Assembly: GCA_041661545.1 (NCBI GenBank)
Contig: JBAZUH010000001.1
Location: 544,148 to 608,147 of the forward strand
Reading direction: 5' to 3'
From: Candidatus Staskawiczbacteria bacterium
GTDB lineage: Bacteria; Patescibacteriota; Minisyncoccia; Minisyncoccales; Staskawiczbacteraceae
Length of the DNA stretch: 64,000 nt
This document shows positions 1 to 64,000 of the stretch, one piece after another (positions within the stretch are counted from its first letter, which is position 1; each line of letters begins with the position of its first letter). Under the pieces are notes generated by a model. That model did not search any database, was not told the origin of the DNA, and saw only the letters and a list, made by a program, of their open reading frames with translations. The translations under genes and the position numbers were made by a program.

Positions 1-114
1 TGCCAAACCTACAATTTCAAACCCGGGTAACCCTTTATTAGCTAAATTAATTTCAATATCAACTTTTATTGTTTCTAGCCCCAAACTCACCACCGACGGA
101 ACTTTAATAAGCAT
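1..114 (-). CDS. comM: N-terminal 38 codons of a ComM/YifB-type Mg-chelatase-like ATPase (gene continues past the window start)
   Basis: Own translation of the minus strand from ATG at 114-112 gives MLIKVPSVVSLGLETIKVDIEINLANKGLPGFEIVGLA. This matches the conserved YifB/ComM N-terminus (GLPGFxIVGL). Too short for the ORF track. Confidence 0.55.
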   Translation of the reverse strand, partial: MLIKVPSVVSLGLETIKVDIEINLANKGLPGFEIVGLA

Positions 115-140
115 AATAAAATTTTAAATTAATTATTATT

Positions 141-1070
141 TTAATTTATATAGTATTTACCGTTGTCGGAATTTATAAATCCTTTCAACTGCATTAACGA
201 TAAAGTGGTGCCAAGCTGGGCAACAGGGGTTGAAAAAAGTCGAGCCATTTCGTCAGCTTTCATAGACTCTCTTTTTAATTGTTCAATAATTTTATTCTCT
301 AAGGTGCCACGCTTACCCGCCGACTTGTCCGCCGAAGTTTTAACGAGGGTGGAAGCCTTTTGTGCACTAGGCAATATTTTAAAAAAATCTAAAATTTGTT
401 TGGCCTCAATTATTGGTTCAGCTCCCTCTCTTATCAATTCAATTGTTCCTTTTGAAACTTCGCTAGTAATAGGGCCCGGCACAGCAAAAATTTTTCTATT
501 AAATTTTTTAGCATAATTTGCAGTAATTAAAGAACCCGACTTTAAAGCAGCTTCTGTAACTAAAACTGCCTTACAAAGCCCGGCCACAATTCTATCTCTC
601 TGCACAAAAGAATAATTTGTTGGCTTAAACCCCGGCTCATATTCTGAAATTATTAGACCGTTATTATCTAAAATTTTATGATAAAGTTCTTTTTGCTGTG
701 GAGGAAAAATTATATCCACCCCACATGGCATAACAGCAATTGTTTTTCCACCGCATTTTACAGCAGCAGAATGAGCCGCTTCATCGCCTCCATACATAAA
801 TCCAGAAACAATTGTAATTCCAGATGCAGCAGCTTCTGTTACCAACTGCTCGGTTACTCTTCTGCCATAAGAAGTTAAATGACGCGAGCCTACAACCGCC
901 AAACAATTTTCTCCCGCCGCAGCGGGATCCCGCCTATCGGCGGGAAAAAATGCATTCCAATTTCCTTTATAATACAATTTTTTAGGACCCGAACTTGCAA
1001 CAAGGTTTTTTAACGCCTCTTTTAAAGCTTTAGGATATTTTGAATCTGTAATTTCAACAGCTTCTACCAT
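141..1070 (-). CDS. dprA: DNA processing protein DprA (Smf)
   Basis: 309 aa with DprA core motifs LAVVGSRHLTSYG, IVSGFMYGGDEAAH, FVQRDRIVAGL and LVTEAALKSGSLITA. Lies next to comM. Confidence 0.9.
   Translation of the reverse strand: MVEAVEITDSKYPKALKEALKNLVASSGPKKLYYKGNWNAFFPADRRDPAAAGENCLAVVGSRHLTSYGRRVTEQLVTEAAASGITIVSGFMYGGDEAAHSAAVKCGGKTIAVMPCGVDIIFPPQQKELYHKILDNNGLIISEYEPGFKPTNYSFVQRDRIVAGLCKAVLVTEAALKSGSLITANYAKKFNRKIFAVPGPITSEVSKGTIELIREGAEPIIEAKQILDFFKILPSAQKASTLVKTSADKSAGKRGTLENKIIEQLKRESMKADEMARLFSTPVAQLGTTLSLMQLKGFINSDNGKYYIN
315..355. repeat. GC-rich ACCCGCC-type element inside dprA, in frame
   Basis: ACCCGCCGACTTGTCCGCCGAAGTTTTAACGAGGGTGG stands out from the AT-rich coding context. 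It encodes the linker ..TSADKSAGKRGT.. and shares the ACCCGCC...GGGT termini with the other copies listed below. Confidence 0.5.
912..945. repeat. GGATCC-core double-hairpin element (copy 1), in frame in dprA
   Basis: TCCCGCCGCAGCGGGATCCCGCCTATCGGCGGGA folds as two adjacent hairpins (TCCCGC/GCGGGA and TCCCGCC/GGCGGGA). It encodes FPADRRDPAAAGE just before the conserved AVVGSR motif. Confidence 0.8.
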
Positions 1071-1113
1071 CTTTATTTACATAGTTACTATGTGTTTTTA
1101 AACAACTTATCCA

Positions 1114-2067
1114 CTATTTTATTGTGTTTATCAAAGGATATAGTTGTTTATCAATTGTTCTTGTAAAACAAGCCCTGCCCTCTTGATGATTCCAATTTTG
1201 CTCTATGCCCTTTTCCATATAATAAGCAGGTGTGGGTTGATTTTCTGGCGTTGGAACATTAAATGTTGCACATAGTTCAAAAGACAATTTATTGGCATCT
1301 ATTATTTTATATTCGTATGGTGTTTTTAATTGTGAATCTATTGGTACAATATATCCACTTATAGGATCATCTAGATCTGATAAAGAGTTTGGCAAAACTG
1401 CCTTTCTTTGATAGTAATATACAACTTGACCCTGGATATCTTGTAAGTTATAAATCTTTTGTTGGTCAAACTGGTTGAGCCTTGCAGAATTTGGAGAACC
1501 AATTATAAAAAATGCTCCAATAATTGCCGCTAAAACCAAAGCGCCTGCAACCCAAGCAAAGGGCTTCCCAAGTTTTGACGGAGTTTCTTTTCTTACATCG
1601 TCAAAATAATATCCAAAAACAAAACCTGCTACCAATAAAATAGATAATGCTTTTAAAATAAATCTTACTGTAGTTTCTCCTCCTAAAAGATTGTTTATTA
1701 CAGCTACCAAATCGCCTACAACAACTAGGGCTGCAATAAAAAGAGTTAAGTATAAAAGCCACTTTCTAATTTTAGATTCTCTTACAACTGCTTCTCTTCT
1801 ATAAATTTTATTTAAATACCATGAAACAATTATGAAAAGAGGGAATACAATAAATAACGATGAAACGGTAAAACGTATTAATTCTAAAGAATAACCCGAA
1901 GAATTATATAAGCCTAAATTTTCTGGCAAAATATAATTTATAAATTGCCAAAGCATAGTTGTAAATGTTATTGCCGACCAATAAAGAGTAACAATTGCCA
2001 AAAGATGCAAAAATAAATCTCTTGGAATATTTCGCTTAGGTGTTTGTATTTGAATATTTTCTTCCAT
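1114..2067 (-). CDS. Integral membrane protein, DUF5671-like N-terminus, function unknown
   Basis: 317 aa with several TM helices. LFLHLLAIVTLYWSAITFTTMLWQFINYILPE resembles the DUF5671-type N-terminus (from memory). Soluble C-terminal domain. Confidence 0.55.
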   Translation of the reverse strand: MEENIQIQTPKRNIPRDLFLHLLAIVTLYWSAITFTTMLWQFINYILPENLGLYNSSGYSLELIRFTVSSLFIVFPLFIIVSWYLNKIYRREAVVRESKIRKWLLYLTLFIAALVVVGDLVAVINNLLGGETTVRFILKALSILLVAGFVFGYYFDDVRKETPSKLGKPFAWVAGALVLAAIIGAFFIIGSPNSARLNQFDQQKIYNLQDIQGQVVYYYQRKAVLPNSLSDLDDPISGYIVPIDSQLKTPYEYKIIDANKLSFELCATFNVPTPENQPTPAYYMEKGIEQNWNHQEGRACFTRTIDKQLYPLINTIK

Positions 2068-2103
2068 GTTTTTTAGCGTCTTGCAACAACGCCCTTTAAT
2101 TAT

Positions 2104-2472
2104 TTATTTTTTACTTTTTGATTTAAAAAAATCATAGATTCCATATAAAATTCCTACTCCCAAAAGAGCTATTGCTATAGAAATAAAAAAAGCATTTCCT
2201 AAAAAATCCAACCGCATATTATAAATACTATTTATATAACCCATATAAAGCATTAAGATTCCAGCAAAATACATACTGCCCCCGACTAAACTTAACAAAA
2301 ATATAACACTCGCTACTATAATCGGCAAGCCGAAAAAAAATATAATCCATGGGGCGCTGCAACTATTTCCAAATGGTACGACCTGATGACAAGTGTTACC
2401 TGCAATTGCATTAACTACTATATATATTCCCAACACCATAAGCGTGCTCGCAATTATTTTTTTTGTTTTCAT
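2104..2472 (-). CDS. Small polytopic membrane protein, unknown function
   Basis: 122 aa, about 4 hydrophobic helices, Lys-rich C-terminus. Confidence 0.55.
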   Translation of the reverse strand: MKTKKIIASTLMVLGIYIVVNAIAGNTCHQVVPFGNSCSAPWIIFFFGLPIIVASVIFLLSLVGGSMYFAGILMLYMGYINSIYNMRLDFLGNAFFISIAIALLGVGILYGIYDFFKSKSKK

Positions 2473-2484
2473 AAATAAATTTCT

Positions 2485-2928
2485 TTAATTGTAAATTTTT
2501 TTATTTAAATATGCCTTTATCATTTTGGCGCTAGGGGGGAATACTTTTTCTGGTAGGTTATCTAAATTATACCACTTCCACTCTGTTATTTCATTGGGCT
2601 CCATTATTTGGGGCTCACCTTCAAAATCTTCACATAAAAAACCAACTGTCACATAATGATTATCATATACAATTTCATCAGCAACACTAATAACTTTTAG
2701 CTTGTCCTTATTTATTTTAATACTAGTTTCTTCAAATACTTCTCTGCATATGCCGTCTATTAAGGTTTCTTTAAAATCAAGCTTGCCCCCAGGCATTGTC
2801 CATGTGCCTTCACCATGCAAATCACTTGAAGCCTTTTTGGCATCATCATTTCTTTTTCCGAGCAAAACCCCATCCTTACTTAAAATCATCGCTCCTACGC
2901 CCACTTTTGGCCTTTGTTTTTCTTGCAT
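2485..2928 (-). CDS. NUDIX hydrolase
   Basis: 147 aa with Nudix box GGKLDFKETLIDGICREVFEETSI. Confidence 0.85.
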   Translation of the reverse strand: MQEKQRPKVGVGAMILSKDGVLLGKRNDDAKKASSDLHGEGTWTMPGGKLDFKETLIDGICREVFEETSIKINKDKLKVISVADEIVYDNHYVTVGFLCEDFEGEPQIMEPNEITEWKWYNLDNLPEKVFPPSAKMIKAYLNKKIYN

Positions 2929-2933
2929 AAGTT

Positions 2934-4841
2934 TTAAAAATTAGTCATTTTGGCTTTTATCTGCCCCTGACCTTTTATATCCAAATTATCTTGGTCATCC
3001 TCGTCAATAATCTCATCTATGTCCTCGTCACTTTCAGACCTTAAAAATCCACCTGCTTGTAACTCCCATAATTTTTTATACAAACTATTTTTATTTTTTA
3101 ATAATTCGGAGTGACTTCCTTGCTCAATTATTTTTCCTTGATCAATAACAATAATCCTATCCATTTTTTGAATTGTAGATAACCTATGAGCAATAACAAT
3201 TGTTGTTTTATGTTTCATTAAATTATTCAAAGCATCTTGAATTAAATGTTCTGAATTTGAATCTAAGCTTGAAGTGGCTTCATCTAAAATTAATATTGGA
3301 GCTGATTTTAAAATAGCTCTTGCAATAGCAACTCTTTGTCTTTCGCCACCAGATAATTTTATCCCTCGCTCTCCAACAAAAGTTTCGAAACCATTTGATA
3401 AATTTTTTATAAAATCATCGCAATGAGCTAATTCCGCAGCTTTTTCAATTTGTTCTTTTGTGGCCCCCCTACTGCCATATGCAATATTTTCTGCTAAAGT
3501 TCTATGAAATAAAATTGGATCTTGAGGAACCATTGAAATATTTTTTCTTAAACTTTCTTGAGTAACTTGTGAAATATCTTGCCCATCAATTAAAATCTGC
3601 CCAGAAGTAGCAGCATAAAATCTTAAAAGCAATCTTACAAAAGTTGTTTTACCAGCTCCCGAAGGCCCAATTAAAGCAATTTTTTCTCCAGGCTTAATTG
3701 TTAAATTAATATCTTTTAAAACTTGTTTGCCCTGTCCATATTTAAATTCTAAATCTTTAAATTCAATGCCTCCCTTATCTAATAAAAGCTCTTTAGCAAA
3801 AGTAACGTCTTTTATTTCATGTGGTAAAAGCTTAATTTCAACCATTTCTTTTGAATCAGCATATCCTTGATATAAATCTCTAACCAATCTGGTAAATCCC
3901 CATAATTGATTAATTATTCCTATTACATAAGTTTGTAGCATAACAAAAACACCAATTGTTATTAAACCTTGATCCCAATATTTAATTGCAAAATAAAACA
4001 AAACAAATTCAATTGCAAAACTTAAAAATGACTGCCCGCCTTCAATAATTGCGTCCAAGTTCCATGCAATTGTTGTTGTTTTTACTTGGTCATTTGTAAC
4101 TTTTTTATAACCCTGAGATTCAAACTCAAAACCATTAAAAAGTTGTATTGTATTTTGGTTAGATATTGTATCTGATAAATAGCCTGTAGCCACAGAATCT
4201 ATTTCTGCAACCTTAATATCATATTTTAATTTCCATCTAGAAAAAATAACATTAAATGACAAAAAAACAACCGTCCAAATTAAAATAATATATGCCATCC
4301 ATTTATTTATAAAGAAAACAACAACAAATATTGAAATTACTCTTACCACTAACGGCAACAAATTCCATACCAAATTGTCAGTCAATCTTTCAAATGCTCT
4401 AGAAAATCTATTAATTTTTTGCACCAGTGAACCTGCAAAATTATTAACGAAAAAAGAATATGAATGTTGCATCAAATGATCATAAGATTGCTGTTTTAAA
4501 TTTGCCATAACTATTGGCTCGTAATAATTATTAGCAACTGTGGCAAAGCGATAAAATAGCCAAATAATAGCATTTAAAAATAAAACCCAAAAAACTATTG
4601 AAAAAAGTTGAGGAACAATGATCGATTTATCAGTACCAGCTGATATAACATCAAAAAATTGTTTATAAAAAATAGGAATTATTATAGTTATAATGTTGGC
4701 TGCAACAACAGAAAAAACTAAAACAAAAAAATGTCCTTTTCTGGGCCTCATACCATTCCAAAAAGCTCTAAAAACTTCTTTAAGCCCTACTTTTGGATAT
4801 TTAATACTCTTTTCTTTTTTTGTTATTTTTTCTTTTTCCAT
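2934..4841 (-). CDS. ABC exporter, fused permease/ATPase (MsbA-like type)
   Basis: 635 aa. N-terminal 6-TM domain, Walker A GPSGAGKTT, signature LSGGERQR, Walker B ILILDEATS. Acidic C-terminal tail. Confidence 0.9.
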   Translation of the reverse strand: MEKEKITKKEKSIKYPKVGLKEVFRAFWNGMRPRKGHFFVLVFSVVAANIITIIIPIFYKQFFDVISAGTDKSIIVPQLFSIVFWVLFLNAIIWLFYRFATVANNYYEPIVMANLKQQSYDHLMQHSYSFFVNNFAGSLVQKINRFSRAFERLTDNLVWNLLPLVVRVISIFVVVFFINKWMAYIILIWTVVFLSFNVIFSRWKLKYDIKVAEIDSVATGYLSDTISNQNTIQLFNGFEFESQGYKKVTNDQVKTTTIAWNLDAIIEGGQSFLSFAIEFVLFYFAIKYWDQGLITIGVFVMLQTYVIGIINQLWGFTRLVRDLYQGYADSKEMVEIKLLPHEIKDVTFAKELLLDKGGIEFKDLEFKYGQGKQVLKDINLTIKPGEKIALIGPSGAGKTTFVRLLLRFYAATSGQILIDGQDISQVTQESLRKNISMVPQDPILFHRTLAENIAYGSRGATKEQIEKAAELAHCDDFIKNLSNGFETFVGERGIKLSGGERQRVAIARAILKSAPILILDEATSSLDSNSEHLIQDALNNLMKHKTTIVIAHRLSTIQKMDRIIVIDQGKIIEQGSHSELLKNKNSLYKKLWELQAGGFLRSESDEDIDEIIDEDDQDNLDIKGQGQIKAKMTNF

Positions 4842-4886
4842 AAGTTTACGTAGCGTAGCGATATAAGTTTGTATAGCGTATTATCG

Positions 4887-4957
4887 TGGACCCAGCGAGA
4901 GTCGAACTCGCGTTTCAGCAATGCGAATGCCGCGTCTTACCACTGGACCATGGGCCC
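4887..4957 (-). tRNA. tRNA-Ala (anticodon CGC), no encoded CCA
   Basis: The reverse complement GGGCCCATGGTCCAGTGGTAAGACGCGGCATTCGCATTGCTGAAACGCGAGTTCGACTCTCGCTGGGTCCA folds as a cloverleaf. It has the G3:U70 Ala identity pair and anticodon loop TTCGCAT. Confidence 0.9.
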
Positions 4958-4963
4958 GTTCTT

Positions 4964-5034
4964 TCGGGAGTGAAGGAATCGAACCTTCGTCCTACGGTTC
5001 CGAACCGTAGATTCTACCATTAAACCAACCCCCG
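4964..5034 (-). tRNA. tRNA-Pro (anticodon CGG), no encoded CCA
   Basis: The reverse complement CGGGGGTTGGTTTAATGGTAGAATCTACGGTTCGGAACCGTAGGACGAAGGTTCGATTCCTTCACTCCCGA has the C1:G72 pair typical of bacterial tRNA-Pro and anticodon loop TTCGGAA. Confidence 0.9.
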
Positions 5035-5055
5035 TTTTCTTTTACAAAGTAAATA

Positions 5056-6504
5056 TTATTTTACCCAATATTTTTGTTTTACCGATTCGTCTTCTTTGTT
5101 TTGAACTTCAAATTTATCTTCCTTCGATTTTTCTGCTAATTCTTTTAACTCTTTATCAGATAAGTTTATCAGTTTACTGGCCTCTTTTTCTAAAAATACT
5201 TTTGTATTTTTTTTAGGGTCATCTAAAACATAACTCAAAAGAATATCTAAAATTTGTCCAATTTTTGGCCCAGGTTTTACTTCCAAGGTAGACATCAAAT
5301 CATTTCCATTTATTTTTAACATTTTAACAGAAATAGGGTCTTTTGAAACCTTTTCAACCAAATATTTTAAATGTCTTAATTTATATGGTTCAGCTTTGGG
5401 CACGCCACTTCCAATTCTATCGGCCTGTCTTACTTGCAACAGTTCTTCCATATTTTCAGCACCAACATTTTTTACAAGCCTTCTAACCGAAGCCTCCCCC
5501 ACTTCGTCCACATTATAATAGAAGAGGTGATATCTTACTAACTTTGTAATTTTTTCAATTTCTTTTTTAGAAAATTTTAAACGATTTAAAATTTGAAAAC
5601 ACATTTTAGCTCCAATAATTTCGTGGTTATAAAACGTTGCACTTTCTCCTTGGCCAGCTTTTGACCTGGGCTTGCCAACATCATGAAGTAAAGAGGCTAT
5701 TCTTACATACATATTAAGTTTTTTCTTAGCAGTAAACTCTAAAGCTTTTATTGCATGCATATAGCAGTCATATATATGATGCTTGTTTTGAGCCACTCCA
5801 TAATTTTCTAAAAGCTCTGGCATAATATATTTTAACAAACCCAACTCTCGCAATAACTCAATACCGCCAGCTGCGTTGTCAGCCATAATTATTTTTATAA
5901 ATTCATCTCTAATTCTTTCTTGCGAAATAGCTTCTAACCAAATACTATTTTTTTTAATAGCCTCGGCGGTTTTTTCTTCAATTTTGAAATTAAGGGTTGT
6001 GGCAAATCTTACAGCTCTCAACATTCTTAAAGCATCTTCATTAAATCTTTCTTCTGGATTACCAACGGTTTTAATTATTTTATTTTTTAAATCCTTTTGA
6101 CCATCAAATAAATCTACAATTTTTTTATTTAGGTCCATTGCAAGAGCATTTATAGTAAAATCACGACGACTTAAATCATCTTCTAATTTGTCTGCATATT
6201 TTACTTGGTCAGGATGCCTTTTATCAGAATATTCTGCATCAAGCCTATAAGTTGTAATTTCAATTTCAGCTAACCCAGATTTTTTAGAACCAGTGCGCGC
6301 TGTTACTGTTAAAAAATTATTTTCATAAAAACTGTCGGGGAATACTTTTTGGATTTCTTCTGGCTTGGCATTAGTAGTAATATCCCAGTCTTTTGCTTCA
6401 ATTCCAAGCAAAAAGTCGCGCACGCATCCGCCCACAATATATGCCTCAAATCCAGTTTTTTCCAACTTTTCAATTATATTTTTAACCTCTTTTGGAATTA
6501 TCAT
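5056..6504 (-). CDS. cca: CCA-adding tRNA nucleotidyltransferase with HD domain
   Basis: 482 aa with GGCVRDFLLG..DWDITT head motif and HD motif LLHDVGKP. Adjacent to two tRNA genes that lack an encoded CCA. Confidence 0.85.
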   Translation of the reverse strand: MIIPKEVKNIIEKLEKTGFEAYIVGGCVRDFLLGIEAKDWDITTNAKPEEIQKVFPDSFYENNFLTVTARTGSKKSGLAEIEITTYRLDAEYSDKRHPDQVKYADKLEDDLSRRDFTINALAMDLNKKIVDLFDGQKDLKNKIIKTVGNPEERFNEDALRMLRAVRFATTLNFKIEEKTAEAIKKNSIWLEAISQERIRDEFIKIIMADNAAGGIELLRELGLLKYIMPELLENYGVAQNKHHIYDCYMHAIKALEFTAKKKLNMYVRIASLLHDVGKPRSKAGQGESATFYNHEIIGAKMCFQILNRLKFSKKEIEKITKLVRYHLFYYNVDEVGEASVRRLVKNVGAENMEELLQVRQADRIGSGVPKAEPYKLRHLKYLVEKVSKDPISVKMLKINGNDLMSTLEVKPGPKIGQILDILLSYVLDDPKKNTKVFLEKEASKLINLSDKELKELAEKSKEDKFEVQNKEDESVKQKYWVK

Positions 6505-6528
6505 CGTTTATATATCTTAGCCTAAAAG

Positions 6529-6557
6529 TTGCTTTTTTTCAATTTTTTATGTAAAAT
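6529..6557 (+). promoter_or_regulatory. Putative sigma70-type promoter for the GNAT gene
   Basis: TTGCTT, 17 nt, TAAAAT. It lies inside the 5' extension of the ORF-track model, which argues for the ATG at 6568 as the start. Confidence 0.4.
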
Positions 6558-6567
6558 ATTGGTAAAT

Positions 6568-6906
6568 ATGAATATAAACAAAAAAGAGGTTTCAGTTCAC
6601 GGAATAAAGTTTTTTATTGAGAAAGATGGCAAAGAAGTTGCCCGAGCTTTTTTATATATAATGAACAACAATTTACACAAAGAGCCTTTTGGATTTTTAG
6701 AAGATCTTTTTGTAGATGAAGACTTTAGAGGTCAAGGAATTGGCACAGAACTTTTAAATATAGTTATTAGCGAAGCTAAAACTCAAGGCTGTTATAAATT
6801 AATAGCCAATAGCAGACATGAAAACAAGCTCGTTCATAAAATATATGAAAAAATTGGTTTTAAAAATTTTGGCATAGAATTTAAAATGTATTTAAATGAA
6901 AAATAG
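6568..6906 (+). CDS. GNAT family N-acetyltransferase
   Basis: Acetyl-CoA binding motif FRGQGIGTELLNIVISEAK. Start moved from the TTG at 6529 to the ATG at 6568 (MNINKK). Confidence 0.8.
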   Translation: MNINKKEVSVHGIKFFIEKDGKEVARAFLYIMNNNLHKEPFGFLEDLFVDEDFRGQGIGTELLNIVISEAKTQGCYKLIANSRHENKLVHKIYEKIGFKNFGIEFKMYLNEK

Positions 6907-7870
6907 ACAAAAAATTGTAACTATTGGTGGAGGCTCTGGCAGTTTTATGGTTTTAACAGGATTAAAAAAATATCCCGTAGATTTGTCGGCGGTAGTTAAT
7001 ATGGTTGATGACGGAGGGTCTACTGGTATGTTACGCGACGAAATGGGCGTTCTCCCTCCGGGCGACGTAAGGCAATGCCTAGTCGCTCTCTCGCAAAATA
7101 CTGACGTTTTAAGAGAACTTTTTAATTACAGATACGGCCATGGCGGACTAAATGGGCATAGTTTTGGAAATATTTTTTTATCTACTTTAGAAAAAATAAC
7201 TGGCGGTTTTGATAAAGCTGTAATTGAGGCTAGTAGAATTTTAAGAATAAAAGGTTATGTTTTACCCGTTACGTTAAAAAGCACAAGGCTGGTTGCTGTT
7301 TTAAAAAATGGAAAAGAAATAATTGGCGAAAAGAATATTGAACTACACAAGAGCGGTTTTAAAAAACTTTACTTAAAGCCAAAAGCCGAATTAAATCCTA
7401 AAATTTTTAAAGCAATAAAAGAAGCAGACAAAATTATAATAAACCCTGGCGATTTATACACCAGTTTAATACCAAACTTTTTAGTTAATGGACTATCAAA
7501 GGCTATAGCAAAATCTAAAGCCAAAGTAATATATGTGGTCAATTTGATGACAGAGCCGGGACAAACTGATAATTTTTCTTCAACAGACTATATTGCTACT
7601 TTAGAAAAATATGTTGGAAAAGGAATTATAAAATACGCAATTTTAAATACCGAAACCCCAGACCAAAAACTACTTAAAAAGTATGCAAAAATGGGCGAAA
7701 AACCCGTTATAAAAGGAGACACAGAAAAGTTTCCAGAAATAATATTTTTAGAAAATAAAATATTAAGTCATGCAATCCATAAAATTAATAAAAACGATAA
7801 GCTTGCGTCTGAAAGATCATTAATAAGACACAACCCCGATAAATTAGCAAAAATAATTTACAATTTATGA
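6896..7870 (+). CDS. YvcK/CofD-family protein (gluconeogenesis factor-like, UPF0052)
   Basis: 324 aa with IVTIGGGSGS and VVNMVDDGGSTGMLRDE..PPGDVRQC. Confidence 0.85.
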   Translation: MKNRQKIVTIGGGSGSFMVLTGLKKYPVDLSAVVNMVDDGGSTGMLRDEMGVLPPGDVRQCLVALSQNTDVLRELFNYRYGHGGLNGHSFGNIFLSTLEKITGGFDKAVIEASRILRIKGYVLPVTLKSTRLVAVLKNGKEIIGEKNIELHKSGFKKLYLKPKAELNPKIFKAIKEADKIIINPGDLYTSLIPNFLVNGLSKAIAKSKAKVIYVVNLMTEPGQTDNFSSTDYIATLEKYVGKGIIKYAILNTETPDQKLLKKYAKMGEKPVIKGDTEKFPEIIFLENKILSHAIHKINKNDKLASERSLIRHNPDKLAKIIYNL

Positions 7871-8484
7871 TTTTACTTTTTGATTTAGACCATACTATTT
7901 TAGATGTAGAAAAATTTAAAAAAGAAAAAAGTAAACTTTTTAGATTAACTCCAGAAGAAAACGAAAAGCACGGTTTTGAACTTTTTAAAAAACACGGAAA
8001 AGGGTACAACCCATATCAACATATAAAATTTTTGCGAGATTCAAATCATATACAAACTGACAAAGAAGCTGAAATTATTACCCAACAATTTAATGAAGCA
8101 ATCAAAGATACTGATAAATATTTAATAGATGGGGCCGAAAACACCCTCTCTTACCTAAAAGAAAAGGGGTATAAAATGGTGTTAATGACTTTTGGAGACT
8201 TACAAATGCAAAAACCAAAAGTAGATAATTCAAGAATAAAAAAATATTTTGAAAAAATAATATATTCTGAAAAAGATAAATCAGAAAATGAATTTTTAAA
8301 AGAACTAGCCAACTCAAATGAAGATGTGCTCATTATTAATGATCATGCAGAACAGTCTCTAGCAATGCAAAAAGTTATAGGGCCTAAAGCTAAAATATTT
8401 TTAGTTAAAGGGCCTTATGCTGAAAATACTGATCATAAAGAAACTATACATAACAATATAAATGAGCTCAAAAACATACTCTAA
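7867..8484 (+). CDS. HAD-superfamily hydrolase
   Basis: 205 aa. Motif I is LLFDLDHTILD. The start overlaps the upstream gene by 4 nt. Confidence 0.65.
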   Translation: MILLFDLDHTILDVEKFKKEKSKLFRLTPEENEKHGFELFKKHGKGYNPYQHIKFLRDSNHIQTDKEAEIITQQFNEAIKDTDKYLIDGAENTLSYLKEKGYKMVLMTFGDLQMQKPKVDNSRIKKYFEKIIYSEKDKSENEFLKELANSNEDVLIINDHAEQSLAMQKVIGPKAKIFLVKGPYAENTDHKETIHNNINELKNIL

Positions 8485-8485
8485 A

Positions 8486-8514
8486 TTGTTTTTTAAGGCT
8501 TTTTAGGTTAAAAT
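8486..8514 (+). promoter_or_regulatory. Weak candidate promoter for the tRNA-Arg / pilin / tRNA-Lys unit
   Basis: TTGTTT, 17 nt, TAAAAT, about 18 nt upstream of the tRNA-Arg 5' end. Confidence 0.35.
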
Positions 8515-8531
8515 AACAATAAGTTAATTTT

Positions 8532-8607
8532 GCCCTCGTGGTGAAATCGGATATCACACTTGGCTTCGAACCAAGAATTCCGGGTTCGAGTCCTGGCGAG
8601 GGCACCA
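8532..8607 (+). tRNA. tRNA-Arg (anticodon TCG), CCA encoded
   Basis: GCCCTCG/CGAGGGC acceptor stem, anticodon stem CTTGG/CCAAG with loop CTTCGAA, T-arm CCGGGTTCGAGTCCTGG, 3' ACCA. Confidence 0.9.
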
Positions 8608-8615
8608 CAACAAAC

Positions 8616-8987
8616 ATGAATAAAAAAATACTTTTGTCGGTTATTATATTATCATTAGCCTTGACTCCATTATTAGCCATGGCAGTGGACGAGGGGCTAG
8701 TAAAATGTGGAAATGACGTTAATAATCCATGCGACTTAGATGATTTTATGACAATACTAGATGATATTTACACATTTATAGTTTACACAATAGCCGCTCC
8801 TCTAGCTGTTATTGCTATTATAATTGGTGGCGTATTAATGATGACTTCTGCAGGCAACCCCAATATGATGAGCCTAGGTAAAAAAGTTTTTTGGTCTGCT
8901 ATTATAGGACTAGTTTTAGCTTTTGGGGCAAAAGCCATTATTAATTTTGTTCTTGAAGTTGTCGGGTATAATAAGGAACCAATATAG
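8616..8987 (+). CDS. Free-standing T4SS-type (VirB2/TrbC-like) pilin-module protein
   Basis: MNKKILLSVIILSLALTPLLAMA signal peptide, then two TM helices separated by a short Gly/Lys loop (..IIIGGVLMMTSAGNPNMMSLGKKVFWSAIIGLVLAF..). The start was moved from 8538 because that extension overlaps tRNA-Arg. Confidence 0.6.
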   Translation: MNKKILLSVIILSLALTPLLAMAVDEGLVKCGNDVNNPCDLDDFMTILDDIYTFIVYTIAAPLAVIAIIIGGVLMMTSAGNPNMMSLGKKVFWSAIIGLVLAFGAKAIINFVLEVVGYNKEPI

Positions 8988-9008
8988 TAACCAAAATTAT
9001 AATCATAT

Positions 9009-9084
9009 GCCCCCGTAGCTCAATTGGTAGAGCAGTTCCCTCTTAAGGAATTGGTTCCGAGTTCGAGTCTCGGCAGGGGCACCA
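9009..9084 (+). tRNA. tRNA-Lys (anticodon CTT), CCA encoded
   Basis: GCCCCCGTAGCTCAATTGGTAGAGCAGTTCCCTCTTAAGGAATTGGTTCCGAGTTCGAGTCTCGGCAGGGGCACCA with anticodon loop CTCTTAA. One acceptor-stem mismatch. Confidence 0.88.
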
Positions 9085-9091
9085 TTAACTC

Positions 9092-9120
9092 TTTACAAAA
9101 CCATAAAAATAGAGTATACT
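9092..9120 (+). promoter_or_regulatory. Putative promoter of rpsO
   Basis: TTTACA, 17 nt, TATACT. Confidence 0.5.
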
Positions 9121-9142
9121 AAATTATAAAAATAAACTAATT

Positions 9143-9161
9143 GAAGTGCCGGAAGCACTTC
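9143..9161 (+). promoter_or_regulatory. Leader hairpin in the rpsO 5' UTR
   Basis: GAAGTGC-CGGAA-GCACTTC, a 7-bp GC-containing stem in an otherwise AT-rich leader, 17 nt before the ATG. Confidence 0.4.
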
Positions 9162-9177
9162 CTATTTATAAAAGAAA

Positions 9178-9447
9178 ATGGCATTAAATACAAAGGAAAA
9201 GTCAAAAATTATAAAAGACGTATCAATTGATGAAAAAGATACAGGTTCTGCAGATGTACAAATTGCATTGCTATCAAAACAAATAGATAAGCTAGTTTTG
9301 CATTTAAAAAAACATGCTCAAGATGTTCACTCTAAAAAAGGCCTAATAACAATGGTCATTAAAAGAAAGAAAATGTTAGCTTTTCTTAAAAAAACATCTG
9401 AAAAAAGATATACTGCTATCATCAAAAAAATAGGACTAAAAAAATAG
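9178..9447 (+). CDS. rpsO: 30S ribosomal protein S15
   Basis: 89 aa with GSADVQIALLSKQIDKLVLHLKKH..D.HSKKGL. Confidence 0.92.
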   Translation: MALNTKEKSKIIKDVSIDEKDTGSADVQIALLSKQIDKLVLHLKKHAQDVHSKKGLITMVIKRKKMLAFLKKTSEKRYTAIIKKIGLKK

Positions 9448-9984
9448 ATGCAACCAAAACCAAAAGAGCAGAGAGTAGAGGTGCTAATAGATGTACAAAA
9501 CTTGTACTATTCAGCAAAAAATCTCTATCACTCAAAAGTTAATTTTCAGGAAGTTTTAAAACAAGCAGTGGCAGGCAGAAAGTTTATTAGAGCTTTTGGG
9601 TACGTTGTGCGCACAAAAACTGGCGAAGAAGCGCCATTTTTTGATGCATTAAGTAAAATTGGAATTGAAACAAGAGTTAAAGATTTACAAGAATTTTATG
9701 GTGGAGCCAAAAAAGCCGACTGGGATGTAGGCATTGTAATTGATGCAATTAGAACAGCTCCGGGCGTTGATGTAATTGTGCTAGTTTCTGGCGATGGTGA
9801 TTTTATTGCATTGGTAGAATATTTAAAAAATATGGGCAAGAGAGTAGAGGTGGTTGCCTTTGGCCGTTCAACCTCTGGAAAATTAAAAGAAACAGCAGAT
9901 GAATTTATAGATTTAGATGAAGGATTAAGCAAATTCTTATTATCTAGCGATAACAGAACAAAAGAAAAAATTATTAAAAAATAA
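9448..9984 (+). CDS. NYN/LabA-like (DUF88) domain protein
   Basis: 178 aa with VLIDVQNLYYSAK, DWDVGIVIDAI and VLVSGDGDFIALVEYLK. Starts at the nucleotide after the rpsO stop. Confidence 0.8.
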   Translation: MQPKPKEQRVEVLIDVQNLYYSAKNLYHSKVNFQEVLKQAVAGRKFIRAFGYVVRTKTGEEAPFFDALSKIGIETRVKDLQEFYGGAKKADWDVGIVIDAIRTAPGVDVIVLVSGDGDFIALVEYLKNMGKRVEVVAFGRSTSGKLKETADEFIDLDEGLSKFLLSSDNRTKEKIIKK

Positions 9985-10081
9985 ATAATCGCAGTAGAGA
10001 GAAGAGGTGTGCGGCTATATGAAAGCGTTGAAAATCAACTTTTTCACATATTCGTACAATCATCTCTCGTTGCAAAAATAA

Positions 10082-12241
10082 ATGGCTACGAAAGATACGT
10101 TTGAGATAAAGGTTGGCGAAAAGCCAGTCATAATTGAAACTACAAATTGGACCGAGCAAGCATCGGGCTCTTGTTTAGTTTCTTGCGGAGAAACAAAAGT
10201 TTTAGTAACAGCAGTTCTATCCCCTTTCACAAGAGAGGGCATAGATTATTTTCCACTAACAGTTGAATATGAAGAAAGATTTTATGCTGCAGGAAAAATA
10301 TTTGGTTCAAGATTTGTAAGAAGAGAAGGCCGAGCAACAGATGAAGCAGTTTTAACCGCCCGCATGATTGACCGAGCAATAAGGCCTTTGTTTCCAAAAG
10401 ATTTTATGAAAGAAGTTCAAGTAATTGTTACTTGTTTATCTTGGGATGGCGAAAATGACCCAGATATTTTAGGAATGATTGGCGCTTCATTTGCATTAGC
10501 TACTTCACAAATTCCGTGGAATGGGCCCTTAGGAGCTATTAGAATTACTAAGAATAATGGCGAGTGGGTTTTTAATTCTAATTACGAACAAAGAAAAGAT
10601 TGCGACATGGATTTAACTTTATCAGCCATAGAAAAAGATGGCGACATATTAGTTAACATGATTGAAATGGGAGCAAAAGAAATTTTAGAAAAAGATGTTT
10701 TAGAAGCCTATGAAGTTGCTAAAAAAGAATTGAAAAAAATTATTGATGCACAAATTTTAGCTGTCAAAAAAATTGGCAAAGAAAAAAATGTTTTTGAGCC
10801 AGCAGTTGAATTAGATATTGCTAATGAAATAAAAGAATGGCTGGGAGACAAATTAGAAAAAGCAATAACTAATGCTCCAAAAGGAGAAAAAAATCTTGGT
10901 GCTACTGAAATTTTAAAACAAGAATTAGTAAAATATTTATCAGAAAAATATCCTGAGGGAAGCCTGCCTGCCGGTAGGCAGGGAAAAGCCAGCCAAGTTT
11001 TGTCTTTTTTTGAAAAAGAAATTGAACGAATAATAATTAAAAATATCATTGATAAAAATTACAGACCAGATGGTAGAAAAGATGTTGATATAAGACCATT
11101 ATCTTGCGAAGTAGCAGTTTTACCAAGAGCTCATGGAAGCGCAGTATTTTTTAGAGGATTAACAAGAGTGCTTTCAATTTTAACTTTAGGAGGGCCCGGT
11201 GACTCACAAATTTTAGAAGGAATGGAAATTATTGGTAAAAAAAGATTTATGCATCACTACAATTTTCCTCCATTTTCATCTGGAGAAACAGCTCCAATGA
11301 GAGGGCCAAAAAGAAGAGAAATTGGGCACGGTGCATTAGTTGAAAAAGCTTTATTGCCTGTTTTACCAGAAATAGAAAAATTTCCTTATACAATAAGAAT
11401 TGTTTCTGAGGTGGTTTCTTCAAATGGGTCTACTTCTCAGGCTTCAACTTGTGCAGCTTGCATTGCTTTAATGGACGCAGGAGTACCAATAAAAGAACCT
11501 GTGGCAGGAATTTCTGTTGGATTGGCCAAAGATGAACAAACAGGAAAATATAAAGTGTTAACCGATATTCAGGGCCCAGAAGATCATTATGGAGATATGG
11601 ACTTTAAAGTTGCAGGAACTCGCAACGGAATTACTGCAATTCAAATGGATATTAAAATAGACGGCATTGATAAAAAAATCATGGAAGAAGCTTTAAACAG
11701 AGCAAAAGATGCAAGATTTAAAATACTCGATATAATAAAAAAAGAAATATCCGAACCAAGAAAATCTTTATCGCCTTATGCTCCTAAAATTGCTACCCTA
11801 ACAATAAATCCTTCAAAAATTGGGGAAGTTGTTGGACCAAAGGGCTCGGTTATAAATAAAATAATTGAAGCCTGCGGAGGAGTAGCAATTGACATAGAAG
11901 ATTCTGGATTTGTTTCTGTAACAGGACAAAACCAAGAAGATGTTGATAAAGCTGTTGCCTGGATTAAAGGAATTGTTAGAGAAGTTCAAGTTGGAGAAAC
12001 CTTTCAAGGAAAGGTTGTAAAAATTATGGACTTTGGTGCTTTTGTAGAATTGTTTCCTGGCACCGATGGCATGGTTCATATTTCAAAATTTGTAAAAGAA
12101 AGAATAAATAGCGTTACAGAGGTGGTGCATGAGGGGCAAATAATTCCAGTAAAAGTAATGTCTGTTGATGAGCTAGGCAGAATAAATTTGTCAGCAATTG
12201 ACGCAGGGTTTCATCCAACTCCCAAGAACGAAAAGCACTAA
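10082..12241 (+). CDS. pnp: Polynucleotide phosphorylase
   Basis: 719 aa with two RNase PH domains, KH (GPKGSVINKI) and S1 (GKVVKIMDFGAFVEL). Confidence 0.95.
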   Translation: MATKDTFEIKVGEKPVIIETTNWTEQASGSCLVSCGETKVLVTAVLSPFTREGIDYFPLTVEYEERFYAAGKIFGSRFVRREGRATDEAVLTARMIDRAIRPLFPKDFMKEVQVIVTCLSWDGENDPDILGMIGASFALATSQIPWNGPLGAIRITKNNGEWVFNSNYEQRKDCDMDLTLSAIEKDGDILVNMIEMGAKEILEKDVLEAYEVAKKELKKIIDAQILAVKKIGKEKNVFEPAVELDIANEIKEWLGDKLEKAITNAPKGEKNLGATEILKQELVKYLSEKYPEGSLPAGRQGKASQVLSFFEKEIERIIIKNIIDKNYRPDGRKDVDIRPLSCEVAVLPRAHGSAVFFRGLTRVLSILTLGGPGDSQILEGMEIIGKKRFMHHYNFPPFSSGETAPMRGPKRREIGHGALVEKALLPVLPEIEKFPYTIRIVSEVVSSNGSTSQASTCAACIALMDAGVPIKEPVAGISVGLAKDEQTGKYKVLTDIQGPEDHYGDMDFKVAGTRNGITAIQMDIKIDGIDKKIMEEALNRAKDARFKILDIIKKEISEPRKSLSPYAPKIATLTINPSKIGEVVGPKGSVINKIIEACGGVAIDIEDSGFVSVTGQNQEDVDKAVAWIKGIVREVQVGETFQGKVVKIMDFGAFVELFPGTDGMVHISKFVKERINSVTEVVHEGQIIPVKVMSVDELGRINLSAIDAGFHPTPKNEKH
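10963..10983. repeat. GC-rich hairpin insert in pnp, in frame
   Basis: CCTGCCT-GCCGGT-AGGCAGG, a 7-bp stem encoding ..SLPAGRQGK.. in the variable linker region. Confidence 0.6.
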
Positions 12242-12256
12242 AAAAAATACATAAAA

Positions 12257-12286
12257 AATTCCCTAACTAGTTAGGGAATTTTTTTA
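12257..12286 (+). terminator. Rho-independent terminator of pnp
   Basis: AATTCCCTAAC-TA-GTTAGGGAATT followed by a T-run. Confidence 0.75.
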
Positions 12287-12360
12287 TTATGCGTACCCCG
12301 CTCCCCTCTCCACTTTTAAATTTAATAAATAAGGTTTAAAATAAAGTATAGAAAAAAATT

Positions 12361-13383
12361 ATGGTTACTAAAGACGAAGAAATACAAGCTAAAGAATTTT
12401 TAAAAAGGGCTGAAATTAGAACAATGAAAAAAGACTTAATGGCCCTTCGCGAAACTGATGCTCTAAAAGAAAGAGATAAAATTGTTAAGTTAAAAACGCT
12501 TGAAGAACAATTAACCGAAAAACAAAAAGCTAATGAACTAGCACAAGCAAAAACAGTTGCAGAAAAAATTGGAAGAGAAGAGGTGCTTACAAAAAATGAG
12601 GGCGAAGAAAGAATTGCAGAAAAAGATTTAAAAAATTATGCTGCCGAAGAAGAGCGCCAACAAATATTTTTGCTTGAATCACAACGGCTTGGTTTTGAAA
12701 AACAAGTTGACCAAATAGACCAACAAAAAGATCCTGCATTAAAATTAGAAAAAAATAAATTATTACTACAAAAACGCGAACAAGAAGCTAAATTAAATTC
12801 TGTTTTAGCAGAAGAAAAAAAGCTAGAAGATGAACAAAAGTTTATTGTAGATAAAGAAAAAACAACAACCGTTGATGCAGAAAGAAAGGGCTTAGAACAA
12901 TCAAGGTGGGATTTAGAAGAAAAAATAAAAGATGTAGAAAAAAGAAGGTGGGCAGCAGAAACAGACATAAAAAATACCAACAGCAAGGTAGCAGAAATAG
13001 ATAAATCTTCAGACCAACTTGTTATTGAAAAAAATGGTTTACGTGATAAAATATTAGGAACTGATAAATCATTAAGAGACATTTATTCTGCTGTAATGGC
13101 AAGAGAAGAAGAGCAAAGAAGAGGCTTAGCTGCAGAACAAATAGCAAAAAGAGAGGCTTTAGCTAAAATAAGATCTGTTGAAAAAGAACAAGTTCAACGA
13201 CAACAATGGGGTCACTCAACAGTTACTTCTGGTGGGAGAGCTGGAATACCAATACCTGTACCTCAAAGAAAAAAAGTGATAAAATCATTTGAAGCTGAAG
13301 AAGAAGCAAGAAAACAATTTTTAAAAGATGTTGAGCAAGGAGCTCAATCAGGAAGTCCGCAACAAAAAAGTAATATTAATTAA
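12361..13383 (+). CDS. Lys/Glu-rich coiled-coil protein, unknown function
   Basis: 340 aa, strongly charged heptad-like composition, no recognised motif. Confidence 0.5.
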   Translation: MVTKDEEIQAKEFLKRAEIRTMKKDLMALRETDALKERDKIVKLKTLEEQLTEKQKANELAQAKTVAEKIGREEVLTKNEGEERIAEKDLKNYAAEEERQQIFLLESQRLGFEKQVDQIDQQKDPALKLEKNKLLLQKREQEAKLNSVLAEEKKLEDEQKFIVDKEKTTTVDAERKGLEQSRWDLEEKIKDVEKRRWAAETDIKNTNSKVAEIDKSSDQLVIEKNGLRDKILGTDKSLRDIYSAVMAREEEQRRGLAAEQIAKREALAKIRSVEKEQVQRQQWGHSTVTSGGRAGIPIPVPQRKKVIKSFEAEEEARKQFLKDVEQGAQSGSPQQKSNIN

Positions 13384-13392
13384 ACCAAAAAA

Positions 13393-13749
13393 ATGAATAA
13401 AGAGTTAATTGATAAATTAAAAAAAACCCTAGAAGATCAAAAAGAATCTCTGCAAAAAGAATTAGAAAGTTTTGCTAAAAAAGATCCTAATGTAAAAGAT
13501 AATTGGGATGCAAAATACCCAAACAGAGAAGACACCGACAAAGATGAAGACGCCGATGGTGTTGGAGAATATGAAAACAAAGTTGCACTAGAACGCAACT
13601 TAGAATCAAAATTAAAAGACGTAAATAGCGCCTTAGAAAAAATAGAAAATAACACTTATGGAATATGTGAAGGTTGTGGCAAAAAAATTGACGAAGAAAG
13701 ACTACTCGCCTGCCCTGATGCAAAAACATGCTTGAAGTGCGGAGAATAA
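13393..13749 (+). CDS. DksA/TraR-family C4 zinc-finger protein
   Basis: 118 aa with C-terminal CEGCGKKI..(17)..CLKC. Confidence 0.8.
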   Translation: MNKELIDKLKKTLEDQKESLQKELESFAKKDPNVKDNWDAKYPNREDTDKDEDADGVGEYENKVALERNLESKLKDVNSALEKIENNTYGICEGCGKKIDEERLLACPDAKTCLKCGE

Positions 13750-13765
13750 CATCTAGCATGCAAAT

Positions 13766-13793
13766 AAAAATCCGAGATAAATCTCGGATTTTT
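13766..13793. terminator. Bidirectional terminator between convergent genes
   Basis: AAAAATCCGAGA-TAAA-TCTCGGATTTTT. Confidence 0.75.
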
Positions 13794-13810
13794 ATTTGCT
13801 CAATATTTAT

Positions 13811-14566
13811 TTATATGCCTGTATTTTGATTTTCTTGTGACTCAGTAAAGTTTCCATTTTCAAATTCAACCTCCTCACCCACTTGCGAAGACACACCTTT
13901 TTTTGGCACCTGCAATTGTTTTTGAAGATGGTTAATTTGAGATGATAACAATTGTTTTGTGTTTCTTGCATCGGTTATTATTTTTTCAATTAAACCTTGT
14001 AAGAACTTTTCTCTTTCTACTAATTCATTATCTTTGGCCTTATAATCAATAAGCAATGATTCATATTTCTTAATCCAGTCTTTTTTCTCAGCCCGGTCTT
14101 CTTTTAATATTTCTAAAAACTCTCGGTCAACGGTTATTTGATCGGGCGCATAAGCGGTGGGCTCGGCGCTTCTGCGATTTGGCTTAGGTTCTTCTGACCG
14201 CTTAAGCGGTTCTTCTAACTGACTAGATATTTCACTAGACTGTTCCGGTACCACCGCATAAGCGGTAGGCTCGGCGCTTAAGCGGTTTGGTTCAGGTTCA
14301 TCTGACCGCTTAAGCGCTTCTTCAGACCGCTTAAGCGGTACCGCATAAGCGGTTTCTTTTGCTATAGCTTCTAACTCTTTAACCCAAAAATCTTCTTTTA
14401 AAAGAATAACATTCCCCACTCCTTTGTCATACCTTTCAGTTAAAACTCCCTCTAATTTTTGTGGGTCTACCAATCTATACTTTCTAATTCTTCTTCTAAT
14501 CCTAACATCTGGAACTTCATATTTTTGAATAAATTCTTGTATTGTTAAAAATTCGTTATTATCCAT
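13811..14566 (-). CDS. HTH-like (excisionase/MerR-type N-terminus) protein with an internal tandem repeat and a C-terminal coiled coil
   Basis: 251 aa. N-terminus FLTIQEFIQKYEVPDVRIRRRIRKY. Two repeats of about 36 aa (..LKRS[DE]EP[EK]PNR.SAEPTAYA..). The CDS contains 4 perfect and 3 degenerate copies of the palindrome found upstream. Confidence 0.5.
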   Translation of the reverse strand: MDNNEFLTIQEFIQKYEVPDVRIRRRIRKYRLVDPQKLEGVLTERYDKGVGNVILLKEDFWVKELEAIAKETAYAVPLKRSEEALKRSDEPEPNRLSAEPTAYAVVPEQSSEISSQLEEPLKRSEEPKPNRRSAEPTAYAPDQITVDREFLEILKEDRAEKKDWIKKYESLLIDYKAKDNELVEREKFLQGLIEKIITDARNTKQLLSSQINHLQKQLQVPKKGVSSQVGEEVEFENGNFTESQENQNTGI

Positions 14567-14588
14567 TTTTTTTGTTTTATTTTTATAC

Positions 14589-14724
14589 CGCTTAAGCGGT
14601 AGGGGTGACCGCTTAAGCGCTTTTAGGCACCGCTTAAGCGATACCGCTTAAGCGCTTTTAGGTACCGCTTAAGCGATACCGCTTAAGCGCTTTTAGGTAC
14701 CGCTTAAGCGATACCGCTTAAGCG
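14589..14724. repeat. Array of 8 perfect CGCTTAAGCG palindromes (alternating 21/14-bp spacing)
   Basis: Copies start at 14589, 14610, 14631, 14645, 14666, 14680, 14701 and 14715. The higher-order unit is ACCGCTTAAGCGATACCGCTTAAGCGCTTTTAGGT (35 bp). The array lies directly upstream of the 13811-14566 gene. Confidence 0.95.
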
Positions 14725-14774
14725 ATTATTGATTAATTCTATCAACCAGATAAAGTGATGTCAACCTTAACAAT

Positions 14775-14804
14775 AAAAAAGCCCCGCCAAGGCGGGGCTT
14801 TTTT
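14775..14804 (-). terminator. Terminator of the LysM-M23 peptidase gene
   Basis: AAAAAAGCCCCGCC-AA-GGCGGGGCTTTTTT. Confidence 0.8.
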
Positions 14805-14808
14805 ATTT

Positions 14809-15957
14809 CTATTTATAATTAATTGTTGACCCTCTACTATATCCTGCCAAAGGATTTCTTACCCCCACAACTTGAAAGTGAACGTGACATCCCGTTGATC
14901 TACCAGCACCGGCCATACCCGGCTTGCCACCCATCAAACCAATATTTTGTCCTGTATAAACTTTTTCACCTGGCGAAACTAACACAGTCATTAAGTGTCC
15001 GTAATAGGTAACTGCTCCATTGCTATGTAAAATTGTAACATGGTTTCCCATACCAGAATTATATTTACCATTACCCACAGCTCTTTGAACAACTCCAGCG
15101 GCTGCAGCATAAATTGGAGTTCCACATTTATTGGCAACATCAACAGCATTAAAGTAGTGAAGTCCTTGAGTAATTCGTCCCTGTGTTGGAAAAATAAAGA
15201 AATTATTTGCTACAGGAATTCTAGTATTATTATTCTTTATTGGAGCTGCTTTCTTAGGCATTACTCCTTCTGGCACCACTAAAATATCTCCTATATAAAC
15301 ATCGTTTTGATTAGCCAAGTCATTATAGGCAATTATGTTTTCTGATTTAGATTTATATTGCGAAGCAATAGCTGAAATAGTATCTCCAGATTTTACAACG
15401 TGCAACACTCCATCTGTTGGCAAAATTACTAAACTATCTCCAACTTTAATTTTTGAAGAAGATGTTAAATCGTTTGCCCAGAGTAGGGTATCAAGAGATA
15501 TTTTATGGGCTTGGGCAATAGATTTAAATGTATCACCTGTTTGAACTTCGTAATCAATTATGTCTTTACTCTCTTGATAATTACCTCCAAAAACATCTCC
15601 TAAAACTTTGCCCGAAACAATGCACGGCGTTGATACAGCACAAACTGTATTGTCTTGTATTATTTTTAAATCAGGAGTTTCTAGGGCAATCATATCTGAT
15701 TGGCTAGAGAATAAACTATCTACAATTGCACCATTTGGGTTGTCAAAAGAATTTAAAAATATGCTACGGCTGTGGCCTAAATTGTCTGAAGCTTCGCAAG
15801 ACATATAAATACCAATAAATATAAAAATAGCTATTAAACCGAAAAAAAACAAAGGATTCTTTGATGATCCTCTAAAACCAGCCCCTTTCTTTGAGTTCTT
15901 TGTGGAGGGCCAAACCTTCTTTATCCCTATTAATAATTTGTTAATTATTTTTAACAA
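14809..15957 (-). CDS. LysM-domain M23 family metallopeptidase
   Basis: 382 aa. N-terminal TM, two LysM repeats (YEVQTGDTFKSIAQ.., HVVKSGDTISAIAS..) and M23 motifs HLMT, GCHVHFQV. Confidence 0.9.
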   Translation of the reverse strand: MLKIINKLLIGIKKVWPSTKNSKKGAGFRGSSKNPLFFFGLIAIFIFIGIYMSCEASDNLGHSRSIFLNSFDNPNGAIVDSLFSSQSDMIALETPDLKIIQDNTVCAVSTPCIVSGKVLGDVFGGNYQESKDIIDYEVQTGDTFKSIAQAHKISLDTLLWANDLTSSSKIKVGDSLVILPTDGVLHVVKSGDTISAIASQYKSKSENIIAYNDLANQNDVYIGDILVVPEGVMPKKAAPIKNNNTRIPVANNFFIFPTQGRITQGLHYFNAVDVANKCGTPIYAAAAGVVQRAVGNGKYNSGMGNHVTILHSNGAVTYYGHLMTVLVSPGEKVYTGQNIGLMGGKPGMAGAGRSTGCHVHFQVVGVRNPLAGYSRGSTINYK

Positions 15958-16093
15958 CTTGTTTCTAGCTTAGCATTTTCAAACAAGCTAGTCAAATAGT
16001 TATGCACAATTATTTGTCTGCTATTTTAAGAAAAAATATGTAAAAAAAGAGCGCCATATTTGTGAGATAGACGCATAACAGCAAGAAAGGATT

Positions 16094-17518
16094 TCACGGA
16101 ATGTCCGTAGATTTGGCTATCGCTTGGGCGGGGTTTTGAGCCTTCCATGCGCCCGAATCAGTAGAGCTGTAGACATATCCGCCCATGACCGTCGCAGTCA
16201 TACTGCGAAAGTCTACGGATGCGGACACGTCAGACCAATTCTGCTTGTCGGCAACCGGCTCCCAATCCACCCCGAAATTGCCAGAGGTGTAAAGCGAGCC
16301 TCCAGACTCTGCAGCCAAGAATCGACGACCATCGCCCGAACACTTAATGGCCACCCATTTCCGAACATTGTCGGTTAACCGTGGTTGCCACGTCTGCATA
16401 AAGTCAGTGGAGATGTAGATATATCCACCATTTACAGTGGCGCCCCAAAACTGGGCGTTATAATTGGTTGTTAGGTCCGTCCAATCGCGGGACTCGCCAA
16501 CGGGCTTCCATGTCTGGCCCCCGTTGTAGGACGCATAAAGCCAACTATTGGAGGCTGCTACCCCCCGAAATTGACCACCAAAATCCATCTCGCCAGCCAC
16601 CCAATTCGGGCCAGCAAACCCGGTCGTCTCCCAGCTATCCCCCCAATCATACGTCTGCCAGATGTATCCACCTGGATCAACGGCCATCAGAAGTTGGCCA
16701 TCATCAGAAGTTGCTACGGACCTCCACCGGATTTTCAGGTCGCCCTCATAGGGCAAGTCGTATGCTTTCCAGGTCTGACCATAGTCAGCGGACCCATATA
16801 ACTCTCCATCAAGGGTCCCTATAATCTGGTTTTGGCCATAATAGGACACGGCGACGCAGGAAGGTTTATCTATATCTACGGTCCGCCAAGTGCTCCCGCC
16901 ATCGGCGGAGACATAAACTGGCGCGTTGCCAGCGATAAGCGTCCTATATTTTCCGTCACCAGACATGGAAGCACCGTTCCATGCAAGACTGGGACTGCCC
17001 ACGGCAGGTGAGGGGGGATTGGGTGTGTTACCACCATCGCCACCACCACCATTGCCACCGCCAGGACCTCTGCTCCCATCTCCTCCACCAATGGGGCCGA
17101 AAGAATAAAATGGAACAGATTCCTTGGTCTTATGCCTGATTATGGGGCTCCAATTAGCATAAGCCGTTGGTGTCGTCGCAGGATTAGATGTTGTTGTGCG
17201 CGAACCAAAGTTGGTTCGTGCAATGCTCGCCTGCGGGGCAACAACCTCTGCTCGAGGAATATTCGTGCCAGCTCTCTTTAAACTGACTTGGCCTTCGTTG
17301 TGTCCACTGGATTTCAAATTCCAGGGCTTGTATTTGTTCGCGGTCAAGCCTTGACCCGACCTAAACAATTTCAACGACGGCCTTTCGGGCTCGCTGAGCC
17401 ACACTACAAAAAAGATCGGCACTAGCAGTGCCAGTAGAGTAGCGCCCAGTTTCTTGAGCCCTATCTTCTGCAAAACCGCCGTCGCGGTAGAAATCTTCTC
17501 AAGGCTTTTTGTGTTCAT
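16094..17518 (-). CDS. Membrane-anchored Asp-box (BNR) repeat beta-propeller protein, on a GC-rich island
   Basis: Seven SxDxGxTW-like boxes (SADGGSTW, SADYGQTW, TYDWGDSW, SYNGGQTW, STDFMQTW, TSGNFGVDW, STDSGAW). Gly/Pro linker and TM anchor. ATG at 17518 is preferred over the GTG at 17581 because AAGGAG sits 10 nt upstream. Confidence 0.7.
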   Translation of the reverse strand: MNTKSLEKISTATAVLQKIGLKKLGATLLALLVPIFFVVWLSEPERPSLKLFRSGQGLTANKYKPWNLKSSGHNEGQVSLKRAGTNIPRAEVVAPQASIARTNFGSRTTTSNPATTPTAYANWSPIIRHKTKESVPFYSFGPIGGGDGSRGPGGGNGGGGDGGNTPNPPSPAVGSPSLAWNGASMSGDGKYRTLIAGNAPVYVSADGGSTWRTVDIDKPSCVAVSYYGQNQIIGTLDGELYGSADYGQTWKAYDLPYEGDLKIRWRSVATSDDGQLLMAVDPGGYIWQTYDWGDSWETTGFAGPNWVAGEMDFGGQFRGVAASNSWLYASYNGGQTWKPVGESRDWTDLTTNYNAQFWGATVNGGYIYISTDFMQTWQPRLTDNVRKWVAIKCSGDGRRFLAAESGGSLYTSGNFGVDWEPVADKQNWSDVSASVDFRSMTATVMGGYVYSSTDSGAWKAQNPAQAIAKSTDIP

Positions 17519-17604
17519 GGCTGACTTTCTCCTTTCCAAAAAGTTTTCAATGCTAGAAGTGGTTGACAAAATGTCTTCCACGTTGCTTCTAGCGTGCTAC
17601 TTCA

Positions 17605-17633
17605 ATAATGCTATTTAAAGTGCATCTTGTCAA
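17605..17633 (-). promoter_or_regulatory. Putative promoter of the BNR gene
   Basis: The minus strand reads TTGACA, 17 nt, CATTAT. Confidence 0.45.
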
Positions 17634-17674
17634 GGGTTTTTCACTTGCTTCTATATATATGATATAATACACAA

Positions 17675-18535
17675 ATGAATTTAACTTCTCCAACCATAAT
17701 AAAAGAACTTCTTTCAAAATATAAAACCCGGCCTTCAAAAGGATTGGGGCAAAATTTTTTAATAGATAAAAATGTTTTAAGAAAAATTATTGAAGCTTCA
17801 AATATAAAACCAACAGATATTATTTTAGAAGTGGGGCCGGGCATTGGCATACTAACTCAAGAATTAGCCAAACATGCAAAAAAAGTTATAGCAATTGAAA
17901 AAGATTTTACAATGTGCGAAGTTTTAAAAGAAACTTTGTCTGATCTTAAAAACATTCAAATTGAAAATTGTGATATTTTAAAATTTATTGAAAATTGGAA
18001 ATTGAAAATTGAAAATTATAAGGTAGTTGCCAACATTCCATATTATTTAACTTCGCCATTAATTAGAAAATTTTTAGAAAACCCACCAGGTGGGGAACAG
18101 CCACAAGAAATAATTTTAATGATACAAAAAGAAGTTGCTCAAAGAATTTGTGCAAGCCCGCCAAAAATGAGTTTGCTAGCAGTGTCAGTGCAATTTTATG
18201 CAGAACCTAAAATTATAAGTTATGTTACAAAAAATTGTTTTTGGCCTGCACCCAAAATTGATTCTGCAATAATAAATATCAAGCCCAAAAATAATTTTAA
18301 TAAAGAAATAGATGTTGATGCATTTTTCAAAGTTGTTAAAGCAGGTTTTTCGCAACCAAGAAAACAACTTGTGAATAACTTGACTACCTTAAAATATTTA
18401 GATGGTGTAAAATTAACAAAAGAAGAAATTTCTAATTGGCTTTCTAAAAATAATTTAAAATCTAATCAACGGGCCGAAAGCCTAACAATCAACGATTGGG
18501 AAAATCTAACAAACAGTTTTTTAACTTTAAAATAG
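17675..18535 (+). CDS. rsmA: 16S rRNA (adenine1518/1519-N6)-dimethyltransferase
   Basis: 286 aa with GQNFLIDKNVLRKI, EVGPGIGILT and VVANIPYYLTSP. Confidence 0.92.
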   Translation: MNLTSPTIIKELLSKYKTRPSKGLGQNFLIDKNVLRKIIEASNIKPTDIILEVGPGIGILTQELAKHAKKVIAIEKDFTMCEVLKETLSDLKNIQIENCDILKFIENWKLKIENYKVVANIPYYLTSPLIRKFLENPPGGEQPQEIILMIQKEVAQRICASPPKMSLLAVSVQFYAEPKIISYVTKNCFWPAPKIDSAIINIKPKNNFNKEIDVDAFFKVVKAGFSQPRKQLVNNLTTLKYLDGVKLTKEEISNWLSKNNLKSNQRAESLTINDWENLTNSFLTLK

Positions 18536-18539
18536 AATC

Positions 18540-20525
18540 ATGTTTCAACAATTCTCATTTCTAAAAAATAAATATTTATTTTTCACTCTTTTCTGTTTTA
18601 TTATATTACTAGGAGCATTAATGCCCGTACACGTCTTAGCCGAATCAAATGACAGTGCTGGCTGGGGTAATACAGGAGATAGATCAAAAATAATAAATCT
18701 ATTTACTTCTGCATCTCCTGATTCTTTCTCTCCCGAAGGTGGTTGGGATGCAACAACGTGGCCCAAATATTTAATTGGATATTTATTATTTTCAATCGTA
18801 TGGCTAGCCTTCAAAATAGCTGCTTTAGCACAGTTGTTATTATCTTATGTATTGGGTGTAATTGTAAGCTTATCAATAACCAAAGATCCTAATTGGCTTC
18901 CAATATGGGGCAGCCTTAGAGATTTAGGAAATATGGTTATTGTATTGGGATTCGTAGTAGTAGGCATTGCTACATCTCTAAGATTTAAAGACTATGAAGC
19001 TAAAAAGATCTTGTTGCCTTTGATACTAGTTGCTATTCTAATCAACTTCTCCGGATTAGTTTGTGGATTAATTATAGATGCGTCTAATTTAGTAACTACT
19101 GGATTAATAGAGGGAAGTGAAGCTTCCATGATGCCATATAACGTCTTACAACAAATGATTCTCGTTAGCTCGTGCGTGCATACCACAGGACACGATGCGG
19201 GGCCCGATGCATATGTTGAAGTATCAACGTCAGTAAACACCCCCTCGTGTATTTCAACCGAAAATTATGATAAAGATCTTAAAATATTTATAGCAATATG
19301 TTGTTTATGGATGATTTTGTACTTAGCCATAGGTCTTACATTTTTATATATGGCAGTTTTACTTTTGGCAAGATATGCCATTTTAATAATGTTATTTATA
19401 TTATCTCCTTTAGCTTTCACTTTCTGGGTTTTTCCAATTACTAAAAAATTGTGGCAAGAGTGGTGGAATCATTTTGTAAAATGGTGTTTTGTTGGAGTCT
19501 ATGCATCGTTTACTCTCTACATAGCTACTACCATTATAACAAAAGTGCCCATCGTGGGAGGCACTGCAGACAACCTGAATAGTGACTTATGGCAACTAAC
19601 TCTTGTATATTCTATTGCAATAGTATTTTTGATTGTTGGATTTAAAATGACCGTCAGCAAGGTTGGAGGAGCCGCTGTAACAGCTATTTTGGGACTAGCA
19701 ACTGGTGGCGCGGCTTTGGCCGGTAGAGCAACCCTTGGTGCAACCAAACTTGCTGGAAGAGGAATCGGAGCCGGAGCCAGAGCATTAGATAATAAAGCTA
19801 CTGGCGGAAAGGTTACTTCGGCGATAGGCAACATGGGTAGGAAGGTTGGTAGCAGTACCGGAAGATTTCTGGATGCTATGGCAGGAACTCCTGGTGCTAG
19901 AGCTGGAGGTGTAGCGAAAGAATTCTCAGCAGGCTCTGATAGAATTGGAGATATGGATTTAGCCAGCCAAGTTAAATTAGCTTCAGGCAAAGGAATGGGT
20001 GGCATGGCAAGAACAAAAGAAAGAGCTGAGGCAGTACAAGCCTTGGCAAAAAGCGGAAATCTTTGGAGAATTAGCGATGATATAAATGAACAATCAAGAG
20101 CCGTTAATTTTGCAGATAAATATATGCAAAGCAAAGGGATAGATGCCACTAAATTTAGAGGGGACGTTAGCAAGAATGCTCCTGTGCTAGAAGCATACAA
20201 TCGTCCTATTGTAGAAAAAATTCAACAACAGCATCCAAATTGGAGCCCTGCTCCCGACGCAAGCTTGGGTGGATTAACTCGAGCTCAACATGAAGCGGTT
20301 GTACGTGCAGTAGCGAGAATGCCAGAAGACGGTTTAAATGCCAGCACGGCAAAATCAATGCATCATTCTGCTATAACAGCAGCGGGAGCTAGAATGAACG
20401 ATAGAAAAAAACAAACATGGCAAAAAGCTTCTTATAATGATATGCGCCAAGAGGCGCTGGCTATGAATGCTGGGCCAGAACAAACCGCCTTGGCAGAAAG
20501 AGCAAGAGCAATGTTTGATTTATAA
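18540..20525 (+). CDS. Polytopic membrane protein, TrbL/VirB6-like by architecture
   Basis: 661 aa. Signal peptide (..VHVLAES), at least 6 TM helices, Gly/Ala-rich segment, hydrophilic C-terminal third. No motif-level proof. Confidence 0.5.
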   Translation: MFQQFSFLKNKYLFFTLFCFIILLGALMPVHVLAESNDSAGWGNTGDRSKIINLFTSASPDSFSPEGGWDATTWPKYLIGYLLFSIVWLAFKIAALAQLLLSYVLGVIVSLSITKDPNWLPIWGSLRDLGNMVIVLGFVVVGIATSLRFKDYEAKKILLPLILVAILINFSGLVCGLIIDASNLVTTGLIEGSEASMMPYNVLQQMILVSSCVHTTGHDAGPDAYVEVSTSVNTPSCISTENYDKDLKIFIAICCLWMILYLAIGLTFLYMAVLLLARYAILIMLFILSPLAFTFWVFPITKKLWQEWWNHFVKWCFVGVYASFTLYIATTIITKVPIVGGTADNLNSDLWQLTLVYSIAIVFLIVGFKMTVSKVGGAAVTAILGLATGGAALAGRATLGATKLAGRGIGAGARALDNKATGGKVTSAIGNMGRKVGSSTGRFLDAMAGTPGARAGGVAKEFSAGSDRIGDMDLASQVKLASGKGMGGMARTKERAEAVQALAKSGNLWRISDDINEQSRAVNFADKYMQSKGIDATKFRGDVSKNAPVLEAYNRPIVEKIQQQHPNWSPAPDASLGGLTRAQHEAVVRAVARMPEDGLNASTAKSMHHSAITAAGARMNDRKKQTWQKASYNDMRQEALAMNAGPEQTALAERARAMFDL

Positions 20526-20543
20526 ATATTAATTAATAATATA

Positions 20544-21167
20544 ATGGTAAATAATCAACAAAAAATTATTATTTTTGAGAATCAAGGCTCTAAAAGCATA
20601 TGGGCGATTATTTCAGAAGTTTTAAAAGATAATGGGATGGAAGAAACAGCCATTGATTTTTTCAAAAAAGTGGACGAGAAGAAAATACCATTTTCAAGCA
20701 TAATATATAAATTATCTAGAAAACTTGCTCAAGAAGAAATTACAGAAGAAAATTTTGTTACATCAATCAAAGACCAATTAAAAATTGAGCAACAAGTTGC
20801 TGAAAAAATATTAAAAGATGTAAAAGAAAAAATTTTACCGCTGGCTAGAACGCTTGAAAAAGATGAACTAGTAAAAGATGAAACAATTAGCACTGTGCCA
20901 CAGAGCCTAAAAACAATAAATAAAAATTTCTCACCGGCAACAGAAAAAAATAACATAAATATTTCTGGCTCAGAAATTTTGGCTAATGAGCCAATAGATT
21001 CTTTGCCAAAAAATGAAACTCAAAATATTGCAAACACAATTACTCCTGCGACCATTGAAACACCAACAAAAAGAATTAGAAAACCTTTACCTAAAAAACC
21101 TTTTGTACCAGAAACTCAACCAACACAACCTAGCAAGCCAGATTCTTATAGAGAACCTATAGAGTAA
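20544..21167 (+). CDS. Hypothetical protein with Pro/Thr-rich C-terminus
   Basis: 207 aa, follows the VirB6-like gene on the same strand. Confidence 0.45.
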   Translation: MVNNQQKIIIFENQGSKSIWAIISEVLKDNGMEETAIDFFKKVDEKKIPFSSIIYKLSRKLAQEEITEENFVTSIKDQLKIEQQVAEKILKDVKEKILPLARTLEKDELVKDETISTVPQSLKTINKNFSPATEKNNINISGSEILANEPIDSLPKNETQNIANTITPATIETPTKRIRKPLPKKPFVPETQPTQPSKPDSYREPIE

Positions 21168-21180
21168 AAGCAGTAAACAA

Positions 21181-21209
21181 CCCCACACCAATTTCGGGTG
21201 GGGTTTTTT
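21181..21209 (+). terminator. Terminator after 20544-21167
   Basis: CCCCACACC-AATTTC-GGGTGGGG followed by TTTTTT. Confidence 0.7.
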
Positions 21210-21213
21210 ATTT

Positions 21214-21270
21214 AAAAAAAGGGGCGAGCTTCGTGGTGTCGTGTAAAAAACGACACCATCGAAGCCCGCC
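21214..21270 (-). terminator. Long-stem terminator of the GC-rich SPFH-like gene
   Basis: GGCGAGCTTCGTGGTGTCGT / ACGACACCATCGAAGCCCGCC form an imperfect stem of about 20 bp. The T-run is on the minus strand. Confidence 0.6.
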
Positions 21271-21289
21271 TTTGGGTTATGTTCTGAGG

Positions 21290-22468
21290 TTACAGGCCGT
21301 CCAAATCGTCCGGCCCCAACTCTATCGCTGGCGGAGGCGAACCTCCACCAGGCTGATTGCGTCTGTCACCACGACGATTCCCCCCGTCTCCCCGAGCCAA
21401 TGGCTGAAGAGCATTGCCGAGTTCGCGTGCCAACGTAACACCGGCTGCGAAGTTGGCCTCAATCGGTTGGCCACCGCTGGTGACATCAAACTTGGTGAAT
21501 CCGCGACCAGCGAGCGCCTGCGATCGTAGTTGCTCAAGCGCCTGTTTATGTTGAGCATATTCACCACTTCTTTTCAGCTTGGCAACGAGTTTCTTCATCG
21601 CCACCGAATCCGACGAGTCAACTCCCGCGAGCCTTGCTTCTTCGGTAATCCATTCTTGCATGGCAAGCTGGACCGGGCCAAAAACCCGCGCCTTTTCGCC
21701 TTCAGCCAACAATTGCTGTTTGCTTTTGGCCTCCAAGGCTTCCTGATATCCGGGCTGGTATCCCACATCTTCAACGATGACAGAATTTTCCAGAATCCGA
21801 AGACCCCAGTCATTTTCCATCGTCGTGAAAACAGGAAGCGATCCCTGATTAACCAGGTCTTGCCAAAGCTGGGCGCCATTACCCCTGGCGGCTTGAGCAC
21901 GCTCTTGTGAACCGCCACGAACCCATGCTCGCAACGTTGAATCCATCCGCCGTATAACCTGAGCGCTAACGTCGCGGGGTGCCACAAACAGCCATTTGTA
22001 CAGGTTGACGATTCTCATGACGGAAACGAATTTCACGTCAAGTGGAACGCTCTCAGGAGCTGCCGTTTCTGCTTTAGAGATCATGGGTTCAGGAGCGACG
22101 TTTCCGACGCGGACATGAATGCCCGCACCAAACATGTCGGCACTTCCATTCTGCTGAGCGTATCGAACGGCCGAGACAAACGGCCATAGATAAATCACCC
22201 AGCCCCCAAAACGGCACATAAACCATGACCCCTGGCCATAGCCGTCGGGGTAATCTCCCTCGACAACGTTGCCGTTTTCATCGAAGCCATGCCCCCTGAA
22301 ATTCATCCCTAGGTAGCAGAAGCTACCGAAGCTGAGAAAGGCAATGGCTGTGCCTTCTCGGATGATTGCCACCCTAATAATACGCAACGCCCAGAGGAGG
22401 AAGATTGTGAAAATCATCCACCAAAGGTGATCGCTCAGCCAATCGAACACTGAATATATCGCTTGCAT
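21290..22468 (-). CDS. Membrane-anchored SPFH/band-7-like protein, on a GC-rich island
   Basis: Start taken at MQAIYSVFDW (ATG at 22468). N-terminal TM. The segment IIREGTAIAF...VKFVSVMRIVNLYKWLFVAP.DV resembles an SPFH fold pattern. Coiled-coil and Gly/Arg-rich tail. Confidence 0.45.
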   Translation of the reverse strand: MQAIYSVFDWLSDHLWWMIFTIFLLWALRIIRVAIIREGTAIAFLSFGSFCYLGMNFRGHGFDENGNVVEGDYPDGYGQGSWFMCRFGGWVIYLWPFVSAVRYAQQNGSADMFGAGIHVRVGNVAPEPMISKAETAAPESVPLDVKFVSVMRIVNLYKWLFVAPRDVSAQVIRRMDSTLRAWVRGGSQERAQAARGNGAQLWQDLVNQGSLPVFTTMENDWGLRILENSVIVEDVGYQPGYQEALEAKSKQQLLAEGEKARVFGPVQLAMQEWITEEARLAGVDSSDSVAMKKLVAKLKRSGEYAQHKQALEQLRSQALAGRGFTKFDVTSGGQPIEANFAAGVTLARELGNALQPLARGDGGNRRGDRRNQPGGGSPPPAIELGPDDLDGL

Positions 22469-22609
22469 TTTGGTTGTTGGTTGTTGGTTGTGGTTGGTTG
22501 GTTTTGAACAGTCACTTAACGGTTGGCGCGAGAACACCTCGCTCCACACAGGAATTACCCTGCGTTCATAATGAAAACCGTGTTTGACAATGTTCTTTCA
22601 GATACATTT

Positions 22610-22638
22610 ATTATATCATATTATACGCACCTTGTCAA
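22610..22638 (-). promoter_or_regulatory. Consensus sigma70 promoter of the SPFH-like gene
   Basis: The minus strand reads TTGACA, 17 nt (AGGTGCGTATAATATGA), TATAAT. Confidence 0.6.
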
Positions 22639-22664
22639 TACGTACTCTAACGTGTGAATAACAC

Positions 22665-22695
22665 TTGTATCTACTAATAATTATTATGGTATAAT
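22665..22695 (+). promoter_or_regulatory. Candidate extended -10 promoter of the T4SS-like operon
   Basis: TTGTAT, 19 nt spacer, TGGTATAAT. Confidence 0.4.
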
Positions 22696-22712
22696 AAATG
22701 AAATCAGAAGCA

Positions 22713-22797
22713 CGAAATCCGAAACTCAAAATAAATTCAAATTTTCTAAATTCGAAATATAAAATACGTTTCGAATTTCGATATTCGAATTTCGAAT
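22713..22797. repeat. CGAAT/TTCGAA-rich repeat block in the operon leader
   Basis: CGAAW at 22713, 22720, 22753, 22772, 22779, 22786 and 22793. The last four are 7 bp apart (TTCGAATTTCGATATTCGAATTTCGAATTTC). Four TTCGAA palindromes occur within 50 bp. Confidence 0.7.
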
Positions 22798-22818
22798 TTC
22801 TTTTGCTTCACAAAAGCT

Positions 22819-23226
22819 ATGGAACAATATCCTATACCACAATTTATTGAAGCAGAAAGTAAAATTGCTTTTTTCATATCTTTTAAACAATTTTTCTACT
22901 TAGTAGGGGCGGGGCTTATTTGTTTTTTTCTATATTACATTTTGCCTCGTGCAATTTTTTATGTAGTCGCGTCTATAATTTTTATTGCTGCGGCAATATT
23001 AGCCTTTGCCACCATAAATGGAACTCCTATAATAAACATCATTTTAAATTCAATTGGTTTTTCTATGGGTGGCAAAAACTATACATGGAAGAAAAAAGAA
23101 TCTCCCTATCCATTTAAACCAATTTCAAGAACTAAAATTAAAAAAATAGATGTGGGGCCAGTGTTACAAGCACAAACAAGCCAGCTAAAAAAAACTAAAA
23201 CATTAATAGACTTAAAGACTAAATAA
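22819..23226 (+). CDS. PrgI/VirB3-like small membrane protein
   Basis: 135 aa. YPIPQFIEAESKIAFFISFKQFFYL followed by two TM helices, positioned directly upstream of VirB4. Confidence 0.6.
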   Translation: MEQYPIPQFIEAESKIAFFISFKQFFYLVGAGLICFFLYYILPRAIFYVVASIIFIAAAILAFATINGTPIINIILNSIGFSMGGKNYTWKKKESPYPFKPISRTKIKKIDVGPVLQAQTSQLKKTKTLIDLKTK

Positions 23227-23248
23227 TTTCTAATTAAAAATTAATATT

Positions 23249-23908
23249 ATGGCAGAATCTGCAACACAAGCATTTTTAGAAGTGCAAGATATAAGAGAAG
23301 GAGTTTTGCTTTTAAAAAATAATTCTATTAGAGGAATTTTAATGACTTCTTCTATAAACTTTGCTTTAAAGTCTGAAGAAGAACAAACTGCTACAATATA
23401 TGCCTTTCAAAGTTTTTTAAATTCATTAGACTTTTTTTGCCAAATTGTTATTCAATCAAGAAATATAAACATTACTCCATATTTAGATAGTTTAAAAGAT
23501 TTAGAAAATAAACAAACAAACGAATTATTAAAAAAACAAACTATCTCATACAGAGAGTTTATAAAAGAAATGGTGGTGGGGGATGTAGTTATGACAAAAA
23601 GTTTTTATATAGTTATACCATATAATCTTATGGAAATTTTTGGGTTAAAGGGTGCCCAAAAAAAATTCAACTTTGGAGATGCCTCGGGCGGAGCAAACAA
23701 CAAACCAATGGGTGATGATGATTTTGAAAGATGCAAAACACAACTTTGGCAAAGAATGGAATATGTATCTATGGGGCTAAGAAGATGTGGCCTAGAAGCT
23801 GTTCCATTAACTACGCCAGAACTCATAGAATTATTTTGGTCTATACACCATCCCGATCAAGCAGAGGTGGGGTATTATCCAGAAATATTACCCGAATTAT
23901 TAAAATAA
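23249..23908 (+). CDS. Probable detached N-terminal domain of VirB4 (ICE/Firmicutes type)
   Basis: 219 aa. FLEVQDIREGVLLLKNNSIRGILMTSSINFALKSEEEQTATIYAFQSFLNSLDFFCQIVIQS resembles the N-terminus of Orf16-type VirB4 ATPases (from memory). Confidence 0.4.
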   Translation: MAESATQAFLEVQDIREGVLLLKNNSIRGILMTSSINFALKSEEEQTATIYAFQSFLNSLDFFCQIVIQSRNINITPYLDSLKDLENKQTNELLKKQTISYREFIKEMVVGDVVMTKSFYIVIPYNLMEIFGLKGAQKKFNFGDASGGANNKPMGDDDFERCKTQLWQRMEYVSMGLRRCGLEAVPLTTPELIELFWSIHHPDQAEVGYYPEILPELLK

Positions 23909-23926
23909 TAATTTAAAATTATTGCC

Positions 23927-25732
23927 ATGGATTTTTTTAATAATATTTTTGGAAAAAAAGAGGAAGACTTAACAGAACAAATTTTTAAAGAAGAAGCTTT
24001 TGATGTAAAAGATATTATAGCTCCTCCATATATTGGGGTTCTTCAAGACCATATAAAACTAGGCGAAAGACTTGCTAAATCTTTTTTCGTTTTTTCTTAT
24101 CCTAGATATTTAAATACTGGTTGGTTTTCTCCTGTTATAGATTTAAATACTCCAATGGATATTTCATTTTTTATACATCCTGTTAGTAGTGAATTAATTT
24201 TAAAAAAATTAAGAAAAAAAGTTACAGAGGTTTCTTCAGAACTTTTAGAAAGAGAAGAAAAAGGTTTAATTAGAGACCCTTCTCTAGAAACAGCCTATAA
24301 AGATATTGAAGCGCTACGCGACAATTTAATGACTGCTCAAGAAAAAATGTTTAGGCTTGGTCTTTATATAACAATTTACGAAACCTCTGAAAAAGAATTA
24401 CGAGAAACCGAGCTTACATTAAGATCAATTTTTGAATCTAGATTAATTTATATAAAACCTGCTTTGTTCAAGCAAAAAGAAGGTTTTATTTCTTGCAATC
24501 CTTATGGAATGGATTTATTAGATGTTCACACCCCCATGGACACAGCTCCCTTATCAACTTGTTTTCCATTTATTTGTTTTGACTTAAGCTCTAACGAAGG
24601 AATTTTATATGGCATAAACAGACATAATAATTCTTTAGTTTTATTTGATAGATTTAGTTTAGAAAATGCCAACATGGTAGTGTTTGCAAAATCTGGTTCT
24701 GGAAAATCTTTTGCTATTAAATTAGAAATTTTAAGATATTTAATGCAAGGCATAGACTGCATAATTGTTGACCCAGAAAATGAATATGAGTTTTTAGCCG
24801 ATGCAGTTGGGGGAGCATTTTTAAAAATTTCTTTAACATCTGCAAACCATGTAAATCCTTTTGACTTGCCCGTGCCAGGGCCAGATGACAACCCACAAGA
24901 TATTTTAAGATCTAACGTTATAAACTTGGTGGGACTTTTAAGAATTATGTTAGGAGGCTTAACCCCAGAAGAAGATAGTATTTTAGACGAAGCTCTAACA
25001 GAAACTTATGCAATAAGAGATATAACTGCCGAATCAGATCCAACAACATGGGCTAACAACACTCCATTAATGTCAGACTTTCAAGAAGTTTTACAAAGTA
25101 TGACTGGAACAGAGTCTTTAGTAAAACGTATTGGAAAATTTACCAAAGGAACTTTTTCTGATTTCTTTAACCAACAATCTAATATTACTATGGATAAAAG
25201 TTTGGTTGTTTTTGGAATTAGAGATATGGAAGAGTCGCTAAGACCTATAGCCTTATATATTATTATGAGATATATTTGGAATACTGTAAGACAAAAATTA
25301 AAAAAAAGAATTTTAGTTATTGATGAGGCATGGTGGTTAATGCAGTCAGCTGATGGAGCATCTTTTCTTTTTGGGATAGTAAAAAGAGGAAGAAAATATT
25401 GGCTAGGCGTAACTACAATTACGCAAGATGTGGCCGACTTTATGAAATCAGATTATGGCAAAGCAATTGTTACCAACTCGTCTTTGCAACTTTTAATGAA
25501 GCAATCAACAGCTGACATTGATTCTGTTCAAAAAGTTTTTCAATTAACAGAACAAGAAAAATATTTATTACTAGAAGCCGCGGTGGGCGAGGGGTTGTTT
25601 TTTGCAGGCAAAAAACATGTATTTTTATCTGTAGTTGCAAGTCAAACAGAAAGTCAAATAATTACTACCAACCCTCAAGAAGTTTTAGCAAACAGACAAG
25701 CCAAAAAAGATTTAGAGTCAGCACAAAATTAA
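23927..25732 (+). CDS. VirB4/TrbE/CagE-family T4SS ATPase (C-terminal two thirds)
   Basis: 601 aa with Walker A FAKSGSGKSF, Walker B RILVIDEAWWLM and TTITQD. Confidence 0.85.
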   Translation: MDFFNNIFGKKEEDLTEQIFKEEAFDVKDIIAPPYIGVLQDHIKLGERLAKSFFVFSYPRYLNTGWFSPVIDLNTPMDISFFIHPVSSELILKKLRKKVTEVSSELLEREEKGLIRDPSLETAYKDIEALRDNLMTAQEKMFRLGLYITIYETSEKELRETELTLRSIFESRLIYIKPALFKQKEGFISCNPYGMDLLDVHTPMDTAPLSTCFPFICFDLSSNEGILYGINRHNNSLVLFDRFSLENANMVVFAKSGSGKSFAIKLEILRYLMQGIDCIIVDPENEYEFLADAVGGAFLKISLTSANHVNPFDLPVPGPDDNPQDILRSNVINLVGLLRIMLGGLTPEEDSILDEALTETYAIRDITAESDPTTWANNTPLMSDFQEVLQSMTGTESLVKRIGKFTKGTFSDFFNQQSNITMDKSLVVFGIRDMEESLRPIALYIIMRYIWNTVRQKLKKRILVIDEAWWLMQSADGASFLFGIVKRGRKYWLGVTTITQDVADFMKSDYGKAIVTNSSLQLLMKQSTADIDSVQKVFQLTEQEKYLLLEAAVGEGLFFAGKKHVFLSVVASQTESQIITTNPQEVLANRQAKKDLESAQN

Positions 25733-25759
25733 AATTTAAAAAATCCTATAATTATACAA

Positions 25760-28700
25760 GTGAAATTTTTTTATAAAAAACTTTTTTTCTTTTTTTGTAT
25801 TGCGCTTATTTTCTTGTTTGGTGCAAATTTTGTTTTAGGCTTAGAAGCAAATTATCCAGAATTTTTTGGAAAATCTTTAGATGATGACTCTTCAATAGGC
25901 GACTTTGTTTGTTATTTTTTTAACGCTGGTCTATCTATTGCCATAACTTTATGTGCAATTATAATAGCTTTTGGGGGAATTTATTATTTAGTTTCTTATG
26001 GCCGAGGAAAGTTTACCAGCGAGGCCAAAGACTGGATTAAAGCAGGCATTTTGGGGCTTTTAATAATTGTCTGTTCATCTTTGGTTATATATACAATTAA
26101 TCCCAATATAAGTTCTTGTAAAATTGGGATTTTAGAAGCCTTAAAATCAGTTGTATCTTTGGGCCAGGATTATAACTCATCTGAAGATACCTTAGTGCTC
26201 ACATATGACGAAATCCCAATAGGAGTATTAACTGAAAATCTTTTGACTCGAGCAGGATTTTGCTCTACTTTTGATAGATTTGGAGACCCGCTTCCAGAAA
26301 GTTTGGCGCAATCAACTGGTGGTGGTGTTCAAGCTGATACCAGTGAAGTAATTACTAATGACAGAGTAGATTGTTTAAGAAGACAATGGGAGAGTGCTAT
26401 AAAAAAAACTCAAGTTGTGGCATCTTTGTCCGATGAAATAGTTAAGTTAATGAATACTTGTGATTGCAGTATTAAAGATGCTAACGGTAAAAATAAATGT
26501 GAGCCAGTTTGCAACCCTCTAACTGGGTGCCAAACAACAGGGTCCTGCCCCAACGGTTCTTGCACCGGAAATTGCATAAATGGATTATGCCAACAAGCTA
26601 ATAATTCAACTGACTGTTGCCCCACAGGAGTAAAAGAAAAAATTGAGCACGGCCCAATTTTTGTACCAGCCAGCATTTTTCATAGTACAGCAGAAAACTC
26701 TAATGCTGGGAGCACCGGAACAGGGAGCGACGAAGCTAGCACTTGTTTTTTCACTTGTAATGTAGACAAAGACTGCGGGAATCAAGAAGTTTGCGACCCT
26801 GCAACTCATCAATGTGGAAAAATTTATAAAGGATTAGATGAATTTAGATGTGATGAAGAAAACAAAAGCCCTCACGGTCGCGATCCAACGTTACCAAATG
26901 AGGGAAAAGACCAATGCCATACTATAAGAGATTTAGTTTCCGATGGAACATTCCATGCGGGAACAAGGGGTGGATATGATTTAAGCGAAAAAAAGTGGAA
27001 GCATTTAACTCTACTACAGCAAATGACTTGGTTTGAAGAAAATATTGATTTTTGGGGAAATGATATTTTTGGCATACAACACGATATAATTAATTTAAAA
27101 CAAGCGAAAAATAAATTAAACTCTTGCTATAATCCTGTAAGTGCCATGGATATTGTAGCAAAATATCAAGTTTCAGAACAGAAAAAAACTGTTGTTCTCA
27201 AAGAGCCTACAAGAATTAAAGATTGGCAAAGTAATAAATTAATAGATTCTGGGCAATATTGCAAAGGTTTTAATTATAATAATTCTTCTTGTTTAGAGGT
27301 TTGCAATAATTCTTGTCCAGAAAGCGACAAAAATGCACTAGCAGCCCTGGCTCAATGTGCCGAAAATAGTAATTCTTCAAACTCAGAAAATGGCTCTTCA
27401 AGCGACGATGAAAGTGAAGATGAAAAGAATGAGCTACAAGAATGCGTTAAAAATGCAATGACCTCAAGGTCGTGTCCATATGGAGATGGTTATGGTAATT
27501 TTGAAGACTGCATAAGCTCTTGCCGAGACTCATGTCACGCATCTTGCGTTGCTCAGTTCTCGCCATGCACAGCGGAATTTGGTTTTTGTGCAAGTCAGTG
27601 CGCTAATAACGGACAATGTGTTTTAGATAATTTGGACAAATGTGTGCTTGACAAACGAGCCTCTCAAAATGCTGCTGATTGCGCTGAAGGCGTAACAGGT
27701 GATAGCAATATAAAATATTGCGTTGATAATTCTTTTTTATGCAAGGATGGCTCTCAGCAATATTCAGGTTATTATGATTGTATAAAGCCAGATAAACTAT
27801 CCAAATGCTCGGATGAAGAAAATAATGATTGGGAAGCGTGCCAAGTTTTAGGAGGTACTGGCGGAGGGTGCGTATGGAATGTAGCCAGGTGTGACGGAAC
27901 CCCTTGCGCTTATTTTAGCAAATTACAATGCGGAACAACCGAATTATCAACTTCGTGCGAATGGGATGATGAGGATGATGTTTGCTCGGGTAAATCTTGT
28001 CCTTCAGCAAATGCTCCAGAAGAATGCAATGCTATCCCTCAATGCGAATGGTTTGAGAATAAATGTAAAGAAAAGCCATGCACTTCTTTTTTAACAAAAG
28101 GGGTCTGTAATAGTCTTTCTCCTAGATGTTCATGGATAAAAGAGAGTTGCACTCAAGATTATTCAGCTTCATATTTATATGAAAACAAAGATATACAAAA
28201 ATGTCTTGCCACTGATGACTCTAACTCTAATGCTAAATGCCAAGAAACATATCCAGAAACTTCAAAATGCCCAACAGCTTCCAACTGCCCATATTGCCCT
28301 TGTAACCAATTAGATGAAACATTTAAATTTACTATTCCTAATGGAAGCACAGCTGTTAGCTTAGTTTTTTGCACAGATGATAATGATTGTTTTGAAGATC
28401 AAGTATGTGAGAAGAGCTTTCTCTCAACTTCTGTAGATAATTCAAATACTTCTGTCTGTAAAAAGAAAGAAAACAAAATACTTTGCGACAAAAAAGCTGA
28501 TTGTCACCCAGATCAAACCTGCGTAGAAACATGCTATTGCCCAGATAGCAAAATAGATAAAAAAAATCCTGATGTATGTTTAGTAGAGCGTGTTTGTAAC
28601 AAAATCTGTATGCATACTGGGAAAAATGACAAATCTTGTAACGAAGATGCCGATTGTTCTGATGAAGAAGCAGTTTGTAGCCCACGCGGGTTTTGTATTA

Positions 28701-29725
28701 GCAATGCTGGCCAAGAGGGTTATTCTGTTGCACAGCCTCAAATTGTTGGATATCAAATGGTGGGCCCTCAATGTACTGAATATGCTTATAATGGCGACCC
28801 TTTAACATTTTATTGTCAAAAAGAATTTTGGAATGATCCTCAAAAAGAGCAAGGTAAACCTCCAACGCCCATAGGAAGTGAAAAAAATGTAGATTATAGT
28901 TTAAAATCAGAGATACCAGTAGGTCAAACAGTTGACGATGCTTTGGCTTGGGCTAATAAATTAGTTACTACAAGTACTTATTTGCATAGAGATGTCCAAA
29001 GAATTGTAGAAGATATGAGAATAATGGGTAAGGCTCAGAATAATAAAATTCTAGATAAAAAAAATGAGGAAATTGATAATCCTGCTAAAGATTACTGCAA
29101 ATGTAATGCTAAATTAATAAATGGAGATCCTATTTGTACAGGAAACTGCAAGTATGCTGAAACTTTAATGCCAACATATGATGATCAGGGCACTTATTTG
29201 GGAGAAGAGTGGCAATGTAGCTGTAACTCAGAACCATGCAAGGGAAATCCTTGCCAACAAATGATAAATTATCATTCTCATCTTTGGAATGATTTTAAAA
29301 ATTTTAAAAGAGAATACATAAATTATGATACTTGGATAATTTCTGAACCCAGAAGTGATATTTTAAAAGAATTAACTTATTCTAGACAACAAATAGATAG
29401 TTGTAATGTAAAATCAACTGATTATGGATTATCCAAAGCTAGATTACTGAGTTGCTCAAAAGCCGAAAGAGAACTAGTGCCACCAATAAATACTACCGAA
29501 TATTTAAAAAAACAAGAATTATCTAACATTTTACACATTCCTTTAGAAACCGAAAGGCTTGAAAAACTTATAGATGAAAAAATAGAAGGAGTGTGTTATG
29601 GTCAAAAACTAGGGTTAATAACTGGTGTTGATATAATGGATAATTGGTTTTGTGTAACCCAGTGGGCTGATGACCGCGTTCCTAATAATAATCCAATATA
29701 TAATATAGAAAATAATAATTTTTAA
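25760..29725 (+). CDS. Giant Cys-rich surface protein with an N-terminal pilin-like membrane module
   Basis: 1321 aa with a GTG start. Signal peptide, TM, GG, Lys loop, TM ending YTINPNI. The ectodomain has about 98 Cys by hand count and repeated CxxDxDCxxxxxC and CxWxxxxC motifs. Confidence 0.6.
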   Translation: MKFFYKKLFFFFCIALIFLFGANFVLGLEANYPEFFGKSLDDDSSIGDFVCYFFNAGLSIAITLCAIIIAFGGIYYLVSYGRGKFTSEAKDWIKAGILGLLIIVCSSLVIYTINPNISSCKIGILEALKSVVSLGQDYNSSEDTLVLTYDEIPIGVLTENLLTRAGFCSTFDRFGDPLPESLAQSTGGGVQADTSEVITNDRVDCLRRQWESAIKKTQVVASLSDEIVKLMNTCDCSIKDANGKNKCEPVCNPLTGCQTTGSCPNGSCTGNCINGLCQQANNSTDCCPTGVKEKIEHGPIFVPASIFHSTAENSNAGSTGTGSDEASTCFFTCNVDKDCGNQEVCDPATHQCGKIYKGLDEFRCDEENKSPHGRDPTLPNEGKDQCHTIRDLVSDGTFHAGTRGGYDLSEKKWKHLTLLQQMTWFEENIDFWGNDIFGIQHDIINLKQAKNKLNSCYNPVSAMDIVAKYQVSEQKKTVVLKEPTRIKDWQSNKLIDSGQYCKGFNYNNSSCLEVCNNSCPESDKNALAALAQCAENSNSSNSENGSSSDDESEDEKNELQECVKNAMTSRSCPYGDGYGNFEDCISSCRDSCHASCVAQFSPCTAEFGFCASQCANNGQCVLDNLDKCVLDKRASQNAADCAEGVTGDSNIKYCVDNSFLCKDGSQQYSGYYDCIKPDKLSKCSDEENNDWEACQVLGGTGGGCVWNVARCDGTPCAYFSKLQCGTTELSTSCEWDDEDDVCSGKSCPSANAPEECNAIPQCEWFENKCKEKPCTSFLTKGVCNSLSPRCSWIKESCTQDYSASYLYENKDIQKCLATDDSNSNAKCQETYPETSKCPTASNCPYCPCNQLDETFKFTIPNGSTAVSLVFCTDDNDCFEDQVCEKSFLSTSVDNSNTSVCKKKENKILCDKKADCHPDQTCVETCYCPDSKIDKKNPDVCLVERVCNKICMHTGKNDKSCNEDADCSDEEAVCSPRGFCISNAGQEGYSVAQPQIVGYQMVGPQCTEYAYNGDPLTFYCQKEFWNDPQKEQGKPPTPIGSEKNVDYSLKSEIPVGQTVDDALAWANKLVTTSTYLHRDVQRIVEDMRIMGKAQNNKILDKKNEEIDNPAKDYCKCNAKLINGDPICTGNCKYAETLMPTYDDQGTYLGEEWQCSCNSEPCKGNPCQQMINYHSHLWNDFKNFKREYINYDTWIISEPRSDILKELTYSRQQIDSCNVKSTDYGLSKARLLSCSKAERELVPPINTTEYLKKQELSNILHIPLETERLEKLIDEKIEGVCYGQKLGLITGVDIMDNWFCVTQWADDRVPNNNPIYNIENNNF

Positions 29726-29736
29726 TATTTTATAAT

Positions 29737-30759
29737 ATGTTAAAATTTTTACAAAAAAATAAAGCGTGTCTAATATTATTCTCTACTCTTTTTTTAGGAT
29801 TTGCTAATTTAGCTTCAGCCCTAGAAGTCACCAATGGCCCCTGCTCTAATTCTGATAATTTAGGACAATGCGTAGTAAATATTTTTGATTGGGGAATTGG
29901 CATAGCTGCCATAATAGCCTCGGTGTCATTTGCTATTGGGGCTGTAACATTTATGTTATCTGGAGATAGTGGGGAGAGGTCCTCAAGCGGTAAAGACCGA
30001 ATGAAAGGAGCAGTTTTAGGATTAGTACTGCTGGGCGCTTCTTTCCTTATTATGAAAACAATAAATCCTATCTTAGTTAATCCTGACATTGACTCATTAG
30101 ATGAGGTAGAGCTAGAAACCCCTCCGCGCACCCCAGGTATATATTTTTATCCCGATGCATCTTGCGACAAAACATCTTTATATTATAGCAATACTAGTTT
30201 GGAAAACATTGGTGCCGAAGTTAATGGCATTGAAATTGTAAATGACCTAGGATATAAATATGGCGTTGTGCTACACAAGACTCCGGGACTTGGCGAGGGT
30301 GGAGATTGTCTTGAACCTATATTAGATGAGGGGTGTCACTCAACTGATAATTTTTATGGGGCTATTGATATCTTTTCAATAAATCCAAAACCTATCACGT
30401 CTGGTACTGGTGTAGAGTTTTATAGTGAAGCGCATGGATTGGATAAAGGCTCAAGGGGTGGCCACTATTTAATAAAAGCTGAAGATATGACGGGCGACGA
30501 GGGCACCCCTGGATTAAAAGACTTTGAATGGGATGGATCCATAAATGATATACAAAAACAAGAGTGCCCTGATTTTAAGACTTGTCCAGGATCTATGGAC
30601 GTGAAGGGGAGCTTCTTTGTTGCTGTATATTCTGATTCCAAAGAAGGTGGTCTATATTGTCAAACTTTTACCGATAAAGTTGCGGAGTTTAATGCCGAAC
30701 CAGTAGTACACGATGGCGACTCAGAAATAACTAAAGTTACTATTTTCCCTACTAATTAA
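29737..30759 (+). CDS. Pilin-module fusion protein (paralog A)
   Basis: 340 aa. Same N-terminal module ending KTINPILV, then PGIYFYPDASC.. in a Cys-containing domain. Confidence 0.55.
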   Translation: MLKFLQKNKACLILFSTLFLGFANLASALEVTNGPCSNSDNLGQCVVNIFDWGIGIAAIIASVSFAIGAVTFMLSGDSGERSSSGKDRMKGAVLGLVLLGASFLIMKTINPILVNPDIDSLDEVELETPPRTPGIYFYPDASCDKTSLYYSNTSLENIGAEVNGIEIVNDLGYKYGVVLHKTPGLGEGGDCLEPILDEGCHSTDNFYGAIDIFSINPKPITSGTGVEFYSEAHGLDKGSRGGHYLIKAEDMTGDEGTPGLKDFEWDGSINDIQKQECPDFKTCPGSMDVKGSFFVAVYSDSKEGGLYCQTFTDKVAEFNAEPVVHDGDSEITKVTIFPTN

Positions 30760-30786
30760 TTTTTGTGATATTTCTAATATATATAT

Positions 30787-32085
30787 ATGGAAAATTATAA
30801 AAAGAAACTATACAGATTAATTTTATTAATTATCTTTTTATTAGTTGGTTCTTTTTATTTCCCTATAAATAAAGTTTTTGCTCAATTAGAAGTTAAATAT
30901 CCTGCCCTCCCCACAATAACTGGGGGGACTACTGAACCAGTAAGCGATTTACCAAGCTATGTAAAATATCTGTTTGTGGGAGGAGTATCTATAGGATTTT
31001 TAATTGCTTTGATATCTTTAGTAGTAGCGGGTGTATTATATTTTATATCTCCCATAAATGTTAGCGCAAAAAAAGAAGCTAAAGATAGGATAATGGGTTC
31101 TATTTTAGGGATACTTATCCTTTTATTGTCATATTTAATTATAACAACTATCAACCCACAACTTAATATTTTTACCATAAATAAATTAGAATCTGTTAAA
31201 ACAGAATCGCCCAAAATTAAAAAAGAGCCAGGAGTTTATTTTTATAAAGAAAGCGGAGAAAGTAGGTGTGAGGGGAATACACCCGCTCACACAACAAATA
31301 TTGGAAATTTTGGCGATTTAAAAAATCAAATTAATTCTGTAGATATTGTAAGAGACCCCACATCTGATGTTGCTTATATAGCTATTTTATATGAACATCC
31401 TAATTTTTGGGGAAATTGCCATTATATCAACCCAGATGGGGGATGTGAGTGGCAAAGGCCTTTATATTCATCTGCCTCTATACATAGATATGATTTTAAA
31501 CCAGAGGGCGACGGAATATATTTTTTTCGCAAACCATGCTTCAACACCCAAGAGTACAAAAAAAATAACAACACTGATGACCCCGCAGTCGCGCCCACAT
31601 ATGATTATGACAAACCACTTGATGGAAAAGAATATACTGATATAGAAAAGGTAATTGAATATTGTAAAGAAAATAGTGGTGGTTGGTATCAAATTGAAAA
31701 CTCTGAGGTTACAGGTAAAATTTATACAACCACATTAGATGACTTAAAATTTAAAGATGTTCCAGAAGGGGAAGAAGATTGCATCAAATATGATAAATAT
31801 AACAGATGTACATCTACACAAGCACCATCACTTGGCGGGAAAAATATTTCTTCTATGATAATTGCTGGCGATTATTCAGTAGTTTTTTATAATAAAAAAG
31901 ACCCAAATGAAGGTGGTCGGGATATAGGCAATATTGGATCGGCTGATTGGAGTGCTTGCCAAGAGTTTCCTTCTTCTTATGATATTGATAAATCTGGCAC
32001 ACGACAAATAAAATGGGAAATTGTTATGAATCACAACGGACTCATACTTCCTGATTCTGTGGCTGTTATTCCTATACGTCCATAA
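30787..32085 (+). CDS. Pilin-module fusion protein (paralog B)
   Basis: 432 aa. Same N-terminal module ending TTINPQLN, then PGVYFYKESGESRC.., homologous to paralog A. Confidence 0.55.
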   Translation: MENYKKKLYRLILLIIFLLVGSFYFPINKVFAQLEVKYPALPTITGGTTEPVSDLPSYVKYLFVGGVSIGFLIALISLVVAGVLYFISPINVSAKKEAKDRIMGSILGILILLLSYLIITTINPQLNIFTINKLESVKTESPKIKKEPGVYFYKESGESRCEGNTPAHTTNIGNFGDLKNQINSVDIVRDPTSDVAYIAILYEHPNFWGNCHYINPDGGCEWQRPLYSSASIHRYDFKPEGDGIYFFRKPCFNTQEYKKNNNTDDPAVAPTYDYDKPLDGKEYTDIEKVIEYCKENSGGWYQIENSEVTGKIYTTTLDDLKFKDVPEGEEDCIKYDKYNRCTSTQAPSLGGKNISSMIIAGDYSVVFYNKKDPNEGGRDIGNIGSADWSACQEFPSSYDIDKSGTRQIKWEIVMNHNGLILPDSVAVIPIRP

Positions 32086-32100
32086 TTTATCCTTATAAGC

Positions 32101-32128
32101 AAAAAGCCCCGCTATAGCGGGGCTTTTT
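32101..32128. terminator. Bidirectional terminator (T4SS-like operon / jag)
   Basis: AAAAAGCCCCGC-TATA-GCGGGGCTTTTT. Confidence 0.85.
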
Positions 32129-32136
32129 AAATTAAT

Positions 32137-32643
32137 TTAATTAGGTTTTATAACAATATGTCTTTCTAAGCCTTCCCCTCTACTTTCTGTTACAACATCT
32201 GTTCTTTTAGCAAGCTCTGCGTGCACTATTCTTCTCTCATACGAAGACATGGGGGAGAGCTCTCTCTCCTCTTTATTAAAAGAAACTTGATCTGCATAAT
32301 CTTTAACTAAATATTTCAAATATTCTATTTTCTTTTTTTTATATCCATCTATGTCTAAATTAAGATAAAAATTTTGTTGGAATTTTTTATTTAAAACTGA
32401 CCTTAATAAGCGTTGAAGTTCAAACAATGTTTGCCCCTGTTGTCCAATCAAAATTTGAGGTTCTTCTATTTTAATATCTAAATCAATAATATCTAAATCC
32501 TCTTTAACAGATTCTTGTATATTTATTTGTTTTTTTTCTGCTAAAGAAGCCCCTATGTTTATATCTAAAATAGCTATAGTCATTTTATCAAAAAATTCTA
32601 TTACTGCCTCTTTAATTTTATCTATTTGATCTTGGTCTATCAT
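32137..32643 (-). CDS. jag: Jag-like KH/R3H RNA-binding protein
   Basis: 168 aa with R3H motif SSYERRIVHAELA. Located downstream of yidC. Confidence 0.85.
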   Translation of the reverse strand: MIDQDQIDKIKEAVIEFFDKMTIAILDINIGASLAEKKQINIQESVKEDLDIIDLDIKIEEPQILIGQQGQTLFELQRLLRSVLNKKFQQNFYLNLDIDGYKKKKIEYLKYLVKDYADQVSFNKEERELSPMSSYERRIVHAELAKRTDVVTESRGEGLERHIVIKPN

Positions 32644-32644
32644 A

Positions 32645-33388
32645 TTATTGTTTTATTAACTCTTCTACTTTATTTTTCTTGAAAATAAAATACTGTTGAA
32701 TTATAGAAAATAATCCACTAGCTATCCAATATAAGCCTAGTGCAGATGGCAACCCTATAAGTATTATTACTGTGAATATTGGAAAGAAATAAAGCATCTG
32801 TTTTTGCATTATTTGAGAAATATCAGCTTTTTTATCTTGGCCAGTTATGTTTATTTTGGTTTTGGGCATCAACATCTTTGTTTGAAAATATTGAACTGCA
32901 CCGGCCAAAATAGCTAAAATTATATTTGGTTTTGATAAATTAACTATTTGTAAAAATAATGGATTTATTTGACCTGGGTTTAAAATAAAATTATATAAAA
33001 CAGAAAGTTTTGCTTGGTTAAGACCATCCCAAAAAACTTGATAAAGGGCTATTAATATTGGCACCTGTATCAGCGCTAAAAATATCCCCGAAAAAGGATT
33101 TATTTTTTCTCTTTTATAAAGATCTAAAATTTCTTTGGCTTGTTTTTCTTTATCATTTTTATACTTGTCCTGTATCTCTTTCATTAAGGGTTGTAATTTT
33201 TGAAGAGCTTTCTGAGATTTAACAGCTTTTACCGAGATAGGGTAGAGTATAAGTCTTATAACTATGGTTAAAATTATTATTGCTATACCAAAATCATGTC
33301 CTGGAACAGAATTATATAACCAAACCAAGGAATTAAAAAGTGGCTGATATAGCACTACATAAAAAAAATTTACTACAGATTCAAACAT
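32645..33388 (-). CDS. yidC: Membrane protein insertase YidC (short form)
   Basis: 247 aa. Motifs NPFSGIFLALIQVPILIALY and GLPSALGLYW, plus synteny. Confidence 0.9.
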   Translation of the reverse strand: MFESVVNFFYVVLYQPLFNSLVWLYNSVPGHDFGIAIIILTIVIRLILYPISVKAVKSQKALQKLQPLMKEIQDKYKNDKEKQAKEILDLYKREKINPFSGIFLALIQVPILIALYQVFWDGLNQAKLSVLYNFILNPGQINPLFLQIVNLSKPNIILAILAGAVQYFQTKMLMPKTKINITGQDKKADISQIMQKQMLYFFPIFTVIILIGLPSALGLYWIASGLFSIIQQYFIFKKNKVEELIKQ

Positions 33389-33389
33389 T

Positions 33390-33752
33390 TTATTTTAAAT
33401 ATAATCCTGATTTAATAATAGTATTTTTCACCGCTTCTTCTAAAATGGGGAATTCTTTTTTTTCTATACCCCGCAAAGCTATAATAACCACGTCTTTCCC
33501 ATTTTTAAGTTTTTCTACCTGGTTAGCGCTATTAATTTCTTTTTTTATTATCTCCGCCAACCTTCTTCTAATTTTGTTTCTAATAGTAGCCCTTTTAGAA
33601 ACCTTACTGCTAATTATAAAACCAAATCTATTTATATCTAATTCGTTTTTTGTTATTTTAAAAATAAAGAGGTTATTTTTAAAGCTCTTTGAATTTTTAA
33701 AAATTGACTCAAAATCCTTTTTTTTTCTAATTCTATTGATTTTGGGCAACAT
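33390..33752 (-). CDS. rnpA: Ribonuclease P protein component
   Basis: 120 aa, basic, MLPKINRIRKKKDF. Synteny with rpmH. Confidence 0.85.
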   Translation of the reverse strand: MLPKINRIRKKKDFESIFKNSKSFKNNLFIFKITKNELDINRFGFIISSKVSKRATIRNKIRRRLAEIIKKEINSANQVEKLKNGKDVVIIALRGIEKKEFPILEEAVKNTIIKSGLYLK

Positions 33753-33759
33753 TTTTAGA

Positions 33760-33894
33760 CTATACGGTTATTTTAGCTCTTCCTTTTCTTCTTCTTTTCT
33801 GCATTACTTGTTTACCTGTTTTTGTTTTTTTCCTTCTCAAAAAACCGTGTGTATTGGCTCTTTTTTTCTTTTTTGGTTGATATGTTTTGCTCAT
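33760..33894 (-). CDS. rpmH: 50S ribosomal protein L34
   Basis: Own translation gives MSKTYQPKKKKRANTHGFLRRKKTKTGKQVMQKRRRKGRAKITV (44 aa). Too short for the ORF track. Confidence 0.92.
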   Translation of the reverse strand: MSKTYQPKKKKRANTHGFLRRKKTKTGKQVMQKRRRKGRAKITV

Positions 33895-34050
33895 TATTGT
33901 ATATTTTTTTAGTTAATATATAATATAGCCAGTATATCTTAAAAGTATGTTTTTTACAAGATATTATCTGTTGCGATATTTTGCGATGTTCACAAAGTGA
34001 ATGTTGTAAAATATCTATTGTGCGTCCATTTAAGATACATATAACACACG

Positions 34051-34059
34051 TTATCCACA
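34051..34059 (+). promoter_or_regulatory. Perfect DnaA box TTATCCACA upstream of dnaA
   Basis: Exact 9-mer consensus in the rpmH-dnaA intergenic region. Confidence 0.65.
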
Positions 34060-34148
34060 GTTTAATAACATCTCTATTGTATTTAAGTCTATTTGACAAA
34101 GACTTAATAAAAAGGAAAAATATAACTATTAGAAATAATTCTTCAATT

Positions 34149-35510
34149 ATGATTATGAACAATATAGAACTTTGGCAATCCGTCTTAGCACAGATGCAAT
34201 TTCATATTTCGCGAGCTAATTTTGCAACATGGTTTCAAAATACCGAAATTATATCTAAAGAAAACGAGAAAATAATAATTTCAGTTCCTAATGCTTTTTC
34301 TAAAGAGTGGCTAAGCAATAAATATAATAAATTAATTTTAAAAACACTTCACGATATAGATGACTCTATAAGAGAGTTAGAATTTATTATAAAACCTCAA
34401 CCAATAAAAAGCTCTCAACTTAAAACGCCTACTAATAGTGAAGAGCAAGAAGAGGTTCAATTAAAATTCGAGGAGTTTAAAATAAATAAAGAAACCAACC
34501 TTAACCCAAGATATACATTTAATAGTTTTGTAGTTGGGTCTTTTAATGAATTAGCTCATGCAGCTGCACTGGCTGTAGCTGACAGCCCTGGCCTTACATA
34601 TAATCCTTTATTTATTTATGGCGGTACGGGATTGGGTAAAACCCATTTAATACAAGCTGTTGGAAATAAAATAAACGACGAATTAAAAAAGAAAAAAATA
34701 AAATATATTTCTTCTGAAAAATTTGTTTCTAGTATTGTTTCTGCCATAAGAACCAATACAATGGAAACATTTAAAGCCAGCTTAGCTCCTATAGATGTTT
34801 TGATTTTAGATGATATACAATTTATAGCTGGAAAAAATAAAAGCCAAGAAGAATTTTTCCATATTTTTAACTCTTTATATGAAAAAAATAAACAAATTAT
34901 TCTTTCCTCAGATAGGCCACCAAATGCAATTGCAGAGCTAGAAGACCGCCTAAGATCTAGATTTGAAGGGGGAATGATAGCTGACGTTAGCTTACCAGAC
35001 TATGAAACAAGACTTGTTATTCTAAAAACTAAACTCCAAGAAAAAAATATGGATCTTTCGGAGGAAATTTTAGATTATATAGCTGCAAATGTTAAAAAAA
35101 ATATTCGCGAGCTAGAAGGAGCGCTAAATAAAATATTAGTGCATAGTAAAATAAATCCCGATTTAAATGTTGAAGTTGTAAAAAAATTACTCAGAGGATT
35201 TGTTTTTTCTCCATTTGATGTGGCTAATTATAAAAAAATTATAGAAACTGTTGCTAAGTTTTATAATTTAGAAGAAAAAAATCTATTTGATCCAACAAGG
35301 CGCAAAGAAATTGTAAAACCAAGACAAGTAGCCATGTTTTTATTAAGAAAAGAGTTAAAATATTCTTTTCCAGCTATAGCAAGAAAGTTTGGCGGCAAAG
35401 ATCACACAACTGCAATATATGCATACAAAAAAATTCTACAAGAAAATGAAGAAAATAATAAATTAACCGAGGAATTAAATTTAATAAAACAGAGAATATA
35501 TAGTGGATAA
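34149..35510 (+). CDS. dnaA: Chromosomal replication initiator DnaA
   Basis: Start taken at MIMNNIELWQSVL. Walker A GGTGLGKTHL, ILDDIQF, C-terminal DNA-binding HTTA motif (GGKDHTTAIYA). The ORF-track 5' extension from 33981 was rejected. Confidence 0.95.
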   Translation: MIMNNIELWQSVLAQMQFHISRANFATWFQNTEIISKENEKIIISVPNAFSKEWLSNKYNKLILKTLHDIDDSIRELEFIIKPQPIKSSQLKTPTNSEEQEEVQLKFEEFKINKETNLNPRYTFNSFVVGSFNELAHAAALAVADSPGLTYNPLFIYGGTGLGKTHLIQAVGNKINDELKKKKIKYISSEKFVSSIVSAIRTNTMETFKASLAPIDVLILDDIQFIAGKNKSQEEFFHIFNSLYEKNKQIILSSDRPPNAIAELEDRLRSRFEGGMIADVSLPDYETRLVILKTKLQEKNMDLSEEILDYIAANVKKNIRELEGALNKILVHSKINPDLNVEVVKKLLRGFVFSPFDVANYKKIIETVAKFYNLEEKNLFDPTRRKEIVKPRQVAMFLLRKELKYSFPAIARKFGGKDHTTAIYAYKKILQENEENNKLTEELNLIKQRIYSG

Positions 35511-35722
35511 CTGGTGTTAAAAAGTATAATAAATTTATAGATACAAAAGTTTAACTCTAATTTATATATATTAATCCATTAATTAATACACACCTTTTTC
35601 ACAAAAATATTTTAGACTAAAAAATAATTATTTAAGACTATTTATTTTTTAAAAAAAGAGAAAATTAAAGACACTAATAACAATAAGTTTAATTAATATA
35701 TAATTAAATTATTAATAATAAA
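35511..35722. other. Extremely AT-rich dnaA-dnaN spacer with degenerate DnaA boxes (candidate oriC / unwinding region)
   Basis: AGTGGATAA at 35502-35510 (8/9 match, reverse orientation) and TTTTTCACA at 35595-35603 (7/9 match). Long A/T-only runs. Confidence 0.45.
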
Positions 35723-36853
35723 ATGAAAGTAGAAATATTAAAAGAAAATTTAAAAAATGGATTAAGCGTTGTTGAAAAAATTGTTGGTAAAAATTCTTCT
35801 TTACCAATTTTAGACAATGTTTTAATAGACACAGAAGACAATTTTTTAAGTTTAAGCTCAACAGATTTAGAAACTGCCGTAAAATTATGGATATTAACTA
35901 AAATAGTAAAAAAGGGTAAAGTGGTTATTCCAGCTAAATTTTTTTCAAATTTTGTTTCTTTATTACCTAATGAAAAAGTCACATTAGAAGAAAGTGGCCA
36001 GGGTTTAAAAATAGAGTGTAAAAGTTTTAAAAATCATATACAGGGATTTAATCCAGAAGAATTTCCCTTAATACCAGAATTCAAAAATGAAGAATTTTTG
36101 GAAGTAAATAATAATAAGTTTTGCCAAGGTTTAGCTCAAATAGTTGATATTGCTTCGCCTTCTCAATCTAGGCCAGAAATAGCAGGTATTTATTTTATTT
36201 TTTCAAAAAATTATATTAAAATTGTAGCCACAGATAGTTTTAGATTAGCTGAGAAAAATATAGTTTTAGAAGATTCAATTAAAAGAGATATATCTTTTAT
36301 TCTTCCACAAAAACCAGCAAGAGAATTAATTAATATTTTAAGTGAAAAGGAGGGGAATATAAAAATGTATTTTTCTTCTAGTCAGGCAATGTTTGAACTT
36401 CCTATGAAAGATTCACCTCGTCCACAAATGCAAATTATTTCTAGACTAATAGAGGGCGAATACCCAAACTATGAAGAAATTATTCCCAAAAAATTTAAAA
36501 CACACGTTGTTATCAAAAGAGATGAGTTTTTAAATCAAATTAAAGCAGCTTCTTTATTCTCTGGTAAAGTTAATGAAATAAAAATAAAAATAATTCCCCA
36601 AAATAAAGAAATAGAAATATCTGCTCAAGATGCAGATATAGGAGAAAGTAAATCTACTATATCTGCAAAAATTGAAGGAGAAGAAATGGAAGCGTCGTTC
36701 AATTATAAGTTTTTATCAGATGGATTGTTAAACATAAAAAGCTCAGAAGTAACATTTGATTTAAGTAAAGAAGATGGTCCTTGTATATTAAAACCAGTGG
36801 GAGATAATAGTTATATTTATGTTGTTATGCCCATTAAGTCTACACAAATTTAA
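35723..36853 (+). CDS. dnaN: DNA polymerase III beta sliding clamp
   Basis: 376 aa, three-domain length, synteny after dnaA, ATDSFRLAE motif. Confidence 0.95.
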   Translation: MKVEILKENLKNGLSVVEKIVGKNSSLPILDNVLIDTEDNFLSLSSTDLETAVKLWILTKIVKKGKVVIPAKFFSNFVSLLPNEKVTLEESGQGLKIECKSFKNHIQGFNPEEFPLIPEFKNEEFLEVNNNKFCQGLAQIVDIASPSQSRPEIAGIYFIFSKNYIKIVATDSFRLAEKNIVLEDSIKRDISFILPQKPARELINILSEKEGNIKMYFSSSQAMFELPMKDSPRPQMQIISRLIEGEYPNYEEIIPKKFKTHVVIKRDEFLNQIKAASLFSGKVNEIKIKIIPQNKEIEISAQDADIGESKSTISAKIEGEEMEASFNYKFLSDGLLNIKSSEVTFDLSKEDGPCILKPVGDNSYIYVVMPIKSTQI

Positions 36854-36855
36854 AA

Positions 36856-36887
36856 CAAAAAACACTCCCTATTTTGGGAGTGTTTTT
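36856..36887. terminator. Bidirectional terminator (dnaN / PBP1A)
   Basis: AAAAAACACTCCC-TATTTT-GGGAGTGTTTTTT. Confidence 0.8.
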
Positions 36888-36891
36888 TGTT

Positions 36892-39075
36892 TTATGATTC
36901 ATCCATATTAATAGTTTCGTCTATTGGAGGAAGTGTTTCATCTACAGGGGGTAGTGTTTTAAATAGCCAATTATTTATGCCTGTTTGCCATAAATTATAT
37001 TGTGGATCATTGTAGGGATTTTGAGGCGGGGAACCTAATGGGTCACTTTTATTAACATAATATAAAATAGTATTAGTGTCTCCTGCGGGTAATTGTCCTA
37101 GTAATGCAGAACTTCTATTTTTTATAGCATCTGGTGCAATAAAATTTTCAACAGGAAGTAATGAGATAGATTTTTTCATAACTTTATTCCATATGGGGCC
37201 AGCAACGCCCGCTCCACTGTCTCTCATTGGTTTATTATTGTTATTTCCAGTCCATACACCTATTGCAACAGAGGGGGTATATCCCATTGTCCATCCATCA
37301 ACATATCTTTCAGTCGTTCCAGTTTTAGCTGCTACTTGATACCCCGGTATATGTAATTGAGAATTAGCTCCAAAAATAGAAATTCGGGCGTTGTTGTCAG
37401 ATAATACGCTATTAATTTGGCGGGCTATTTGAGTATCTAAAACTTTTGTTGATTGTTGTTTATTTTCTTCTATAATATTTCCTTGTGCATCTGTTATTTT
37501 TAATATACTTACAGGAGGTATATAATTTCCTTCGGTTGCAAAAACTCCATAAGCAGATGTCATTTCTAATAAATTAACATCTCCTCCTCCTAAAACTAAT
37601 GACAATCCGTAATCTTCAGTTTTTGTTAGAGTTGTTATGCCTAGGGCTTTAGCTGTTTTTAGTGTGTCTTTTACTCCAGCTAAATAAAGAACTTTTACTG
37701 CAGGAATGTTTAAAGAAGATCCAAGCGCTGTTCTAAGAGTTACAGGCCCTCTATTTCCTCCATCATAATCTTGGGGGTTATAACATTTACTGCCGTCTCG
37801 TCCTTTTTGACTGTCTCCACTTGGGTCGCAGGCAGGATTAAATTCAGTTTTAACATCCCATAATATAGTGCTAGGAGTATAACCTTTTTCAAAAGCAGTT
37901 ATATATGCAAATGGCTTAAAAGAAGAGCCTGGTTGCCTATGACCCATTGTGGCTACATCATATTTGGGTTCAAAATAACAACTTCCTGGGCCTTTATCAT
38001 CACATCCTTCGGGGTATGATGGAGCAAAGTAATCTTTAGACCCTATCAAAGCCAAAATTTGACCTGTTTTAGGGTCTAAAACTACCATAGCAGTATTATA
38101 TGCTCCCTTGGCTATATTGTTGCTGTCAGCCTCTTTTATTACTTGTTCAGCATATTCTTGAATTTCCCAATTTAAAGATGTATAAACTCGTAAACCTTTT
38201 TCCTTTAAATAGTCGCCACCATATTTTTCATCTAAATATTTTTTAACATACAACACAAAATCAGGAGCTTTTATAGATTTTGAATTCTTAGCAAAAACCA
38301 GTTTTTCGTCTTTTGCTGTAAGCAATTGTTCATCATTAATATATCCTAATTTTTTCATTCTATCTAAAACTAAATCTTTTCTTTGTAATAGCTCGGCTTT
38401 ATTAGGACCATAAGGAGAATAATAACTTGGTGCTGGTATCATTGCAGCTAGTGCCGCTGCTTCGGCTAAAGTTAGATCGTAAGCTGATTTATTAAAATGA
38501 GTTTGGCTGGCAGCCTCTGCTCCATAAGCATTTTCTCCAAAAGGTATTGCATTTAAATACCAATCAAAGATTTGGTCTTTAGAATATTTACCTTCAAGCT
38601 GTATGCTCAAAACAATTTCTTTGACTTTTCTGGATATACTTTTTTGGTTTGTAAGATATACAGACCTAATAAGTTGTTGAGTTAAAGTAGATCCGCCCTG
38701 TTTTTTTGATTGATGTGTTACATCAACCCATATAGCTCTTGCTATACCTTCTAAATCTATTGCTCCATGTTGATAAAATCTAGAATCTTCCGATGCTAAA
38801 ACAGCTTGTTTTAAATTATTAGAAATTTTATCAAAAGAAACAATTTCTCTTTTTTCTTCGCCATAAATATCATAAAGTATAACCTTGCCAGTGCTGTCGT
38901 AAATTTTAGTTGATTGTATAAAAGGAGTTTCTGTAAATTTTTCTGGTTGGGGGAGATTCCAGGTGTAATAGATAAACAAAACAAAAAGAAGGCCACATCC
39001 TATAAGAAATAAAAAGCCCAGATATTTCCATAAGACTGGTAAAGATTTTTTATTAAAAATATTAAATTTTTTCAT
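36892..39075 (-). CDS. Bifunctional penicillin-binding protein 1A (glycosyltransferase + transpeptidase)
   Basis: 727 aa with GT51 motifs EDSRFYQHGAID and GGSTLTQQL, plus transpeptidase motifs SSFKP and KTGTT. Confidence 0.9.
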   Translation of the reverse strand: MKKFNIFNKKSLPVLWKYLGFLFLIGCGLLFVLFIYYTWNLPQPEKFTETPFIQSTKIYDSTGKVILYDIYGEEKREIVSFDKISNNLKQAVLASEDSRFYQHGAIDLEGIARAIWVDVTHQSKKQGGSTLTQQLIRSVYLTNQKSISRKVKEIVLSIQLEGKYSKDQIFDWYLNAIPFGENAYGAEAASQTHFNKSAYDLTLAEAAALAAMIPAPSYYSPYGPNKAELLQRKDLVLDRMKKLGYINDEQLLTAKDEKLVFAKNSKSIKAPDFVLYVKKYLDEKYGGDYLKEKGLRVYTSLNWEIQEYAEQVIKEADSNNIAKGAYNTAMVVLDPKTGQILALIGSKDYFAPSYPEGCDDKGPGSCYFEPKYDVATMGHRQPGSSFKPFAYITAFEKGYTPSTILWDVKTEFNPACDPSGDSQKGRDGSKCYNPQDYDGGNRGPVTLRTALGSSLNIPAVKVLYLAGVKDTLKTAKALGITTLTKTEDYGLSLVLGGGDVNLLEMTSAYGVFATEGNYIPPVSILKITDAQGNIIEENKQQSTKVLDTQIARQINSVLSDNNARISIFGANSQLHIPGYQVAAKTGTTERYVDGWTMGYTPSVAIGVWTGNNNNKPMRDSGAGVAGPIWNKVMKKSISLLPVENFIAPDAIKNRSSALLGQLPAGDTNTILYYVNKSDPLGSPPQNPYNDPQYNLWQTGINNWLFKTLPPVDETLPPIDETINMDES

Positions 39076-39151
39076 TTTTTATTAAAAATATTAAATTGAG
39101 ATTTATGTATTATACATCTATTGGCTATTTTATAAAAGTGTTTATAGAAAT

Positions 39152-39189
39152 AAAAACTCCACCTATTAAATAGGGGAGTGGAGTTTTTA
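39152..39189 (-). terminator. Terminator after the acidic small ORF
   Basis: AACTCCACCTATT-AA-ATAGG(GGA)GTGGAGTT with flanking A/T runs. Confidence 0.6.
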
Positions 39190-39199
39190 TTTAAAATTT

Positions 39200-39382
39200 T
39201 TATTCTTCTTCTGGCGTAGAAATCTCTTCGCCTTCCTCATCCTCTTCTTCGTCTTCATCTAAGTCTAAATCATCATCTGCATCATCGTCTTTTGATGAAT
39301 CATCCGATGATCCATCATCCCAATTAGTATCTTCAAAGTCATCATCCTCACTTATTAATTTGCTTAAAAATTCCTCTTCCAT
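39200..39382 (-). CDS. Hyper-acidic 60-aa protein
   Basis: MEEEFLSKLISEDDDFEDTNWDDGSSDDSSKDDDADDDLDLDEDEEEDEEGEEISTPEEE. Has its own terminator. Confidence 0.45.
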   Translation of the reverse strand: MEEEFLSKLISEDDDFEDTNWDDGSSDDSSKDDDADDDLDLDEDEEEDEEGEEISTPEEE

Positions 39383-39470
39383 TTTTTTATTTTTTAATAT
39401 TATTTATTATTATATTTTATCTATTATATTTTTTCATGAATTATTGTCAAGTATATTTTCTCCACACACG

Positions 39471-39974
39471 CTAATAATTTTTTAACGCAGCGCAGATTGC
39501 CAAGCCTATAGCATCAAAAGCATCATCTTTTTTTCGATTATTCTTTGATAAATCAAAATTTTCTATATTAACAGTTTTTTTTATCATTTTCTGAACTTGT
39601 TTCTTTTCGGCTCTACCATATCCTGCAATAGCCATTTTCATTTGTAAAGGAGTAAATTCGCAAACACGTAATTTTTTTTCTGCTGCTGCTAATAAAATAA
39701 CTCCTTTAGTTTGGCTTACAGGTATTATAGTTTTAAGATTTTTAAAAAAGAAAAGCCTTTCTATAGACATTACATTGGGGCGATATTTTTCTATTAACTT
39801 AGTTATTTCTTTATGTGTTTGTTTTAAGCCCTCGCCAGTTGTAGAAAATTTATCAGTTATTATGCATCCAAAGTCAATAACATCTAATGACCCAGAGGGT
39901 GCCCCGGCGGTGTTTTTTTTGATAATTGCATATCCTGTAATTACAGAGCCAGGGTCTACTCCGATGATTATCAT
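39471..39974 (-). CDS. ruvC: Holliday junction resolvase RuvC
   Basis: 167 aa with IIGVDPGSVITGYA and DAFDAIGLAI. Confidence 0.9.
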   Translation of the reverse strand: MIIIGVDPGSVITGYAIIKKNTAGAPSGSLDVIDFGCIITDKFSTTGEGLKQTHKEITKLIEKYRPNVMSIERLFFFKNLKTIIPVSQTKGVILLAAAEKKLRVCEFTPLQMKMAIAGYGRAEKKQVQKMIKKTVNIENFDLSKNNRKKDDAFDAIGLAICAALKNY

Positions 39975-39980
39975 AAGAGA

Positions 39981-40709
39981 TTATGAGTTTTTAATGTTTG
40001 AGTAAATATCGTTTACCGCATCATTTTCATCTAAAGCTTCAAAAAGTTTTTCAGCTTGTTCTTTTTCTTTTTCAGACAACTCTACTTCTTCTTTGGCAAC
40101 AAAATCTATAGAAGAAGATTCAATTTTGATTTGCTTTTCTTCTAAAGCTTTTTTTACAGTTTCTAAATCTTCTGGTTTTGTATAAATATCTAAATTATTC
40201 TCGCGTACAGAAACATCATCTGCACCCAGCTCTATGGCAAGTAGTTCCAATTCTTCCTTTGGTTTGTCTTCTATATTTATGGTTATAGATCCTTTTCTTT
40301 CAAACATCCATCTAACTGCGCCCTCTCCCGCCATTTTGCCATTGTTTTGATTTAAAATAGATTTTATTTCGCTTAAGGTTCTATTTGTATTATCAGAAAT
40401 ACCATTAATTATTAAAGCAATTCCTCCTGGGCCAAACCCCTCGTAAGAAACTTCTTCTAGTGCTTCGCCAGCTAATTCTCCAGTACCTTTTTTAATAGCC
40501 CTTTCAATATTTTCTTTAGGCATATTAACTTTTTTGGCCTGCTCTATTATAGCTTTAAGCTTTGAATTTTTTAAAGGATCTCCAGAACCTCCTCCATCTT
40601 TTACGGCAATAGTAATTAATCTTCCATATTTAGAGTATATTTTGCCTTTTTTAGCGTCGTTAGCCATTTTTGTGGCCATAACGGTTTTCGCATGACTATG
40701 TCCTGACAT
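39981..40709 (-). CDS. yebC: YebC/PmpR-family transcriptional regulator
   Basis: 242 aa with MSGHSHAKTV..K.A.DAKKGKIY. Confidence 0.9.
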   Translation of the reverse strand: MSGHSHAKTVMATKMANDAKKGKIYSKYGRLITIAVKDGGGSGDPLKNSKLKAIIEQAKKVNMPKENIERAIKKGTGELAGEALEEVSYEGFGPGGIALIINGISDNTNRTLSEIKSILNQNNGKMAGEGAVRWMFERKGSITINIEDKPKEELELLAIELGADDVSVRENNLDIYTKPEDLETVKKALEEKQIKIESSSIDFVAKEEVELSEKEKEQAEKLFEALDENDAVNDIYSNIKNS

Positions 40710-40724
40710 GTTTGTGTTTGAGAA

Positions 40725-41687
40725 TTAGTCGTCAAATGTTGTTTCTTTTTTTCTTCCTAATCTCAATTTAATGAATAATGTAATTATTGCTAATATTATA
40801 GTTATTATTAAAACTATAAAAAATAAAAACCAAGGGCTTTTTATATTTTTATGTTGATCTGTTGCCAAGCTTTGGCTAATATCTGCTAACCCTATGGTTG
40901 CTAAGTCATTATTAGCAGAATTTTTTGTTTTTGACAAGGTTGTTGCGCCCGTGATAATGTTTTGAGCGCCAGGAGTTAGTGTTTTACTAAATGTCCAGCC
41001 ATTATTTGTTTTATTATATGATTGGCCCGTAGAAGCTTTTGGATATGAAGCAGAGTCTACGATATTCCCATCAGGAGATAATAAATTTATACCATCAGTG
41101 TCATTATTTAACATTATTTTAGTCTCGGGTCTTTTAAAAACTAAAAAGCTGTTTGCCAAAATATTTGTATCTTTAGGAATAGTAAAAGTTTTTGGAGACC
41201 CTTGAGTGTCTTGAATTTGCCAACCTGATAAATCAACATTAAAATTATTAGAATTATATAACTCTATCCATTCATCGATGTCATCAGCACCTTTAGGGCT
41301 AGGTAAAAGTTCATTTATATATATACCGTCAGAGTATGTTGTTGGAGACGGGGTAGGAGTAGGAGCTTCTTCGGATATCGCTGTTTGAGTGTTTGCTTGG
41401 CTCGCTGCAGCCTCGGTGGAGGTGGCGCAACTAACACAGGCAAATCCCTGGTCTTTTATTTTTTGTAAAGTTGAATCACCAATTCCTTTAACTCTGTTTA
41501 AATCGTCAACTGAAGAAAATGGTCGCGCATCTATTATGGCCTGTGCTTTTACTGGGCCTATTCCCGCTAGTTCGTCTAACTGCGATAACGAGGCATTGTT
41601 TATATCTATACTTATAGCTAAAATGTCAGCCACTTGTAGGCAAAAAAATAATATAAAAAATAATAAAAGTGTATATTTTTTAAACAT
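40725..41687 (-). CDS. ComEA-like HhH DNA-binding domain fused to a lamin-tail-like domain, membrane anchored
   Basis: 320 aa. LDELAGIGPVKAQAIIDARPF..LNRVKGIGDSTLQKI (HhH x2). INELLPSPKG..DEWIELYN..LSGWQIQD (LTD-like). C-terminal TM helix. Confidence 0.7.
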   Translation of the reverse strand: MFKKYTLLLFFILFFCLQVADILAISIDINNASLSQLDELAGIGPVKAQAIIDARPFSSVDDLNRVKGIGDSTLQKIKDQGFACVSCATSTEAAASQANTQTAISEEAPTPTPSPTTYSDGIYINELLPSPKGADDIDEWIELYNSNNFNVDLSGWQIQDTQGSPKTFTIPKDTNILANSFLVFKRPETKIMLNNDTDGINLLSPDGNIVDSASYPKASTGQSYNKTNNGWTFSKTLTPGAQNIITGATTLSKTKNSANNDLATIGLADISQSLATDQHKNIKSPWFLFFIVLIITIILAIITLFIKLRLGRKKETTFDD

Positions 41688-41778
41688 TATTGTATTTTAC
41701 AATAAAAAGAGTATATTTAAAATCACCTAAGGTAATTATAAACAAAATATAACAATTATTAAACTAATAAATAATAAT

Positions 41779-42453
41779 ATGAGTAAAAAGCAATTACTGT
41801 TCGCAATAATATTTACTATTTTAGGGCTTTTAGCCTTTCAGATTTCTGTTAGTCAAATTATAGGGTCTGCTCAAAAATTCACTTTATTTGAATTGTTGGG
41901 GCCCATTGGTGGCATGTTTTTAGGTCCAATTTTAGGAGCGGCATCTGTTTTCTTTGTTAGAGCTTTTAATATATTATTTTTTAATCAACCGGTAGATTTT
42001 TTAACAGTTATAAGATTTTTGCCAATGATGGCCGCCGCTGTTTATTTTGGATTAAAAACGAAAAAAACAGCAATTATATTTCCAATATGTATTGCGTTGT
42101 TTTTATTAAATCCAATAGGCAGGCAGGCATGGATGTATTCAGCAATTTGGTTAATTCCTTTTGTAGCTACATTTTTTAAGAAAAAATTAATTTTAAATAG
42201 CTTGGGGGCTACTTTTACAGCGCATGCTATTGGTTCTGTTATTTTTCTTTATTCCTTTGGATTAACTCCAGCAATTTGGATTTCTCTAATTCCCGTTGTA
42301 TTTATAGAAAGAGGATTTTTTACAATAGGAATTTGGTTTAGTTGTTTGGTATTTAATACTGCACTAGATAAACTTACAAATTTTAAATTTGCTTCGGCTT
42401 TAAAACCACTTGTTAAGCCAGAGCTACTTTTTAATGCTAGTAAAAGCAATTAA
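41779..42453 (+). CDS. Polytopic membrane protein, unknown function
   Basis: 224 aa, about 6 TM helices. Confidence 0.5.
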   Translation: MSKKQLLFAIIFTILGLLAFQISVSQIIGSAQKFTLFELLGPIGGMFLGPILGAASVFFVRAFNILFFNQPVDFLTVIRFLPMMAAAVYFGLKTKKTAIIFPICIALFLLNPIGRQAWMYSAIWLIPFVATFFKKKLILNSLGATFTAHAIGSVIFLYSFGLTPAIWISLIPVVFIERGFFTIGIWFSCLVFNTALDKLTNFKFASALKPLVKPELLFNASKSN

Positions 42454-43207
42454 AACACGTCCATTAGTTCCTCCACAAGATAATTTGCTATCTGTTATAA
42501 AGCAAAGCTTTTTAAAATATAAACTAAAAGAAGGGTCTATAATAGTAATTACCTCTAAGGTGGTATCTATCTGGCGCGGAGATTGCATTAAGATAAGCCA
42601 GATAAAAGATAAAGATAGCCTGATAAAGAAAGAAGCTAACTTATATATTGCTAGAAAAAAGGTTTCAAAAGACTGTTCTGTAATGCTAACAATTAAAAAC
42701 AATATTTTAATTCCAACGTCGGGCATAGATGAAAGCAATGCCAATGGGCATTATATTTTGTGGCCCAAAAATCCATTTGGCGATGCTAAAGAAATTTATA
42801 ATTTTATAAAAAAAGAATTTAAATTAAAAAATTTTGGTGTAATAATTTCTGATAGTCATACTACTCCATTAAGAACAGGAATTATAGGAATTGGAATTGC
42901 TTATTATGGGTTTTATCCTTTAAGAGATTATAGAAACAAAAAAGATATTTTTGGCAGAAAATTAAAAATGTCTCAAACAAATATTGTTGATTCTTTGGCT
43001 GTTAGTGCGGTTTACGAAATGGGGGAGGGTGCCGAGCAAACTCCAATTGCCGTTATTGAAAGCCCCGGCAATATAAAATTTGAAACCAAGAGTTACAAAA
43101 AAGACACATTATTAATTAGTATTGATGAAGATATCTATTCGCCATTTTTAAAAAGTGTAAAATGGCAAACCCTTCGACGTGACTCAGGGCGTGCAGACAA
43201 AAAATAG
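42434..43207 (+). CDS. CofE-like gamma-glutamyl ligase family protein
   Basis: Start taken at MLVKAIKT. Motifs GIDESNA, ISDSHTTPLRTG and GEGAEQTPIAVI. GC-rich 3' tail (QTLRRDSGRADKK). Confidence 0.72.
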   Translation: MLVKAIKTRPLVPPQDNLLSVIKQSFLKYKLKEGSIIVITSKVVSIWRGDCIKISQIKDKDSLIKKEANLYIARKKVSKDCSVMLTIKNNILIPTSGIDESNANGHYILWPKNPFGDAKEIYNFIKKEFKLKNFGVIISDSHTTPLRTGIIGIGIAYYGFYPLRDYRNKKDIFGRKLKMSQTNIVDSLAVSAVYEMGEGAEQTPIAVIESPGNIKFETKSYKKDTLLISIDEDIYSPFLKSVKWQTLRRDSGRADKK

Positions 43208-43208
43208 C

Positions 43209-43238
43209 TTGACAGTAGCTACTAGGGGGGGGTAAACT
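43209..43238 (+). promoter_or_regulatory. TTGACA / G-run / TAAACT promoter module (copy 1)
   Basis: TTGACA, 18 nt ending in GGGGGGGG, then TAAACT. Shares about 40 nt with 49177-49238. Confidence 0.5.
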
Positions 43239-43266
43239 AAAATAAAAATAATTAAATATAAAATAT

Positions 43267-44145
43267 ATGGTAAAATCAGAATTAAAAGAAAATCAAGAAA
43301 TAAAAGGGAGTGAAACATATAAACAGCTCGACATAGAAGGTCGCCTTAAACTTCTTGCTGAGCCACCAGAAAATAGGGAGAATTTTCCTGCTATAGACCA
43401 ACAAATCGAAAAATTTGATGAAGCGCATATGGATACGGTGACCAAGCCGCAGACTGAGAAATTTAGAAAAGCCGGTATGCCAGAAAAGGAGGTAGAACAG
43501 CAGCATGCTAATCATAAACAATGGCTAGCTGAGCAAAAAACTAATTTGGAAATGAATTTAACAAATTGTTTAACTAGAGCTCTAGAATTTATGGAAAATA
43601 ATAGATTTTTGGCTAGACCTACAGATAAAACTATTGATCGCTTAACGGGTAGAGAAAATGCTCTTGGAGATCTTAACTCGGTTAAAGGAGCTGACGTTCT
43701 AGAACAAATTCAACAAGCGAGTGAAGGCTTGGTAATTGGAGATATTAGAAAGGGTCTAGAAGGGGGTGATATGCGTGCAGCAAAGATGGCTTTGATATAT
43801 GCTATATCAGGTCTTGAAGTGAATATGCATAGGCTATATGGGATACGGGGCAAGAAAGAAGAAGAAAGTGCTGTAGCTGACATATCTGAAGCCAGGGATC
43901 CAGGACGATTTGAAGCTAAACGAGAAAGAAGCCACGATATGAACGAATTATCAGAAAGAGCGCGATATCTTTCTGCAATAAAGAAACAATATGAAGATTT
44001 ACTTTTTTCTATATCGCAATTGACTGGAGATAAGAGGTCGTTTGATGATCATGCTAAGTTAACAAAAGAAATATCCCCAGATTATGAGGAAAGATCAAAA
44101 GAAGCAATTATTCAAATTATTGATGGCGCCAAGCCAAAGGGATAG
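43267..44145 (+). CDS. Hypothetical soluble protein (orphan)
   Basis: 292 aa, charged and helical, no recognised motif. G+C somewhat above background. Confidence 0.5.
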   Translation: MVKSELKENQEIKGSETYKQLDIEGRLKLLAEPPENRENFPAIDQQIEKFDEAHMDTVTKPQTEKFRKAGMPEKEVEQQHANHKQWLAEQKTNLEMNLTNCLTRALEFMENNRFLARPTDKTIDRLTGRENALGDLNSVKGADVLEQIQQASEGLVIGDIRKGLEGGDMRAAKMALIYAISGLEVNMHRLYGIRGKKEEESAVADISEARDPGRFEAKRERSHDMNELSERARYLSAIKKQYEDLLFSISQLTGDKRSFDDHAKLTKEISPDYEERSKEAIIQIIDGAKPKG

Positions 44146-44156
44146 TTGAAAAATAA

Positions 44157-44180
44157 AAAATCACTCAATTGAGTGATTTT
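44157..44180. terminator. Bidirectional terminator
   Basis: AAAATCACTCAATTGAGTGATTTT (perfect palindrome). Confidence 0.8.
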
Positions 44181-44187
44181 TATTTAG

Positions 44188-45243
44188 TTAGAATAGGCCG
44201 CTTTGCTTGCGGAGATGGCCTAAGCCGAGGTGGTTGTAGGCAAGTGCAGTGGCCATTCGGCCTTTTGGGGTGCGTTCAAGTAAGCCACATTGCATTAAAT
44301 AGGGTTCATAAATATCTAAAATTGTTTCTTCTTCTTCCATAGCAGCTGCTGCTAAAGATTGCAATCCAACTGGGCCTCCTCCAAATTTTTCTATTAAGGC
44401 TAATAAAATATTTCGGTCGCTTGGTTCTAGGCCCATTAAATCTACCTCTAAAGAATTAAGGGCATGTTCGGCAATTGCTTTTGTTATTATTTCAGCATTT
44501 TGAACTTGGGCAAAATCTCTTACTCTTTTTACAAGCCTGTTTGCGACTCTTGGGGTAAACCTTGAGCGCTCGGCAATTGCTGTTATGGCTTCGGGTTCCA
44601 TTTTTATTTTTAAAAGTTTTCCAGATCTTTCAATTATTTTTTTAACATCTTCTATATTATAAAAATTAAGTTGAAAAGTGGCACCAAATCTGTTTCGTAG
44701 GGGAGCAGATAATAACCCAGGGCGAGTGGTGGCTCCAATTAAAGTAAACTTAGGCAATTTTAGCTCCATTGTACGGGCCATGGGCCCTTTGCCCAAAATT
44801 AAATTTAATTTATATTCTTCTAGTGCAGGATATAAATACTCTTCAATAGTTTTGTTAATTCTGTGTATCTCATCTAAAAACAAAACATCACCCTCTGACA
44901 AATTTGTTAAAATTGCAGCTAAATCTCCTGCTCTTTCTAGGGCAGGGCCAGAAGTAGATTTAATTTTTTTACCCATTTCGTTGGCCACTATATAGGCTAG
45001 GGTGGTTTTTCCTAAGCCTGAGTTTCCATAAAGCAATAAATGGTCTGGACTTTGACCTCTTTGTTTGGCTGCAGTAATAATTACTTGTATATTTTCTTTA
45101 ATTTTATCTTGACCAACATAATCATGCCAAGAAGTCGGCCTTAAAGCCGAATCTAGAGTTTCATCCGTTGCCTCGCCAAAGCTTTTAGCGGAGGCGGGTT
45201 CTTTCCTGTTGTTGGTTGGTGTAGGGGTTGACATATGATACAA
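44188..45243 (-). CDS. ruvB: Holliday junction branch-migration helicase RuvB
   Basis: 351 aa with GNSGLGKTTLA, LFLDEIHR and RFG..F.L.FY. Confidence 0.95.
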   Translation of the reverse strand: MYHMSTPTPTNNRKEPASAKSFGEATDETLDSALRPTSWHDYVGQDKIKENIQVIITAAKQRGQSPDHLLLYGNSGLGKTTLAYIVANEMGKKIKSTSGPALERAGDLAAILTNLSEGDVLFLDEIHRINKTIEEYLYPALEEYKLNLILGKGPMARTMELKLPKFTLIGATTRPGLLSAPLRNRFGATFQLNFYNIEDVKKIIERSGKLLKIKMEPEAITAIAERSRFTPRVANRLVKRVRDFAQVQNAEIITKAIAEHALNSLEVDLMGLEPSDRNILLALIEKFGGGPVGLQSLAAAAMEEEETILDIYEPYLMQCGLLERTPKGRMATALAYNHLGLGHLRKQSGLF

Positions 45244-45308
45244 ATAATGATATACTTGAAGATATTTAAGCTATGCGCAAAAAAGCGCTATTATTTCAAC
45301 TAAAAGAC

Positions 45309-45445
45309 TAAGCGGTTTTAGAGTTGGAGGTATTTATTTGGATTTACCTTAGCTTCGGATAATTCTGCTCCGGCTCAATTATTCCTCAGGCAAATCTTTG
45401 TTTATGTCCCAGACATAAGAACACCTCCAGCTCCAAGACCGCTTA
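45309..45445 (+). other. 137-nt element closed by 23-nt imperfect inverted repeats (structured 5' leader RNA or MITE)
   Basis: TAAGCGGTTTTAGAGTTGGAGGT ... ACCTCCAGCTCCAAGACCGCTTA. On the plus strand this gives 20 Watson-Crick pairs, 2 G-U pairs and 1 A-C mismatch. Internal hairpins GGATAATT/AATTATTCC and TTATGTC/GACATAA. Confidence 0.6.
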
Positions 45446-45475
45446 ATAGGTGGCTCCTTTACAACCAATCATGTC

Positions 45476-45895
45476 ATGAAAAAGCCGATAATGTATCTAG
45501 CGATAACCACACTCTCTGCATTACAGCCCATTCGTTTTGTAGCCATAGCAATCTCTCTTGGTATAATCGGGGGTCTTGCACAATATATATGGTTACTTAA
45601 GACACACGGGGCAAAGAAGATTCAGCGAGATGATGATACTGACATAGATGTGAGCGTTAAAAGGCTCATTGTGTTGGAACTCTTTGCATTTGCATCAGCG
45701 ATCACGGTGTTAACATATATTGGGGAGACGCCTTCCAATTGGGAAAGCTTTGTAAGGTCTACCCAATCTCTGTCCTTAACTTGGTTTTTCGGCACATTCG
45801 TTCTTGTGAGTGCCATACGTTTCTGGCATCCTGTAACTCATGACCTGCGGTCTCGGCGAGACTGTGCAAGCGACGAAGATTCTTCAGGCTCTTAG
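45476..45895 (+). CDS. Small 4-TM membrane protein, elevated G+C
   Basis: 139 aa with hydrophobic helices and an acidic, Ser-rich tail. Confidence 0.5.
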   Translation: MKKPIMYLAITTLSALQPIRFVAIAISLGIIGGLAQYIWLLKTHGAKKIQRDDDTDIDVSVKRLIVLELFAFASAITVLTYIGETPSNWESFVRSTQSLSLTWFFGTFVLVSAIRFWHPVTHDLRSRRDCASDEDSSGS

Positions 45896-45939
45896 TAACT
45901 TATAGTGAATAGGGCTTCTTTTTTTGTAAAATTACTTTA

Positions 45940-46290
45940 TTATTTTTGTTCGGGTGGGGGATTTTTGTTTGGATCTTTTCCTCCTTCATGGTGTGCTAAA
46001 TATATTTCAGCCCTTATAATTAGTCCTTCAGCATATTTTTTGTATTCGGGGCCGATATATTCAAGAAGGGGCTTCAATTCATCAACAGTAGCTTTTAGAG
46101 CATCTTCTTGATTTTTATAGCCGTATGCACCACCCAAAAGAGGGTTATCTAAATTTATTTTTCCCTTTTCCACATTTTCCATAAATAAATAAAGTGAAGA
46201 CAATGTTATTGATGCTTGTTGATGTTTATCTATTCCCTCATATTTATCTGGTTTGTCTTCTGATGGGCTTTCGCCTAGTTCTTTTTCCAT
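45940..46290 (-). CDS. Hypothetical protein downstream of the PilB-like ATPase
   Basis: 116 aa, 24 nt after the ATPase stop on the same strand. Confidence 0.45.
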   Translation of the reverse strand: MEKELGESPSEDKPDKYEGIDKHQQASITLSSLYLFMENVEKGKINLDNPLLGGAYGYKNQEDALKATVDELKPLLEYIGPEYKKYAEGLIIRAEIYLAHHEGGKDPNKNPPPEQK

Positions 46291-46314
46291 AATTTAAAAT
46301 TATTTTAATAAAAT

Positions 46315-47643
46315 TTATTCAGATATTTTATTTTCATCTTCTTCAACAACTCTTAAAACTTCTTCCATAGTTGTTTTTCCTTCAACAACATCTATCAACC
46401 CAGATTGATACATCGTTACCATACCTTTTTTAATAGCCAACTCTCTAATAGAAGAAACTGGGGGATTGGTTAAAATAAATTTTTCCATTTCAGAATCAAC
46501 TAAAAATGCTTCAAACAATCCTTGCCTGCCTTTATAGCCTGTAAAATTACAAGCTTCGCATCCATTTTCTTTAGCTTTAGCTATTTTAACAGCATCTAGG
46601 TCAGGGATTTTAATTGTTTTAGATAATGATTTTAATCCTTTTTTTATTTCTGCTAATTCTGTTGTGCTAGGCTCCACTAAGGTAGAGCACTTTTTGCATA
46701 CTTTTCTAAGTAATCTTTGGGCAACAGCCATTTTTAAGCCTGATGCAATAGATGAAGCATCTACGCCAAGATCTACAAGCCTTGGAATGGTTCCAGCTGC
46801 GTCGTTGGTGTGTAATGTAGATAATACTAAGTGGCCGGTTAGGGCTGCTTGCAGGGCTATTTTAGAGGTTTCTAAATCTCTGATTTCACCAACTAAAATA
46901 ACGTCTGGGTCTTGCCTTACAATAGATCTTAATCCATCAGAAAAATCATATCCTTTTTCTGGAGCCACTTGTGTTTGAGAAACTCCTTGTAAATGATACT
47001 CAATTGGATCTTCAATAGTAATAATTTTAATTTCTGGGTCTTGTATCTTTTTTAAAAAAGCATAAAGAGTAGTTGTTTTACCAGAGCCAGTGGGGCCAGT
47101 AACAATTATCATTCCATTGGGTTTTTCAATTTCTTTTTGGAAAGTTTTATAAAGGTCATCCCTTAAACCCAAATCATCTAAAGAAATTAAACTTTTTGGG
47201 TTTAAAATTCTCATAACTATAGATTCACCATATTCTGCTGGTAAGCTAGAAGTTCTAACCTCTATAAGTAAATTATCAACCTCAATTGTATATCTACCAT
47301 CTTGAGGTTTGTCTTTAATATTTAGTTTTAATTTTGAAAGAAGCTTTAATCTAGAAATTAAGTGGCCATATGTGGCGTGGTCAAAGAAAATAACATCTTG
47401 TAATATGCCGTCCAATCTAACTCTTAATCTAGCTTCTTTTTCTTGTGGTTCAATGTGAATATCAGAAACATCAAGTATTATTGATCCATATAAAATAACA
47501 TCTAATAAATCTGTAACACTGGCAACAAGATATTCTTCTATTTTTTTCTTAAATCCACCAATGTCTTTAACTTGGCTTTTGATTTCTTCAATAATTTTGG
47601 GCGAAATTGTTACTAGCCCAAGTAGCTTTTTATTATCTGCCAT
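46315..47643 (-). CDS. PilB/GspE-family secretion ATPase (short form)
   Basis: 442 aa with Walker A GPTGSGKTTT, VGEIRD, His box LSTLHTNDA and C-terminal CKKC..CEAC cluster. Confidence 0.9.
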   Translation of the reverse strand: MADNKKLLGLVTISPKIIEEIKSQVKDIGGFKKKIEEYLVASVTDLLDVILYGSIILDVSDIHIEPQEKEARLRVRLDGILQDVIFFDHATYGHLISRLKLLSKLKLNIKDKPQDGRYTIEVDNLLIEVRTSSLPAEYGESIVMRILNPKSLISLDDLGLRDDLYKTFQKEIEKPNGMIIVTGPTGSGKTTTLYAFLKKIQDPEIKIITIEDPIEYHLQGVSQTQVAPEKGYDFSDGLRSIVRQDPDVILVGEIRDLETSKIALQAALTGHLVLSTLHTNDAAGTIPRLVDLGVDASSIASGLKMAVAQRLLRKVCKKCSTLVEPSTTELAEIKKGLKSLSKTIKIPDLDAVKIAKAKENGCEACNFTGYKGRQGLFEAFLVDSEMEKFILTNPPVSSIRELAIKKGMVTMYQSGLIDVVEGKTTMEEVLRVVEEDENKISE

Positions 47644-47655
47644 ATAATTATAATT

Positions 47656-47720
47656 CGAATGTCATCCGAATAAATCCGAATGCCACGAATACGTATTCGA
47701 ATCATTTGGATAATTCGTAG
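47656..47720. repeat. Helically phased CGAAT repeats upstream of the PilB-like gene
   Basis: CGAAT at 47656, 47667, 47677, 47686 and 47698 (spacing 11, 10, 9, 12), plus a degenerate CGTAG at 47716. Confidence 0.6.
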
Positions 47721-47727
47721 ATTGGGA

Positions 47728-48435
47728 TTATGTTTTTTTGTAAATATTATTTATTATTTCTTTTAGGTCGGCTCCTTTTTTCATTAATGCTGAGGCTAAT
47801 GCAAAAACATCAGCAGTTACTTTATTTTTAAAATTGTCTGTATAGATAACCAGTCCCGTTAATAGGCATTTGCTAGATTCTAATTTTAATTCTTCAAATA
47901 AATTAACAATAATCTCTGAAAGAGACGTGCCTTCTATTAAATTAATTTTACCAAATTTTTGATTATCTTTCGAGTTATCAATGTTTAAGACCGGTGAATC
48001 AAGCAAAAATCCAAAAGAGTCTAATTTTTCAGCAAGCTCTTTTTGATAATCTTTAACCCCAACAGTAATAATTAAATCTGGTTTGGTTTCAGAAAAATAA
48101 AAAGCAATGTTCTCTTTTTTAATATTACCACCATCTAAAGTGAGATGTATTTTTAAAGCTTCATCATTTTTCTCATAATAAATTTGCGATATCTGCGCAA
48201 CTTTATTTGGTATAGATATTACAAAGTTTTTTGGATAAGAAATAAAATCTAAAGAAGGAGACAAAAATTTTAAATTTTCAGGCAAATTGTCTATGAGCAA
48301 GTTTACATTTTTGCCTAAATCTTTTAAAGTATAAAAAAGAGCCAGCGTAGCAACAATTGCTTCAGGCTCTTGCGAAGTTATTAAATAAATATTTTTAGCT
48401 TCGGCTATTAAATTTTTTGCTTCTTGATTTTCCAT
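47728..48435 (-). CDS. DHH-family (NrnA-like) fold protein with degenerate catalytic motifs
   Basis: 235 aa. Layout ..IYLITSQEPEAIVATLAL.., NIDNSKDNQKFG and LLTGLVIYTDNF parallels DHH motifs I-IV, but the Asp/His residues are replaced. Confidence 0.4.
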   Translation of the reverse strand: MENQEAKNLIAEAKNIYLITSQEPEAIVATLALFYTLKDLGKNVNLLIDNLPENLKFLSPSLDFISYPKNFVISIPNKVAQISQIYYEKNDEALKIHLTLDGGNIKKENIAFYFSETKPDLIITVGVKDYQKELAEKLDSFGFLLDSPVLNIDNSKDNQKFGKINLIEGTSLSEIIVNLFEELKLESSKCLLTGLVIYTDNFKNKVTADVFALASALMKKGADLKEIINNIYKKT

Positions 48436-48442
48436 AGGCTTG

Positions 48443-48500
48443 CCCGGTTAAATAATTTTGCTTCACAAAATTAAAATCTAAGAGATTTTATTTAACCGGG
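48443..48500. repeat. AT-rich three-way-junction element B1
   Basis: CCCGGTTAAATA ... TATTTAACCGGG (perfect 12-bp closing stem) enclosing hairpins ATTTTG/CAAAAT and AAATCT/AGATTT. Confidence 0.65.
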
Positions 48501-48534
48501 TGAATTAATATACCCTATAAAATTTTGATAAATA

Positions 48535-49074
48535 ATGCAAGTGGATAAGAAATACACAACAACAAGTTTTAAACAAACACAAAAGCTTGGAAAAGATTTT
48601 GCCCTTCAGCTACATTCGGGGCAAGCCAAAAAAATACCACAAAAAACGGCTACGGTCTTAACATTGCACGGAGATTTAGGTGCAGGCAAGACTACATTTT
48701 TGCAGGGTTTTGCAAAAGGACTGGGTGTTAAAGAAAAAATATTAAGCCCAACATATGTAATTTTGAAACATTACAAAATTACAGAATATGGAATTAAGTA
48801 TTTAGAAGCTAGAATAAATTCTAAATTCAAGATACAAGATACAAGATTCACAGAGCTATACCATTTTGATTGTTATAGACTAAAAAACGAAAAAGATGTT
48901 TTAGAATTAGGTTTTAAAGAAATAATTTCTAATCCTAAAAATATTGTAGCAATTGAATGGCCAGAAAGAATAAAAAAAGTTCTCCCAAAAAATATAATTA
49001 GAATAAATTTTAAAATGGTAGGGGAGAACAAGCGAGAAATTACAATAAAAACTAACCTTAAAATATCAGGTTAA
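48535..49074 (+). CDS. tsaE: tRNA t6A biosynthesis ATPase TsaE
   Basis: 179 aa with LHGDLGAGKTTFLQGFAKGLGV and ..YHFDCYRL... Carries an insert of about 30 aa. Confidence 0.8.
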   Translation: MQVDKKYTTTSFKQTQKLGKDFALQLHSGQAKKIPQKTATVLTLHGDLGAGKTTFLQGFAKGLGVKEKILSPTYVILKHYKITEYGIKYLEARINSKFKIQDTRFTELYHFDCYRLKNEKDVLELGFKEIISNPKNIVAIEWPERIKKVLPKNIIRINFKMVGENKREITIKTNLKISG

Positions 49075-49082
49075 ACATTATT

Positions 49083-49136
49083 AACCTGCATCATAATCTA
49101 CGCTATCGCGTGAAATATGATGTGGGTTATTTTTTT
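49083..49136 (+). terminator. Terminator of tsaE
   Basis: AACCTGCATCATA ... TATGATGTGGGTT (13 bp including 2 G-U pairs) followed by ATTTTTTT. Confidence 0.6.
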
Positions 49137-49176
49137 GGTTACATTGCTCATTTTTGCTATTTTAGTCGCGAGGCGC

Positions 49177-49202
49177 TTGACTTTCTGTTGGGGGGGTAAA
49201 CT
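49177..49202 (+). promoter_or_regulatory. TTGAC / G-run / TAAACT promoter module (copy 2)
   Basis: TTGACT, 14 nt ending in GGGGGG, then TAAACT. The downstream leader is similar to copy 1. Confidence 0.4.
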
Positions 49203-49238
49203 AAAAGAAAATAATATAATTAAATAAAATAAAATAAT

Positions 49239-49592
49239 ATGACAATAGGAGAAAAAAGAGAGCCACAAAGAGAAGAGAGCCCTAAGCCAGTAGAGTTTTG
49301 GATATCTGAGCGCGATGATCTGTCCGCCAGTATTGATAAAGTTTTTACCGCAGAAGAATACAAAGCCTTAAATGATGATGAGAAATATGACCCCGGTACT
49401 GTCTTCCGAAGGATTATTGTAGCAAGCGAAGAGGATAAAAAGAAGTATCTAGAGTTATTATCTGAACAGCTATCTCTTTCATGGGCTTCTAATCAAGGAC
49501 CTGAAGAAATAACGAGCAATAAGCCAAAAATCGCCAGCTTAAAAGAACAGATGAGGACATTAGAAGAAAAAGCTATGGATGTTAAAGAGTAA
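49239..49592 (+). CDS. Hypothetical soluble protein (orphan)
   Basis: 117 aa, acidic, no motif recognised. Confidence 0.45.
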   Translation: MTIGEKREPQREESPKPVEFWISERDDLSASIDKVFTAEEYKALNDDEKYDPGTVFRRIIVASEEDKKKYLELLSEQLSLSWASNQGPEEITSNKPKIASLKEQMRTLEEKAMDVKE

Positions 49593-49604
49593 AGAGGAAT
49601 ATGA

Positions 49605-49635
49605 AAAGACCTGCACTTGTTGTGGGTCTTTTTGT
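49605..49635 (+). terminator. Terminator after 49239-49592
   Basis: GACCTGCA-CTTGT-TGTGGGTC followed by TTTTTG. Confidence 0.65.
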
Positions 49636-49650
49636 TTCTAAAATTTTAAG

Positions 49651-49689
49651 ACCCGCCTGCATCCTTGCGGATTATGGCGAGGCACAGTA
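49651..49689. repeat. ACCCGCCT...GGCGAGGCACAGTA element, intergenic copy
   Basis: ACCCGCCTGCATCCTTGCGGATTATGGCGAGGCACAGTA, 10 nt before the exonuclease ATG. Compare 51785-51819. Confidence 0.65.
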
Positions 49690-49698
49690 GAATAAAGA

Positions 49699-50613
49699 AT
49701 GGAAAAAAATCAGAGGTTAATTATTATAGATTCTAATGCATTGTTGCACAGGTCGTTTCATGCTTTGCCACCGCTAAAAACAAAATCAGGGCAGGAGACT
49801 GGGGCTGTTTATGGATATTTGCTTACACTTTTTAAGGCACTAACTGATTTATGTCCCTCCGGGACATCTCCCGAAGGGAGAAAACCTCTCTATATTGTTG
49901 CTTGTTTTGATACAAAAGGGGCAACATTTCGCCACGAAATGTATAAAGATTATAAAGTGCAAAGGCCAGCAACTCCTAGTGGAATTGTTTCACAAATTCC
50001 TGTGGCAAAAGAAGTTGTTGAAGCCTTGGGCATTCCTATTTTTGCTAAAGAGGGGGTAGAGGCCGATGATTTAATTGCTACTATTTGCACAAAAAATTCA
50101 GAATTAGAAATTTTTATTGTTTCTGGAGATATGGATAATACTCAACTAGTTAATGAAAAGATAAAAGTTTATACTTTGGGCAAAGGGATAAAAGATACAA
50201 TTATTTATGATATTAACAGGGTGCGAGAAAGGTTTGGAGTAGAGCCTTCGCAAATGGTAGATTTTAAAGCTTTAATGGGTGATGCTTCTGATAACATCCC
50301 AGGAGTTGAAGGTATTGGAAAAAAAACAGCAGCAGAAATAATACAAAAATATGGCAGTATAAAAAATCTTTATGAGGAGTTGGCCACAGACACAGCTGTT
50401 TTAAAACCAAAAGTAAAAGAAGCTTTAAAGCAAAACAAAGAATCTGCTTTAATGTCTCTTGAATTAGCACGAATGAAAGCAGATGTTGATATAGATTTTA
50501 AAATTGAAGATTGTAAATTTGGAAATTTTGACAAAAATAAAGTTGCGGAAGTTTTTAATAGTTTAGAATTTTATAGTCTCGTTGACCGCTTGTCACAGTT
50601 GGGCTATAATTAA
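49699..50613 (+). CDS. Stand-alone 5'-3' exonuclease (Pol I N-terminal/FEN-type)
   Basis: 304 aa with IIDSNALLHRSFHALP, GVEADDLIAT and H3TH motif GDASDNIPGVEGIGKKTA. Confidence 0.87.
   Translation: MEKNQRLIIIDSNALLHRSFHALPPLKTKSGQETGAVYGYLLTLFKALTDLCPSGTSPEGRKPLYIVACFDTKGATFRHEMYKDYKVQRPATPSGIVSQIPVAKEVVEALGIPIFAKEGVEADDLIATICTKNSELEIFIVSGDMDNTQLVNEKIKVYTLGKGIKDTIIYDINRVRERFGVEPSQMVDFKALMGDASDNIPGVEGIGKKTAAEIIQKYGSIKNLYEELATDTAVLKPKVKEALKQNKESALMSLELARMKADVDIDFKIEDCKFGNFDKNKVAEVFNSLEFYSLVDRLSQLGYN
49853..49881. repeat. GC-rich double hairpin insert in the exonuclease gene, in frame
   Basis: GTCCC-TCC-GGGAC A TCTCCC-GAA-GGGAGA, encoding LCPSGTSPEGRK between conserved blocks. Confidence 0.7.
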
Positions 50614-50646
50614 TTAATAAATTTAATAAATTGAATATTTTAAAAT

Positions 50647-51243
50647 ATGCAAAAAACTTCATTTAAGGTGGCGCTTCCGGTTATTTTAGCAGGTATGTTT
50701 TCAATAGTTGTTTTTTTAGCACTTAACCCAGAAGGATTAGAGCCTAGTTTTTATATAATTCTTTTTTTATTATCTATTTTTATATTTTTTTATGGTTTGC
50801 ATATTGGGCAATCAGTGGCAATGCCTGTAAAAAAAATATTAAAAAGAGCAATTGATTTAAGTAAAGGAGATTTAAAAACTAGATTTTATTTAGAAACAAA
50901 AGATGAATTTGGTGAGCTAGCTCAAATTTTTAATAAAATAGCAGATGACTTAGAGCAAAGTAGAATGAATGCTGAAAATTCAGAAAAGTCGGTTGGCATA
51001 AAAGTAAAAGCAAAAACCCAAGACTTAGAAGAAACTATTAATGCCCTTGAGCAAAAAGTTAAAAATAGAACCGTAGAAATTGAAAAACTTATGCAAGAAT
51101 CGGCTAGATTGCAAAATCAAATAAAGACCAAAGAAGTAGAAAACACAGATCTTTCTGGAGAAATAAGCAAAATTAAATCCAGTGTTCCTAGCCGTGCTCC
51201 TAAAAAAGAAATCGTTACAAATAGTGATGAAGTGATTAAATAA
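50647..51243 (+). CDS. Membrane protein with HAMP domain and coiled coil
   Basis: 198 aa. Two TM helices, then PVKKILKRAIDLSKGDL..DEFGELAQIFNKIADDL. Confidence 0.6.
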   Translation: MQKTSFKVALPVILAGMFSIVVFLALNPEGLEPSFYIILFLLSIFIFFYGLHIGQSVAMPVKKILKRAIDLSKGDLKTRFYLETKDEFGELAQIFNKIADDLEQSRMNAENSEKSVGIKVKAKTQDLEETINALEQKVKNRTVEIEKLMQESARLQNQIKTKEVENTDLSGEISKIKSSVPSRAPKKEIVTNSDEVIK

Positions 51244-51255
51244 AAAATTTAAAAA

Positions 51256-52167
51256 ATGCCAGAGCTACCCGAAGTAGAAACAACAGTGAAAGGTTTAAAT
51301 GCAAAGGTCCTTAATAGGACCTTTGTTTCTGTTTGGTCTGATTGGAAAAAGTTAGTTAAAAAACCGAAAGATTTTTTGCAATTTGAAAAACAAATAAAAA
51401 ATAAAAAAATTATAAAAATATGGCGTAGAGCCAAAAATATAATATTTGATTTGTCTGGAGGCCTCTCGCTTTTAGTGCATCAAAAAATGACGGGTCATAT
51501 GTTGGTGGGCAAGTGGTCCCGCCACAGCGGGATCCCGCCCGAGGCGGGAAGCATATGGAAACCAATAAAAGAAGGTCCGCTTAATGATCCATATAATAGG
51601 TTTTTGCATTTGATATTTTTTCTTGATAATAAAGAAATGATAGCTCTTTCAGATGCTAGAAAATTTGCAAAAGTTGAGTTATGGGAAAAAAAAGAATTAG
51701 AAAGCGAACTTAAAAAAATAGGGCCTGAGCCCTTGGAAAAATCTTTTACTTTTGAAAAATTTAAAGAAAATTTGTTATGGCAAAACCCGCCTTCGCCAAG
51801 GCTACGGCAGGGCACAGTAAAGCAGATTTTAATGGTGCCAGAAGTGATAGCTGGCATTGGAAATATTTATGCATCAGAAATTTTATGGTGGGCAAAAGTT
51901 CATCCCCAAAAAAGTGTTGCAAAGCTAAATGAAAAAGAGTTAAGGTTAATTTATAAAGCTATAAAAAGCGTTTTACAAAAAGCAGTTAAATTGGGTGGAG
52001 AAAGTTTCTCTGATTATAGAAAGCCAGATGGAACCAAAGGAGATTTTGATACAGAAAGAAGAGTTTATAAAAGAGAGGGGCAAAAGTGTGGCAGGTGTAG
52101 CGTAAAAATTAAAAGAATTAAATTTGGCGGTAGAAGCACCTTTTTCTGCCCCAAATGCCAATCATGA
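51256..52167 (+). CDS. mutM: Formamidopyrimidine-DNA glycosylase
   Basis: 303 aa with MPELPEVET, GIGNIYASE and zinc finger CGRC..CPKC. Confidence 0.92.
   Translation: MPELPEVETTVKGLNAKVLNRTFVSVWSDWKKLVKKPKDFLQFEKQIKNKKIIKIWRRAKNIIFDLSGGLSLLVHQKMTGHMLVGKWSRHSGIPPEAGSIWKPIKEGPLNDPYNRFLHLIFFLDNKEMIALSDARKFAKVELWEKKELESELKKIGPEPLEKSFTFEKFKENLLWQNPPSPRLRQGTVKQILMVPEVIAGIGNIYASEILWWAKVHPQKSVAKLNEKELRLIYKAIKSVLQKAVKLGGESFSDYRKPDGTKGDFDTERRVYKREGQKCGRCSVKIKRIKFGGRSTFFCPKCQS
51517..51549. repeat. GGATCC-core double-hairpin element (copy 2), in frame in mutM
   Basis: TCCCGCCACAGCGGGATCCCGCCCGAGGCGGGA, encoding SRHSGIPPEAG. Confidence 0.85.
51785..51819. repeat. ACCCGCCT...GGCAGGGCACAGTA element, in frame in mutM
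   Basis: ACCCGCCTTCGCCAAGGCTACGGCAGGGCACAGTA, encoding NPPSPRLRQGTV. Confidence 0.7.
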
Positions 52168-53114
52168 TTTATTTTATATACGGCGAAGATTCATACAGGT
52201 CAAAAAAGAAATTAGAAGAAATAGTTTTAAGTTACAAAGAAAAACATAAATCTGGGTTAAACTTAATTTATGTAGATACTCTTACCAACAGCTTTGGCGA
52301 TTTTTATAACAGTTTGAAAATTAATTCCATGTTTGCTGAAAAAAAATTAATAGTTTTGAGAAATTTATTTTTAACTAAGAGCGAATCAGTTTCTGGTTGG
52401 CAAGAAGATTTTTTAGAGAATATAAAAAAAATAGAAGAATTAAAAGACATAGTTGTTGTGTATGAAAGTAGTTTGCCAGATAAAAGAACAAAACTTTTTA
52501 AAGCTTTACAAAAAAATACCAAGTGCCAGGAATTTAACTTATTAACAGATGTTAATTTAAAAAAATGGATAGCTAGTGAGTTTTTATTACAAAAAGTAAA
52601 AATAAATAATGATGCAGTTGATTTGCTTGCCAGCTATATTGGGAGTGATTTGTGGCGAATGGCAAATGAAATAAATAAATTATCAAACTACAAAAAAGGA
52701 ACAATAGTATTAAAAGAAAATGTGGAACTATTAGTAAAGCCTAATATAGATAATGATATTTTTAAAACAATAGATGCCCTAGCTTCTAAAAATAAAAAAT
52801 TAGCCCTTTCTCTTTTGCATAAGCACATGGATGGGGGAGACTTTCCTTTATATTTATTATCTATGATTGCATATCAGTTTAGAAATCTTTTGATAATAAA
52901 AGATTTATCCGCTCAAGGTGGACCAGCCTCGGGTTGGCAAAAAAAATCTGGTTTGCACCCCTTTGTTATTCAAAAAAGTAGTTATTTGTGTAGTCAATTT
53001 TCTATGGTTGAATTGAAAAAAATTTACCAAAAAATTTTTCAAATAGATTTAAATATAAAAACAGGAAAAATTGAAGCAGAAACAGCTATAGACTTATTAA
53101 TTTCTGAAATCTAA
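52155..53114 (+). CDS. holA: DNA polymerase III delta subunit
   Basis: 319 aa. N-terminus IYFIYGEDSYRSKKKLEEI, with length and organisation typical of HolA. Confidence 0.75.
   Translation: MPIMIYFIYGEDSYRSKKKLEEIVLSYKEKHKSGLNLIYVDTLTNSFGDFYNSLKINSMFAEKKLIVLRNLFLTKSESVSGWQEDFLENIKKIEELKDIVVVYESSLPDKRTKLFKALQKNTKCQEFNLLTDVNLKKWIASEFLLQKVKINNDAVDLLASYIGSDLWRMANEINKLSNYKKGTIVLKENVELLVKPNIDNDIFKTIDALASKNKKLALSLLHKHMDGGDFPLYLLSMIAYQFRNLLIIKDLSAQGGPASGWQKKSGLHPFVIQKSSYLCSQFSMVELKKIYQKIFQIDLNIKTGKIEAETAIDLLISEI
52908..52937. repeat. GC-rich double hairpin insert in holA, in frame
   Basis: TCCGC-TCAAG-GTGGA CCAGCC-TCG-GGTTGG, encoding SAQGGPASGW. Confidence 0.55.
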
Positions 53115-53141
53115 AAACCGCCCTGTTGGGCGGCTTTTTTT
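53113..53141. terminator. Bidirectional terminator (holA / rpsT)
   Basis: AAAAACCGCCC-TGTT-GGGCGGCTTTTTTT. Confidence 0.85.
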
Positions 53142-53403
53142 ATTGCTTTTTATCAATTAACTTTGTAAGTCTAGACTTTCTTCTAGAAGCATTATTTTTT
53201 TTGATAACGCCCACTTTAGCAGCTTTATCTAATGCTTTATAAATATCTGGTAAAAGCTTTTTAGCATCTGCAAGTTTCTTTTTAGAAACTAAACTCCGGG
53301 CCTCTTTTACTAGTGCTTTTATTTTGTCTTTATAGACAATATTGCGTTCTTTTCTTCTCGCAGTTTGTCTTATAGCTTTTTTAGCTGATTTTGTTATTGC
53401 CAT
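53140..53403 (-). CDS. rpsT: 30S ribosomal protein S20
   Basis: 87 aa with MAITKSAKKAIRQTARRKERN. Confidence 0.92.
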   Translation of the reverse strand: MAITKSAKKAIRQTARRKERNIVYKDKIKALVKEARSLVSKKKLADAKKLLPDIYKALDKAAKVGVIKKNNASRRKSRLTKLIDKKQ

Positions 53404-53460
53404 ATATTTTATTTAGTAGAGCAATAATAGCATATGATATTGATTTTTGCAAGGGACGCG

Positions 53461-55476
53461 TTATTTGTTATTCAATTTTTTTATTAAATCTCTTATCTCA
53501 GCTGCTCTTTCAAAATCTAAATTTTTTGCCGCTATTTTCATTTCTTTTTCTAAAAGTTTTTGGTCATGTATTGCAAAAAATTCTTCATTAATGCTTTCTT
53601 TATCTGAGTTTGCAGAAGAATCTTTAGAAAATTTCCAATCTCTTATGTTAGAAACAATTGTTGCAGGAGTTATATTATTTTTTTTATTATAATCTTCTTG
53701 TATTTTTCTTCTTCTGTTTATTTCTTTTATAGCATTTTTCATAGACAGAGTTTCTTTATCAGCATACAAAATAACTCGTCCATTTAAATGTCTAGCAGCC
53801 CTTCCCATAGTTTGTATTAATGTTGTTTCGTTTCTCAAAAATCCTTCTTTATCAGCATCCAAAATAGCCACTAAAGAAACTTCTGGTAAATCTATTCCTT
53901 CTCTTAGTAAATTAATTCCTACAAGTACATCATATTTGCCCTCTCTGAGATTTTTTAATATTTCGGGCCTCTCCATAGTTTTGATTTCAGAATGTAGGTA
54001 TTGAGTTTTTATCCCTTTTTCGGTTAAATAATCAGAGATTTCTTCAGCCAGTTTTTTTGTTAAGGTAACAACAATTGTTCGATGTTTTTTATCTACTTGT
54101 TTTTTTATTTCTTCTATTAGGTCTTTAATTTGGTTTTCGGTTTTTTTTATTTCTATAGATGGCTCTAAAAGTCCGGTAGGTCTTATTATTTGCTCAATAA
54201 TATGGCTATTAGCCTTTTGCTTTTCAAAAATAGCGGGGGTGGCCGATACATAAATTGTTTGTTTTTGTCTTTCTTCAAATTCTTTAAAATTTAAAGGTCT
54301 ATTATCAATGGCCGAGGGCAATCTAAACCCAAAATCAATTAGGGTTTGTTTTCTAATTCTGTCTTGTACTGACATGGCCCTAATTTGAGAAATAGAAATA
54401 TGTGACTCATCTATAAAAATTAATGACCCGCCAGGGGCCTGCTCTGAGCCTGCCTGCAGTGAGCTTGTCGAATCTGTCGAAGGGTTAAAATAGTTAAAGT
54501 AATCAACTAAAGAGAAAGGGGCTTGCCCGGGTTTTCTAAACTCCATATGGCTAGAATAATTTTCTATGCCCTGGCATCGGCCAGTTTCAGCCAACATTTC
54601 TAAATCGTAGTTTGTTCTTTGTTCTAATCTTTCTGCTTCTAAGTTTTTGCCTAATTTTTTAAGTTTTATTAGTTGGTTTTTTAATTCTGTTTTTATATTT
54701 TCAATTGCAATTTTAAATTTATCTTGAGGGGCTACCCAAAAAGTAGCGGGGAATAATGTAATTTTATCTCCCGATGATTGGTATTTTTTATCTAAACTTG
54801 GGGTGGACTCAGAAATTTTTTCTATTTTGTTTCCATTAAATTCAATGCGAAATATTTTTTCTCCTGTAACTATATATATTTCAACCATATCTCCTCTAAC
54901 GCGAAAAGTGCCCGGCTTAAAATCAATATCATTTCTTTGATATTGCAAGCCTGTAAGTAAAATCAAAAAATCTTTTCTTGTAATTTTTTCATTTACTTTA
55001 ATTTCTAAAGAAGTGCGTCCATAGTTTTCTGGAGAACCAATATTATAAATACAAGAGACCGAAGCAACTACTATAACATCTTTTCTTGCTATAACATCTT
55101 GAACAGCTGCATGGCGCAACCTATCTATTTCTTCATTAATTTTTGCGTCTTTTTCTATATATGTATCTGAATGCGGTATATATGCTTCTGGTTGATAATA
55201 GTCATAATAAGAAACAAAATAATGAACTGCATTGTTAGGAAAAAATTCTTTAAACTCTTGATATAGTTGAGCAGCCAAAGTTTTATTTGGAGAAATTATT
55301 AGGGTTGGTTTTTGTATTTTTTCAATAACATTTGCTAAAGTAAAAGTTTTTCCCGATCCCGTTACGCCCAAAAGCACCTGGTCTTTTATGCCAGATTCTA
55401 AATTATTGGTCAGTTGTTTTATAGCATTTGGCTGATCTCCTGTGGGTTTAAATTTTGATTTTAGTTTAAATTTCAT
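53461..55476 (-). CDS. uvrB: Excinuclease ABC subunit B
   Basis: 671 aa with GVTGSGKTF, FIDESH, helicase motifs and a C-terminal UVR domain (LDFERAAEIRD). Confidence 0.96.
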   Translation of the reverse strand: MKFKLKSKFKPTGDQPNAIKQLTNNLESGIKDQVLLGVTGSGKTFTLANVIEKIQKPTLIISPNKTLAAQLYQEFKEFFPNNAVHYFVSYYDYYQPEAYIPHSDTYIEKDAKINEEIDRLRHAAVQDVIARKDVIVVASVSCIYNIGSPENYGRTSLEIKVNEKITRKDFLILLTGLQYQRNDIDFKPGTFRVRGDMVEIYIVTGEKIFRIEFNGNKIEKISESTPSLDKKYQSSGDKITLFPATFWVAPQDKFKIAIENIKTELKNQLIKLKKLGKNLEAERLEQRTNYDLEMLAETGRCQGIENYSSHMEFRKPGQAPFSLVDYFNYFNPSTDSTSSLQAGSEQAPGGSLIFIDESHISISQIRAMSVQDRIRKQTLIDFGFRLPSAIDNRPLNFKEFEERQKQTIYVSATPAIFEKQKANSHIIEQIIRPTGLLEPSIEIKKTENQIKDLIEEIKKQVDKKHRTIVVTLTKKLAEEISDYLTEKGIKTQYLHSEIKTMERPEILKNLREGKYDVLVGINLLREGIDLPEVSLVAILDADKEGFLRNETTLIQTMGRAARHLNGRVILYADKETLSMKNAIKEINRRRKIQEDYNKKNNITPATIVSNIRDWKFSKDSSANSDKESINEEFFAIHDQKLLEKEMKIAAKNLDFERAAEIRDLIKKLNNK
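54426..54485. repeat. GC-rich insert of about 60 nt in uvrB, in frame
   Basis: ACCCGCCAGGGGCCTGCTCTGAGCCTGCCTGCAGTGAGCTTGTCGAATCTGTCGAAGGGT. It encodes NPSTDSTSSLQAGSEQAPGG immediately before the DESH box, where E. coli UvrB (from memory) has only ..DYLPADGLLVVDESH. Confidence 0.7.
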
Positions 55477-55498
55477 ATAGAATTACTTTAATACATAT

Positions 55499-56092
55499 AT
55501 GATAGCATTTTTAGAGGGAAAAATTATATTAAAAAAGGAGAAGTTTGTGATTGTTGAAGTGGCCGGCATTGGCTACAAGGTTTTTTTAAACCGCCAAGCC
55601 CTAATAACTTTACCCGCCTCCGCTCCAGAAGAGCTTCGGCAGGGCAAGCCAGAAATTAATTCTGTAAAACTCTTTATATACCATGAGACAAAAGAAGACA
55701 AGTCTGATTTGTATGGATTTCTTACTTATGAGGAATTTGAATTTTTTGAGATATTAATGGACATTAGAGGAGTGGGGCCAAGGTCAGCATTAGATATTTC
55801 AGCTTTAGGTTCTTTAGACAAAATAAAAGATAGAATTTTAAAACAAGACGAAAAAATATTTGAGGGCATTCCAGGAATTGGTTCAAAAAAGGCAATGACT
55901 ATAATTTTAGAGCTTACAGGTAAAATAAACATACTCGGTCAGAAAAAAAGTTCTGGCGACGAAGCAGAAAGCGCTTTGGTTCAGCTTGGGTTTTCAAAGC
56001 AACAAGCCAAAGATGCTTTGAGTCGTGTGCCCGCCTCTATAAAAGATTCAGAAGAGCGCATAAAATTAGCTTTAAAAAATTTAGGCAAATAA
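55499..56092 (+). CDS. ruvA: Holliday junction DNA helicase subunit RuvA
   Basis: 197 aa with VEVAGIGYKV and HhH motifs IRGVGPRSAL and IPGIGSKKA. Confidence 0.9.
   Translation: MIAFLEGKIILKKEKFVIVEVAGIGYKVFLNRQALITLPASAPEELRQGKPEINSVKLFIYHETKEDKSDLYGFLTYEEFEFFEILMDIRGVGPRSALDISALGSLDKIKDRILKQDEKIFEGIPGIGSKKAMTIILELTGKINILGQKKSSGDEAESALVQLGFSKQQAKDALSRVPASIKDSEERIKLALKNLGK
55612..55650. repeat. ACCCGCCT...GGCAGGGCA element, in frame in ruvA
   Basis: ACCCGCCTCCGCTCCAGAAGAGCTTCGGCAGGGCAAGCC, encoding PASAPEELRQGKP in the OB-domain loop. Confidence 0.7.
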
Positions 56093-56093
56093 G

Positions 56094-56522
56094 ATGAAGA
56101 AAGGGGAAGATTTTATTGGAGTTACGGTTGTATATTTCTGTCATGATGGAGATGGAAATTTTTTGTTTAATAAAAGAAGTAAAAATTGCAGAGATGAAGT
56201 TGGAAACTGGGATTGTGGGGGAGGTGGGCTAGAATTTGAAGATACGGTTGAAGATACTTTAAAAAAAGAAATTAAAGAAGAATATTGTGTAGACATTTTA
56301 AATTATGAGTTTTTAGGTTATAGAGATGTGCATAGGAATAGAAATGGAATTAAGAATCATTGGATTGCTTTAGACTTCAAAGTTTTAGTTGATAGAAATA
56401 AAGTAAAAAATGGGGAACCTCATAAATTTGAAGAAATTGGTTGGTTTAAAATAGACAATTTGCCCTCGCCATTGCATTCTCAAATTCCCAATGCTATAAA
56501 ACTTTATAAAGATAAATTATAA
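56094..56522 (+). CDS. NUDIX hydrolase
   Basis: 142 aa with Nudix box GGGLEFEDTVEDTLKKEIKEEYC. Confidence 0.8.
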   Translation: MKKGEDFIGVTVVYFCHDGDGNFLFNKRSKNCRDEVGNWDCGGGGLEFEDTVEDTLKKEIKEEYCVDILNYEFLGYRDVHRNRNGIKNHWIALDFKVLVDRNKVKNGEPHKFEEIGWFKIDNLPSPLHSQIPNAIKLYKDKL

Positions 56523-56525
56523 ACA

Positions 56526-57812
56526 ATGAGCGTTAAAGAAATAATTCACCCGATTAAATACCGCGAAGCGTTGATTTCGTTTTTAACGAAATCATTTAAC
56601 CGGGTAAAAAAATTTATACCGAAATTTTTGATAAGAATTTATCATTATAAATTAGCTTTGTTGGGAGCTGTGGTTTTTGGTTTTCCTGGCCTTAATAAAA
56701 ATATAAAAATAATAGGGGTAACAGGCACCAGTGGGAAATCAACTACAGTAGATTTTGTAACCAGAATTTTTGACGAGGCAAATGAAAAGGTGGCTTCGGT
56801 GTCTTCTATTAGATTTAAAGTTGCAAATAAAGAATGGGAGAATAAATATAAAATGACAATGCCTGGCCGTTTTGTAATTCAAAAACTATTGAGCCAGGCA
56901 AAAAAAGCAGGTTGTAAATATGTTGTTTTAGAGGTTACATCAGAGGGAATAAGACAATTTCGTCATAAATTTATAAATTTTGATTGTGTGGTTTTTACTA
57001 ACTTAACACCCGAACATATTGAAAGTCATGGAGGGTTTGAAAATTATAAAAAAGAAAAATTAAAATTATTTAAAGAAAATAAAAATATACATATTATAAA
57101 TATAGATGACAAAAATTCAAAAGAATTTTTGGATATTCCAGCTAAACAAAAAATTGAATTTTCTATCAAAGATGCAGAAAATATAAAGTTTGATTCCAAC
57201 TTAATTAGTGGGTTTAATATTTATAATGCTTTATCTGCTATTTCTGTTGCAAGAGTTTATGGGATTAGTTTAGATGTTTGTAAAAAAGCTTTAGAAAAAA
57301 TAAAAGTTATTCCAGGAAGAATGGAAGTGGTGTTAGAATTTCCTATTAAAGTTATTGTTGATTATGCGCATACCCCCGACCAACTTGAAGCAGTTTATAA
57401 AACATTTTCCGCCAAAGGCGGATCCGCCTTTGGCGGAAGCCTCGTTTGTGTTTTAGGTTCTTGTGGTGGGGGAAGAGACAAATGGAAAAGGCCTGTTTTA
57501 GGAGAAATAGCAAAAAAATATTGTAAAGAAATTATAATTACCAACGAAGACCCATATGACGAAGATCCACTTTCTATTATGAAAGAAATAGAAAGTGCCC
57601 TGTTGTATGACGGGGCTAATTCTAAGCACCATATGATTTTAGACAGGAAAGAAGCCATAGAAAAGGCAATAAAGCTTGCTAAACCTGGAGATGTGGTTAT
57701 AATTACAGGAAAGGGGTCTGAACCTTGGATGTGTCTAGAAAATGGACGCAAAATACCATGGAACGATAAGCAAATAGCACAAGATGCTGTTAAAAAATTT
57801 TTTACCCCGTAA
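56526..57812 (+). CDS. Mur ligase family protein (MurE-like)
   Basis: 428 aa with IGVTGTSGKSTT, DYAHTPDQLE, GGGRDKWKRP and GKGSE. Confidence 0.8.
   Translation: MSVKEIIHPIKYREALISFLTKSFNRVKKFIPKFLIRIYHYKLALLGAVVFGFPGLNKNIKIIGVTGTSGKSTTVDFVTRIFDEANEKVASVSSIRFKVANKEWENKYKMTMPGRFVIQKLLSQAKKAGCKYVVLEVTSEGIRQFRHKFINFDCVVFTNLTPEHIESHGGFENYKKEKLKLFKENKNIHIINIDDKNSKEFLDIPAKQKIEFSIKDAENIKFDSNLISGFNIYNALSAISVARVYGISLDVCKKALEKIKVIPGRMEVVLEFPIKVIVDYAHTPDQLEAVYKTFSAKGGSAFGGSLVCVLGSCGGGRDKWKRPVLGEIAKKYCKEIIITNEDPYDEDPLSIMKEIESALLYDGANSKHHMILDRKEAIEKAIKLAKPGDVVIITGKGSEPWMCLENGRKIPWNDKQIAQDAVKKFFTP
56548..56605. repeat. AT-rich three-way-junction element B2 (within the annotated 5' end of the Mur ligase gene)
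   Basis: ACCCGATTAAAT ... ATTTAACCGGGT closing stem (1 mismatch) enclosing CGC-GAA-GCG and GATTTCG-TTTTTAA-CGAAATC. Confidence 0.55.
57417..57448. repeat. Perfect 32-nt palindrome with GGATCC core (copy 4, variant), in frame in the Mur ligase gene
   Basis: TTCCGCCAAAGGCGGATCCGCCTTTGGCGGAA, encoding SAKGGSAFGG between DYAHTPD and the GGGRDK block. Confidence 0.85.
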
Positions 57813-57844
57813 AATATTTAAAGATTATTAAAATCAATAACAAT

Positions 57845-58324
57845 ATGCCAGAGCAAGAACCAACAATTGAAAATGCACTAGAAACTAATGCAGAAGGAGT
57901 GTCTACTCCAGAAGGAGCTGTGGGCACTGCCATGTCAGCTCTTGAAAAAGAAGCTGGCGGAGACGAATTTATTTTATCAGAATCTTTAAAGGATTTTGTT
58001 GAATGGGTAAAATCTGGCTCAGATGTTTTAAAATCCAAAATAGGGACCGGCAAAGATGCGGGCAAGGCTCTTGTTGAACAATTTAAAAGAGAACATCCAG
58101 AGGCAACTGAAAATCTAGTTTTAGGGGGCAAGGTAATTGGGAAGACAGCAAAAGTTGGTTGGAATGTTGGAAGAATAGGATTATATGTTGCGTTTAAAAT
58201 GTTGTGGCCTCTTTTAAAATTTGCTGGATTAGCACTCTCTAAAAAAGGAAAGGTTGGATGGAAAGACGGTTGGAAATTAGGTGGGCAAATGTTTGATTAC
58301 AAAGCTAAAAAAGATAACAAATAA
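57845..58324 (+). CDS. Hypothetical protein with a C-terminal amphipathic/hydrophobic segment
   Basis: 159 aa. The 5' part has elevated G+C. Confidence 0.45.
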   Translation: MPEQEPTIENALETNAEGVSTPEGAVGTAMSALEKEAGGDEFILSESLKDFVEWVKSGSDVLKSKIGTGKDAGKALVEQFKREHPEATENLVLGGKVIGKTAKVGWNVGRIGLYVAFKMLWPLLKFAGLALSKKGKVGWKDGWKLGGQMFDYKAKKDNK

Positions 58325-58599
58325 TGGCACAAGATGATTTTTTAAAAAATTTAACTGATCAGCAAGAGAAATTAGGTTTAAGAATTTTTGATTTGATTTT
58401 AGGTAGAATTTTTAAAAAAGTATATGCTAGGTTAGATGAAGCAGGAAAAGACTATATGGGTAAAGTTTTTTTAGTTGGTGATGATAAACAAAAAAATGAG
58501 TTTGTAGAAAAATTTATTTCTGATTTTCAGAAGTTGTTTGAAGAAGAGGCTAAAAACATAGAAGCAGATATTAAAGAAAAAATAGAACAAGTAGTTTAG
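58324..58599 (+). CDS. Hypothetical small helical protein
   Basis: 91 aa. The start overlaps the upstream stop (TAATG). Confidence 0.45.
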   Translation: MAQDDFLKNLTDQQEKLGLRIFDLILGRIFKKVYARLDEAGKDYMGKVFLVGDDKQKNEFVEKFISDFQKLFEEEAKNIEADIKEKIEQVV

Positions 58600-58631
58600 G
58601 TTGTCTTTTAGATAAGTTTATGATAAAGTTT

Positions 58632-58655
58632 AAGACACAAAAAGTGTCTTTTTTA
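58632..58655 (+). terminator. Rho-independent terminator
   Basis: AAGACAC-AAAAA-GTGTCTT followed by TTTT. Confidence 0.75.
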
Positions 58656-58690
58656 AATAAATATTATTAATTTAAAAAAAATATATAATT

Positions 58691-59647
58691 ATGAAAATAC
58701 AAGACATATTTCAATTAGCAATAAAAATGGGCATAGACGCTGATTTTAGAGGCAGAGAAGGTGTAGAGAAATTATTAAAACGTAAAAAAGAGTTTTTTGA
58801 TAATCTTTCACAAAAAGATAAAGAAGAGTTTGACCAAGAAGCTTTGACAAACCCCTATATGGACTCGGGAGTTTATAATATTTCAGAAGACAAAGAGGTC
58901 AAAAAAGTTTTAGTGGGCATTGATATTGAGCCAGCAGAAATATTGCTAGCCAAGCAGTTGGGCGATATTGATTTGGTTATTGCTCACCACCCAGAGGGTA
59001 AAGGGTTGGCACAATTGGCAGATGTTATGCATTTACAAGCAGATGTTTTAAGCCAATATGGAGTGCCAATTAATATTGCAGAATCTTTAATGAAAATTAG
59101 AATTTCTGAAGTAGCCAGAGGAGTTAATGCTATCAACCATCAAAGAACCATTGATACAGCTAGAATTTTAGGAATTAATTTTATGAATTCCCATACGCCA
59201 TGTGATAATTTGGTTGCACGATACTTAAAAAATCTTATAGAAGAAAAAAAACCGGAAACTGTGGGAGAAATTACTTCTTTGTTAAAAGAATTACCAGAAT
59301 ATAAAGAAGCAATGAAAATTGGAGTGGGGCCTAAAATATTTGTAGGAAGCCCAGAAAATAGGGTTGGTAAAATTGCTGTTTCCGAAATTACAGGAGGCAC
59401 AGAAGGCTCAATAAAAATGTATGAAAAAATGTCACAAGCTGGCATTGGCACAGTAATTGCAATGCACACCTCCGAAGAACACAGAAAAGAAGCTGAAGCA
59501 GCTCACCTTAACATTATAATTGCAGGCCACATGTCATCGGATTCTTTAGGAGTTAATTTGCTTATGGATGAATTAGAAAAACAAGGAATTGAAATTGTAC
59601 CATGTTCAGGATTTACTAGATGTTCAAGAGTTCACCCAGTTAAATAA
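58691..59647 (+). CDS. NIF3/YbgI-like (DUF34) dinuclear-metal family protein
   Basis: 318 aa with DLVIAHHPEG, NSHTPCDN and IIAGHMSSDSLG. Confidence 0.55.
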   Translation: MKIQDIFQLAIKMGIDADFRGREGVEKLLKRKKEFFDNLSQKDKEEFDQEALTNPYMDSGVYNISEDKEVKKVLVGIDIEPAEILLAKQLGDIDLVIAHHPEGKGLAQLADVMHLQADVLSQYGVPINIAESLMKIRISEVARGVNAINHQRTIDTARILGINFMNSHTPCDNLVARYLKNLIEEKKPETVGEITSLLKELPEYKEAMKIGVGPKIFVGSPENRVGKIAVSEITGGTEGSIKMYEKMSQAGIGTVIAMHTSEEHRKEAEAAHLNIIIAGHMSSDSLGVNLLMDELEKQGIEIVPCSGFTRCSRVHPVK

Positions 59648-59697
59648 ATTCTGGCTTAGCCAGAATTTAAAATCCGAAGGATTTTATTTAACCGGGG
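59635..59697. repeat. AT-rich three-way-junction element B3 (supplies the stop codon of the NIF3-like gene)
   Basis: CCCAGTTAAATAAA ... TTTATTTAACCGGG closing stem enclosing TTCTGGC-TTA-GCCAGAA and AAAATCC-GAA-GGATTTT. Confidence 0.6.
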
Positions 59698-59731
59698 TAA
59701 ATAAATAATTTTTTGAGGGGATATTTATACA

Positions 59732-59759
59732 TTGACATTGAGTTTTTTTAGAATAAAAT
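59732..59759 (+). promoter_or_regulatory. Promoter of a candidate small RNA
   Basis: TTGACA, 16 nt, TAAAAT. Confidence 0.5.
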
Positions 59760-59764
59760 AGATA

Positions 59765-59936
59765 GTTATGAGGGGGTGCGAGATTCATCTCAAGGACATA
59801 ATATTTTGTAACGAAAGAGGAACAAGTATATACCTAAATTCATTGTCCGAATTAGGCTCGAGAAAAATCCAATATCGTTGCAAATTATTTACCCCCTCCA
59901 CAAAGTCCGCTCCGACGCACGTCGGAGCGGTTTTTG
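59765..59936 (+). ncRNA. Candidate small RNA of about 170 nt, family unknown
   Basis: Bounded by the promoter above and an intrinsic terminator (CCGCTCCGAC-GCAC-GTCGGAGCGG plus TTTTT, 59907-59935). Long-range pairing GAGGGGGT/ACCCCCTC and hairpin CCTAA(A)TT/AATTAGG. Confidence 0.4.
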
Positions 59937-59949
59937 ATTGTTATTTGGC

Positions 59950-59978
59950 TTGACATAATTTGAATTCTATTTTAAGCT
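59950..59978 (+). promoter_or_regulatory. Promoter of the GC-rich membrane protein gene
   Basis: TTGACA, 17 nt, TAAGCT. Confidence 0.5.
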
Positions 59979-60018
59979 GTACGTAGTCCTTTGAATCATG
60001 AACTAAGAAGAGAACAAC

Positions 60019-60651
60019 ATGAAAAAGATAAACAGCATTGCATTAGCCGTTGCATCGGCTTTGATTTTATGTGCCCAAGGCCAAGTCGAGGAGAAGGTAG
60101 AAATAGATCAAAAAGGCAATGTGAGAGTCGTCCCGATAGAACCGGTTTGGCGAGATCTGACTCCAGCCGAGCAGATAGCTCGCAGTCAACCGGGCATGCC
60201 TGTGCCCATTAATCTCGCGACCAGATGGGAGAGGAATTGGAAAGAGGACTTCTTCCATGCAATCGAGGTTGAACTCAGTTCCGAAGTGCTGATCTTTAGC
60301 GAGGACCAGATTAAGCCTATTAGCTCTGAAACACGAAAGGTCCAGAGAAAGAGTTTTTTGTGGAATATTCCACTGACGTTTTTGGCAATCAGTCTGCTGG
60401 CAACTAGCAATGCTTTACGTTGGAAGGGCATGCGCGTCTCCGCCGCTTTCTCCGTTCTCTTCGCTGCCATTAGCACCTTTATCAGTGCTTTCTTCGCTCT
60501 TAGCTCCCTTGCTATCGTAGTTGGCCTTTTGGGCGTTATTGTTGTTGTTCTGGTCACTATCTCTGCTTTCGTCGACGATGATGTGAAAAGTTATAGGATG
60601 TTGAGTATTTTTTCCTATATTCTGCTGTTGGCAAGGCTCTTTGTTCTCTGA
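60019..60651 (+). CDS. Secreted/membrane protein, elevated G+C
   Basis: 210 aa. Signal peptide (..ASALILCAQG), soluble domain of about 90 aa, then 3-4 TM helices. Confidence 0.5.
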   Translation: MKKINSIALAVASALILCAQGQVEEKVEIDQKGNVRVVPIEPVWRDLTPAEQIARSQPGMPVPINLATRWERNWKEDFFHAIEVELSSEVLIFSEDQIKPISSETRKVQRKSFLWNIPLTFLAISLLATSNALRWKGMRVSAAFSVLFAAISTFISAFFALSSLAIVVGLLGVIVVVLVTISAFVDDDVKSYRMLSIFSYILLLARLFVL

Positions 60652-60663
60652 CATTTCTAGTTT

Positions 60664-60697
60664 GCCCCAAGGAATTTTCTTTGCGGGCTCTTTTTTT
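60664..60697 (+). terminator. Terminator of 60019-60651
   Basis: GCCCCAAGGAA ... TTCTTTGCGGGC imperfect stem followed by TCTTTTTTT. Confidence 0.55.
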
Positions 60698-60720
60698 GCA
60701 AAAATATTTTTTTGATTGCT

Positions 60721-60749
60721 TTGAGAGCGTTTTTTTGATAGAGTAAAAT
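60721..60749 (+). promoter_or_regulatory. Candidate promoter for 60780-63330
   Basis: TTGAGA, 17 nt, TAAAAT. Confidence 0.45.
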
Positions 60750-60779
60750 ATAGTAATTATTATTAATTTTTTAAAAATT

Positions 60780-61115
60780 ATGCCTGCAAAAAAGAAAATA
60801 ATAAAAAAAGTTTCTCGAAAAATTAAGTCAAAAATAAAGATTAAAATTAATGTTAAAAGCAAAGCCGAAGGAAAACCTGTTGGTAAAATAACTCATTATT
60901 TTTCTAATATAGATGTAGCGGTTATTAATTTGGTTAGCCCCTTAAAAGTAGGAGAAAAAATAAGAATAATAGGGGGTCAAGAAACTGATTTTGAGCAAAA
61001 AGTAGGGTCTATGCAAGTTGAGCATAAAGATGTAAAAGTTGGCAAAAAAGGAGAGTCTGTTGGAATAAAGATTGAAGAAAAAGTTCATGAAGGTTACAAA
61101 GTTTACAAAGTTTAA
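60780..61115 (+). CDS. Small protein with Lys-rich N-terminus and an EF-Tu domain-2-like beta-barrel
   Basis: 111 aa. GKITHYFSNIDVAVINLVSPLKVGEKIRIIG...VGKKGESVGIKI resembles translation-factor domain II. Confidence 0.45.
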   Translation: MPAKKKIIKKVSRKIKSKIKIKINVKSKAEGKPVGKITHYFSNIDVAVINLVSPLKVGEKIRIIGGQETDFEQKVGSMQVEHKDVKVGKKGESVGIKIEEKVHEGYKVYKV

Positions 61116-61126
61116 AATTTAAAATA

Positions 61127-62098
61127 ATGATAGAAAATATAAAAGAAGAAATTGAAGATAAAATTATAGATTATATTAATTCTAGCGTAACTGGTAGATT
61201 GATAGTTTTTAAGCCCGATAAAAAGGGGATGGATGACTATTTAGTTGTAGAAAGAAGAGGAAAATATAAAGAAGATAAAATATATCTTGAAATTAATAGT
61301 TTAGTTTTGCCAGCCCAAAATAAAAATTTTATAAAAGATTTTTCGCAAGAAAAGTTTAAAGCAGACAAAAACTTTTATTTAATTTTTGCTTACTTTGACG
61401 AAGTTACACAAAAAATAAATGATTATATATGGATTATTCCATCATTAAAGTTTCAAGATATAGCGGAGGTTGTAAAACATTCCAACAACAAGAAGTCTCT
61501 AAGGTTTGAGTCTTCTTCTAATTTTAAAGATAAAAATAAATATTCTGAATTCTTAATAAACATAAAAGATTTAGGAGATATATTATTAGGGGCTTTAAAA
61601 GACAAAAAGCAAGCTAAATTTCAGGCAGTTGATTTTGATGGTAAAAGTTTGATAAATTTAGAAAATTTAAAAGAATTTTTATGTAATGCTCGTCAAAATA
61701 CTTATGCAGCAAACTCATCGGGAATAGATAATCCAAGGCTTTTAGAATCTAAACAGCTAGAATTTCAAAAGGGGGAATATTTTTATAGGGATGTTTATTT
61801 TACTGGTAAAACAAAATTTATAGGCCAAGAAATTATTTATCAAGATTTAAAGCCTATTTGGGGTATGAATTATATAGGAAAAGCTATTGGCAAATTAGAA
61901 ACAAATTTTTTAAAAGAATCTTTAATGGAGTTATCTGATAAATGTCGTCTTGGACAAGAATGTGAATATAATAAAAGAGAATATAAATATAAAGACAAGG
62001 GGGTTGGAGATGTTAGTGAATTTTCTGGTAAAGAGGAAATTCTCTTAAATGAAAAAAGTATTTATAAATTAGATTATCAGGGCGGTTTAATCTCATGA
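61127..62098 (+). CDS. Two-domain protein: unassigned N-terminal domain plus DUF5680-like C-terminal domain
   Basis: 323 aa. The C-terminal part (FLCNARQNTYAA.., PIWGMNYIG, FLKESL, FSGKEEI, YQGGLI) matches my recollection of DUF5680. ATGA overlap with the next gene. Confidence 0.45.
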   Translation: MIENIKEEIEDKIIDYINSSVTGRLIVFKPDKKGMDDYLVVERRGKYKEDKIYLEINSLVLPAQNKNFIKDFSQEKFKADKNFYLIFAYFDEVTQKINDYIWIIPSLKFQDIAEVVKHSNNKKSLRFESSSNFKDKNKYSEFLINIKDLGDILLGALKDKKQAKFQAVDFDGKSLINLENLKEFLCNARQNTYAANSSGIDNPRLLESKQLEFQKGEYFYRDVYFTGKTKFIGQEIIYQDLKPIWGMNYIGKAIGKLETNFLKESLMELSDKCRLGQECEYNKREYKYKDKGVGDVSEFSGKEEILLNEKSIYKLDYQGGLIS

Positions 62099-63330
62099 AG
62101 TTTATAGCAGATTTTCATATACACTCAAAATATTCTAGGGCAGTGTCTCCTTTAATGAATTTAGAAAATTTAGCTAAGTGGGCAGAAATAAAAGGAGTAA
62201 AAGTTTTAGGCACAGGTGATTTTACTCACCCTAAATGGCTTGGCGAAATAAAAAAACAACTAAGCCCCGCAGAGCGGGGTCTTTTTTCCCGCCACAGCGG
62301 GATCCCGCCAAAGACGGGAAAGCTTGGCAGTAAAACTCGTTTTATTCTTACAACTGAGATAAGTTGTATATATAAAAAACTAGGAAAAGTTAGAAAAATT
62401 CATATTATTGTTTTTGCTCCATCAATAGCCACGGTAGAAAAAATAAACTTAGCATTATCTAAAATTGGCAATTTACATTCAGACGGTAGGCCAATTTTGG
62501 GGCTAGATGCAAAAGAGTTAGTAAAGATTGTTTTAAATATAGATAAAAATTGTTTAATAGTGCCAGCTCATGCCTGGACACCATGGTTTTCTATTTTTGG
62601 CTCAAAGTCAGGATTTAATTCTTTAGAGGAGTGTTTTGAAGAATATACAAAATATATTTATGCAATTGAAACTGGGTTGTGTTCAAATCCTGCTATGAAT
62701 TGGAGAATATCTAAACTAGATAAAATTACTTTAATTTCTAACAGTGATGCACACTCTCTTGCTAAAATTGGACGGGAAGCAAATGTTTTTGATACGGAGC
62801 TGAGTTATAAGGGGATTGTTGAGGCCATTAAGTTTCCAGAAAAAAAGTTTTTATATACTATAGAATTTTTTCCTGAAGAAGGTAAATATCATTATGATGG
62901 TCATCGTAATTGTGGTATAAGTTTAGCTCCTCAACAATCTAAAAAGAATAATAATATATGTCCTAAATGCAACAAACCCTTGATAATAGGGGTTTTAAAT
63001 AGGGTAGAAGAATTGGCTGATAGGCCAGAAGGATTTTTGCCTAAAAAAGGAATTCCATTTAAAAGTTTAATTCCTTTAAATGAAATAATAGCTGAATCAA
63101 TTGGCGTTTCAACAGCATCAAAAAAAGTTATAAAATATTATGATAATTTAATAAAAAATTTAGGACCAGAGTTAGAAATATTATTAGAATCAACAGAAAA
63201 AGATATAAAAGAAAAATCTTTACCAGAAATTGCCAAAGGGGTTATAAAAATGCGCAAGGGGCGCGTTTTTATTGAGCCAGGATATGACGGTGTTTATGGA
63301 AAAATTAATATTTTATTTAATAATGGTTGA
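62095..63330 (+). CDS. PHP-domain endonuclease Q-like protein
   Basis: 411 aa with FIADFHIHSKYSRA, PAHAWTPWF, SNSDAHS and Zn-ribbon CPKCNKP. Confidence 0.72.
   Translation: MKFIADFHIHSKYSRAVSPLMNLENLAKWAEIKGVKVLGTGDFTHPKWLGEIKKQLSPAERGLFSRHSGIPPKTGKLGSKTRFILTTEISCIYKKLGKVRKIHIIVFAPSIATVEKINLALSKIGNLHSDGRPILGLDAKELVKIVLNIDKNCLIVPAHAWTPWFSIFGSKSGFNSLEECFEEYTKYIYAIETGLCSNPAMNWRISKLDKITLISNSDAHSLAKIGREANVFDTELSYKGIVEAIKFPEKKFLYTIEFFPEEGKYHYDGHRNCGISLAPQQSKKNNNICPKCNKPLIIGVLNRVEELADRPEGFLPKKGIPFKSLIPLNEIIAESIGVSTASKKVIKYYDNLIKNLGPELEILLESTEKDIKEKSLPEIAKGVIKMRKGRVFIEPGYDGVYGKINILFNNG
62287..62319. repeat. GGATCC-core double-hairpin element (copy 3), in frame in the EndoQ-like gene
   Basis: TCCCGCCACAGCGGGATCCCGCCAAAGACGGGA, encoding SRHSGIPPKTG. 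The first 24 nt are identical to copy 2. Confidence 0.85.
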
Positions 63331-63392
63331 CATTTATAACGTGCTGGAATAATATAATACAATAAAAAGGTTAAATAAAAAGGTTAAATGCG

Positions 63393-63869
63393 ATGGAAGA
63401 TAAAATTTTTTATATAACTAGAGAAAAGTTGCAAGAGTTAAAAAAAGAACATGAACAGCTGGTGGAGTTTGAGCATAAAAAAGCTTTAAGTGAAGAAATG
63501 CCCAAAATTTTTGAATCGGAAGATTTGAATCCCGAATTTGTAAGTTTTCAAGAAGACATAGGTTTTTTAAGGTCTAGGATTGATGAACTAAGGCATATTT
63601 TAGATAATCATAAATTAATAAAAAATCCGGGGAAAAATTTTAAAGATACAGTTGGATTGGGGTCTAAAGTTAAAATAGACGTAAATGGTCAAAAAGATGA
63701 ATTTACAATTGTGGGCACTCTTGAAGCAAATCCAGCTTTAGGAAAAATTAGTAATGAATCTCCAGTTGGTAAGGCTTTATTAGGTCATAAAATTGGAGAC
63801 GAAATTGTTGTTTCTTCACCAGTAAAGACAACATATAAAATTAGAAACGTAAAATACGAATTAAGTTGA
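63393..63869 (+). CDS. greA: Transcription elongation factor GreA
   Basis: 158 aa with an N-terminal coiled coil and C-terminal VGLGSKV...ISNESPVGKALLGHKIGDE. Confidence 0.9.
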   Translation: MEDKIFYITREKLQELKKEHEQLVEFEHKKALSEEMPKIFESEDLNPEFVSFQEDIGFLRSRIDELRHILDNHKLIKNPGKNFKDTVGLGSKVKIDVNGQKDEFTIVGTLEANPALGKISNESPVGKALLGHKIGDEIVVSSPVKTTYKIRNVKYELS

Positions 63870-63885
63870 TTTGTTTATTCTTAAA

Positions 63886-63912
63886 AGAGCGGGCATACAA
63901 TGCCCGTTTTTG
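63886..63912 (+). terminator. Terminator of greA
   Basis: CGGGCA-TACAA-TGCCCG followed by TTTTT. Confidence 0.75.
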
Positions 63913-63951
63913 TTTAATTAAAAAATACGATATGTGGTAAAATATATAAAT

Positions 63952-64000
63952 ATGAGAAATCAAGAATTATCTAAAATATTTTTTACAATCGCAGATTATT
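63952..64000 (+). CDS. First 16 codons of a possible PolX-family protein (truncated by the window end)
   Basis: Own translation gives MRNQELSKIFFTIADY, which resembles PolX N-termini (M.N.EIA..F..IAD). Very short. Confidence 0.35.
   Translation, partial: MRNQELSKIFFTIADY

Follow-up and report, generated by a model that had tools for sequence, protein, structure and literature searches.

What is the 137-nt inverted repeat that lies ahead of ruvB in this Candidatus Staskawiczbacteria genome, and what could it do there? The repeat occupies positions 45309-45445 of the window (the whole stretch of 64,000 nt that was analysed), and the initial annotation read it either as a structured leader RNA of the gene at 45476 or as a MITE flanked by TA, with outer ends that match half of a palindrome found elsewhere in the window. 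The reading preferred here is a different one: the element is very probably a conserved small-RNA gene on the plus strand, the body of a structured RNA of about 150 nt, lying opposite ruvB. We infer its transcription and the positions of its ends from promoter and terminator motifs. Absent from Rfam 15 and previously uncatalogued, the ruvB-adjacent small RNA is a real conserved gene of a CPR lineage. Three genes around it in the window lie on the minus strand. The ruvB gene itself (44188-45234; Pfam RuvB_N, AAA_lid_4 and RuvB_C) has a start codon that overlaps the -35 hexamer of the small RNA, and encodes a protein 100% identical to one from a Candidatus Staskawiczbacteria (CPR/Parcubacteria) bacterium. 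Upstream of ruvB and co-directional with it are a 116-aa ORF (45940-46290) and a gene for a T2SSE/PilB-like ATPase (46315-47643).

Within the window, a repeat finder delimits arms of 26 nt (45309-45334 and 45420-45445) that are 85% complementary and have 85 nt between them. The 23-nt pairing of the arms that had been reported earlier was borne out when read by hand: on the plus strand it comprises 20 Watson-Crick pairs, 2 G.U and 1 A.C. The arm sequence is unique within the 64-kb window (a second match is absent from shuffled windows too). Folded as RNA, the 137 nt reach -54.8 kcal/mol on the plus strand (z = -8.3) and -54.6 kcal/mol on the minus strand (z = -7.1), and in both cases none of 200 shuffles was as stable. 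The predicted fold has the overall shape of a Y. Its closing stem, P1, joins a 5′ arm (45309-45331) to a 3′ arm (45423-45445, the terminator stem in relatives) through 22 pairs, 19 of which show compensatory changes. A single-stranded, A/U-rich linker, J1/2 (45332-45339), whose sequence varies among relatives, leads to the apical stem P2 (45340-45397), which is irregular, contains internal loops and two invariant G.U pairs, and is capped by C(UCCG)G with the tetraloop at 45369-45372. The small hairpin P3 (45402-45418) reads UUAUGUC-CCA-GACAUAA. All these parts are given in plus-strand sense, and P2 and P3 correspond to the two inner hairpins of the initial annotation.

Is the element peculiar to this genome? 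Loci of relatives were reached via RuvB homologues (exact look-ups of the window RuvB and of a 139-aa ORF next to the element gave no record). Contigs with a RuvB 81-92% identical to that of the window carry the same element in the intergenic region ahead of ruvB, and it was found there in every RuvB-guided relative for which DNA was available. The gene order in these contigs is T2SSE ATPase, sometimes a small gene, an intergenic region of 190-300 nt and then ruvB, all on one strand, and alignments of the element (A1 and A2) show loops that are near-identical among relatives and stems with compensatory changes. A metagenome scan with the pattern TGTCTGGGACA-N20-45-GAGCCGGAGCA returned at least 120 stretches, 114 distinct variants among them, with one match per contig. 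Three of the matching loci (L047, L103 and L107) are chance matches, none of which fits the covariance model R1, and those in L047 and L103 sit in GC-rich, coding-like DNA. In all, more than 110 contigs of Staskawiczbacteria-like CPR bacteria from metagenomes carry the element, one copy each.

Copy number and position are equally regular. With filters off, R1 gives a single match in the window (148.5 bits, plus strand; unrelated matches reach at most 21 bits). In 97 related contigs, which add up to 758 kb, it finds the element once each. In tblastn searches with the window proteins, the order orf235, T2SSE, element, ruvB recurs in practically all loci whose flanks are long enough, the distance from the T2SSE stop to the element is 6-50 nt in most loci, and this syntenic position is fixed over RuvB identities of 63-93%. 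The element occupies the same place in all RuvB-guided loci with DNA and in the pattern-found loci with flanks, the latter having been chosen for carrying it. In one sub-lineage (L008-L010, positions 1677-2204) an NYN-domain (RNase-like) protein is encoded between the T2SSE and small-RNA genes. Viral contigs gave no match to the element, and among GTDB genome contigs the arm pattern gave three unrelated single matches, the chance level for 19 specified bases.

Nor does the element belong to a catalogued family. At the gathering threshold, Rfam 15 finds only tRNAs in the window, and permissive scans of the window (E<=10) and of 10 relatives yield no family that matches the element; the sub-threshold matches are scattered, one per family, and none is common to the window and the relatives. 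The Rfam comparison proposed in the initial annotation thus ends with no known family matching the window or its relatives. In the literature on 6S or structured RNAs of CPR/Patescibacteria we found no description of this ruvB-adjacent RNA. Several other candidates were considered and rejected. SRP RNA, suggested by GAGCCGGAGCA on the ruvB-sense strand, has no Rfam match here, would lie on the wrong strand relative to the promoter and would lack a GNRA loop. A hammerhead-like core (CUGAGGA...GAAG) on the ruvB-sense strand fails on its "GAAG" loop, which varies in sequence and length, and a mini-ORF in P3 (AUG UCC CAG ACA UAA) on changes that covary as stem pairs. The invariant upper part of P1 is not over-represented as a motif in the window, which argues against a DNA-uptake sequence. 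tigRNAs, the stem-loop RNAs of the TIGR-Tas systems that have been reported from Staskawiczbacteria, form arrays near tas genes and have box C/D motifs and variable spacers (bioRxiv 10.64898/2026.09.09.750476). They resemble the present RNA in being structured small RNAs of the same bacterial group; the latter, however, is a single unit, conserved throughout, with neither a UGAUGA nor a CUGA box in RNA sense and no variable spacer. Its neighbours are T2SSE and ruvB, and the flanking genes gave no Tas/Nop-type Pfam matches.

Covariation at homologous loci was the check that the initial annotation had put forward for an RNA. Alignment A3 comprises 70 non-redundant copies in plus sense. RNAalifold predicts 47 pairs from it, 31 with compensatory changes, and an explicit count over the 48 pairs of the three-way junction finds 98.1% of cells canonical across the 70 copies. 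Compensatory double changes occur in 32 of the 48 pairs and in 286 cells, a level that none of 500 shuffles reached; when partners were slid along A3 as a control, at most 49% paired. The 22-bp helix of P1 has no bulges; its lower half covaries freely, and its upper part (UUGGAGGU/ACCUCCAA) is near-invariant among copies. Twelve pairs in helices 2 and 3 (P2) show compensatory changes, and a base pair of P3 covaries as well (AU in 59 copies, GC in 8, UA in 3). The UCCG-capped tip of P2 and the P3 hairpin are invariant in A3, and five distinct RuvB-guided loci agree. The metagenome pattern fixes 22 nt of P2 and P3, so this loop invariance is partly a matter of ascertainment, and the five loci found through RuvB are the only distinct ones free of pattern bias. 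As a side observation, the invariant upper stem forms a GGAGGU/ACCUCC duplex that resembles a Shine-Dalgarno/anti-Shine-Dalgarno pair; a Shine-Dalgarno-like motif stands upstream of only 4 of the 51 long ORFs in the window.

Which strand is transcribed? Three independent features point to the plus strand: a conserved promoter, an asymmetric T-tract and two invariant G.U pairs. First, an exact TTGACA-N14-TGn-TAnnnT lies between ruvB and the element on the plus strand in 94 of 98 distinct loci, with TATAAT (46 loci), TACAAT (14) and TATACT (14) as -10 hexamers. In the window, the -35 hexamer TTGACA (45228-45233) and the extended -10 TGaTATACT (45248-45256) match in 11 of 12 positions at a spacing of 17 nt. 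The complement of the -35 makes ATGTCAA, the ruvB start codon and the next four bases; ATGTCAA overlaps the -35 in 91 of the 94 promoter-bearing loci, and in 84 the RuvB ORF begins with it. The best candidates for a ruvB-sense promoter reach only 7-9 out of 12. Second, at least 6 T within the 9 nt past P1 are found in 84 of 103 loci on the plus strand and in 29 of 103 on the other, and P1 with its T-tract constitutes a predicted intrinsic terminator in the relatives, where it abuts the 3′ end of the upstream co-directional genes (the T2SSE side). The window itself has no T-tract directly past P1, its T7 being displaced to 45919-45925. Third, G.U pairs total 201 on the plus strand and 55 on the minus strand. 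Two of them are invariant in plus sense (alignment columns 40/98, in 69 of 70 copies, and 59/84, in 70 of 70) and would be A.C mismatches on the minus strand, so that the plus strand is favoured. The wobble pairs outside these two (62 against 55, and 73 against 65) favour neither strand. The initial annotation, which had argued from wobbles in the one sequence, was thus right about the strand, on an argument too weak to stand alone.

The stretch between promoter and P1 is the least constrained part of the locus. In the window a leader is predicted at 45264-45308, with a start near 45263-45264 judging from the position of the promoter. In relatives the gap from -10 to P1 ranges from 10 to 150 nt and is not alignable, which suggests that the leader is probably trimmed, and insertions of about 230-330 nt are tolerated in it in L017, L020, L109 and L129, which shows its sequence to be dispensable. 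Where the ruvB start is displaced (L028, L069, L092 and L128), the promoter keeps its place beside the RNA. Several peculiarities of this region may be recorded. The window-specific part of the leader holds a small palindrome, GCGCAAAAAAGCGC (45279-45292), that is absent from relatives. L017 has a MITE-like insertion with an 18-nt terminal repeat (GGAGTGTGGGATTCGAAC / GTTCAAATCCCACACTCC) on the ruvB side of the element, at a distance of about 10-300 nt, and L020 has one with a 19-nt repeat (CTGTGAATTACGAAATGCT / AGCATTTCGTAATTCACAG) in the same leader region. The inserts of L109 and L129, between element and ruvB, are GC-rich, apparently structured and about 330 nt long; after them the end of P1 is partly repeated (GGCTCTGAGCCGCTT), which suggests insertion into the stem with target duplication. 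In L069 and L092 (also L028 and L128), an insertion just past ATGTCAACCC moves the ruvB start to a downstream ATG and brings with it the start region of ruvB in inverted orientation (CAACCCTTCACC ... GGTGAAGGGTCAAG).

What, then, might the RNA do? We tentatively propose, at somewhat less than even chances, a role bound to the locus: a cis-antisense and terminator gate on read-through into ruvB. Transcription of the small-RNA gene would run head-on into transcription that continues from the pilB-like operon toward ruvB; P1, with its A and T runs on either side, would terminate in both directions; and abundant antisense RNA, together with RNA polymerase on the promoter over the ruvB start, would gate ruvB expression. 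In 31 loci the spacer between element and ATG measures 30-49 nt and is fully occupied by the small-RNA promoter. With the spacer so occupied and no conserved promoter of its own, ruvB is most likely transcribed through the element from the upstream operon. The overlap of the -35 with the ruvB ATG in nearly all promoter-bearing loci (91 of 94) would lend the gating idea further backing. A possible ruvB-sense extended -10 is present in the spacer of 26 of 98 loci, and ruvB may sometimes have its own promoter, which would count against a gate. The loops and upper P1 are also conserved beyond the needs of complementarity, which points to a possible partner, for instance a protein, and argues against a purely cis-antisense function. 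The dispensable leader would fit locus-bound and trans action alike.

Two kinds of known module invite comparison with such a gate. Cis-antisense and convergent-promoter modules of the CopA/RNAI type are likewise highly structured, have apical loops rich in G+C and are driven by a strong constitutive promoter; they oppose an mRNA that crosses them, and their promoter overlaps the start of the target gene. The ruvB-adjacent element differs in belonging to a chromosomal housekeeping locus, in having 5′ and 3′ ends that pair in a long closing stem of a three-way junction, and in a conservation above antisense needs, the overlapping ruvB-sense transcript being hypothetical. Bidirectional intrinsic terminators share with it an intergenic G+C-rich stem with an A-run before and a T-run after. 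In contrast to these, the stem of the element encloses 90 nt of conserved, covarying structure, its T-tract is markedly asymmetric, and one strand has a dedicated promoter.

A second possibility, which seems to us rather unlikely, is that the plus-strand RNA acts in trans as an abundant protein-binding RNA, for example a minimal 6S-type RNA that would imitate an open promoter and sequester the sigma-70 holoenzyme. In canonical 6S RNA a stem closes the molecule, the 5′ side then bulges out as a single strand, an apical stem interrupted by small internal loops ends in a terminal loop, and a hairpin faces the bulge (PMC8414754); the succession of P1, J1/2, P2 and P3 would fit that description. 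As described, 6S RNA is monocistronic, a rod of 160-200 nt in which two long helices flank a large central bulge, and made from a TATAAT-type promoter up to a rho-independent terminator; the ruvB-adjacent RNA appears likewise monocistronic, with a TATAAT-type promoter and a terminator. The near-consensus promoter would imply high abundance, the variable and dispensable leader would fit a processed stable RNA, and the strongly conserved upper P1 and loops suggest a protein partner. The setting is also reminiscent: the 6S gene of Firmicutes adjoins rarA, a gene for a recombination-related AAA+ ATPase, and ruvB is such a gene too. With 6S RNA (ssrS; RF00013) the present RNA would therefore share a sigma-70 promoter, an intrinsic terminator and strong synteny beside a gene of that kind. 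However, Rfam 6S models match neither the window (E<=10) nor 10 relatives (E<=5). The RNA is also small (about 137-150 nt, with a body of 135-137 nt against the 160-200 nt of 6S), J1/2 provides a bulge of just 8-9 nt, and P1 pairs perfectly over 22 bp, whereas the closing stem of 6S RNA typically has bulges. Finally, a GG at positions 4-6 of the 6S product RNA is reported to be conserved. A product whose template runs from J1/2 into P1 would have the sequence ..AUACCUCCAAC, without GG at 4-6; with an assumed start site, a putative template ..GGAGGUAUUUAUUU would give ..AAAUACCUCC, again with no GG.

Could the functional form be the opposite strand instead? The element would then be a structured intergenic or 5′-UTR element of a ruvB-sense transcript, or the terminator of the pilB-like operon, with no functional plus-strand RNA. 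This is improbable, in spite of several points that speak for it: the element lies 6-50 nt past the T2SSE stop and 30-130 nt ahead of ruvB, co-directional with both, the fold is equally stable on that strand, the variable wobble pairs do not separate the strands, and some T follows P1 there too. The perfect conserved promoter, however, faces the opposite way, the T-tract is far stronger on the plus strand (84 vs 29 of 103), and both invariant G.U pairs would there be A.C mismatches, which lowers the canonical cells from 98.1% to 93.7%. A 137-nt three-way junction with conserved loops also exceeds what a terminator needs.

It is very unlikely that the element serves the gene at 45476 as a riboswitch or cis-regulatory leader, a reading that goes back to the structured leader RNA of the initial annotation. 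Proximity speaks for this reading (the ORF begins 30 nt past the element and shares its strand), and the displaced T-tract makes read-through plausible. The 139-aa ORF (45476-45895, plus strand) is, however, found in this strain only. It is an ORFan with predicted membrane-like segments, no Pfam match, no match but itself among 5.8 billion proteins, and no counterpart at any other locus in tblastn searches of the relatives. It is part of an insertion of about 473 bp (45445-45918, plus strand; 43-47% G+C) that the other loci lack and whose junctions are marked by a 4-nt direct repeat, GCTT, at 45441-45444 and 45914-45917. The insertion falls exactly between P1 and the T-tract, where relatives have the T-run: their GCCGCTTTTTTTT stands directly past P1, and the T7 at 45919-45925 (plus strand) is the original terminator T-run, displaced. 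Two other assemblies (L133 and L134) have the same arrangement, 100% identical, so the insertion is not an assembly artefact. More than 100 relatives have nothing downstream on the plus strand; there the element ends in a terminator, past which comes the 3′ end of a convergent gene, and none of the Rfam cis-regulatory families matches. Since the gene at 45476 came with a strain-specific insertion, the element is not its ancestral leader; of the earlier claim, the structured plus-strand RNA with two inner hairpins stands and the origin as a leader of that gene falls. In this strain the 473-bp foreign segment has probably impaired termination. The insertion took the T-tract away from P1, so read-through is plausible here, and the small-RNA promoter plausibly reads into the 139-aa ORF. 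Elsewhere in the window, G+C-rich DNA occurs at 16001-18000 (46.5%) and 20001-22000 (43%; genome about 32%), probably the other "islands" of the initial annotation.

Hardly credible, too, is a role of the element at the DNA level, with its ends as half-sites for a 251-aa protein linked to the ACCGCTTAAGCGGT array. In the window the 8-nt identity is real: as had been noticed earlier, each of the outer 8-mers TAAGCGGT / ACCGCTTA is one half of the ACCGCTTAAGCGGT palindrome. The link drawn from it does not survive comparison: within the set of 70 relatives, TAAGCGGT is confined to the window itself and is a chance match. The other 69 have different outer P1 sequences (AAAACAGC, TAAGCGGC, TAAACGGC and so on), reached through compensatory substitutions. 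Outside the array the 8-mer occurs once, which is the chance expectation (base composition predicts about 0.6 per strand). No ACCGCTTAAGCGG-type palindromes were found in the related loci examined, and the 251-aa ORF has no Pfam match at all, HTH included. The palindrome itself, with one mismatch allowed, has 13 copies at 14197-14726: 5 lie inside the 251-aa ORF (13811-14566, minus strand), and 8 form a tandem array with a 35-nt period just upstream of it.

Last, there is next to no chance that the element is a MITE with terminal inverted repeats and an IS630/Tc1-like TA target-site duplication: the long terminal inverted repeats and the unit of about 140 bp do recall MITEs, and genuine MITE-like insertions exist nearby in L017 and L020, but the element is present once in the 64-kb window and once per contig in 758 kb (and once per contig among the at least 120 metagenome matches), holds a fixed syntenic position with compensatory substitutions that keep three helices, has no viral-contig matches and only chance-level ones in GTDB genomes, and lacks a conserved target duplication. 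The flanking TA/TA of the initial annotation dissolves into the T and A of the outermost P1 base pair, which is not conserved; the base before AAGCGG among relatives is T, G, A or C.

What remains is the small-RNA gene, and what it may mean for its hosts. CPR bacteria have tiny genomes, and we know of almost no experimentally characterised non-coding RNAs from them. A single copy per contig, covariation, a near-perfect promoter and a synteny fixed over more than 100 contigs mark this RNA as important to the bacteria that carry it. It is possible, if on balance doubtful, that it represents a new, CPR-lineage-specific class of housekeeping-grade regulatory RNA: a mini-6S-type mimic that would sequester RNA polymerase, or an antisense/terminator gate that would couple a pilus/DNA-uptake ATPase operon to RuvB, with its promoter inside the ruvB start codon. 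The RNA also provides a concrete family for annotation, for which a covariance model was built. The insertion in the present strain illustrates how the splitting of a terminator lets a strong small-RNA promoter capture a foreign ORF, and the overlap between that promoter and the start of ruvB suggests a link of small-RNA expression to recombination or DNA uptake.

Follow-up and report, generated by a model that had tools for sequence, protein, structure and literature searches.

The three small folded elements of the window (the window being the whole 64-kb stretch of DNA that was analysed) are likely to be miniature mobile DNA. In the reading that we favor, these elements, designated B1, B2 and B3, are non-autonomous, MITE-like derivatives of a cassette that carries a GIY-YIG nuclease gene, and they resemble the Rickettsia palindromic elements (RPEs) in the way they occur within genes. 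Each is 60–67 nt in length, no other copy is present in the window, and together they are a genuine, non-random feature of this DNA. The 11-mer ATTTAACCGGG, which represents the arm, was found six times in the window with at most one mismatch allowed, compared to 0.99 matches expected, and all six matches were arms of B1–B3. The copies lie where an earlier note on this DNA had placed them. With filters off, a covariance model scanned against the entire window returned only B1–B3 (E ≤ 5e-8), the next match having an E-value of 0.012. The window has a G+C content of about 33% and its genes are Patescibacteria-like.

Table 1. Positions of the three elements and of the genes that carry or flank them.
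Feature	Position in window	Strand	Description
B1 miniature element	48441..48502	.	62 nt; covariance-model score 50.2 bits, E = 4e-12
B2 miniature element	56547..56606	+	60 nt (CA + 56 + TA); at ATT^AAA; covariance-model score 75.7 bits
B3 miniature element	59633..59699	+	67 nt (CA + 63 + TA); at GTT^AAT
DHH-family ORF	47728..48435	-	ATG at 48433-48435, 5 nt from left end of B1
tsaE-like ORF	48535..49074	+	start 32 nt past right end of B1
Mur ligase family ORF	56526..57812	+	carries B2
NIF3-like ORF	58691..59647	+	C-terminus and stop codon remodelled by B3

The arms of B1–B3 have the consensus CCC[GA][GA]TTAAAT...ATTTAACCGGG. The earlier note had recognized that the arms are shared, but its version of the consensus contained one T in excess and as written matches nothing relevant; likewise it gave the sites of the three copies correctly, but the arms of B2 reach from 56549 to 56604 rather than from 56548 to 56605. 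B1 consists, in order, of TG, the arm CCCGGTTAAAT, two hairpins (AATTTTG/CAAAATT and AAAATCT/AGATTTT), the arm ATTTAACCGGG, and TG. Its right end is canonical (TG followed by AA) and its left end is degenerate, with CTTG where TTTA is expected. The 3' arm of B3 carries one additional G. When folded as either strand, each element forms a closing stem of 13–15 bp that encloses two hairpins, as the earlier note had described, with minimum free energies of −16.8 to −27.8 kcal/mol and z-scores relative to shuffled sequences of −3.4 to −6.6.

The genomic contexts of the three copies differ and agree with those previously noted. B1 is located in a divergent promoter region, between the DHH-family and tsaE-like genes. 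The first 21 nt of the Mur ligase ORF precede B2, which when read in frame contributes 20 additional codons, HPIKYREALISFLTKSFNRV (HPIKY...FNRV), past residue 7 of the protein. The public annotation of this Mur ligase (P0001, 394 aa) begins at an internal TTG downstream of B2, the full ORF being open from 56526. B3 supplies the final four codons (HPVK) and the TAA stop codon (59645-59647) of the NIF3-like gene, such that a C-terminus of ...SRVNK is replaced by ...SRVHPVK.

We examined orthologous sites for the presence or absence of the elements. At the protein level, 117 of the 120 best Mur ligase homologs lack the B2 insert, their sequence running uninterrupted from KE[IL]I into KKFIPKF; of the remaining three, two are truncated at the N-terminus and one (P0020) is filled. 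The Mur ligases of the window and of P0020 contain exactly 20 additional residues at the point between KE[IL]I and KKFIPKF. At the DNA level, filled sites (the window and L118) differ from empty sites (L119 and L120) by exactly 60 nt with zero duplication. The empty sites read gagataatc-aaaaaattt in L119 and gaattaatt-aaaaag in L120, with the hyphen marking the point of insertion, and the filled site of the window reads gaaataatt-CACCCG...CGGGTA-aaaaaattt. A comparable result was obtained for B3. The orthologs in L118 and L120 end in ...SRVK and ...SRVNK, respectively (AGG GTT AAA TAA and AGG GTT AAT AAA TAA); the window contains AGA GTT, 67 nt of additional sequence, and AAT AAA TAA, and excision of 59633-59699 in silico restores a C-terminus of SRVNK followed by the stop codon. 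A search for the orthologous empty site of B1 recovered none. In a tree of 121 sequences, the filled Mur ligase orthologs (window, L108, and P0020) are scattered, each having many closer relatives that are empty.

The boundaries of B2 and B3 can be defined from these comparisons as 5'-CA...TA-3', positioned between TT and AA without a target-site duplication. The reading frames restored in L013 and L063 also fit a unit of YA...TR between TT and AA with zero duplicated bases. Across 56 oriented copies the target consensus comprises TT (44–46 of 56) and AA (51–53 of 55), with an A-rich stretch upstream. Two types of duplication were considered and rejected: a piggyBac-like duplication of TTAA fits the net length, but the flanks are TT-YA...TR-AA and not TTAA...TTAA, and a duplication of TA would give a net 58 nt where 60 nt is observed.

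The elements belong to a family that extends well beyond the window. Species-representative genomes were scanned with the pattern CCCGGTTAAAT-N28-52-ATTTAAYYGGG, and the matches listed include more than 116 further loci; the covariance model gave approximately 110 matches in 100 of the listed loci. The check proposed in the earlier note, a covariance model applied to other genomes, has yielded many further copies. The hosts are Staskawicz-, Nomura-, Yonath-, Moran- and Nealsonbacteria, Saccharibacteria, and Paceibacterota, and beyond the Patescibacteria are Desulfobacterota (Desulfobacteraceae and Desulfohalobiaceae) and a few MAGs of other phyla with single copies. Several copies may be found per MAG. 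The unit is composed of 5'-YA, CCCNGTTAAAT, two hairpins, ATTTAACNGGG, and TR-3', and the target in which it lies is A/T-rich. The length from arm to arm ranges from 48 to 72 nt with a sharp peak at 56 nt, giving a whole element of 52–76 nt, and the arms together with the flanking TT/AA pair form a stem of 13–15 bp that closes a perfect three-way junction. The same interiors recur in unrelated genes of different genomes (L054, L060, and L062) and are absent from the full-length unit described below, and the miniatures have accordingly spread as miniatures.

Among the matches listed, approximately 19 of 126 or so copies (about 15%) are found inside long ORFs of unrelated housekeeping proteins. 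The genes with internal copies include those for ArgRS, TopA, UvrC, L23, HemK, HolA, ComEC, and Mur ligase. The ORF-internal copies share a single reading frame, [VI]HPVK[SY]...[QL]FN[RW]V, with the exception of L090, in which another open frame is used. In AT-rich genomes, every mid-ORF copy has a length of 57, 60 or 66 nt and lacks stop codons, and among these copies we found none that splits a gene by shifting its frame or bringing in a stop. From these sequences we infer that mid-ORF copies are tolerated as translated inserts and are not excised. The opposite orientation brings in GTT AAA TAA, and as a result B3 terminates its gene.

We assessed the conservation of the fold with copies ascertained by their arms. 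Among the matches listed, 94 of 117 distinct interiors fold as exactly two hairpins (median z-score of −3.4), and in nearly all of these 94 the three-way junction contains no unpaired base. When 19 copies of 56 nt were aligned without gaps, covariation was seen at each of the 14 hairpin pairs, with changes on both sides. The proportion of paired cells in this alignment is 92%, compared to 26–47% when the partners are slid, although the 19 copies were picked for fitting one register, which inflates the 92% and leaves 94 of 117 as the unbiased figure. Compensatory variants are also found in the closing stem when copies outside the scan pattern are included (TCGGG..CCCGA, GTCAAAT..ATTTGAC, AAAC..GTTT, and CCCTG..CAGGG). 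Position 4 of the arm is often G.T or A.C in the miniatures, compared to a T-A pair in most cassettes, statistics at this position being biased by a scan in which one arm was fixed as CCCGG. The G+C content of the hairpins follows that of the host, A/T-rich in CPR and G/C-rich in Desulfobacterota, and the arms are unchanged. The hairpin sequences had been called unrelated between copies. Compensatory change is indeed abundant, but this description is overstated, there being loose consensus forms across the family (AATTTYGC..GCRAAATT, AAAATCC..GGATTTT, and a short GC-rich NNNGC..GCNNN). The combination of invariant arms with covarying hairpins indicates, on the basis of these comparisons, that the fold is maintained, which bears out the earlier proposal of a selected structure. 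Templated correction within palindromes could be a source of compensatory change as an alternative to selection.

A search for arms that lacked a nearby partner led to larger units of 300–355 nt, bounded at both ends by the arms of the element. One such unit (L080, 114-409) contains an 84-aa ORF, MQYVYVLL...KRLKSYLTG followed by the stop codon. In a second (L063, 6874-7224), a gene of this type is broken by a nested miniature, and the ORF is restored when the miniature is deleted. The protein corresponds to a bare GIY-YIG catalytic domain (Pfam PF01541, 59 bits, E = 5e-16); its closest solved structures are the UPF0213 proteins EF2693 and BH0048, followed by SLX1. The cassette of about 0.3 kb consists of the inverted arms and one gene for a GIY-YIG protein of 84–87 aa (UPF0213/Slx1-like), and nothing else. 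Insertions within insertions are found in L087, and in the form of copies within the GIY-YIG genes of L063 and L028.

One arm of the cassette is part of its coding sequence. The 3' arm, AT-TTA-ACN-GGG-TRA, encodes Leu-Thr-Gly-stop following a TAT codon (Y-L-T-G-stop), with the final base of the stop codon being the A of the target. The 5' arm is an inverted copy of the 3' arm and, three odd cases aside, lies 7–31 nt upstream of the start codon. The variable position 4 of the arm is the synonymous third base of the Thr codon, and the variable purine at the terminus is the choice between TAA and TGA. In metagenomes there are at least 120 loci with arms 245–275 nt apart, of which 97 have an intact ORF of 80–92 aa. 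Nearly all of these 97 ORFs, among the at least 120 loci listed, end in ...SYLTG, and the intact cassettes are flanked by TT in 78 of 97 cases and by AA in 80 of 97. The stop codon is TAA in 59 and TGA in 44 of the 121 units listed. At E ≤ 1e-5 the protein family comprises at least 6267 members, most of them 84 aa long, and a C-terminal SYLTG is present in 103 of the best 120. Both arms were present in four of four homologs picked by protein only (L242, L244, L245, and L248). Among these protein-picked homologs, a change of the Leu codon from TTA to TTG is mirrored by a change from TTAAAT to TCAAAT in the 5' arm; similarly, a C-terminal variant ending in ...LIG is mirrored by CCCGA in the 5' arm. 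The cassette ORFs have a pN/pS of 0.24 with a pS of 0.81, and are thus under purifying selection with saturation of synonymous sites. The arms are fixed despite this saturation and are therefore constrained at the DNA level. The remote homologs L078 and L098, which lack arms, still end in ...NYLEGA or ...NYLKN, suggesting that the arm originated in the 3' end of the gene itself and that the cassette is the earlier form.

The terminal nucleotides of these units are nearly never complementary. The ends are CA..TA or TA..TG, and rarely CA..TG or TA..TA; among the full-length units listed, TA..TG was found in 35, CA..TA in 34, TA..TA in 8, and CA..TG in 2, and the miniatures are alike in this respect. 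As a consequence, TAA faces outward at one end of each unit and TGA at the other, and the base of the stem is mismatched. We found no explanation for this terminal noncomplementarity and count it against the cassette model, which leaves the pattern unaccounted for.

The relationship of the miniatures to the cassette is based mainly upon the shared termini. Beyond the arms, the likeness consists of the AATTT/AAATT base of the long hairpin of the miniatures, which is common to a small hairpin located just inside the 5' arm of the cassette. Two further results count against the explanation that we favor: no GIY-YIG cassette is present within the 64-kb window, and miniatures are not enriched beside cassettes, 11 being found in 613 kb of cassette-bearing contigs. 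Among 2.9 million viral contigs we found zero cassettes and one copy of the miniature, and carriage by phage is thus not supported.

The miniatures are probably mobilized in trans as folded DNA. In the mechanism that we propose, the miniature copies would have retained only what is needed for mobilization, the arms and a compact fold, and their movement, present or past, would occur as folded DNA, either single-stranded or cruciform. The nuclease of the cassette would recognize the arms in the folded three-way-junction or cruciform DNA and cut at the base of the stem, with insertion being completed by host repair or ligation. The PDB entry of Slx1, the nearest characterized relative, lists it as a structure-specific endonuclease, and recognition of a structure by the cassette nuclease is therefore plausible. 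GIY-YIG enzymes are nucleases that act by hydrolysis and are not known to carry out strand transfer, and the integration step would for this reason be without precedent. We also raise, as a tentative possibility at somewhat less than even weight, that the 0.3-kb unit represents an unrecognized class of autonomous prokaryotic transposable element, driven by a GIY-YIG enzyme and the smallest known, with B1–B3 as its miniatures. Under this more speculative reading, a GIY-YIG nuclease specific for both structure and sequence might take the place of the DDE, HUH, serine or tyrosine enzyme. The same reading would, with similar reserve, have the miniatures repeatedly add a 20-residue HPVK...FNRV segment to essential proteins of Patescibacteria and cross into Desulfobacterota.

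We considered whether the elements could instead be of the REP/REPIN type, moved by a RAYT-like Y1 (HUH) transposase that cuts and re-inserts them as single strands. The 'peel and paste' activity of HUH enzymes is consistent with a short specific target, hairpins, and zero target duplication. In addition, Y1_Tnp genes are found in L119, L007 and L039 and in the Desulfobacterota loci L013, L055 and L099, their best match being the NCBIfam REP-associated tyrosine transposase at 42–73 bits, below the cut-off of 80. The REP/REPIN-RAYT systems (PMC3116915, PMC3337134, PMC3733652) are like the present elements in being short, vertically persistent palindromes that form hairpins, and in probably acting as folded single-stranded DNA with insertion free of duplication. 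According to PMC3733652, however, most REPs are palindromes of 20–40 bp that carry a GTAG or CGTC tag at one end; the ends of the elements here are YACCCNGTTAAAT, and both GTAG and CGTC are absent. A REPIN, according to PMC3337134, consists of one REP in two inverted copies with a spacer between them, whereas in the present elements the internal hairpins differ in length and sequence and only the outer arms are mutually inverted. Furthermore, the Y1 genes of CPR (L119, L007, and L039) are not flanked by copies of the element, and the elements are not limited to extragenic DNA. The Y1 genes of L013 and L099 are broken by at least four stop-introducing insertions, marking them as targets rather than drivers. 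Finally, the ends of the GIY-YIG cassette have the same sequence as the arms, which specify the C-terminus of its protein. The RAYT lead was demoted with the finding of the GIY-YIG cassettes, and we regard it as unlikely.

The elements could also function as structured non-coding or cis-regulatory RNAs, such as intrinsic terminators or mRNA stabilizers, and the earlier note had implied that they are transcribed or processed. The strong covariation and stable folds fit with such a role, many copies in one orientation are followed by TGAA and a run of T, and in the orientation imposed by the scan (5' arm CCCGG) the arm mismatch becomes a G.U wobble. The two mismatch positions are of independent polarity, however, and neither strand has both as wobbles. 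Among the matches listed, intergenic copies show no bias in orientation relative to the neighboring genes (16 same, 13 opposite), copies are found in frame within ORFs and at the 5' ends of genes, and orthologous sites are polymorphic for presence of the element. A terminator scan did not flag the elements, and the NIF3-like gene has a terminator-like hairpin of its own at 59907-59930. No Rfam family was matched: a search of the window and 15 loci with Rfam 15 gave only tRNAs at the gathering score, and in E-value mode gave sub-threshold overlaps at the level of chance. Together with the shared termini of the cassette, these results leave the implied RNA element unsupported; we consider an RNA role very unlikely, and the fold is best read as a property of mobile DNA.

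If the miniatures are derived from the cassette, each could be a relic formed in place, a cassette shrunk by internal deletion at its own site and itself immobile. The termini common to miniatures and cassettes would be explained in this way, as would units of intermediate size (L024, 140 nt, and L037, 145 nt). Several lines of evidence make formation in place highly improbable. The double-hairpin interiors, which the cassette lacks, recur at unrelated loci and in different genomes, element lengths form a sharp peak at 56 nt, and miniatures are nested in other miniatures as well as in cassettes. Among the 120 Mur ligase homologs, none had a full-length cassette at the position orthologous to B2. 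Removal of the elements from mRNA or protein as intervening sequences, leaving host genes unaltered, would fit the conserved stem, whose two mismatches are separated by 4 bp and fall exactly at the element boundary, and the known CPR insertions in rRNA and tRNA genes (PMC11270868). Deletion of elements in silico lent such removal no support in AT-rich genomes, and it is scarcely credible given that the mid-ORF copies of AT-rich genomes are all stop-free multiples of three, that copies bringing a stop end the ORF, as B3 does, and that the stop-bearing copies in the L013 Y1 gene fit a pseudogene, the related L055 copy having an extra internal stop.

A mobile, miniature origin for the elements would account for one type of small insertion that leads to distorted gene calls in CPR. 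Within the window, the public annotation puts the start of the Mur ligase in the wrong place, and the C-terminus of the NIF3-like protein is element-derived. In these ultra-small bacteria, a recurrent insert of 20 residues would be tolerated, or exploited, by essential proteins. The cassette is a candidate for a very small mobile element whose sole gene encodes a GIY-YIG catalytic domain. If the nuclease mobilizes the element, this would involve a new transposition chemistry and would provide a compact nuclease for a defined DNA junction. The association also suggests, in concrete terms, what at least some of the widespread UPF0213 proteins, a family of unknown function, might do.

We did not find an earlier description of this element family in the literature searched. 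The family is a mobile-element family new to that literature; the general kind is known, and its parent is unusual. The RPEs, which Ogata et al. are said to have described in 2000, are reportedly about 100–150 bp in length, restricted to Rickettsia, and without a known coding parent. The present elements are like RPEs in being short palindromic repeats found between genes and in frame in unrelated housekeeping genes, to whose products they contribute a peptide, and in being patchy among orthologs with no transposase of their own. They differ in their length of 52–76 nt, in forming a perfect three-way junction, in having ends common to a GIY-YIG cassette, and in their hosts, which are Patescibacteria and Desulfobacterota along with MAGs of a few other phyla that hold one copy each. 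As with MITEs, the elements are small, non-coding, multi-copy and polymorphic for insertion (117 of 120 Mur ligase homologs being empty), and have terminal inverted repeats, the arms of 11–13 nt, in common with a longer coding partner (L080, L063, and L028). Classical DDE-derived MITEs leave a target-site duplication, whereas the elements here leave none. The Correia/NEMIS and Nezha MITEs are similarly multi-copy, can supply stop codons, and nest in one another. Unlike MITEs, the present elements have a parent that encodes only an 84-aa GIY-YIG nuclease, and their interior is conserved in structure but not in sequence.

Other hairpin-forming sequences were compared. The consensus of the integron attC site has R'' (RYYYAAC) on the 5' side and R' (GTTRRRY) on the 3' side of the hairpin. 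The GTTAAAT and ATTTAAC of the elements match these cores in the opposite order, with GTT toward the open end of the stem, and the copies are dispersed in housekeeping genes rather than in cassette arrays, leading us to reject an attC origin. The parvovirus (AAV) ITR is a replication origin of about 145 nt that is cut within its stem by an HUH Rep protein. The elements resemble it in shape only, as T- or Y-shaped DNA in which a sequence-specific stem surrounds two small palindromes whose fold counts for more than their sequence; there is no homology. The mitochondrial double-hairpin or repetitive hairpin-forming elements are inserted between genes, into rRNA, and at times into protein genes, and are kept in transcripts (PMC2800124). 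These are also small, mobile-looking repeats with two hairpins, but are organellar, have no conserved closing stem, and lack the termini of a nuclease gene.

With respect to the cassette, the free-standing GIY-YIG homing genes (the T4 seg genes and the I-TevI family) are comparable in that a selfish GIY-YIG gene is the sole cargo. The homing enzymes differ, however, in being larger than 200 aa, in having DNA-binding domains, and in being copied into one cognate site by recombination, whereas the cassette has the catalytic domain alone, inverted ends, many unrelated TT^AA sites, and miniature derivatives. Insertions that encode GIY-YIG proteins have been reported in rRNA genes of CPR; these are unlike group I and group II introns, seemingly do not home, and are accompanied by short insertions without an ORF (PMC11270868). 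The insertions may be the same elements as those found here. A GIY-YIG domain protein also appears in a list of genes whose transfer from Patescibacteria to other bacteria has been inferred (PMC12455944), which fits with the distribution of the elements across phyla.

Two protein-database entries, P0178 and P0195, are fusion ORFs in which an upstream gene continues through the 5' arm of a full-length cassette and into its GIY-YIG ORF, the arm being translated as ...[YC]PVKQLEA.... The upstream genes code for a PDDEXK_3-like protein and for a 23S rRNA intervening-sequence protein. These read-through fusions indicate that full-length cassettes, like the miniature copies, insert in frame within genes.

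The ends of the units were compared at L080, L063, L028, L242-L248 and at least 120 metagenome loci (L122-L241). Nearly all units, full-length and miniature, end in CA..TA or TA..TG, the complementary pairs CA..TG and TA..TA being very rare in both. Each unit therefore has a TAA facing outward at one end and a TGA facing outward at the other, and the base of its stem contains a mismatch.

The public annotation of the Mur ligase that carries B2, the in-frame miniature copy, begins at an internal TTG (window position 56628) located 3' of B2. The resulting 394-aa protein (P0001) lacks the conserved N-terminus MxxKExI-KKFIPKF, which is present in 117 homologs, and the gene call has probably been shifted by the B2 insertion. 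The same ORF contains a perfect palindrome that codes for seven residues, GGSAFGG, missing in 120 of 121 Mur ligase homologs. Other homologs carry differing short inserts at this position (SPSTTLRAS, KPSTLNP, ITSNQQDPKGTPAS), and short inserts are also found close to the N-terminus (GLGRRSLGEGGES, ACLPAGRVFQPNN). The palindrome may represent a second class of palindromic mini-insert that codes for protein.

Insertions were also found in RAYT-like Y1 transposase genes of Desulfobacterota MAGs, which are split at TT^AA sites by at least four short element copies of 48-50 nt, several of them bringing stops into the gene. The same insertions are common to L013 and L099, loci from two different MAGs, and one of these insertions was found again in L055. 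One contig bears both a full-length cassette and, approximately 6 kb away from it, a very short variant of the element.

Elsewhere in the window, a cluster of repeats gave a weak match to the covariance model of the element.

Locations of element insertions, a very short variant and other repeats
Feature	Location	Sequence
RAYT-like Y1 genes with element insertions	L013 897-1960; L099 4732-5266, 6758-7615; L055 2623-3042	HFH ... YIDLNPVRAGLV
Very short element variant, 44 nt arm to arm	L244 3772-3815	CCCCGTTAAAT ... ATTTAACGGGG
Perfect palindrome within the B2-bearing Mur ligase ORF	window 57406-57439	TTCCGCCAAAGGCGGA / TCCGCCTTTGGCGGAA
Clustered tandem and inverted repeats, ~35 nt each	window 14586-14724	core palindrome CGCTTAAGCG, units GGTACCGCTTAAGCGATACC

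Follow-up and report, generated by a model that had tools for sequence, protein, structure and literature searches.

Probable families of tiny mobile hairpin elements carried in frame by genes of a Candidatus Staskawiczbacteria genome

Genomes of the Candidate Phyla Radiation (CPR, Patescibacteria) are thought to be highly streamlined, with little room for selfish DNA. Why, then, do housekeeping genes in a 64-kb segment, with a GC content of 34%, from the genome of an ultra-small CPR bacterium, Candidatus Staskawiczbacteria (the window), contain short, GC-rich patches? An earlier note on this DNA had pointed to four of them, in an exonuclease gene, holA, pnp and rsmA. The four sequences and their positions were confirmed, Pfam bore out the gene names, and the patches are GC-rich, in frame and located between conserved blocks, as the note had said. 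We consider it probable that the patches in the exonuclease gene, holA and pnp represent three families (E, H and P) of tiny non-autonomous mobile elements that are selfish, tolerated in loops and then decay. The features are collected in Table 1. Rfam at gathering thresholds returned only four tRNAs in the whole window; the patches are therefore covered by no described RNA family.

Table 1. Host genes, hairpin elements and target sites in the window (positions count from the first nucleotide of the window).
Feature	Position	Strand	Basis
Exonuclease host gene, stand-alone 5'-3' (FEN-like)	49699..50613	+	Pfam 5_3_exonuc_N, 5_3_exonuc; PDB alignments
holA host gene (DNA polymerase III delta)	52155..53114	+	Pfam
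pnp host gene (polynucleotide phosphorylase)	10082..12241	+	Pfam
rsmA/ksgA host gene	17675..18535	+	Pfam RrnaAD
Family E element in exonuclease gene, two adjoining hairpins, 30 nt, TGTCCCTCCGGGACATCTCCCGAAGGGAGA, giving CPSGTSPEGR	49852..49881	+	Ortholog alignments, empty sites, DNA fold
Family H element in holA, decayed copy, TCCGCTCAAGGTGGACCAGCCTCGGGTTGG, giving SAQGGPASGW	52908..52937	+	Comparison with canonical copy
Empty H target GATTTT|AAAATT in exonuclease gene	50488..50511	+	Filled-versus-empty comparison with H-carrying L005, L006, L007
Family P palindrome in pnp, CCTGCCTGCCGGTAGGCAGG, giving (S)LPAGRQ, inside net 21-nt (7-codon) insertion	10963..10982	+	Ortholog alignment
rsmA GC patch, ACCCACCAGGTGGGGAACAGCC, weak 5-bp hairpin	18081..18102	+	Ortholog comparison, fold
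Family A double hairpin in fpg	51517..51549	+	
Family A double hairpin in dprA	912..945	-	
Family A copy in PHP-domain gene, second hairpin degenerate	62287..62319	+	
Further hairpin upstream of this A copy, CCCCGCagaGCGGGG	62265-62279		
Family M double hairpin in Mur-ligase gene, perfect palindrome, hairpin module in common with H	57408..57437	+	
Family S element (PASAKSFGEA) in ruvB	45170..45198	-	

The 29-nt core of the exonuclease patch (49853-49881) is GTCCCTCCGGGACATCTCCCGAAGGGAGA, coding for LCPSGTSPEGRK. The insert is a clean addition of 30 nt that is missing in 118 of 120 exonuclease orthologs; at the DNA level, the empty site in relatives reads GATTTA|AAACC (the bar marks the junction). 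Its 10 residues face a gap in Taq Pol I (..LKALKE..DGD.AVIVVFD), whose sequence the earlier note had given correctly, and in Mycobacterium Pol I (6vde). In the AlphaFold model, the insert is coil with a pLDDT below 50, between helix 35-51 and strand 65-69. Folded as single-stranded DNA, the patch reached -9.2 kcal/mol (z = -3.1 versus shuffles).

E is single-copy in the window (one match at ≤3 mismatches), and no copy was found in ≈340 kb of other named Staskawiczbacteria loci. The label 'singleton' given by the earlier note holds within the window only: the exonuclease, holA and pnp patches each belong to a multi-copy family in public data. At least 120 metagenome contigs, with a GC content of 32-55%, contain the E core. 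Copies lie in genes for LeuRS, SecA, PheT, an S41 protease and a MOFRL protein, in each case outside the Pfam domain matches or at their edges, and others are intergenic. Twenty of 82 copies lie cleanly within long ORFs, distributed over the six frame/orientation combinations as 6, 3, 3, 3, 3 and 2; orientation relative to host genes showed no strong bias (21 versus 13). Translational bypass or element-borne stops were considered and rejected, as none of the 20 intragenic copies has its ORF interrupted by a stop within the element.

Alignment of E copies gave the consensus T-GTCCC...GGGAGA within a flank consensus aaTTTnT[core]cAAt, and information falls to zero outside it. The junctions are sharp and uniform in more than 70 copies, with the T at position -1 kept in 97%. 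The loop positions T-N-C and G-N-A are conserved more than pairing demands. For the middle bases of the two loops, the base frequencies taken position by position (T 62% at position 7; C 38%, A 32% and T 29% at position 22) make complementarity look unlikely; a single long-hairpin fold of E is not specifically supported.

E is identical at 30 of 30 positions in the window and in locus L001, although the DNA on either side of the element diverges within 6 nt. Transfer of the allele by homologous recombination is unlikely on account of this abrupt divergence. The element occupies the same exonuclease codon in three non-sister lineages. The three E-bearing orthologs formed a clade in 0 of 100 bootstraps, and in 92 of these the window exonuclease had an E-less protein as its sister. 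This gene tree contradicts a single ancestral insertion followed by vertical inheritance. Two further candidates were rejected. E is no diverged copy of the window families A or M, since the stems differ and the window holds no such match at ≤3 mismatches; nor does it behave as a CRISPR repeat, since nearly all loci are single-copy, and where two copies occur they are separated by spacers of 19 or 87 nt with other palindromes in between. The E and H patterns had no exact match in viral contigs, and thus there is no sign of a phage vector.

The holA patch differs from the canonical sequence of the 30-nt double-hairpin family H, TCCGCCCAAGGCGGACCAGCCTCGGGCTGG, by three changes, all of them synonymous C>T. 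H is also present in the exonuclease genes of L005, L006 and L007, in tsaE of L002 and at another holA site in L004 and L009; further copies were found in L015, L102 and L162. In the window, the holA copy fills a native 10-codon slot and adds no net length relative to most orthologs; L008, the nearest relative, has a gap at this slot. Clean filled/empty pairs for H were obtained from the exonuclease gene and from holA of L004/L009. As single-stranded DNA, the holA patch (-4.8 kcal/mol, z = -0.5) folded no better than shuffles because its stems rely on G.T pairs. H and the window family M have the hairpin module TCCGCC-nnn-GGCGGA in common, and L162 carries a hybrid of M hairpin 1 and H hairpin 2.

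Family P is a single perfect palindrome of 18-20 nt that yields a 21-nt insert. The window copy is one C>T change away from the perfect palindrome CCTGCCTGCCGGCAGGCAGG, which was found in L008, L011, L098, L124 and L208, and as single-stranded DNA it folded at -8.0 kcal/mol (z = -2.8). In the sister genome, P is absent at this pnp site and present at another pnp site. Canonical P copies were also seen downstream of holA in L008. The empty site reads AAAGGA|GAAAAA. P targets purine-rich GGA|GAA and not TTT|AAA, and hence may not share the targeting of the double-hairpin families. The single insertion mechanism proposed in the earlier note therefore fits the plan and flanks of E, H, A and M, whereas P may differ.

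The rsmA patch amounts to a net gain of three codons relative to 103 of 120 orthologs and is common to 11 of the 120. Its fold as single-stranded DNA (-4.1 kcal/mol, z = -1.0) was no better than that of shuffles, and the corresponding place in the sister genome reads CCCCGCCAAGTGGGGG. At best, the patch is probably what erosion has left of an old single hairpin broadly similar to E, H and P, a weakly supported reading. The four patches differ in hairpin strength, those in the exonuclease gene and pnp being the stronger. Insertion status differs as well: alignment with orthologs supported a gain of 30 nt in the exonuclease gene and of 21 nt in pnp; holA has a replacement and rsmA a gain of three codons only. 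Taken as real inserted elements, three of the four patches hold, and the case for rsmA is weak.

The excess of hairpins over codon-shuffled genes, on which the earlier note had staked its proposal, is real. Among the 57 CDSs of the window we counted 32 GC hairpins (9.4 ± 3.0 in 300 synonymous-codon shuffles), 13 strong GC hairpins (1.3 in shuffles) and four adjoining double hairpins (0.01 in shuffles); none of the 300 shuffles reached the observed values. In 0.86 Mb of CPR loci, families H, A, M, S and G account for 27 distinct sites, versus none in 1.0 Mb of non-CPR control sequence, and P occupies eight CPR sites versus one non-CPR control site. GC-rich double hairpins occur at 3.0 per 100 kb in the CPR loci versus 0.3 in the non-CPR sequence, with a modal length of 30 nt.

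The hairpins have stems of 5-7 bp and loops of 3-4 nt. E, H, A and M follow a common plan of two hairpins in ≈30 nt, flanked by a T-run and an A-run, and H, M, A, P and S begin with TCCGCC, TCCCGC, CCTGCC or CCCGCC. The DNA of canonical copies folds at z = -4.6 to -6.9 versus shuffles, and variants of M retain their stems by paired changes. S was also found in the L002 exonuclease gene and in L007 ruvB. Each family has at most three copies in the window, every one of them intragenic. The idea that the patches are diverged copies of the window's own families mostly failed: E, H and P each form a family of their own, whose canonical copies lie elsewhere, and only H shares a module with M. GC hairpins of a similar kind were also seen in intergenic DNA directly after genes, for example at 53118-53133 after holA.

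Identical 29-30-mers recur in unrelated genes and in independent assemblies (NCBI, JGI, ENA and Logan). E, H and P circulate in Staskawiczbacteria and in further metagenome contigs from groundwater, lakes and sediment, whose sources are probably CPR organisms. The window and the sister genome GCA_964998225.1 differ by seven indels of 3 aa or more, four of which are such elements. Across three genes with 120 orthologs each, we found 94 sporadic inserts of at least 5 aa, rich in S, Q, G, P and A and poor in K, I, D, V and M. It looks as if these elements account for a major share of the small insertions found in proteins of this lineage.

The junctions were resolved by comparing filled with empty sites. 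In the pairs for E, H and P, the inserts measure exactly 30, 30 and 21 nt, with neither target duplication nor direct repeat; the AAA downstream at empty sites is part of the target. Resolved insertion sites of double hairpins are T-run|A-run junctions: TTT|AAA, TTTA|AAA or TTT|GAA. Each addition to the DNA was a complete unit with a length divisible by three. The elements are free of stops in almost any frame, so that the host gene is not broken, and, judging from the open frames, translation apparently runs on through them and adds 7-10 residues between conserved blocks. After insertion, the copies in holA and pnp decayed by AT-biased, mostly synonymous substitutions, and patterns of presence and absence indicate fast turnover between sister genomes.

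These observations suggest selfish passengers rather than functional parts of proteins, whose coding copies would persist only at loops that tolerate them. The exonuclease gene has only about four TTTNAAA sites, two of which are the E and H sites. Loop tolerance together with so few targets per gene would explain repeated insertion at the same codon. Mobility would most likely be catalysed in trans by an enzyme that recognises hairpins or cruciforms, encoded elsewhere in the genome or in the community. Pfam detected no transposase, reverse transcriptase or HUH enzyme in the 15 window ORFs scanned (the genome is 738 kb), and a crude regular expression for RAYT (HUH + YxxxNP), which is a weak test, had no match in 857 kb of loci. 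The high-GC ORFs of the window had seemed candidates for foreign, transposase-bearing DNA, an idea we rejected: 16094-17581 matches the Sortilin-Vps10 (BNR-type) repeat family in Pfam and has an ortholog in the sister genome, and 21290-22549 is without a Pfam match. Several observations speak against the mobile-element explanation in this form. Besides the lack of a transposase in these ORFs and loci and the different target of P, copies per genome are seemingly few (one E in 64 kb), which is unusual for REP-like repeats. In addition, native codons were lost beside some inserts (holA net 0, mur +7 aa per 30 nt, fpg +7 aa per 33 nt, rsmA +3 aa). A clean cut-and-insert enzyme does not predict such loss, which may point to another mechanism.

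That mechanism could dispense with a dedicated enzyme. By template switching (copy choice) between loci during replication, a GC hairpin would stall the polymerase, and a nascent strand ending in TTT would pair at a donor copy, copy the element and return at the A-run, with the T-run and A-run serving as microhomology. We regard this as unlikely, although it accounts for several features at once: the two-sided flank motif (T-run, then A-run) belongs to the target in empty sites, target duplication is absent, and no transposase was seen in the Pfam-scanned ORFs of the window or in the loci, in a lineage with very small genomes. Moreover, insertion with the loss of a few native codons (holA, mur, fpg, tsaE and rsmA) is what an imprecise return predicts, and hairpin modules have been exchanged between families (the M/H hybrid of L162). 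It accounts poorly for the sharp, uniform junctions of E and for the conservation of its loops, which suggests sequence-specific recognition. Microhomology of 3-4 nt of A and T is ubiquitous at 34% GC and leaves the specificity unexplained, and P copies insert without T- or A-runs.

The hairpins might instead serve the host, by pausing transcription or translation, stabilising mRNA, binding a protein or encoding functional peptide loops. The GC hairpins that follow genes, including P after holA in L008, are possible terminators and would suit this reading, as would the identity of E across two diverged genomes and the three changes in holA, which preserve both the peptide and sense-strand G.U pairing. 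A third-position C>T bias alone gives the same peptide-preserving changes, however, and copies decay, the holA fold being no better than shuffles. Among close orthologs of essential genes, the carriers of an element are scattered and polyphyletic, and the same element gives six unrelated peptides in six frames. We therefore consider a host function very improbable. Least credible of all is a local, independent origin without any mobile family, with the patches produced in variable loops by slippage, GC-biased repair or the correction of quasi-palindromes, or introduced as an artefact of sequencing or assembly. It suits rsmA, with a three-codon length change in an ortholog-variable loop and a hairpin at chance level, and chance alone would give about nine of the 32 CDS hairpins. 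This origin is already contradicted for the patches in the exonuclease gene, holA and pnp by the 29-30-mers shared between unrelated genes and independent assemblies, by filled/empty pairs of exact unit length, and by the codon-shuffle and non-CPR controls, which failed to reproduce the pattern.

Beyond the three families of mobile elements, we suggest tentatively, and with rather less confidence, that CPR organisms host an undescribed class of ultra-short (21, 30 and 33 nt) mobile elements. These would comprise whole codons, be stop-free in nearly all six frames, shuffle GC hairpin modules and insert at TTT|AAA-type sites without duplication; they would match no known bacterial transposition system and be a leading source of loop insertions. 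Such a class might move by means of a new enzyme specific for hairpins or by template switching without any enzyme. If correct, this would be the smallest class of mobile DNA known in coding sequence (30 nt, about a quarter of the size of the palindromic elements of Rickettsia, RPEs), active in CPR. It would account for many of the G/A/P/S/Q-rich loops that are inserted sporadically in one CPR protein and missing in its orthologs, and it suggests as a rule of annotation that the elements be masked prior to alignment, phylogeny and structure prediction. The elements lend themselves to the study of mechanism, since their junctions are sharp, the target is defined and filled and empty alleles are abundant in nature. 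They bear on an old question that they have in common with mitochondrial GC clusters and double-hairpin elements (DHEs), namely how tiny non-coding hairpin elements move. They could also act as strain-level markers in groundwater metagenomes.

In the literature that was searched, nothing links CPR, Patescibacteria or Parcubacteria to in-frame palindromic, REP, MITE or RPE-like elements, which is no proof of novelty. MITEs are ≈50-500 bp long, duplicate their target site and have terminal inverted repeats that match a parent IS. The present elements have 21-33 nt and no target duplication, and neither the window nor the loci revealed a parent IS. The uptake sequences of competent bacteria (USS/DUS) accumulate by point mutation to about a thousand or more copies per genome. 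As with the present elements, the motifs are short, turn up in every reading frame of genes, favour protein positions that tolerate them and form inverted pairs downstream of genes; ours, by contrast, are discrete insertions when compared with orthologs and have few copies in each genome. Palindrome-associated elements derived from IS200/IS605 move as single strands by the Y1 transposase TnpA (PMC6006769). Like the present elements, they carry hairpins at both ends, in their case as the structure that is recognised, leave the target unduplicated and lie directly 3' of a short conserved sequence. Known ones are several times longer, their target is a tetra- or pentanucleotide on one side only, and a TnpA gene accompanies them, whereas our hairpins abut, both flanks are constrained (TTTn|nAA) and TnpA was not found in the scanned ORFs and loci.

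Mitochondrial DHEs were reportedly described by Paquin et al. in 2000. DHEs and GC clusters are known from fungal mitochondria (PMC10085805; PMC4478555). Compared by description only, DHEs and our elements alike consist of two adjoining short GC-rich hairpins in an AT-rich genome, have identical copies across diverged species, merge and shuffle hairpin units, and lie both between genes and inside rRNA or protein genes. DHEs are organellar, with those of Allomyces and Schizosaccharomyces as reference, whereas the present host is a metagenome-assembled bacterial genome with bacterial housekeeping genes. Yeast GC clusters have a putative AG target duplication, in contrast to the TTT|AAA-type target without duplication seen here, and the present coding copies are strictly a multiple of three in length. 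REP and REPIN elements are mobilised by RAYT (Y1 HUH) transposases, encoded in the same genome by a gene that REPs typically flank (PMC3116915, PMC3333891, PMC3733652, PMC2817692), and their hallmark is a GTAG or CGTC tetranucleotide at one end (PMC3733652). The likeness lies in GC-rich imperfect palindromes of 20-40 nt, stems kept by paired changes and the absence of target duplication; E and M, each a unit plus its reverse complement that could form two hairpins or one long one, resemble miniature REPINs. Nevertheless, the GTAG/CGTC tag is absent from E, H, M, A, P and S. Copies per genome are few here versus more than 100 for REPs, many are intragenic whereas REPs are mainly extragenic, the target motif is two-sided, and no RAYT was seen in the scanned ORFs and loci.

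Rickettsia palindromic elements are said to go back to Ogata et al. in 2000. They are palindromic, ≈100-150 bp long and form the Rickettsia-specific families RPE-1 to RPE-10 (PMC10969869). Both RPEs and, in our reading, the present elements are palindromic selfish DNA of a reduced, AT-rich genome, with several families coexisting. Both lie in frame in unrelated housekeeping genes, where they would add peptides compatible with the fold (translation of ours being read from open frames), and both are found between genes as well. Our elements differ in their length of 21-33 nt, in having no sequence in common with RPEs and in their CPR host; for them, moreover, the target (T-run|A-run, no duplication) and the use of six frames have been resolved. 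The elements resemble RPEs, REPs and DHEs, yet fit the definition of none of them.

Re-reading the window confirmed the sequences, positions and translations of the four GC-rich patches that an earlier note had described in the exonuclease gene, holA, pnp and rsmA, and alignment to Taq polymerase bore out the Taq sequence that it had quoted. The window has a GC content of 33.6%. As a control, which that note had proposed, synonymous codons were permuted within each of 57 CDSs (54.4 kb) in 300 shuffles, and hairpins were counted as stems of at least 5 bp with at least 4 G:C pairs. We observed 32 hairpins versus 9.4 ± 3.0 after shuffling, 13 versus 1.3 ± 1.2 when at least 5 G:C pairs were required, and 4 directly adjacent double hairpins versus 0.01. 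No shuffle attained any of the observed counts (0/300). Protein sequence and codon usage together therefore do not account for the hairpin excess. Folded as single-stranded DNA, the patches of the exonuclease gene (-9.2 kcal/mol, z -3.1) and pnp (-8.0 kcal/mol, z -2.8) were better than their shuffles; those of holA (-4.8 kcal/mol, z -0.5) and rsmA (-4.1 kcal/mol, z -1.0) showed no gain.

The window exonuclease has 304 residues, most other homologs among the best 120 having 288-297, and the peptide CPSGTSPEGR occurs in only two of these proteins, the window's own and P0002. Comparison of the filled site in the window, GATTTA-TGTCCCTCCGGGACATCTCCCGAAGGGAGA-AAACC, with empty sites in relatives (GATTTA|AAACC, GACTTA|AAAGC and similar) identified the patch, here called E, as a 30-nt insertion without duplication of the target. 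The ten encoded residues face a gap in alignments with Mycobacterium Pol I (6vde) and Taq polymerase. AlphaFold (mean pLDDT of the model 67) renders them as coil with pLDDT < 50, flanked by helix 35-51 and strand 65-69. The window holds a single copy of E, even allowing 3 mismatches. The label 'singleton' nevertheless has to be corrected, since the E core, GTCCCNNNGGGACATCTCCCNNNGGGAGA, matched at least 120 metagenome contigs; the same pattern found no match in the viral contigs searched.

The consensus of 80 E loci is aaTTTnT-GTCCC-TNC-GGGAC-A-TCTCCC-GNA-GGGAGA-cAAt, and beyond this span information drops to zero. Twenty of 82 copies lie cleanly within long ORFs, with 50 or more open codons to either side. 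These 20 occupy all six combinations of frame and orientation, and in none does an element-internal stop break the host ORF. The hosts include LeuRS, SecA, PheT, an S41 protease and a DUF4147/MOFRL protein, with E outside the Pfam domain matches or at their edges. The remaining copies are between genes or near gene ends, some in tandem or adjoining other palindromes. Locus L158 (1100-1330) has tandem copies within a 116-nt repeat unit that includes a palindrome, CCTGCCTACCGCAGGTAGG, resembling that of pnp, and L111 (1-120) has two copies 19 nt apart with an AT-rich spacer; the elements thus nest or cluster between genes. In the E-bearing hosts L119, L124 and L143, PheT also carries a GC-type insert, ATPAAEGEPRPFGREDSPQS, SecA carries GGGRASATL and GLPAEAPRSGAKAG, and LepA (...NLPAGGEKP...) gives a further example, indicating that several families coexist in the same organisms.

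The holA patch encodes SAQGGPASGW, a peptide that is inserted in the exonucleases P0116 and P0120. It belongs to a second double-hairpin family, H, with the canonical sequence TCCGCC-CAA-GGCGGA CCAGCC-TCG-GGCTGG, in which two perfect 6-bp hairpins fold at -13.9 kcal/mol (z -4.8). Three C>T changes from this sequence, every one at a third codon position, leave the peptide of the window copy unaltered and reduce its stems to G.T pairs. The sister genome (L002) has a copy in tsaE, L004 and L009 have one at a different holA position, and others were found in L015, L102 and L162. The view of the holA patch as a net insertion was corrected to replacement: relative to most orthologs there is none, and the copy fits exactly a native ten-codon segment (QESQTPYGFI, AEKGLMYNSI and similar). 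L008, the closest relative, has lost the segment and shows a gap of ten codons at this slot. The window copy may have arisen by deletion followed by insertion, or by replacement during insertion. Native codons are partly replaced also at the mur (57408), fpg (51517), tsaE (L002) and rsmA sites.

In pnp, orthologs read ...EKH-P-G-E-GKE-K-QVL and the window ...EKY-PEG-SLPAGRQ-GKA-S-QVL. The core of this patch (family P) is the perfect palindrome CCTGCCTGCCGGCAGGCAGG apart from one C>T change. The palindrome is intergenic in L008, L011 and L124 and adjoins an E copy in L098; in pnp of the sister genome it forms a clean 21-nt insert at another site, AAAGGA|GAAAAA. LPAGRQ-type inserts occupy two or three pnp positions and occur also in rsmA of other genomes. 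The P target is purine-rich, unlike TTT|AAA. In rsmA, 103 of 120 orthologs are three codons shorter than the window, and a PP[GSAD]-type extension is shared by 11 of the 120. The hairpin of the sister genome, CCCCGC-CAA-GTGGGG, is better than that of the window at the same place, CCCAC-CAG-GTGGG. On this thin evidence the rsmA patch appears to be an old single hairpin whose erosion has taken different courses in two lineages. At three of the four sites the earlier reading held and proved more general than supposed; for rsmA it is weak.

Further elements of the window are listed in the table, including one of family S, in ruvB, which the earlier list of patches had missed.

Host genes, hairpin elements and intergenic hairpins in the window
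Feature	Position	Strand	Remarks
Stand-alone 5'-3' exonuclease	49699-50613		Pfam
holA	52155-53114		Pfam
pnp	10082-12241		Pfam
rsmA	17675-18535		Pfam
holA slot of H copy	52905-52943		compared with L008, L009
Family A double hairpins (3)			dprA, fpg, PHP-domain gene
Family M perfect palindrome			Mur ligase gene; hairpin module in common with H
Family S, 30-nt GC element CCCGCCTCCGCTAAAAGCTTTGGCGAGGC	45170-45198	-	ruvB (44188-45243); encodes PASAKSFGEA
Intergenic GC hairpin CCGCCCtgttGGGCGG	53118-53133		four bases past holA stop
Intergenic GC hairpin CCGCTCCGACgcacGTCGGAGCGG	59907-59930		10-bp stem
Intergenic GC hairpin CGGGCatacaatGCCCG	63890-63906

The S family was found also in the exonuclease of L002 (PASAKSYGEA) and in ruvB of L007. 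Families H, A, M, S and G occupy 27 distinct sites in CPR loci (0.86 Mb) and none in non-CPR control loci (1.0 Mb, same scan); for P the numbers are eight and one. Staskawiczbacteria loci contain 3.0 GC double hairpins per 100 kb versus 0.3 in controls, with a modal length of 30 nt and TTT and AAA as the most frequent flanks. Variants of M maintain their stems through paired changes, and L162 holds a hybrid of the first hairpin of M and the second of H. Aligned over 3,653 residues, the window and the sister genome GCA_964998225.1 (rsmA, exonuclease and pnp 79-90% identical) differ by seven indels of 3 aa or more; four of the seven are such elements, each genome having two. In exonuclease, pnp and rsmA (120 orthologs each), 94 inserts of 5 aa or longer occur sporadically; they show a 1.8- to 2.6-fold excess of S, Q, G, P and A and a deficit of K, I, D, V and M. 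Recurrent GC-type insert peptides in these orthologs (P0121-P0360) and in L004 (737-759), L009 and L011 suggest many more families: PALSGAEG, PASAQGF and PEGY/PEGH, together with PSTSSGQA/PSTGSGQA (DNA CCTTCGACAAGCTCAGGGCAGGC, no obvious hairpin) and GLPAQA (palindrome CTGCCTGCGCAGGCAG).

The three intergenic hairpins may serve as terminators or may belong to the element pool as members lying between genes. A tandem array at 14297-14726 (period 35 nt, 3.3 copies, 98% match, with related 14- and 21-nt periods) is built on the palindrome ACCGCTTAAGCGGT and overlaps ORF 13811-14566 (-), which has no Pfam match, and the intergenic stretch beyond. Two ORFs, 16094-17581 and 21290-22549 (-), have ≈ 45% GC versus 34% for the genome. 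The former matches the Sortilin-Vps10 (BNR-type) repeat family and is native, as an ortholog lies beside rsmA in the sister genome (L210); the latter has no Pfam match. In L012 (11430-12000), the fpg ortholog is apparently in two ORFs, possibly by frameshift, pseudogene formation or assembly error.

E occupies the same exonuclease codon in a third ortholog, L132, where a loop base is different. Descent from a single old insertion is unlikely, since the three E-bearers never group exclusively: in a tree of 121 proteins with the insert columns removed, such a clade was obtained in 0/100 bootstraps, and the window exonuclease was sister to the E-less P0004 in 92/100. Transfer of the E allele by homologous recombination is likewise unlikely, because the copies of the window and L001 are identical (30/30) and their flanks diverge within 6 nt on both sides. 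The exonuclease gene has about four TTTNAAA sites, the E site among them. A second, GATTTT|AAAATT (50488-50511), is empty in the window and holds H in L005, L006 and L007. The small number of targets per gene, combined with selection for loops that tolerate inserts, can account for such repeated hits.

The elements insert as whole units without target duplication, E and H at junctions of a T-run and an A-run. They use all frames, return to the same sites, decay once inserted and turn over fast. We infer that they are selfish, non-autonomous and tolerated in loops only. How they move is a mechanistic question worth pursuing. We favor a trans-acting enzyme that would recognize the hairpins, because the junctions are sharp and because conservation at the loop positions T-N-C and G-N-A exceeds what pairing alone would demand. 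The C-GNA-G motif forms a very stable DNA mini-hairpin, and E presents one loop of this type per strand. No transposase was found among 15 window ORFs scanned with Pfam or by a crude motif search over 857 kb. The main rival is enzyme-free template switching via T-run and A-run microhomologies, which would also account for the loss of a few native codons alongside insertion in some cases.

Our literature search found no paper tying CPR bacteria to such elements. In behavior, the closest are the Rickettsia palindromic elements (RPEs), which are in-frame and translated, comprise several families and reside in a reduced AT-rich genome (PMC10969869); the elements described here are four to five times shorter and do not belong to the RPEs. 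In size and form they are closest to REPs/REPINs, from which they are separated by the lack of a GTAG or CGTC tag, low copy number and many intragenic copies. They are not MITEs, being too small and leaving the target unduplicated. Mitochondrial double-hairpin elements (DHEs) and yeast GC clusters come nearest in architecture and cross-species identity (PMC10085805, PMC4478555); DHEs are organellar, whereas the present genome is bacterial. We regard the elements as selfish DNA of a familiar type, in a form that falls outside the RPEs, REPs/REPINs, MITEs and DHEs.
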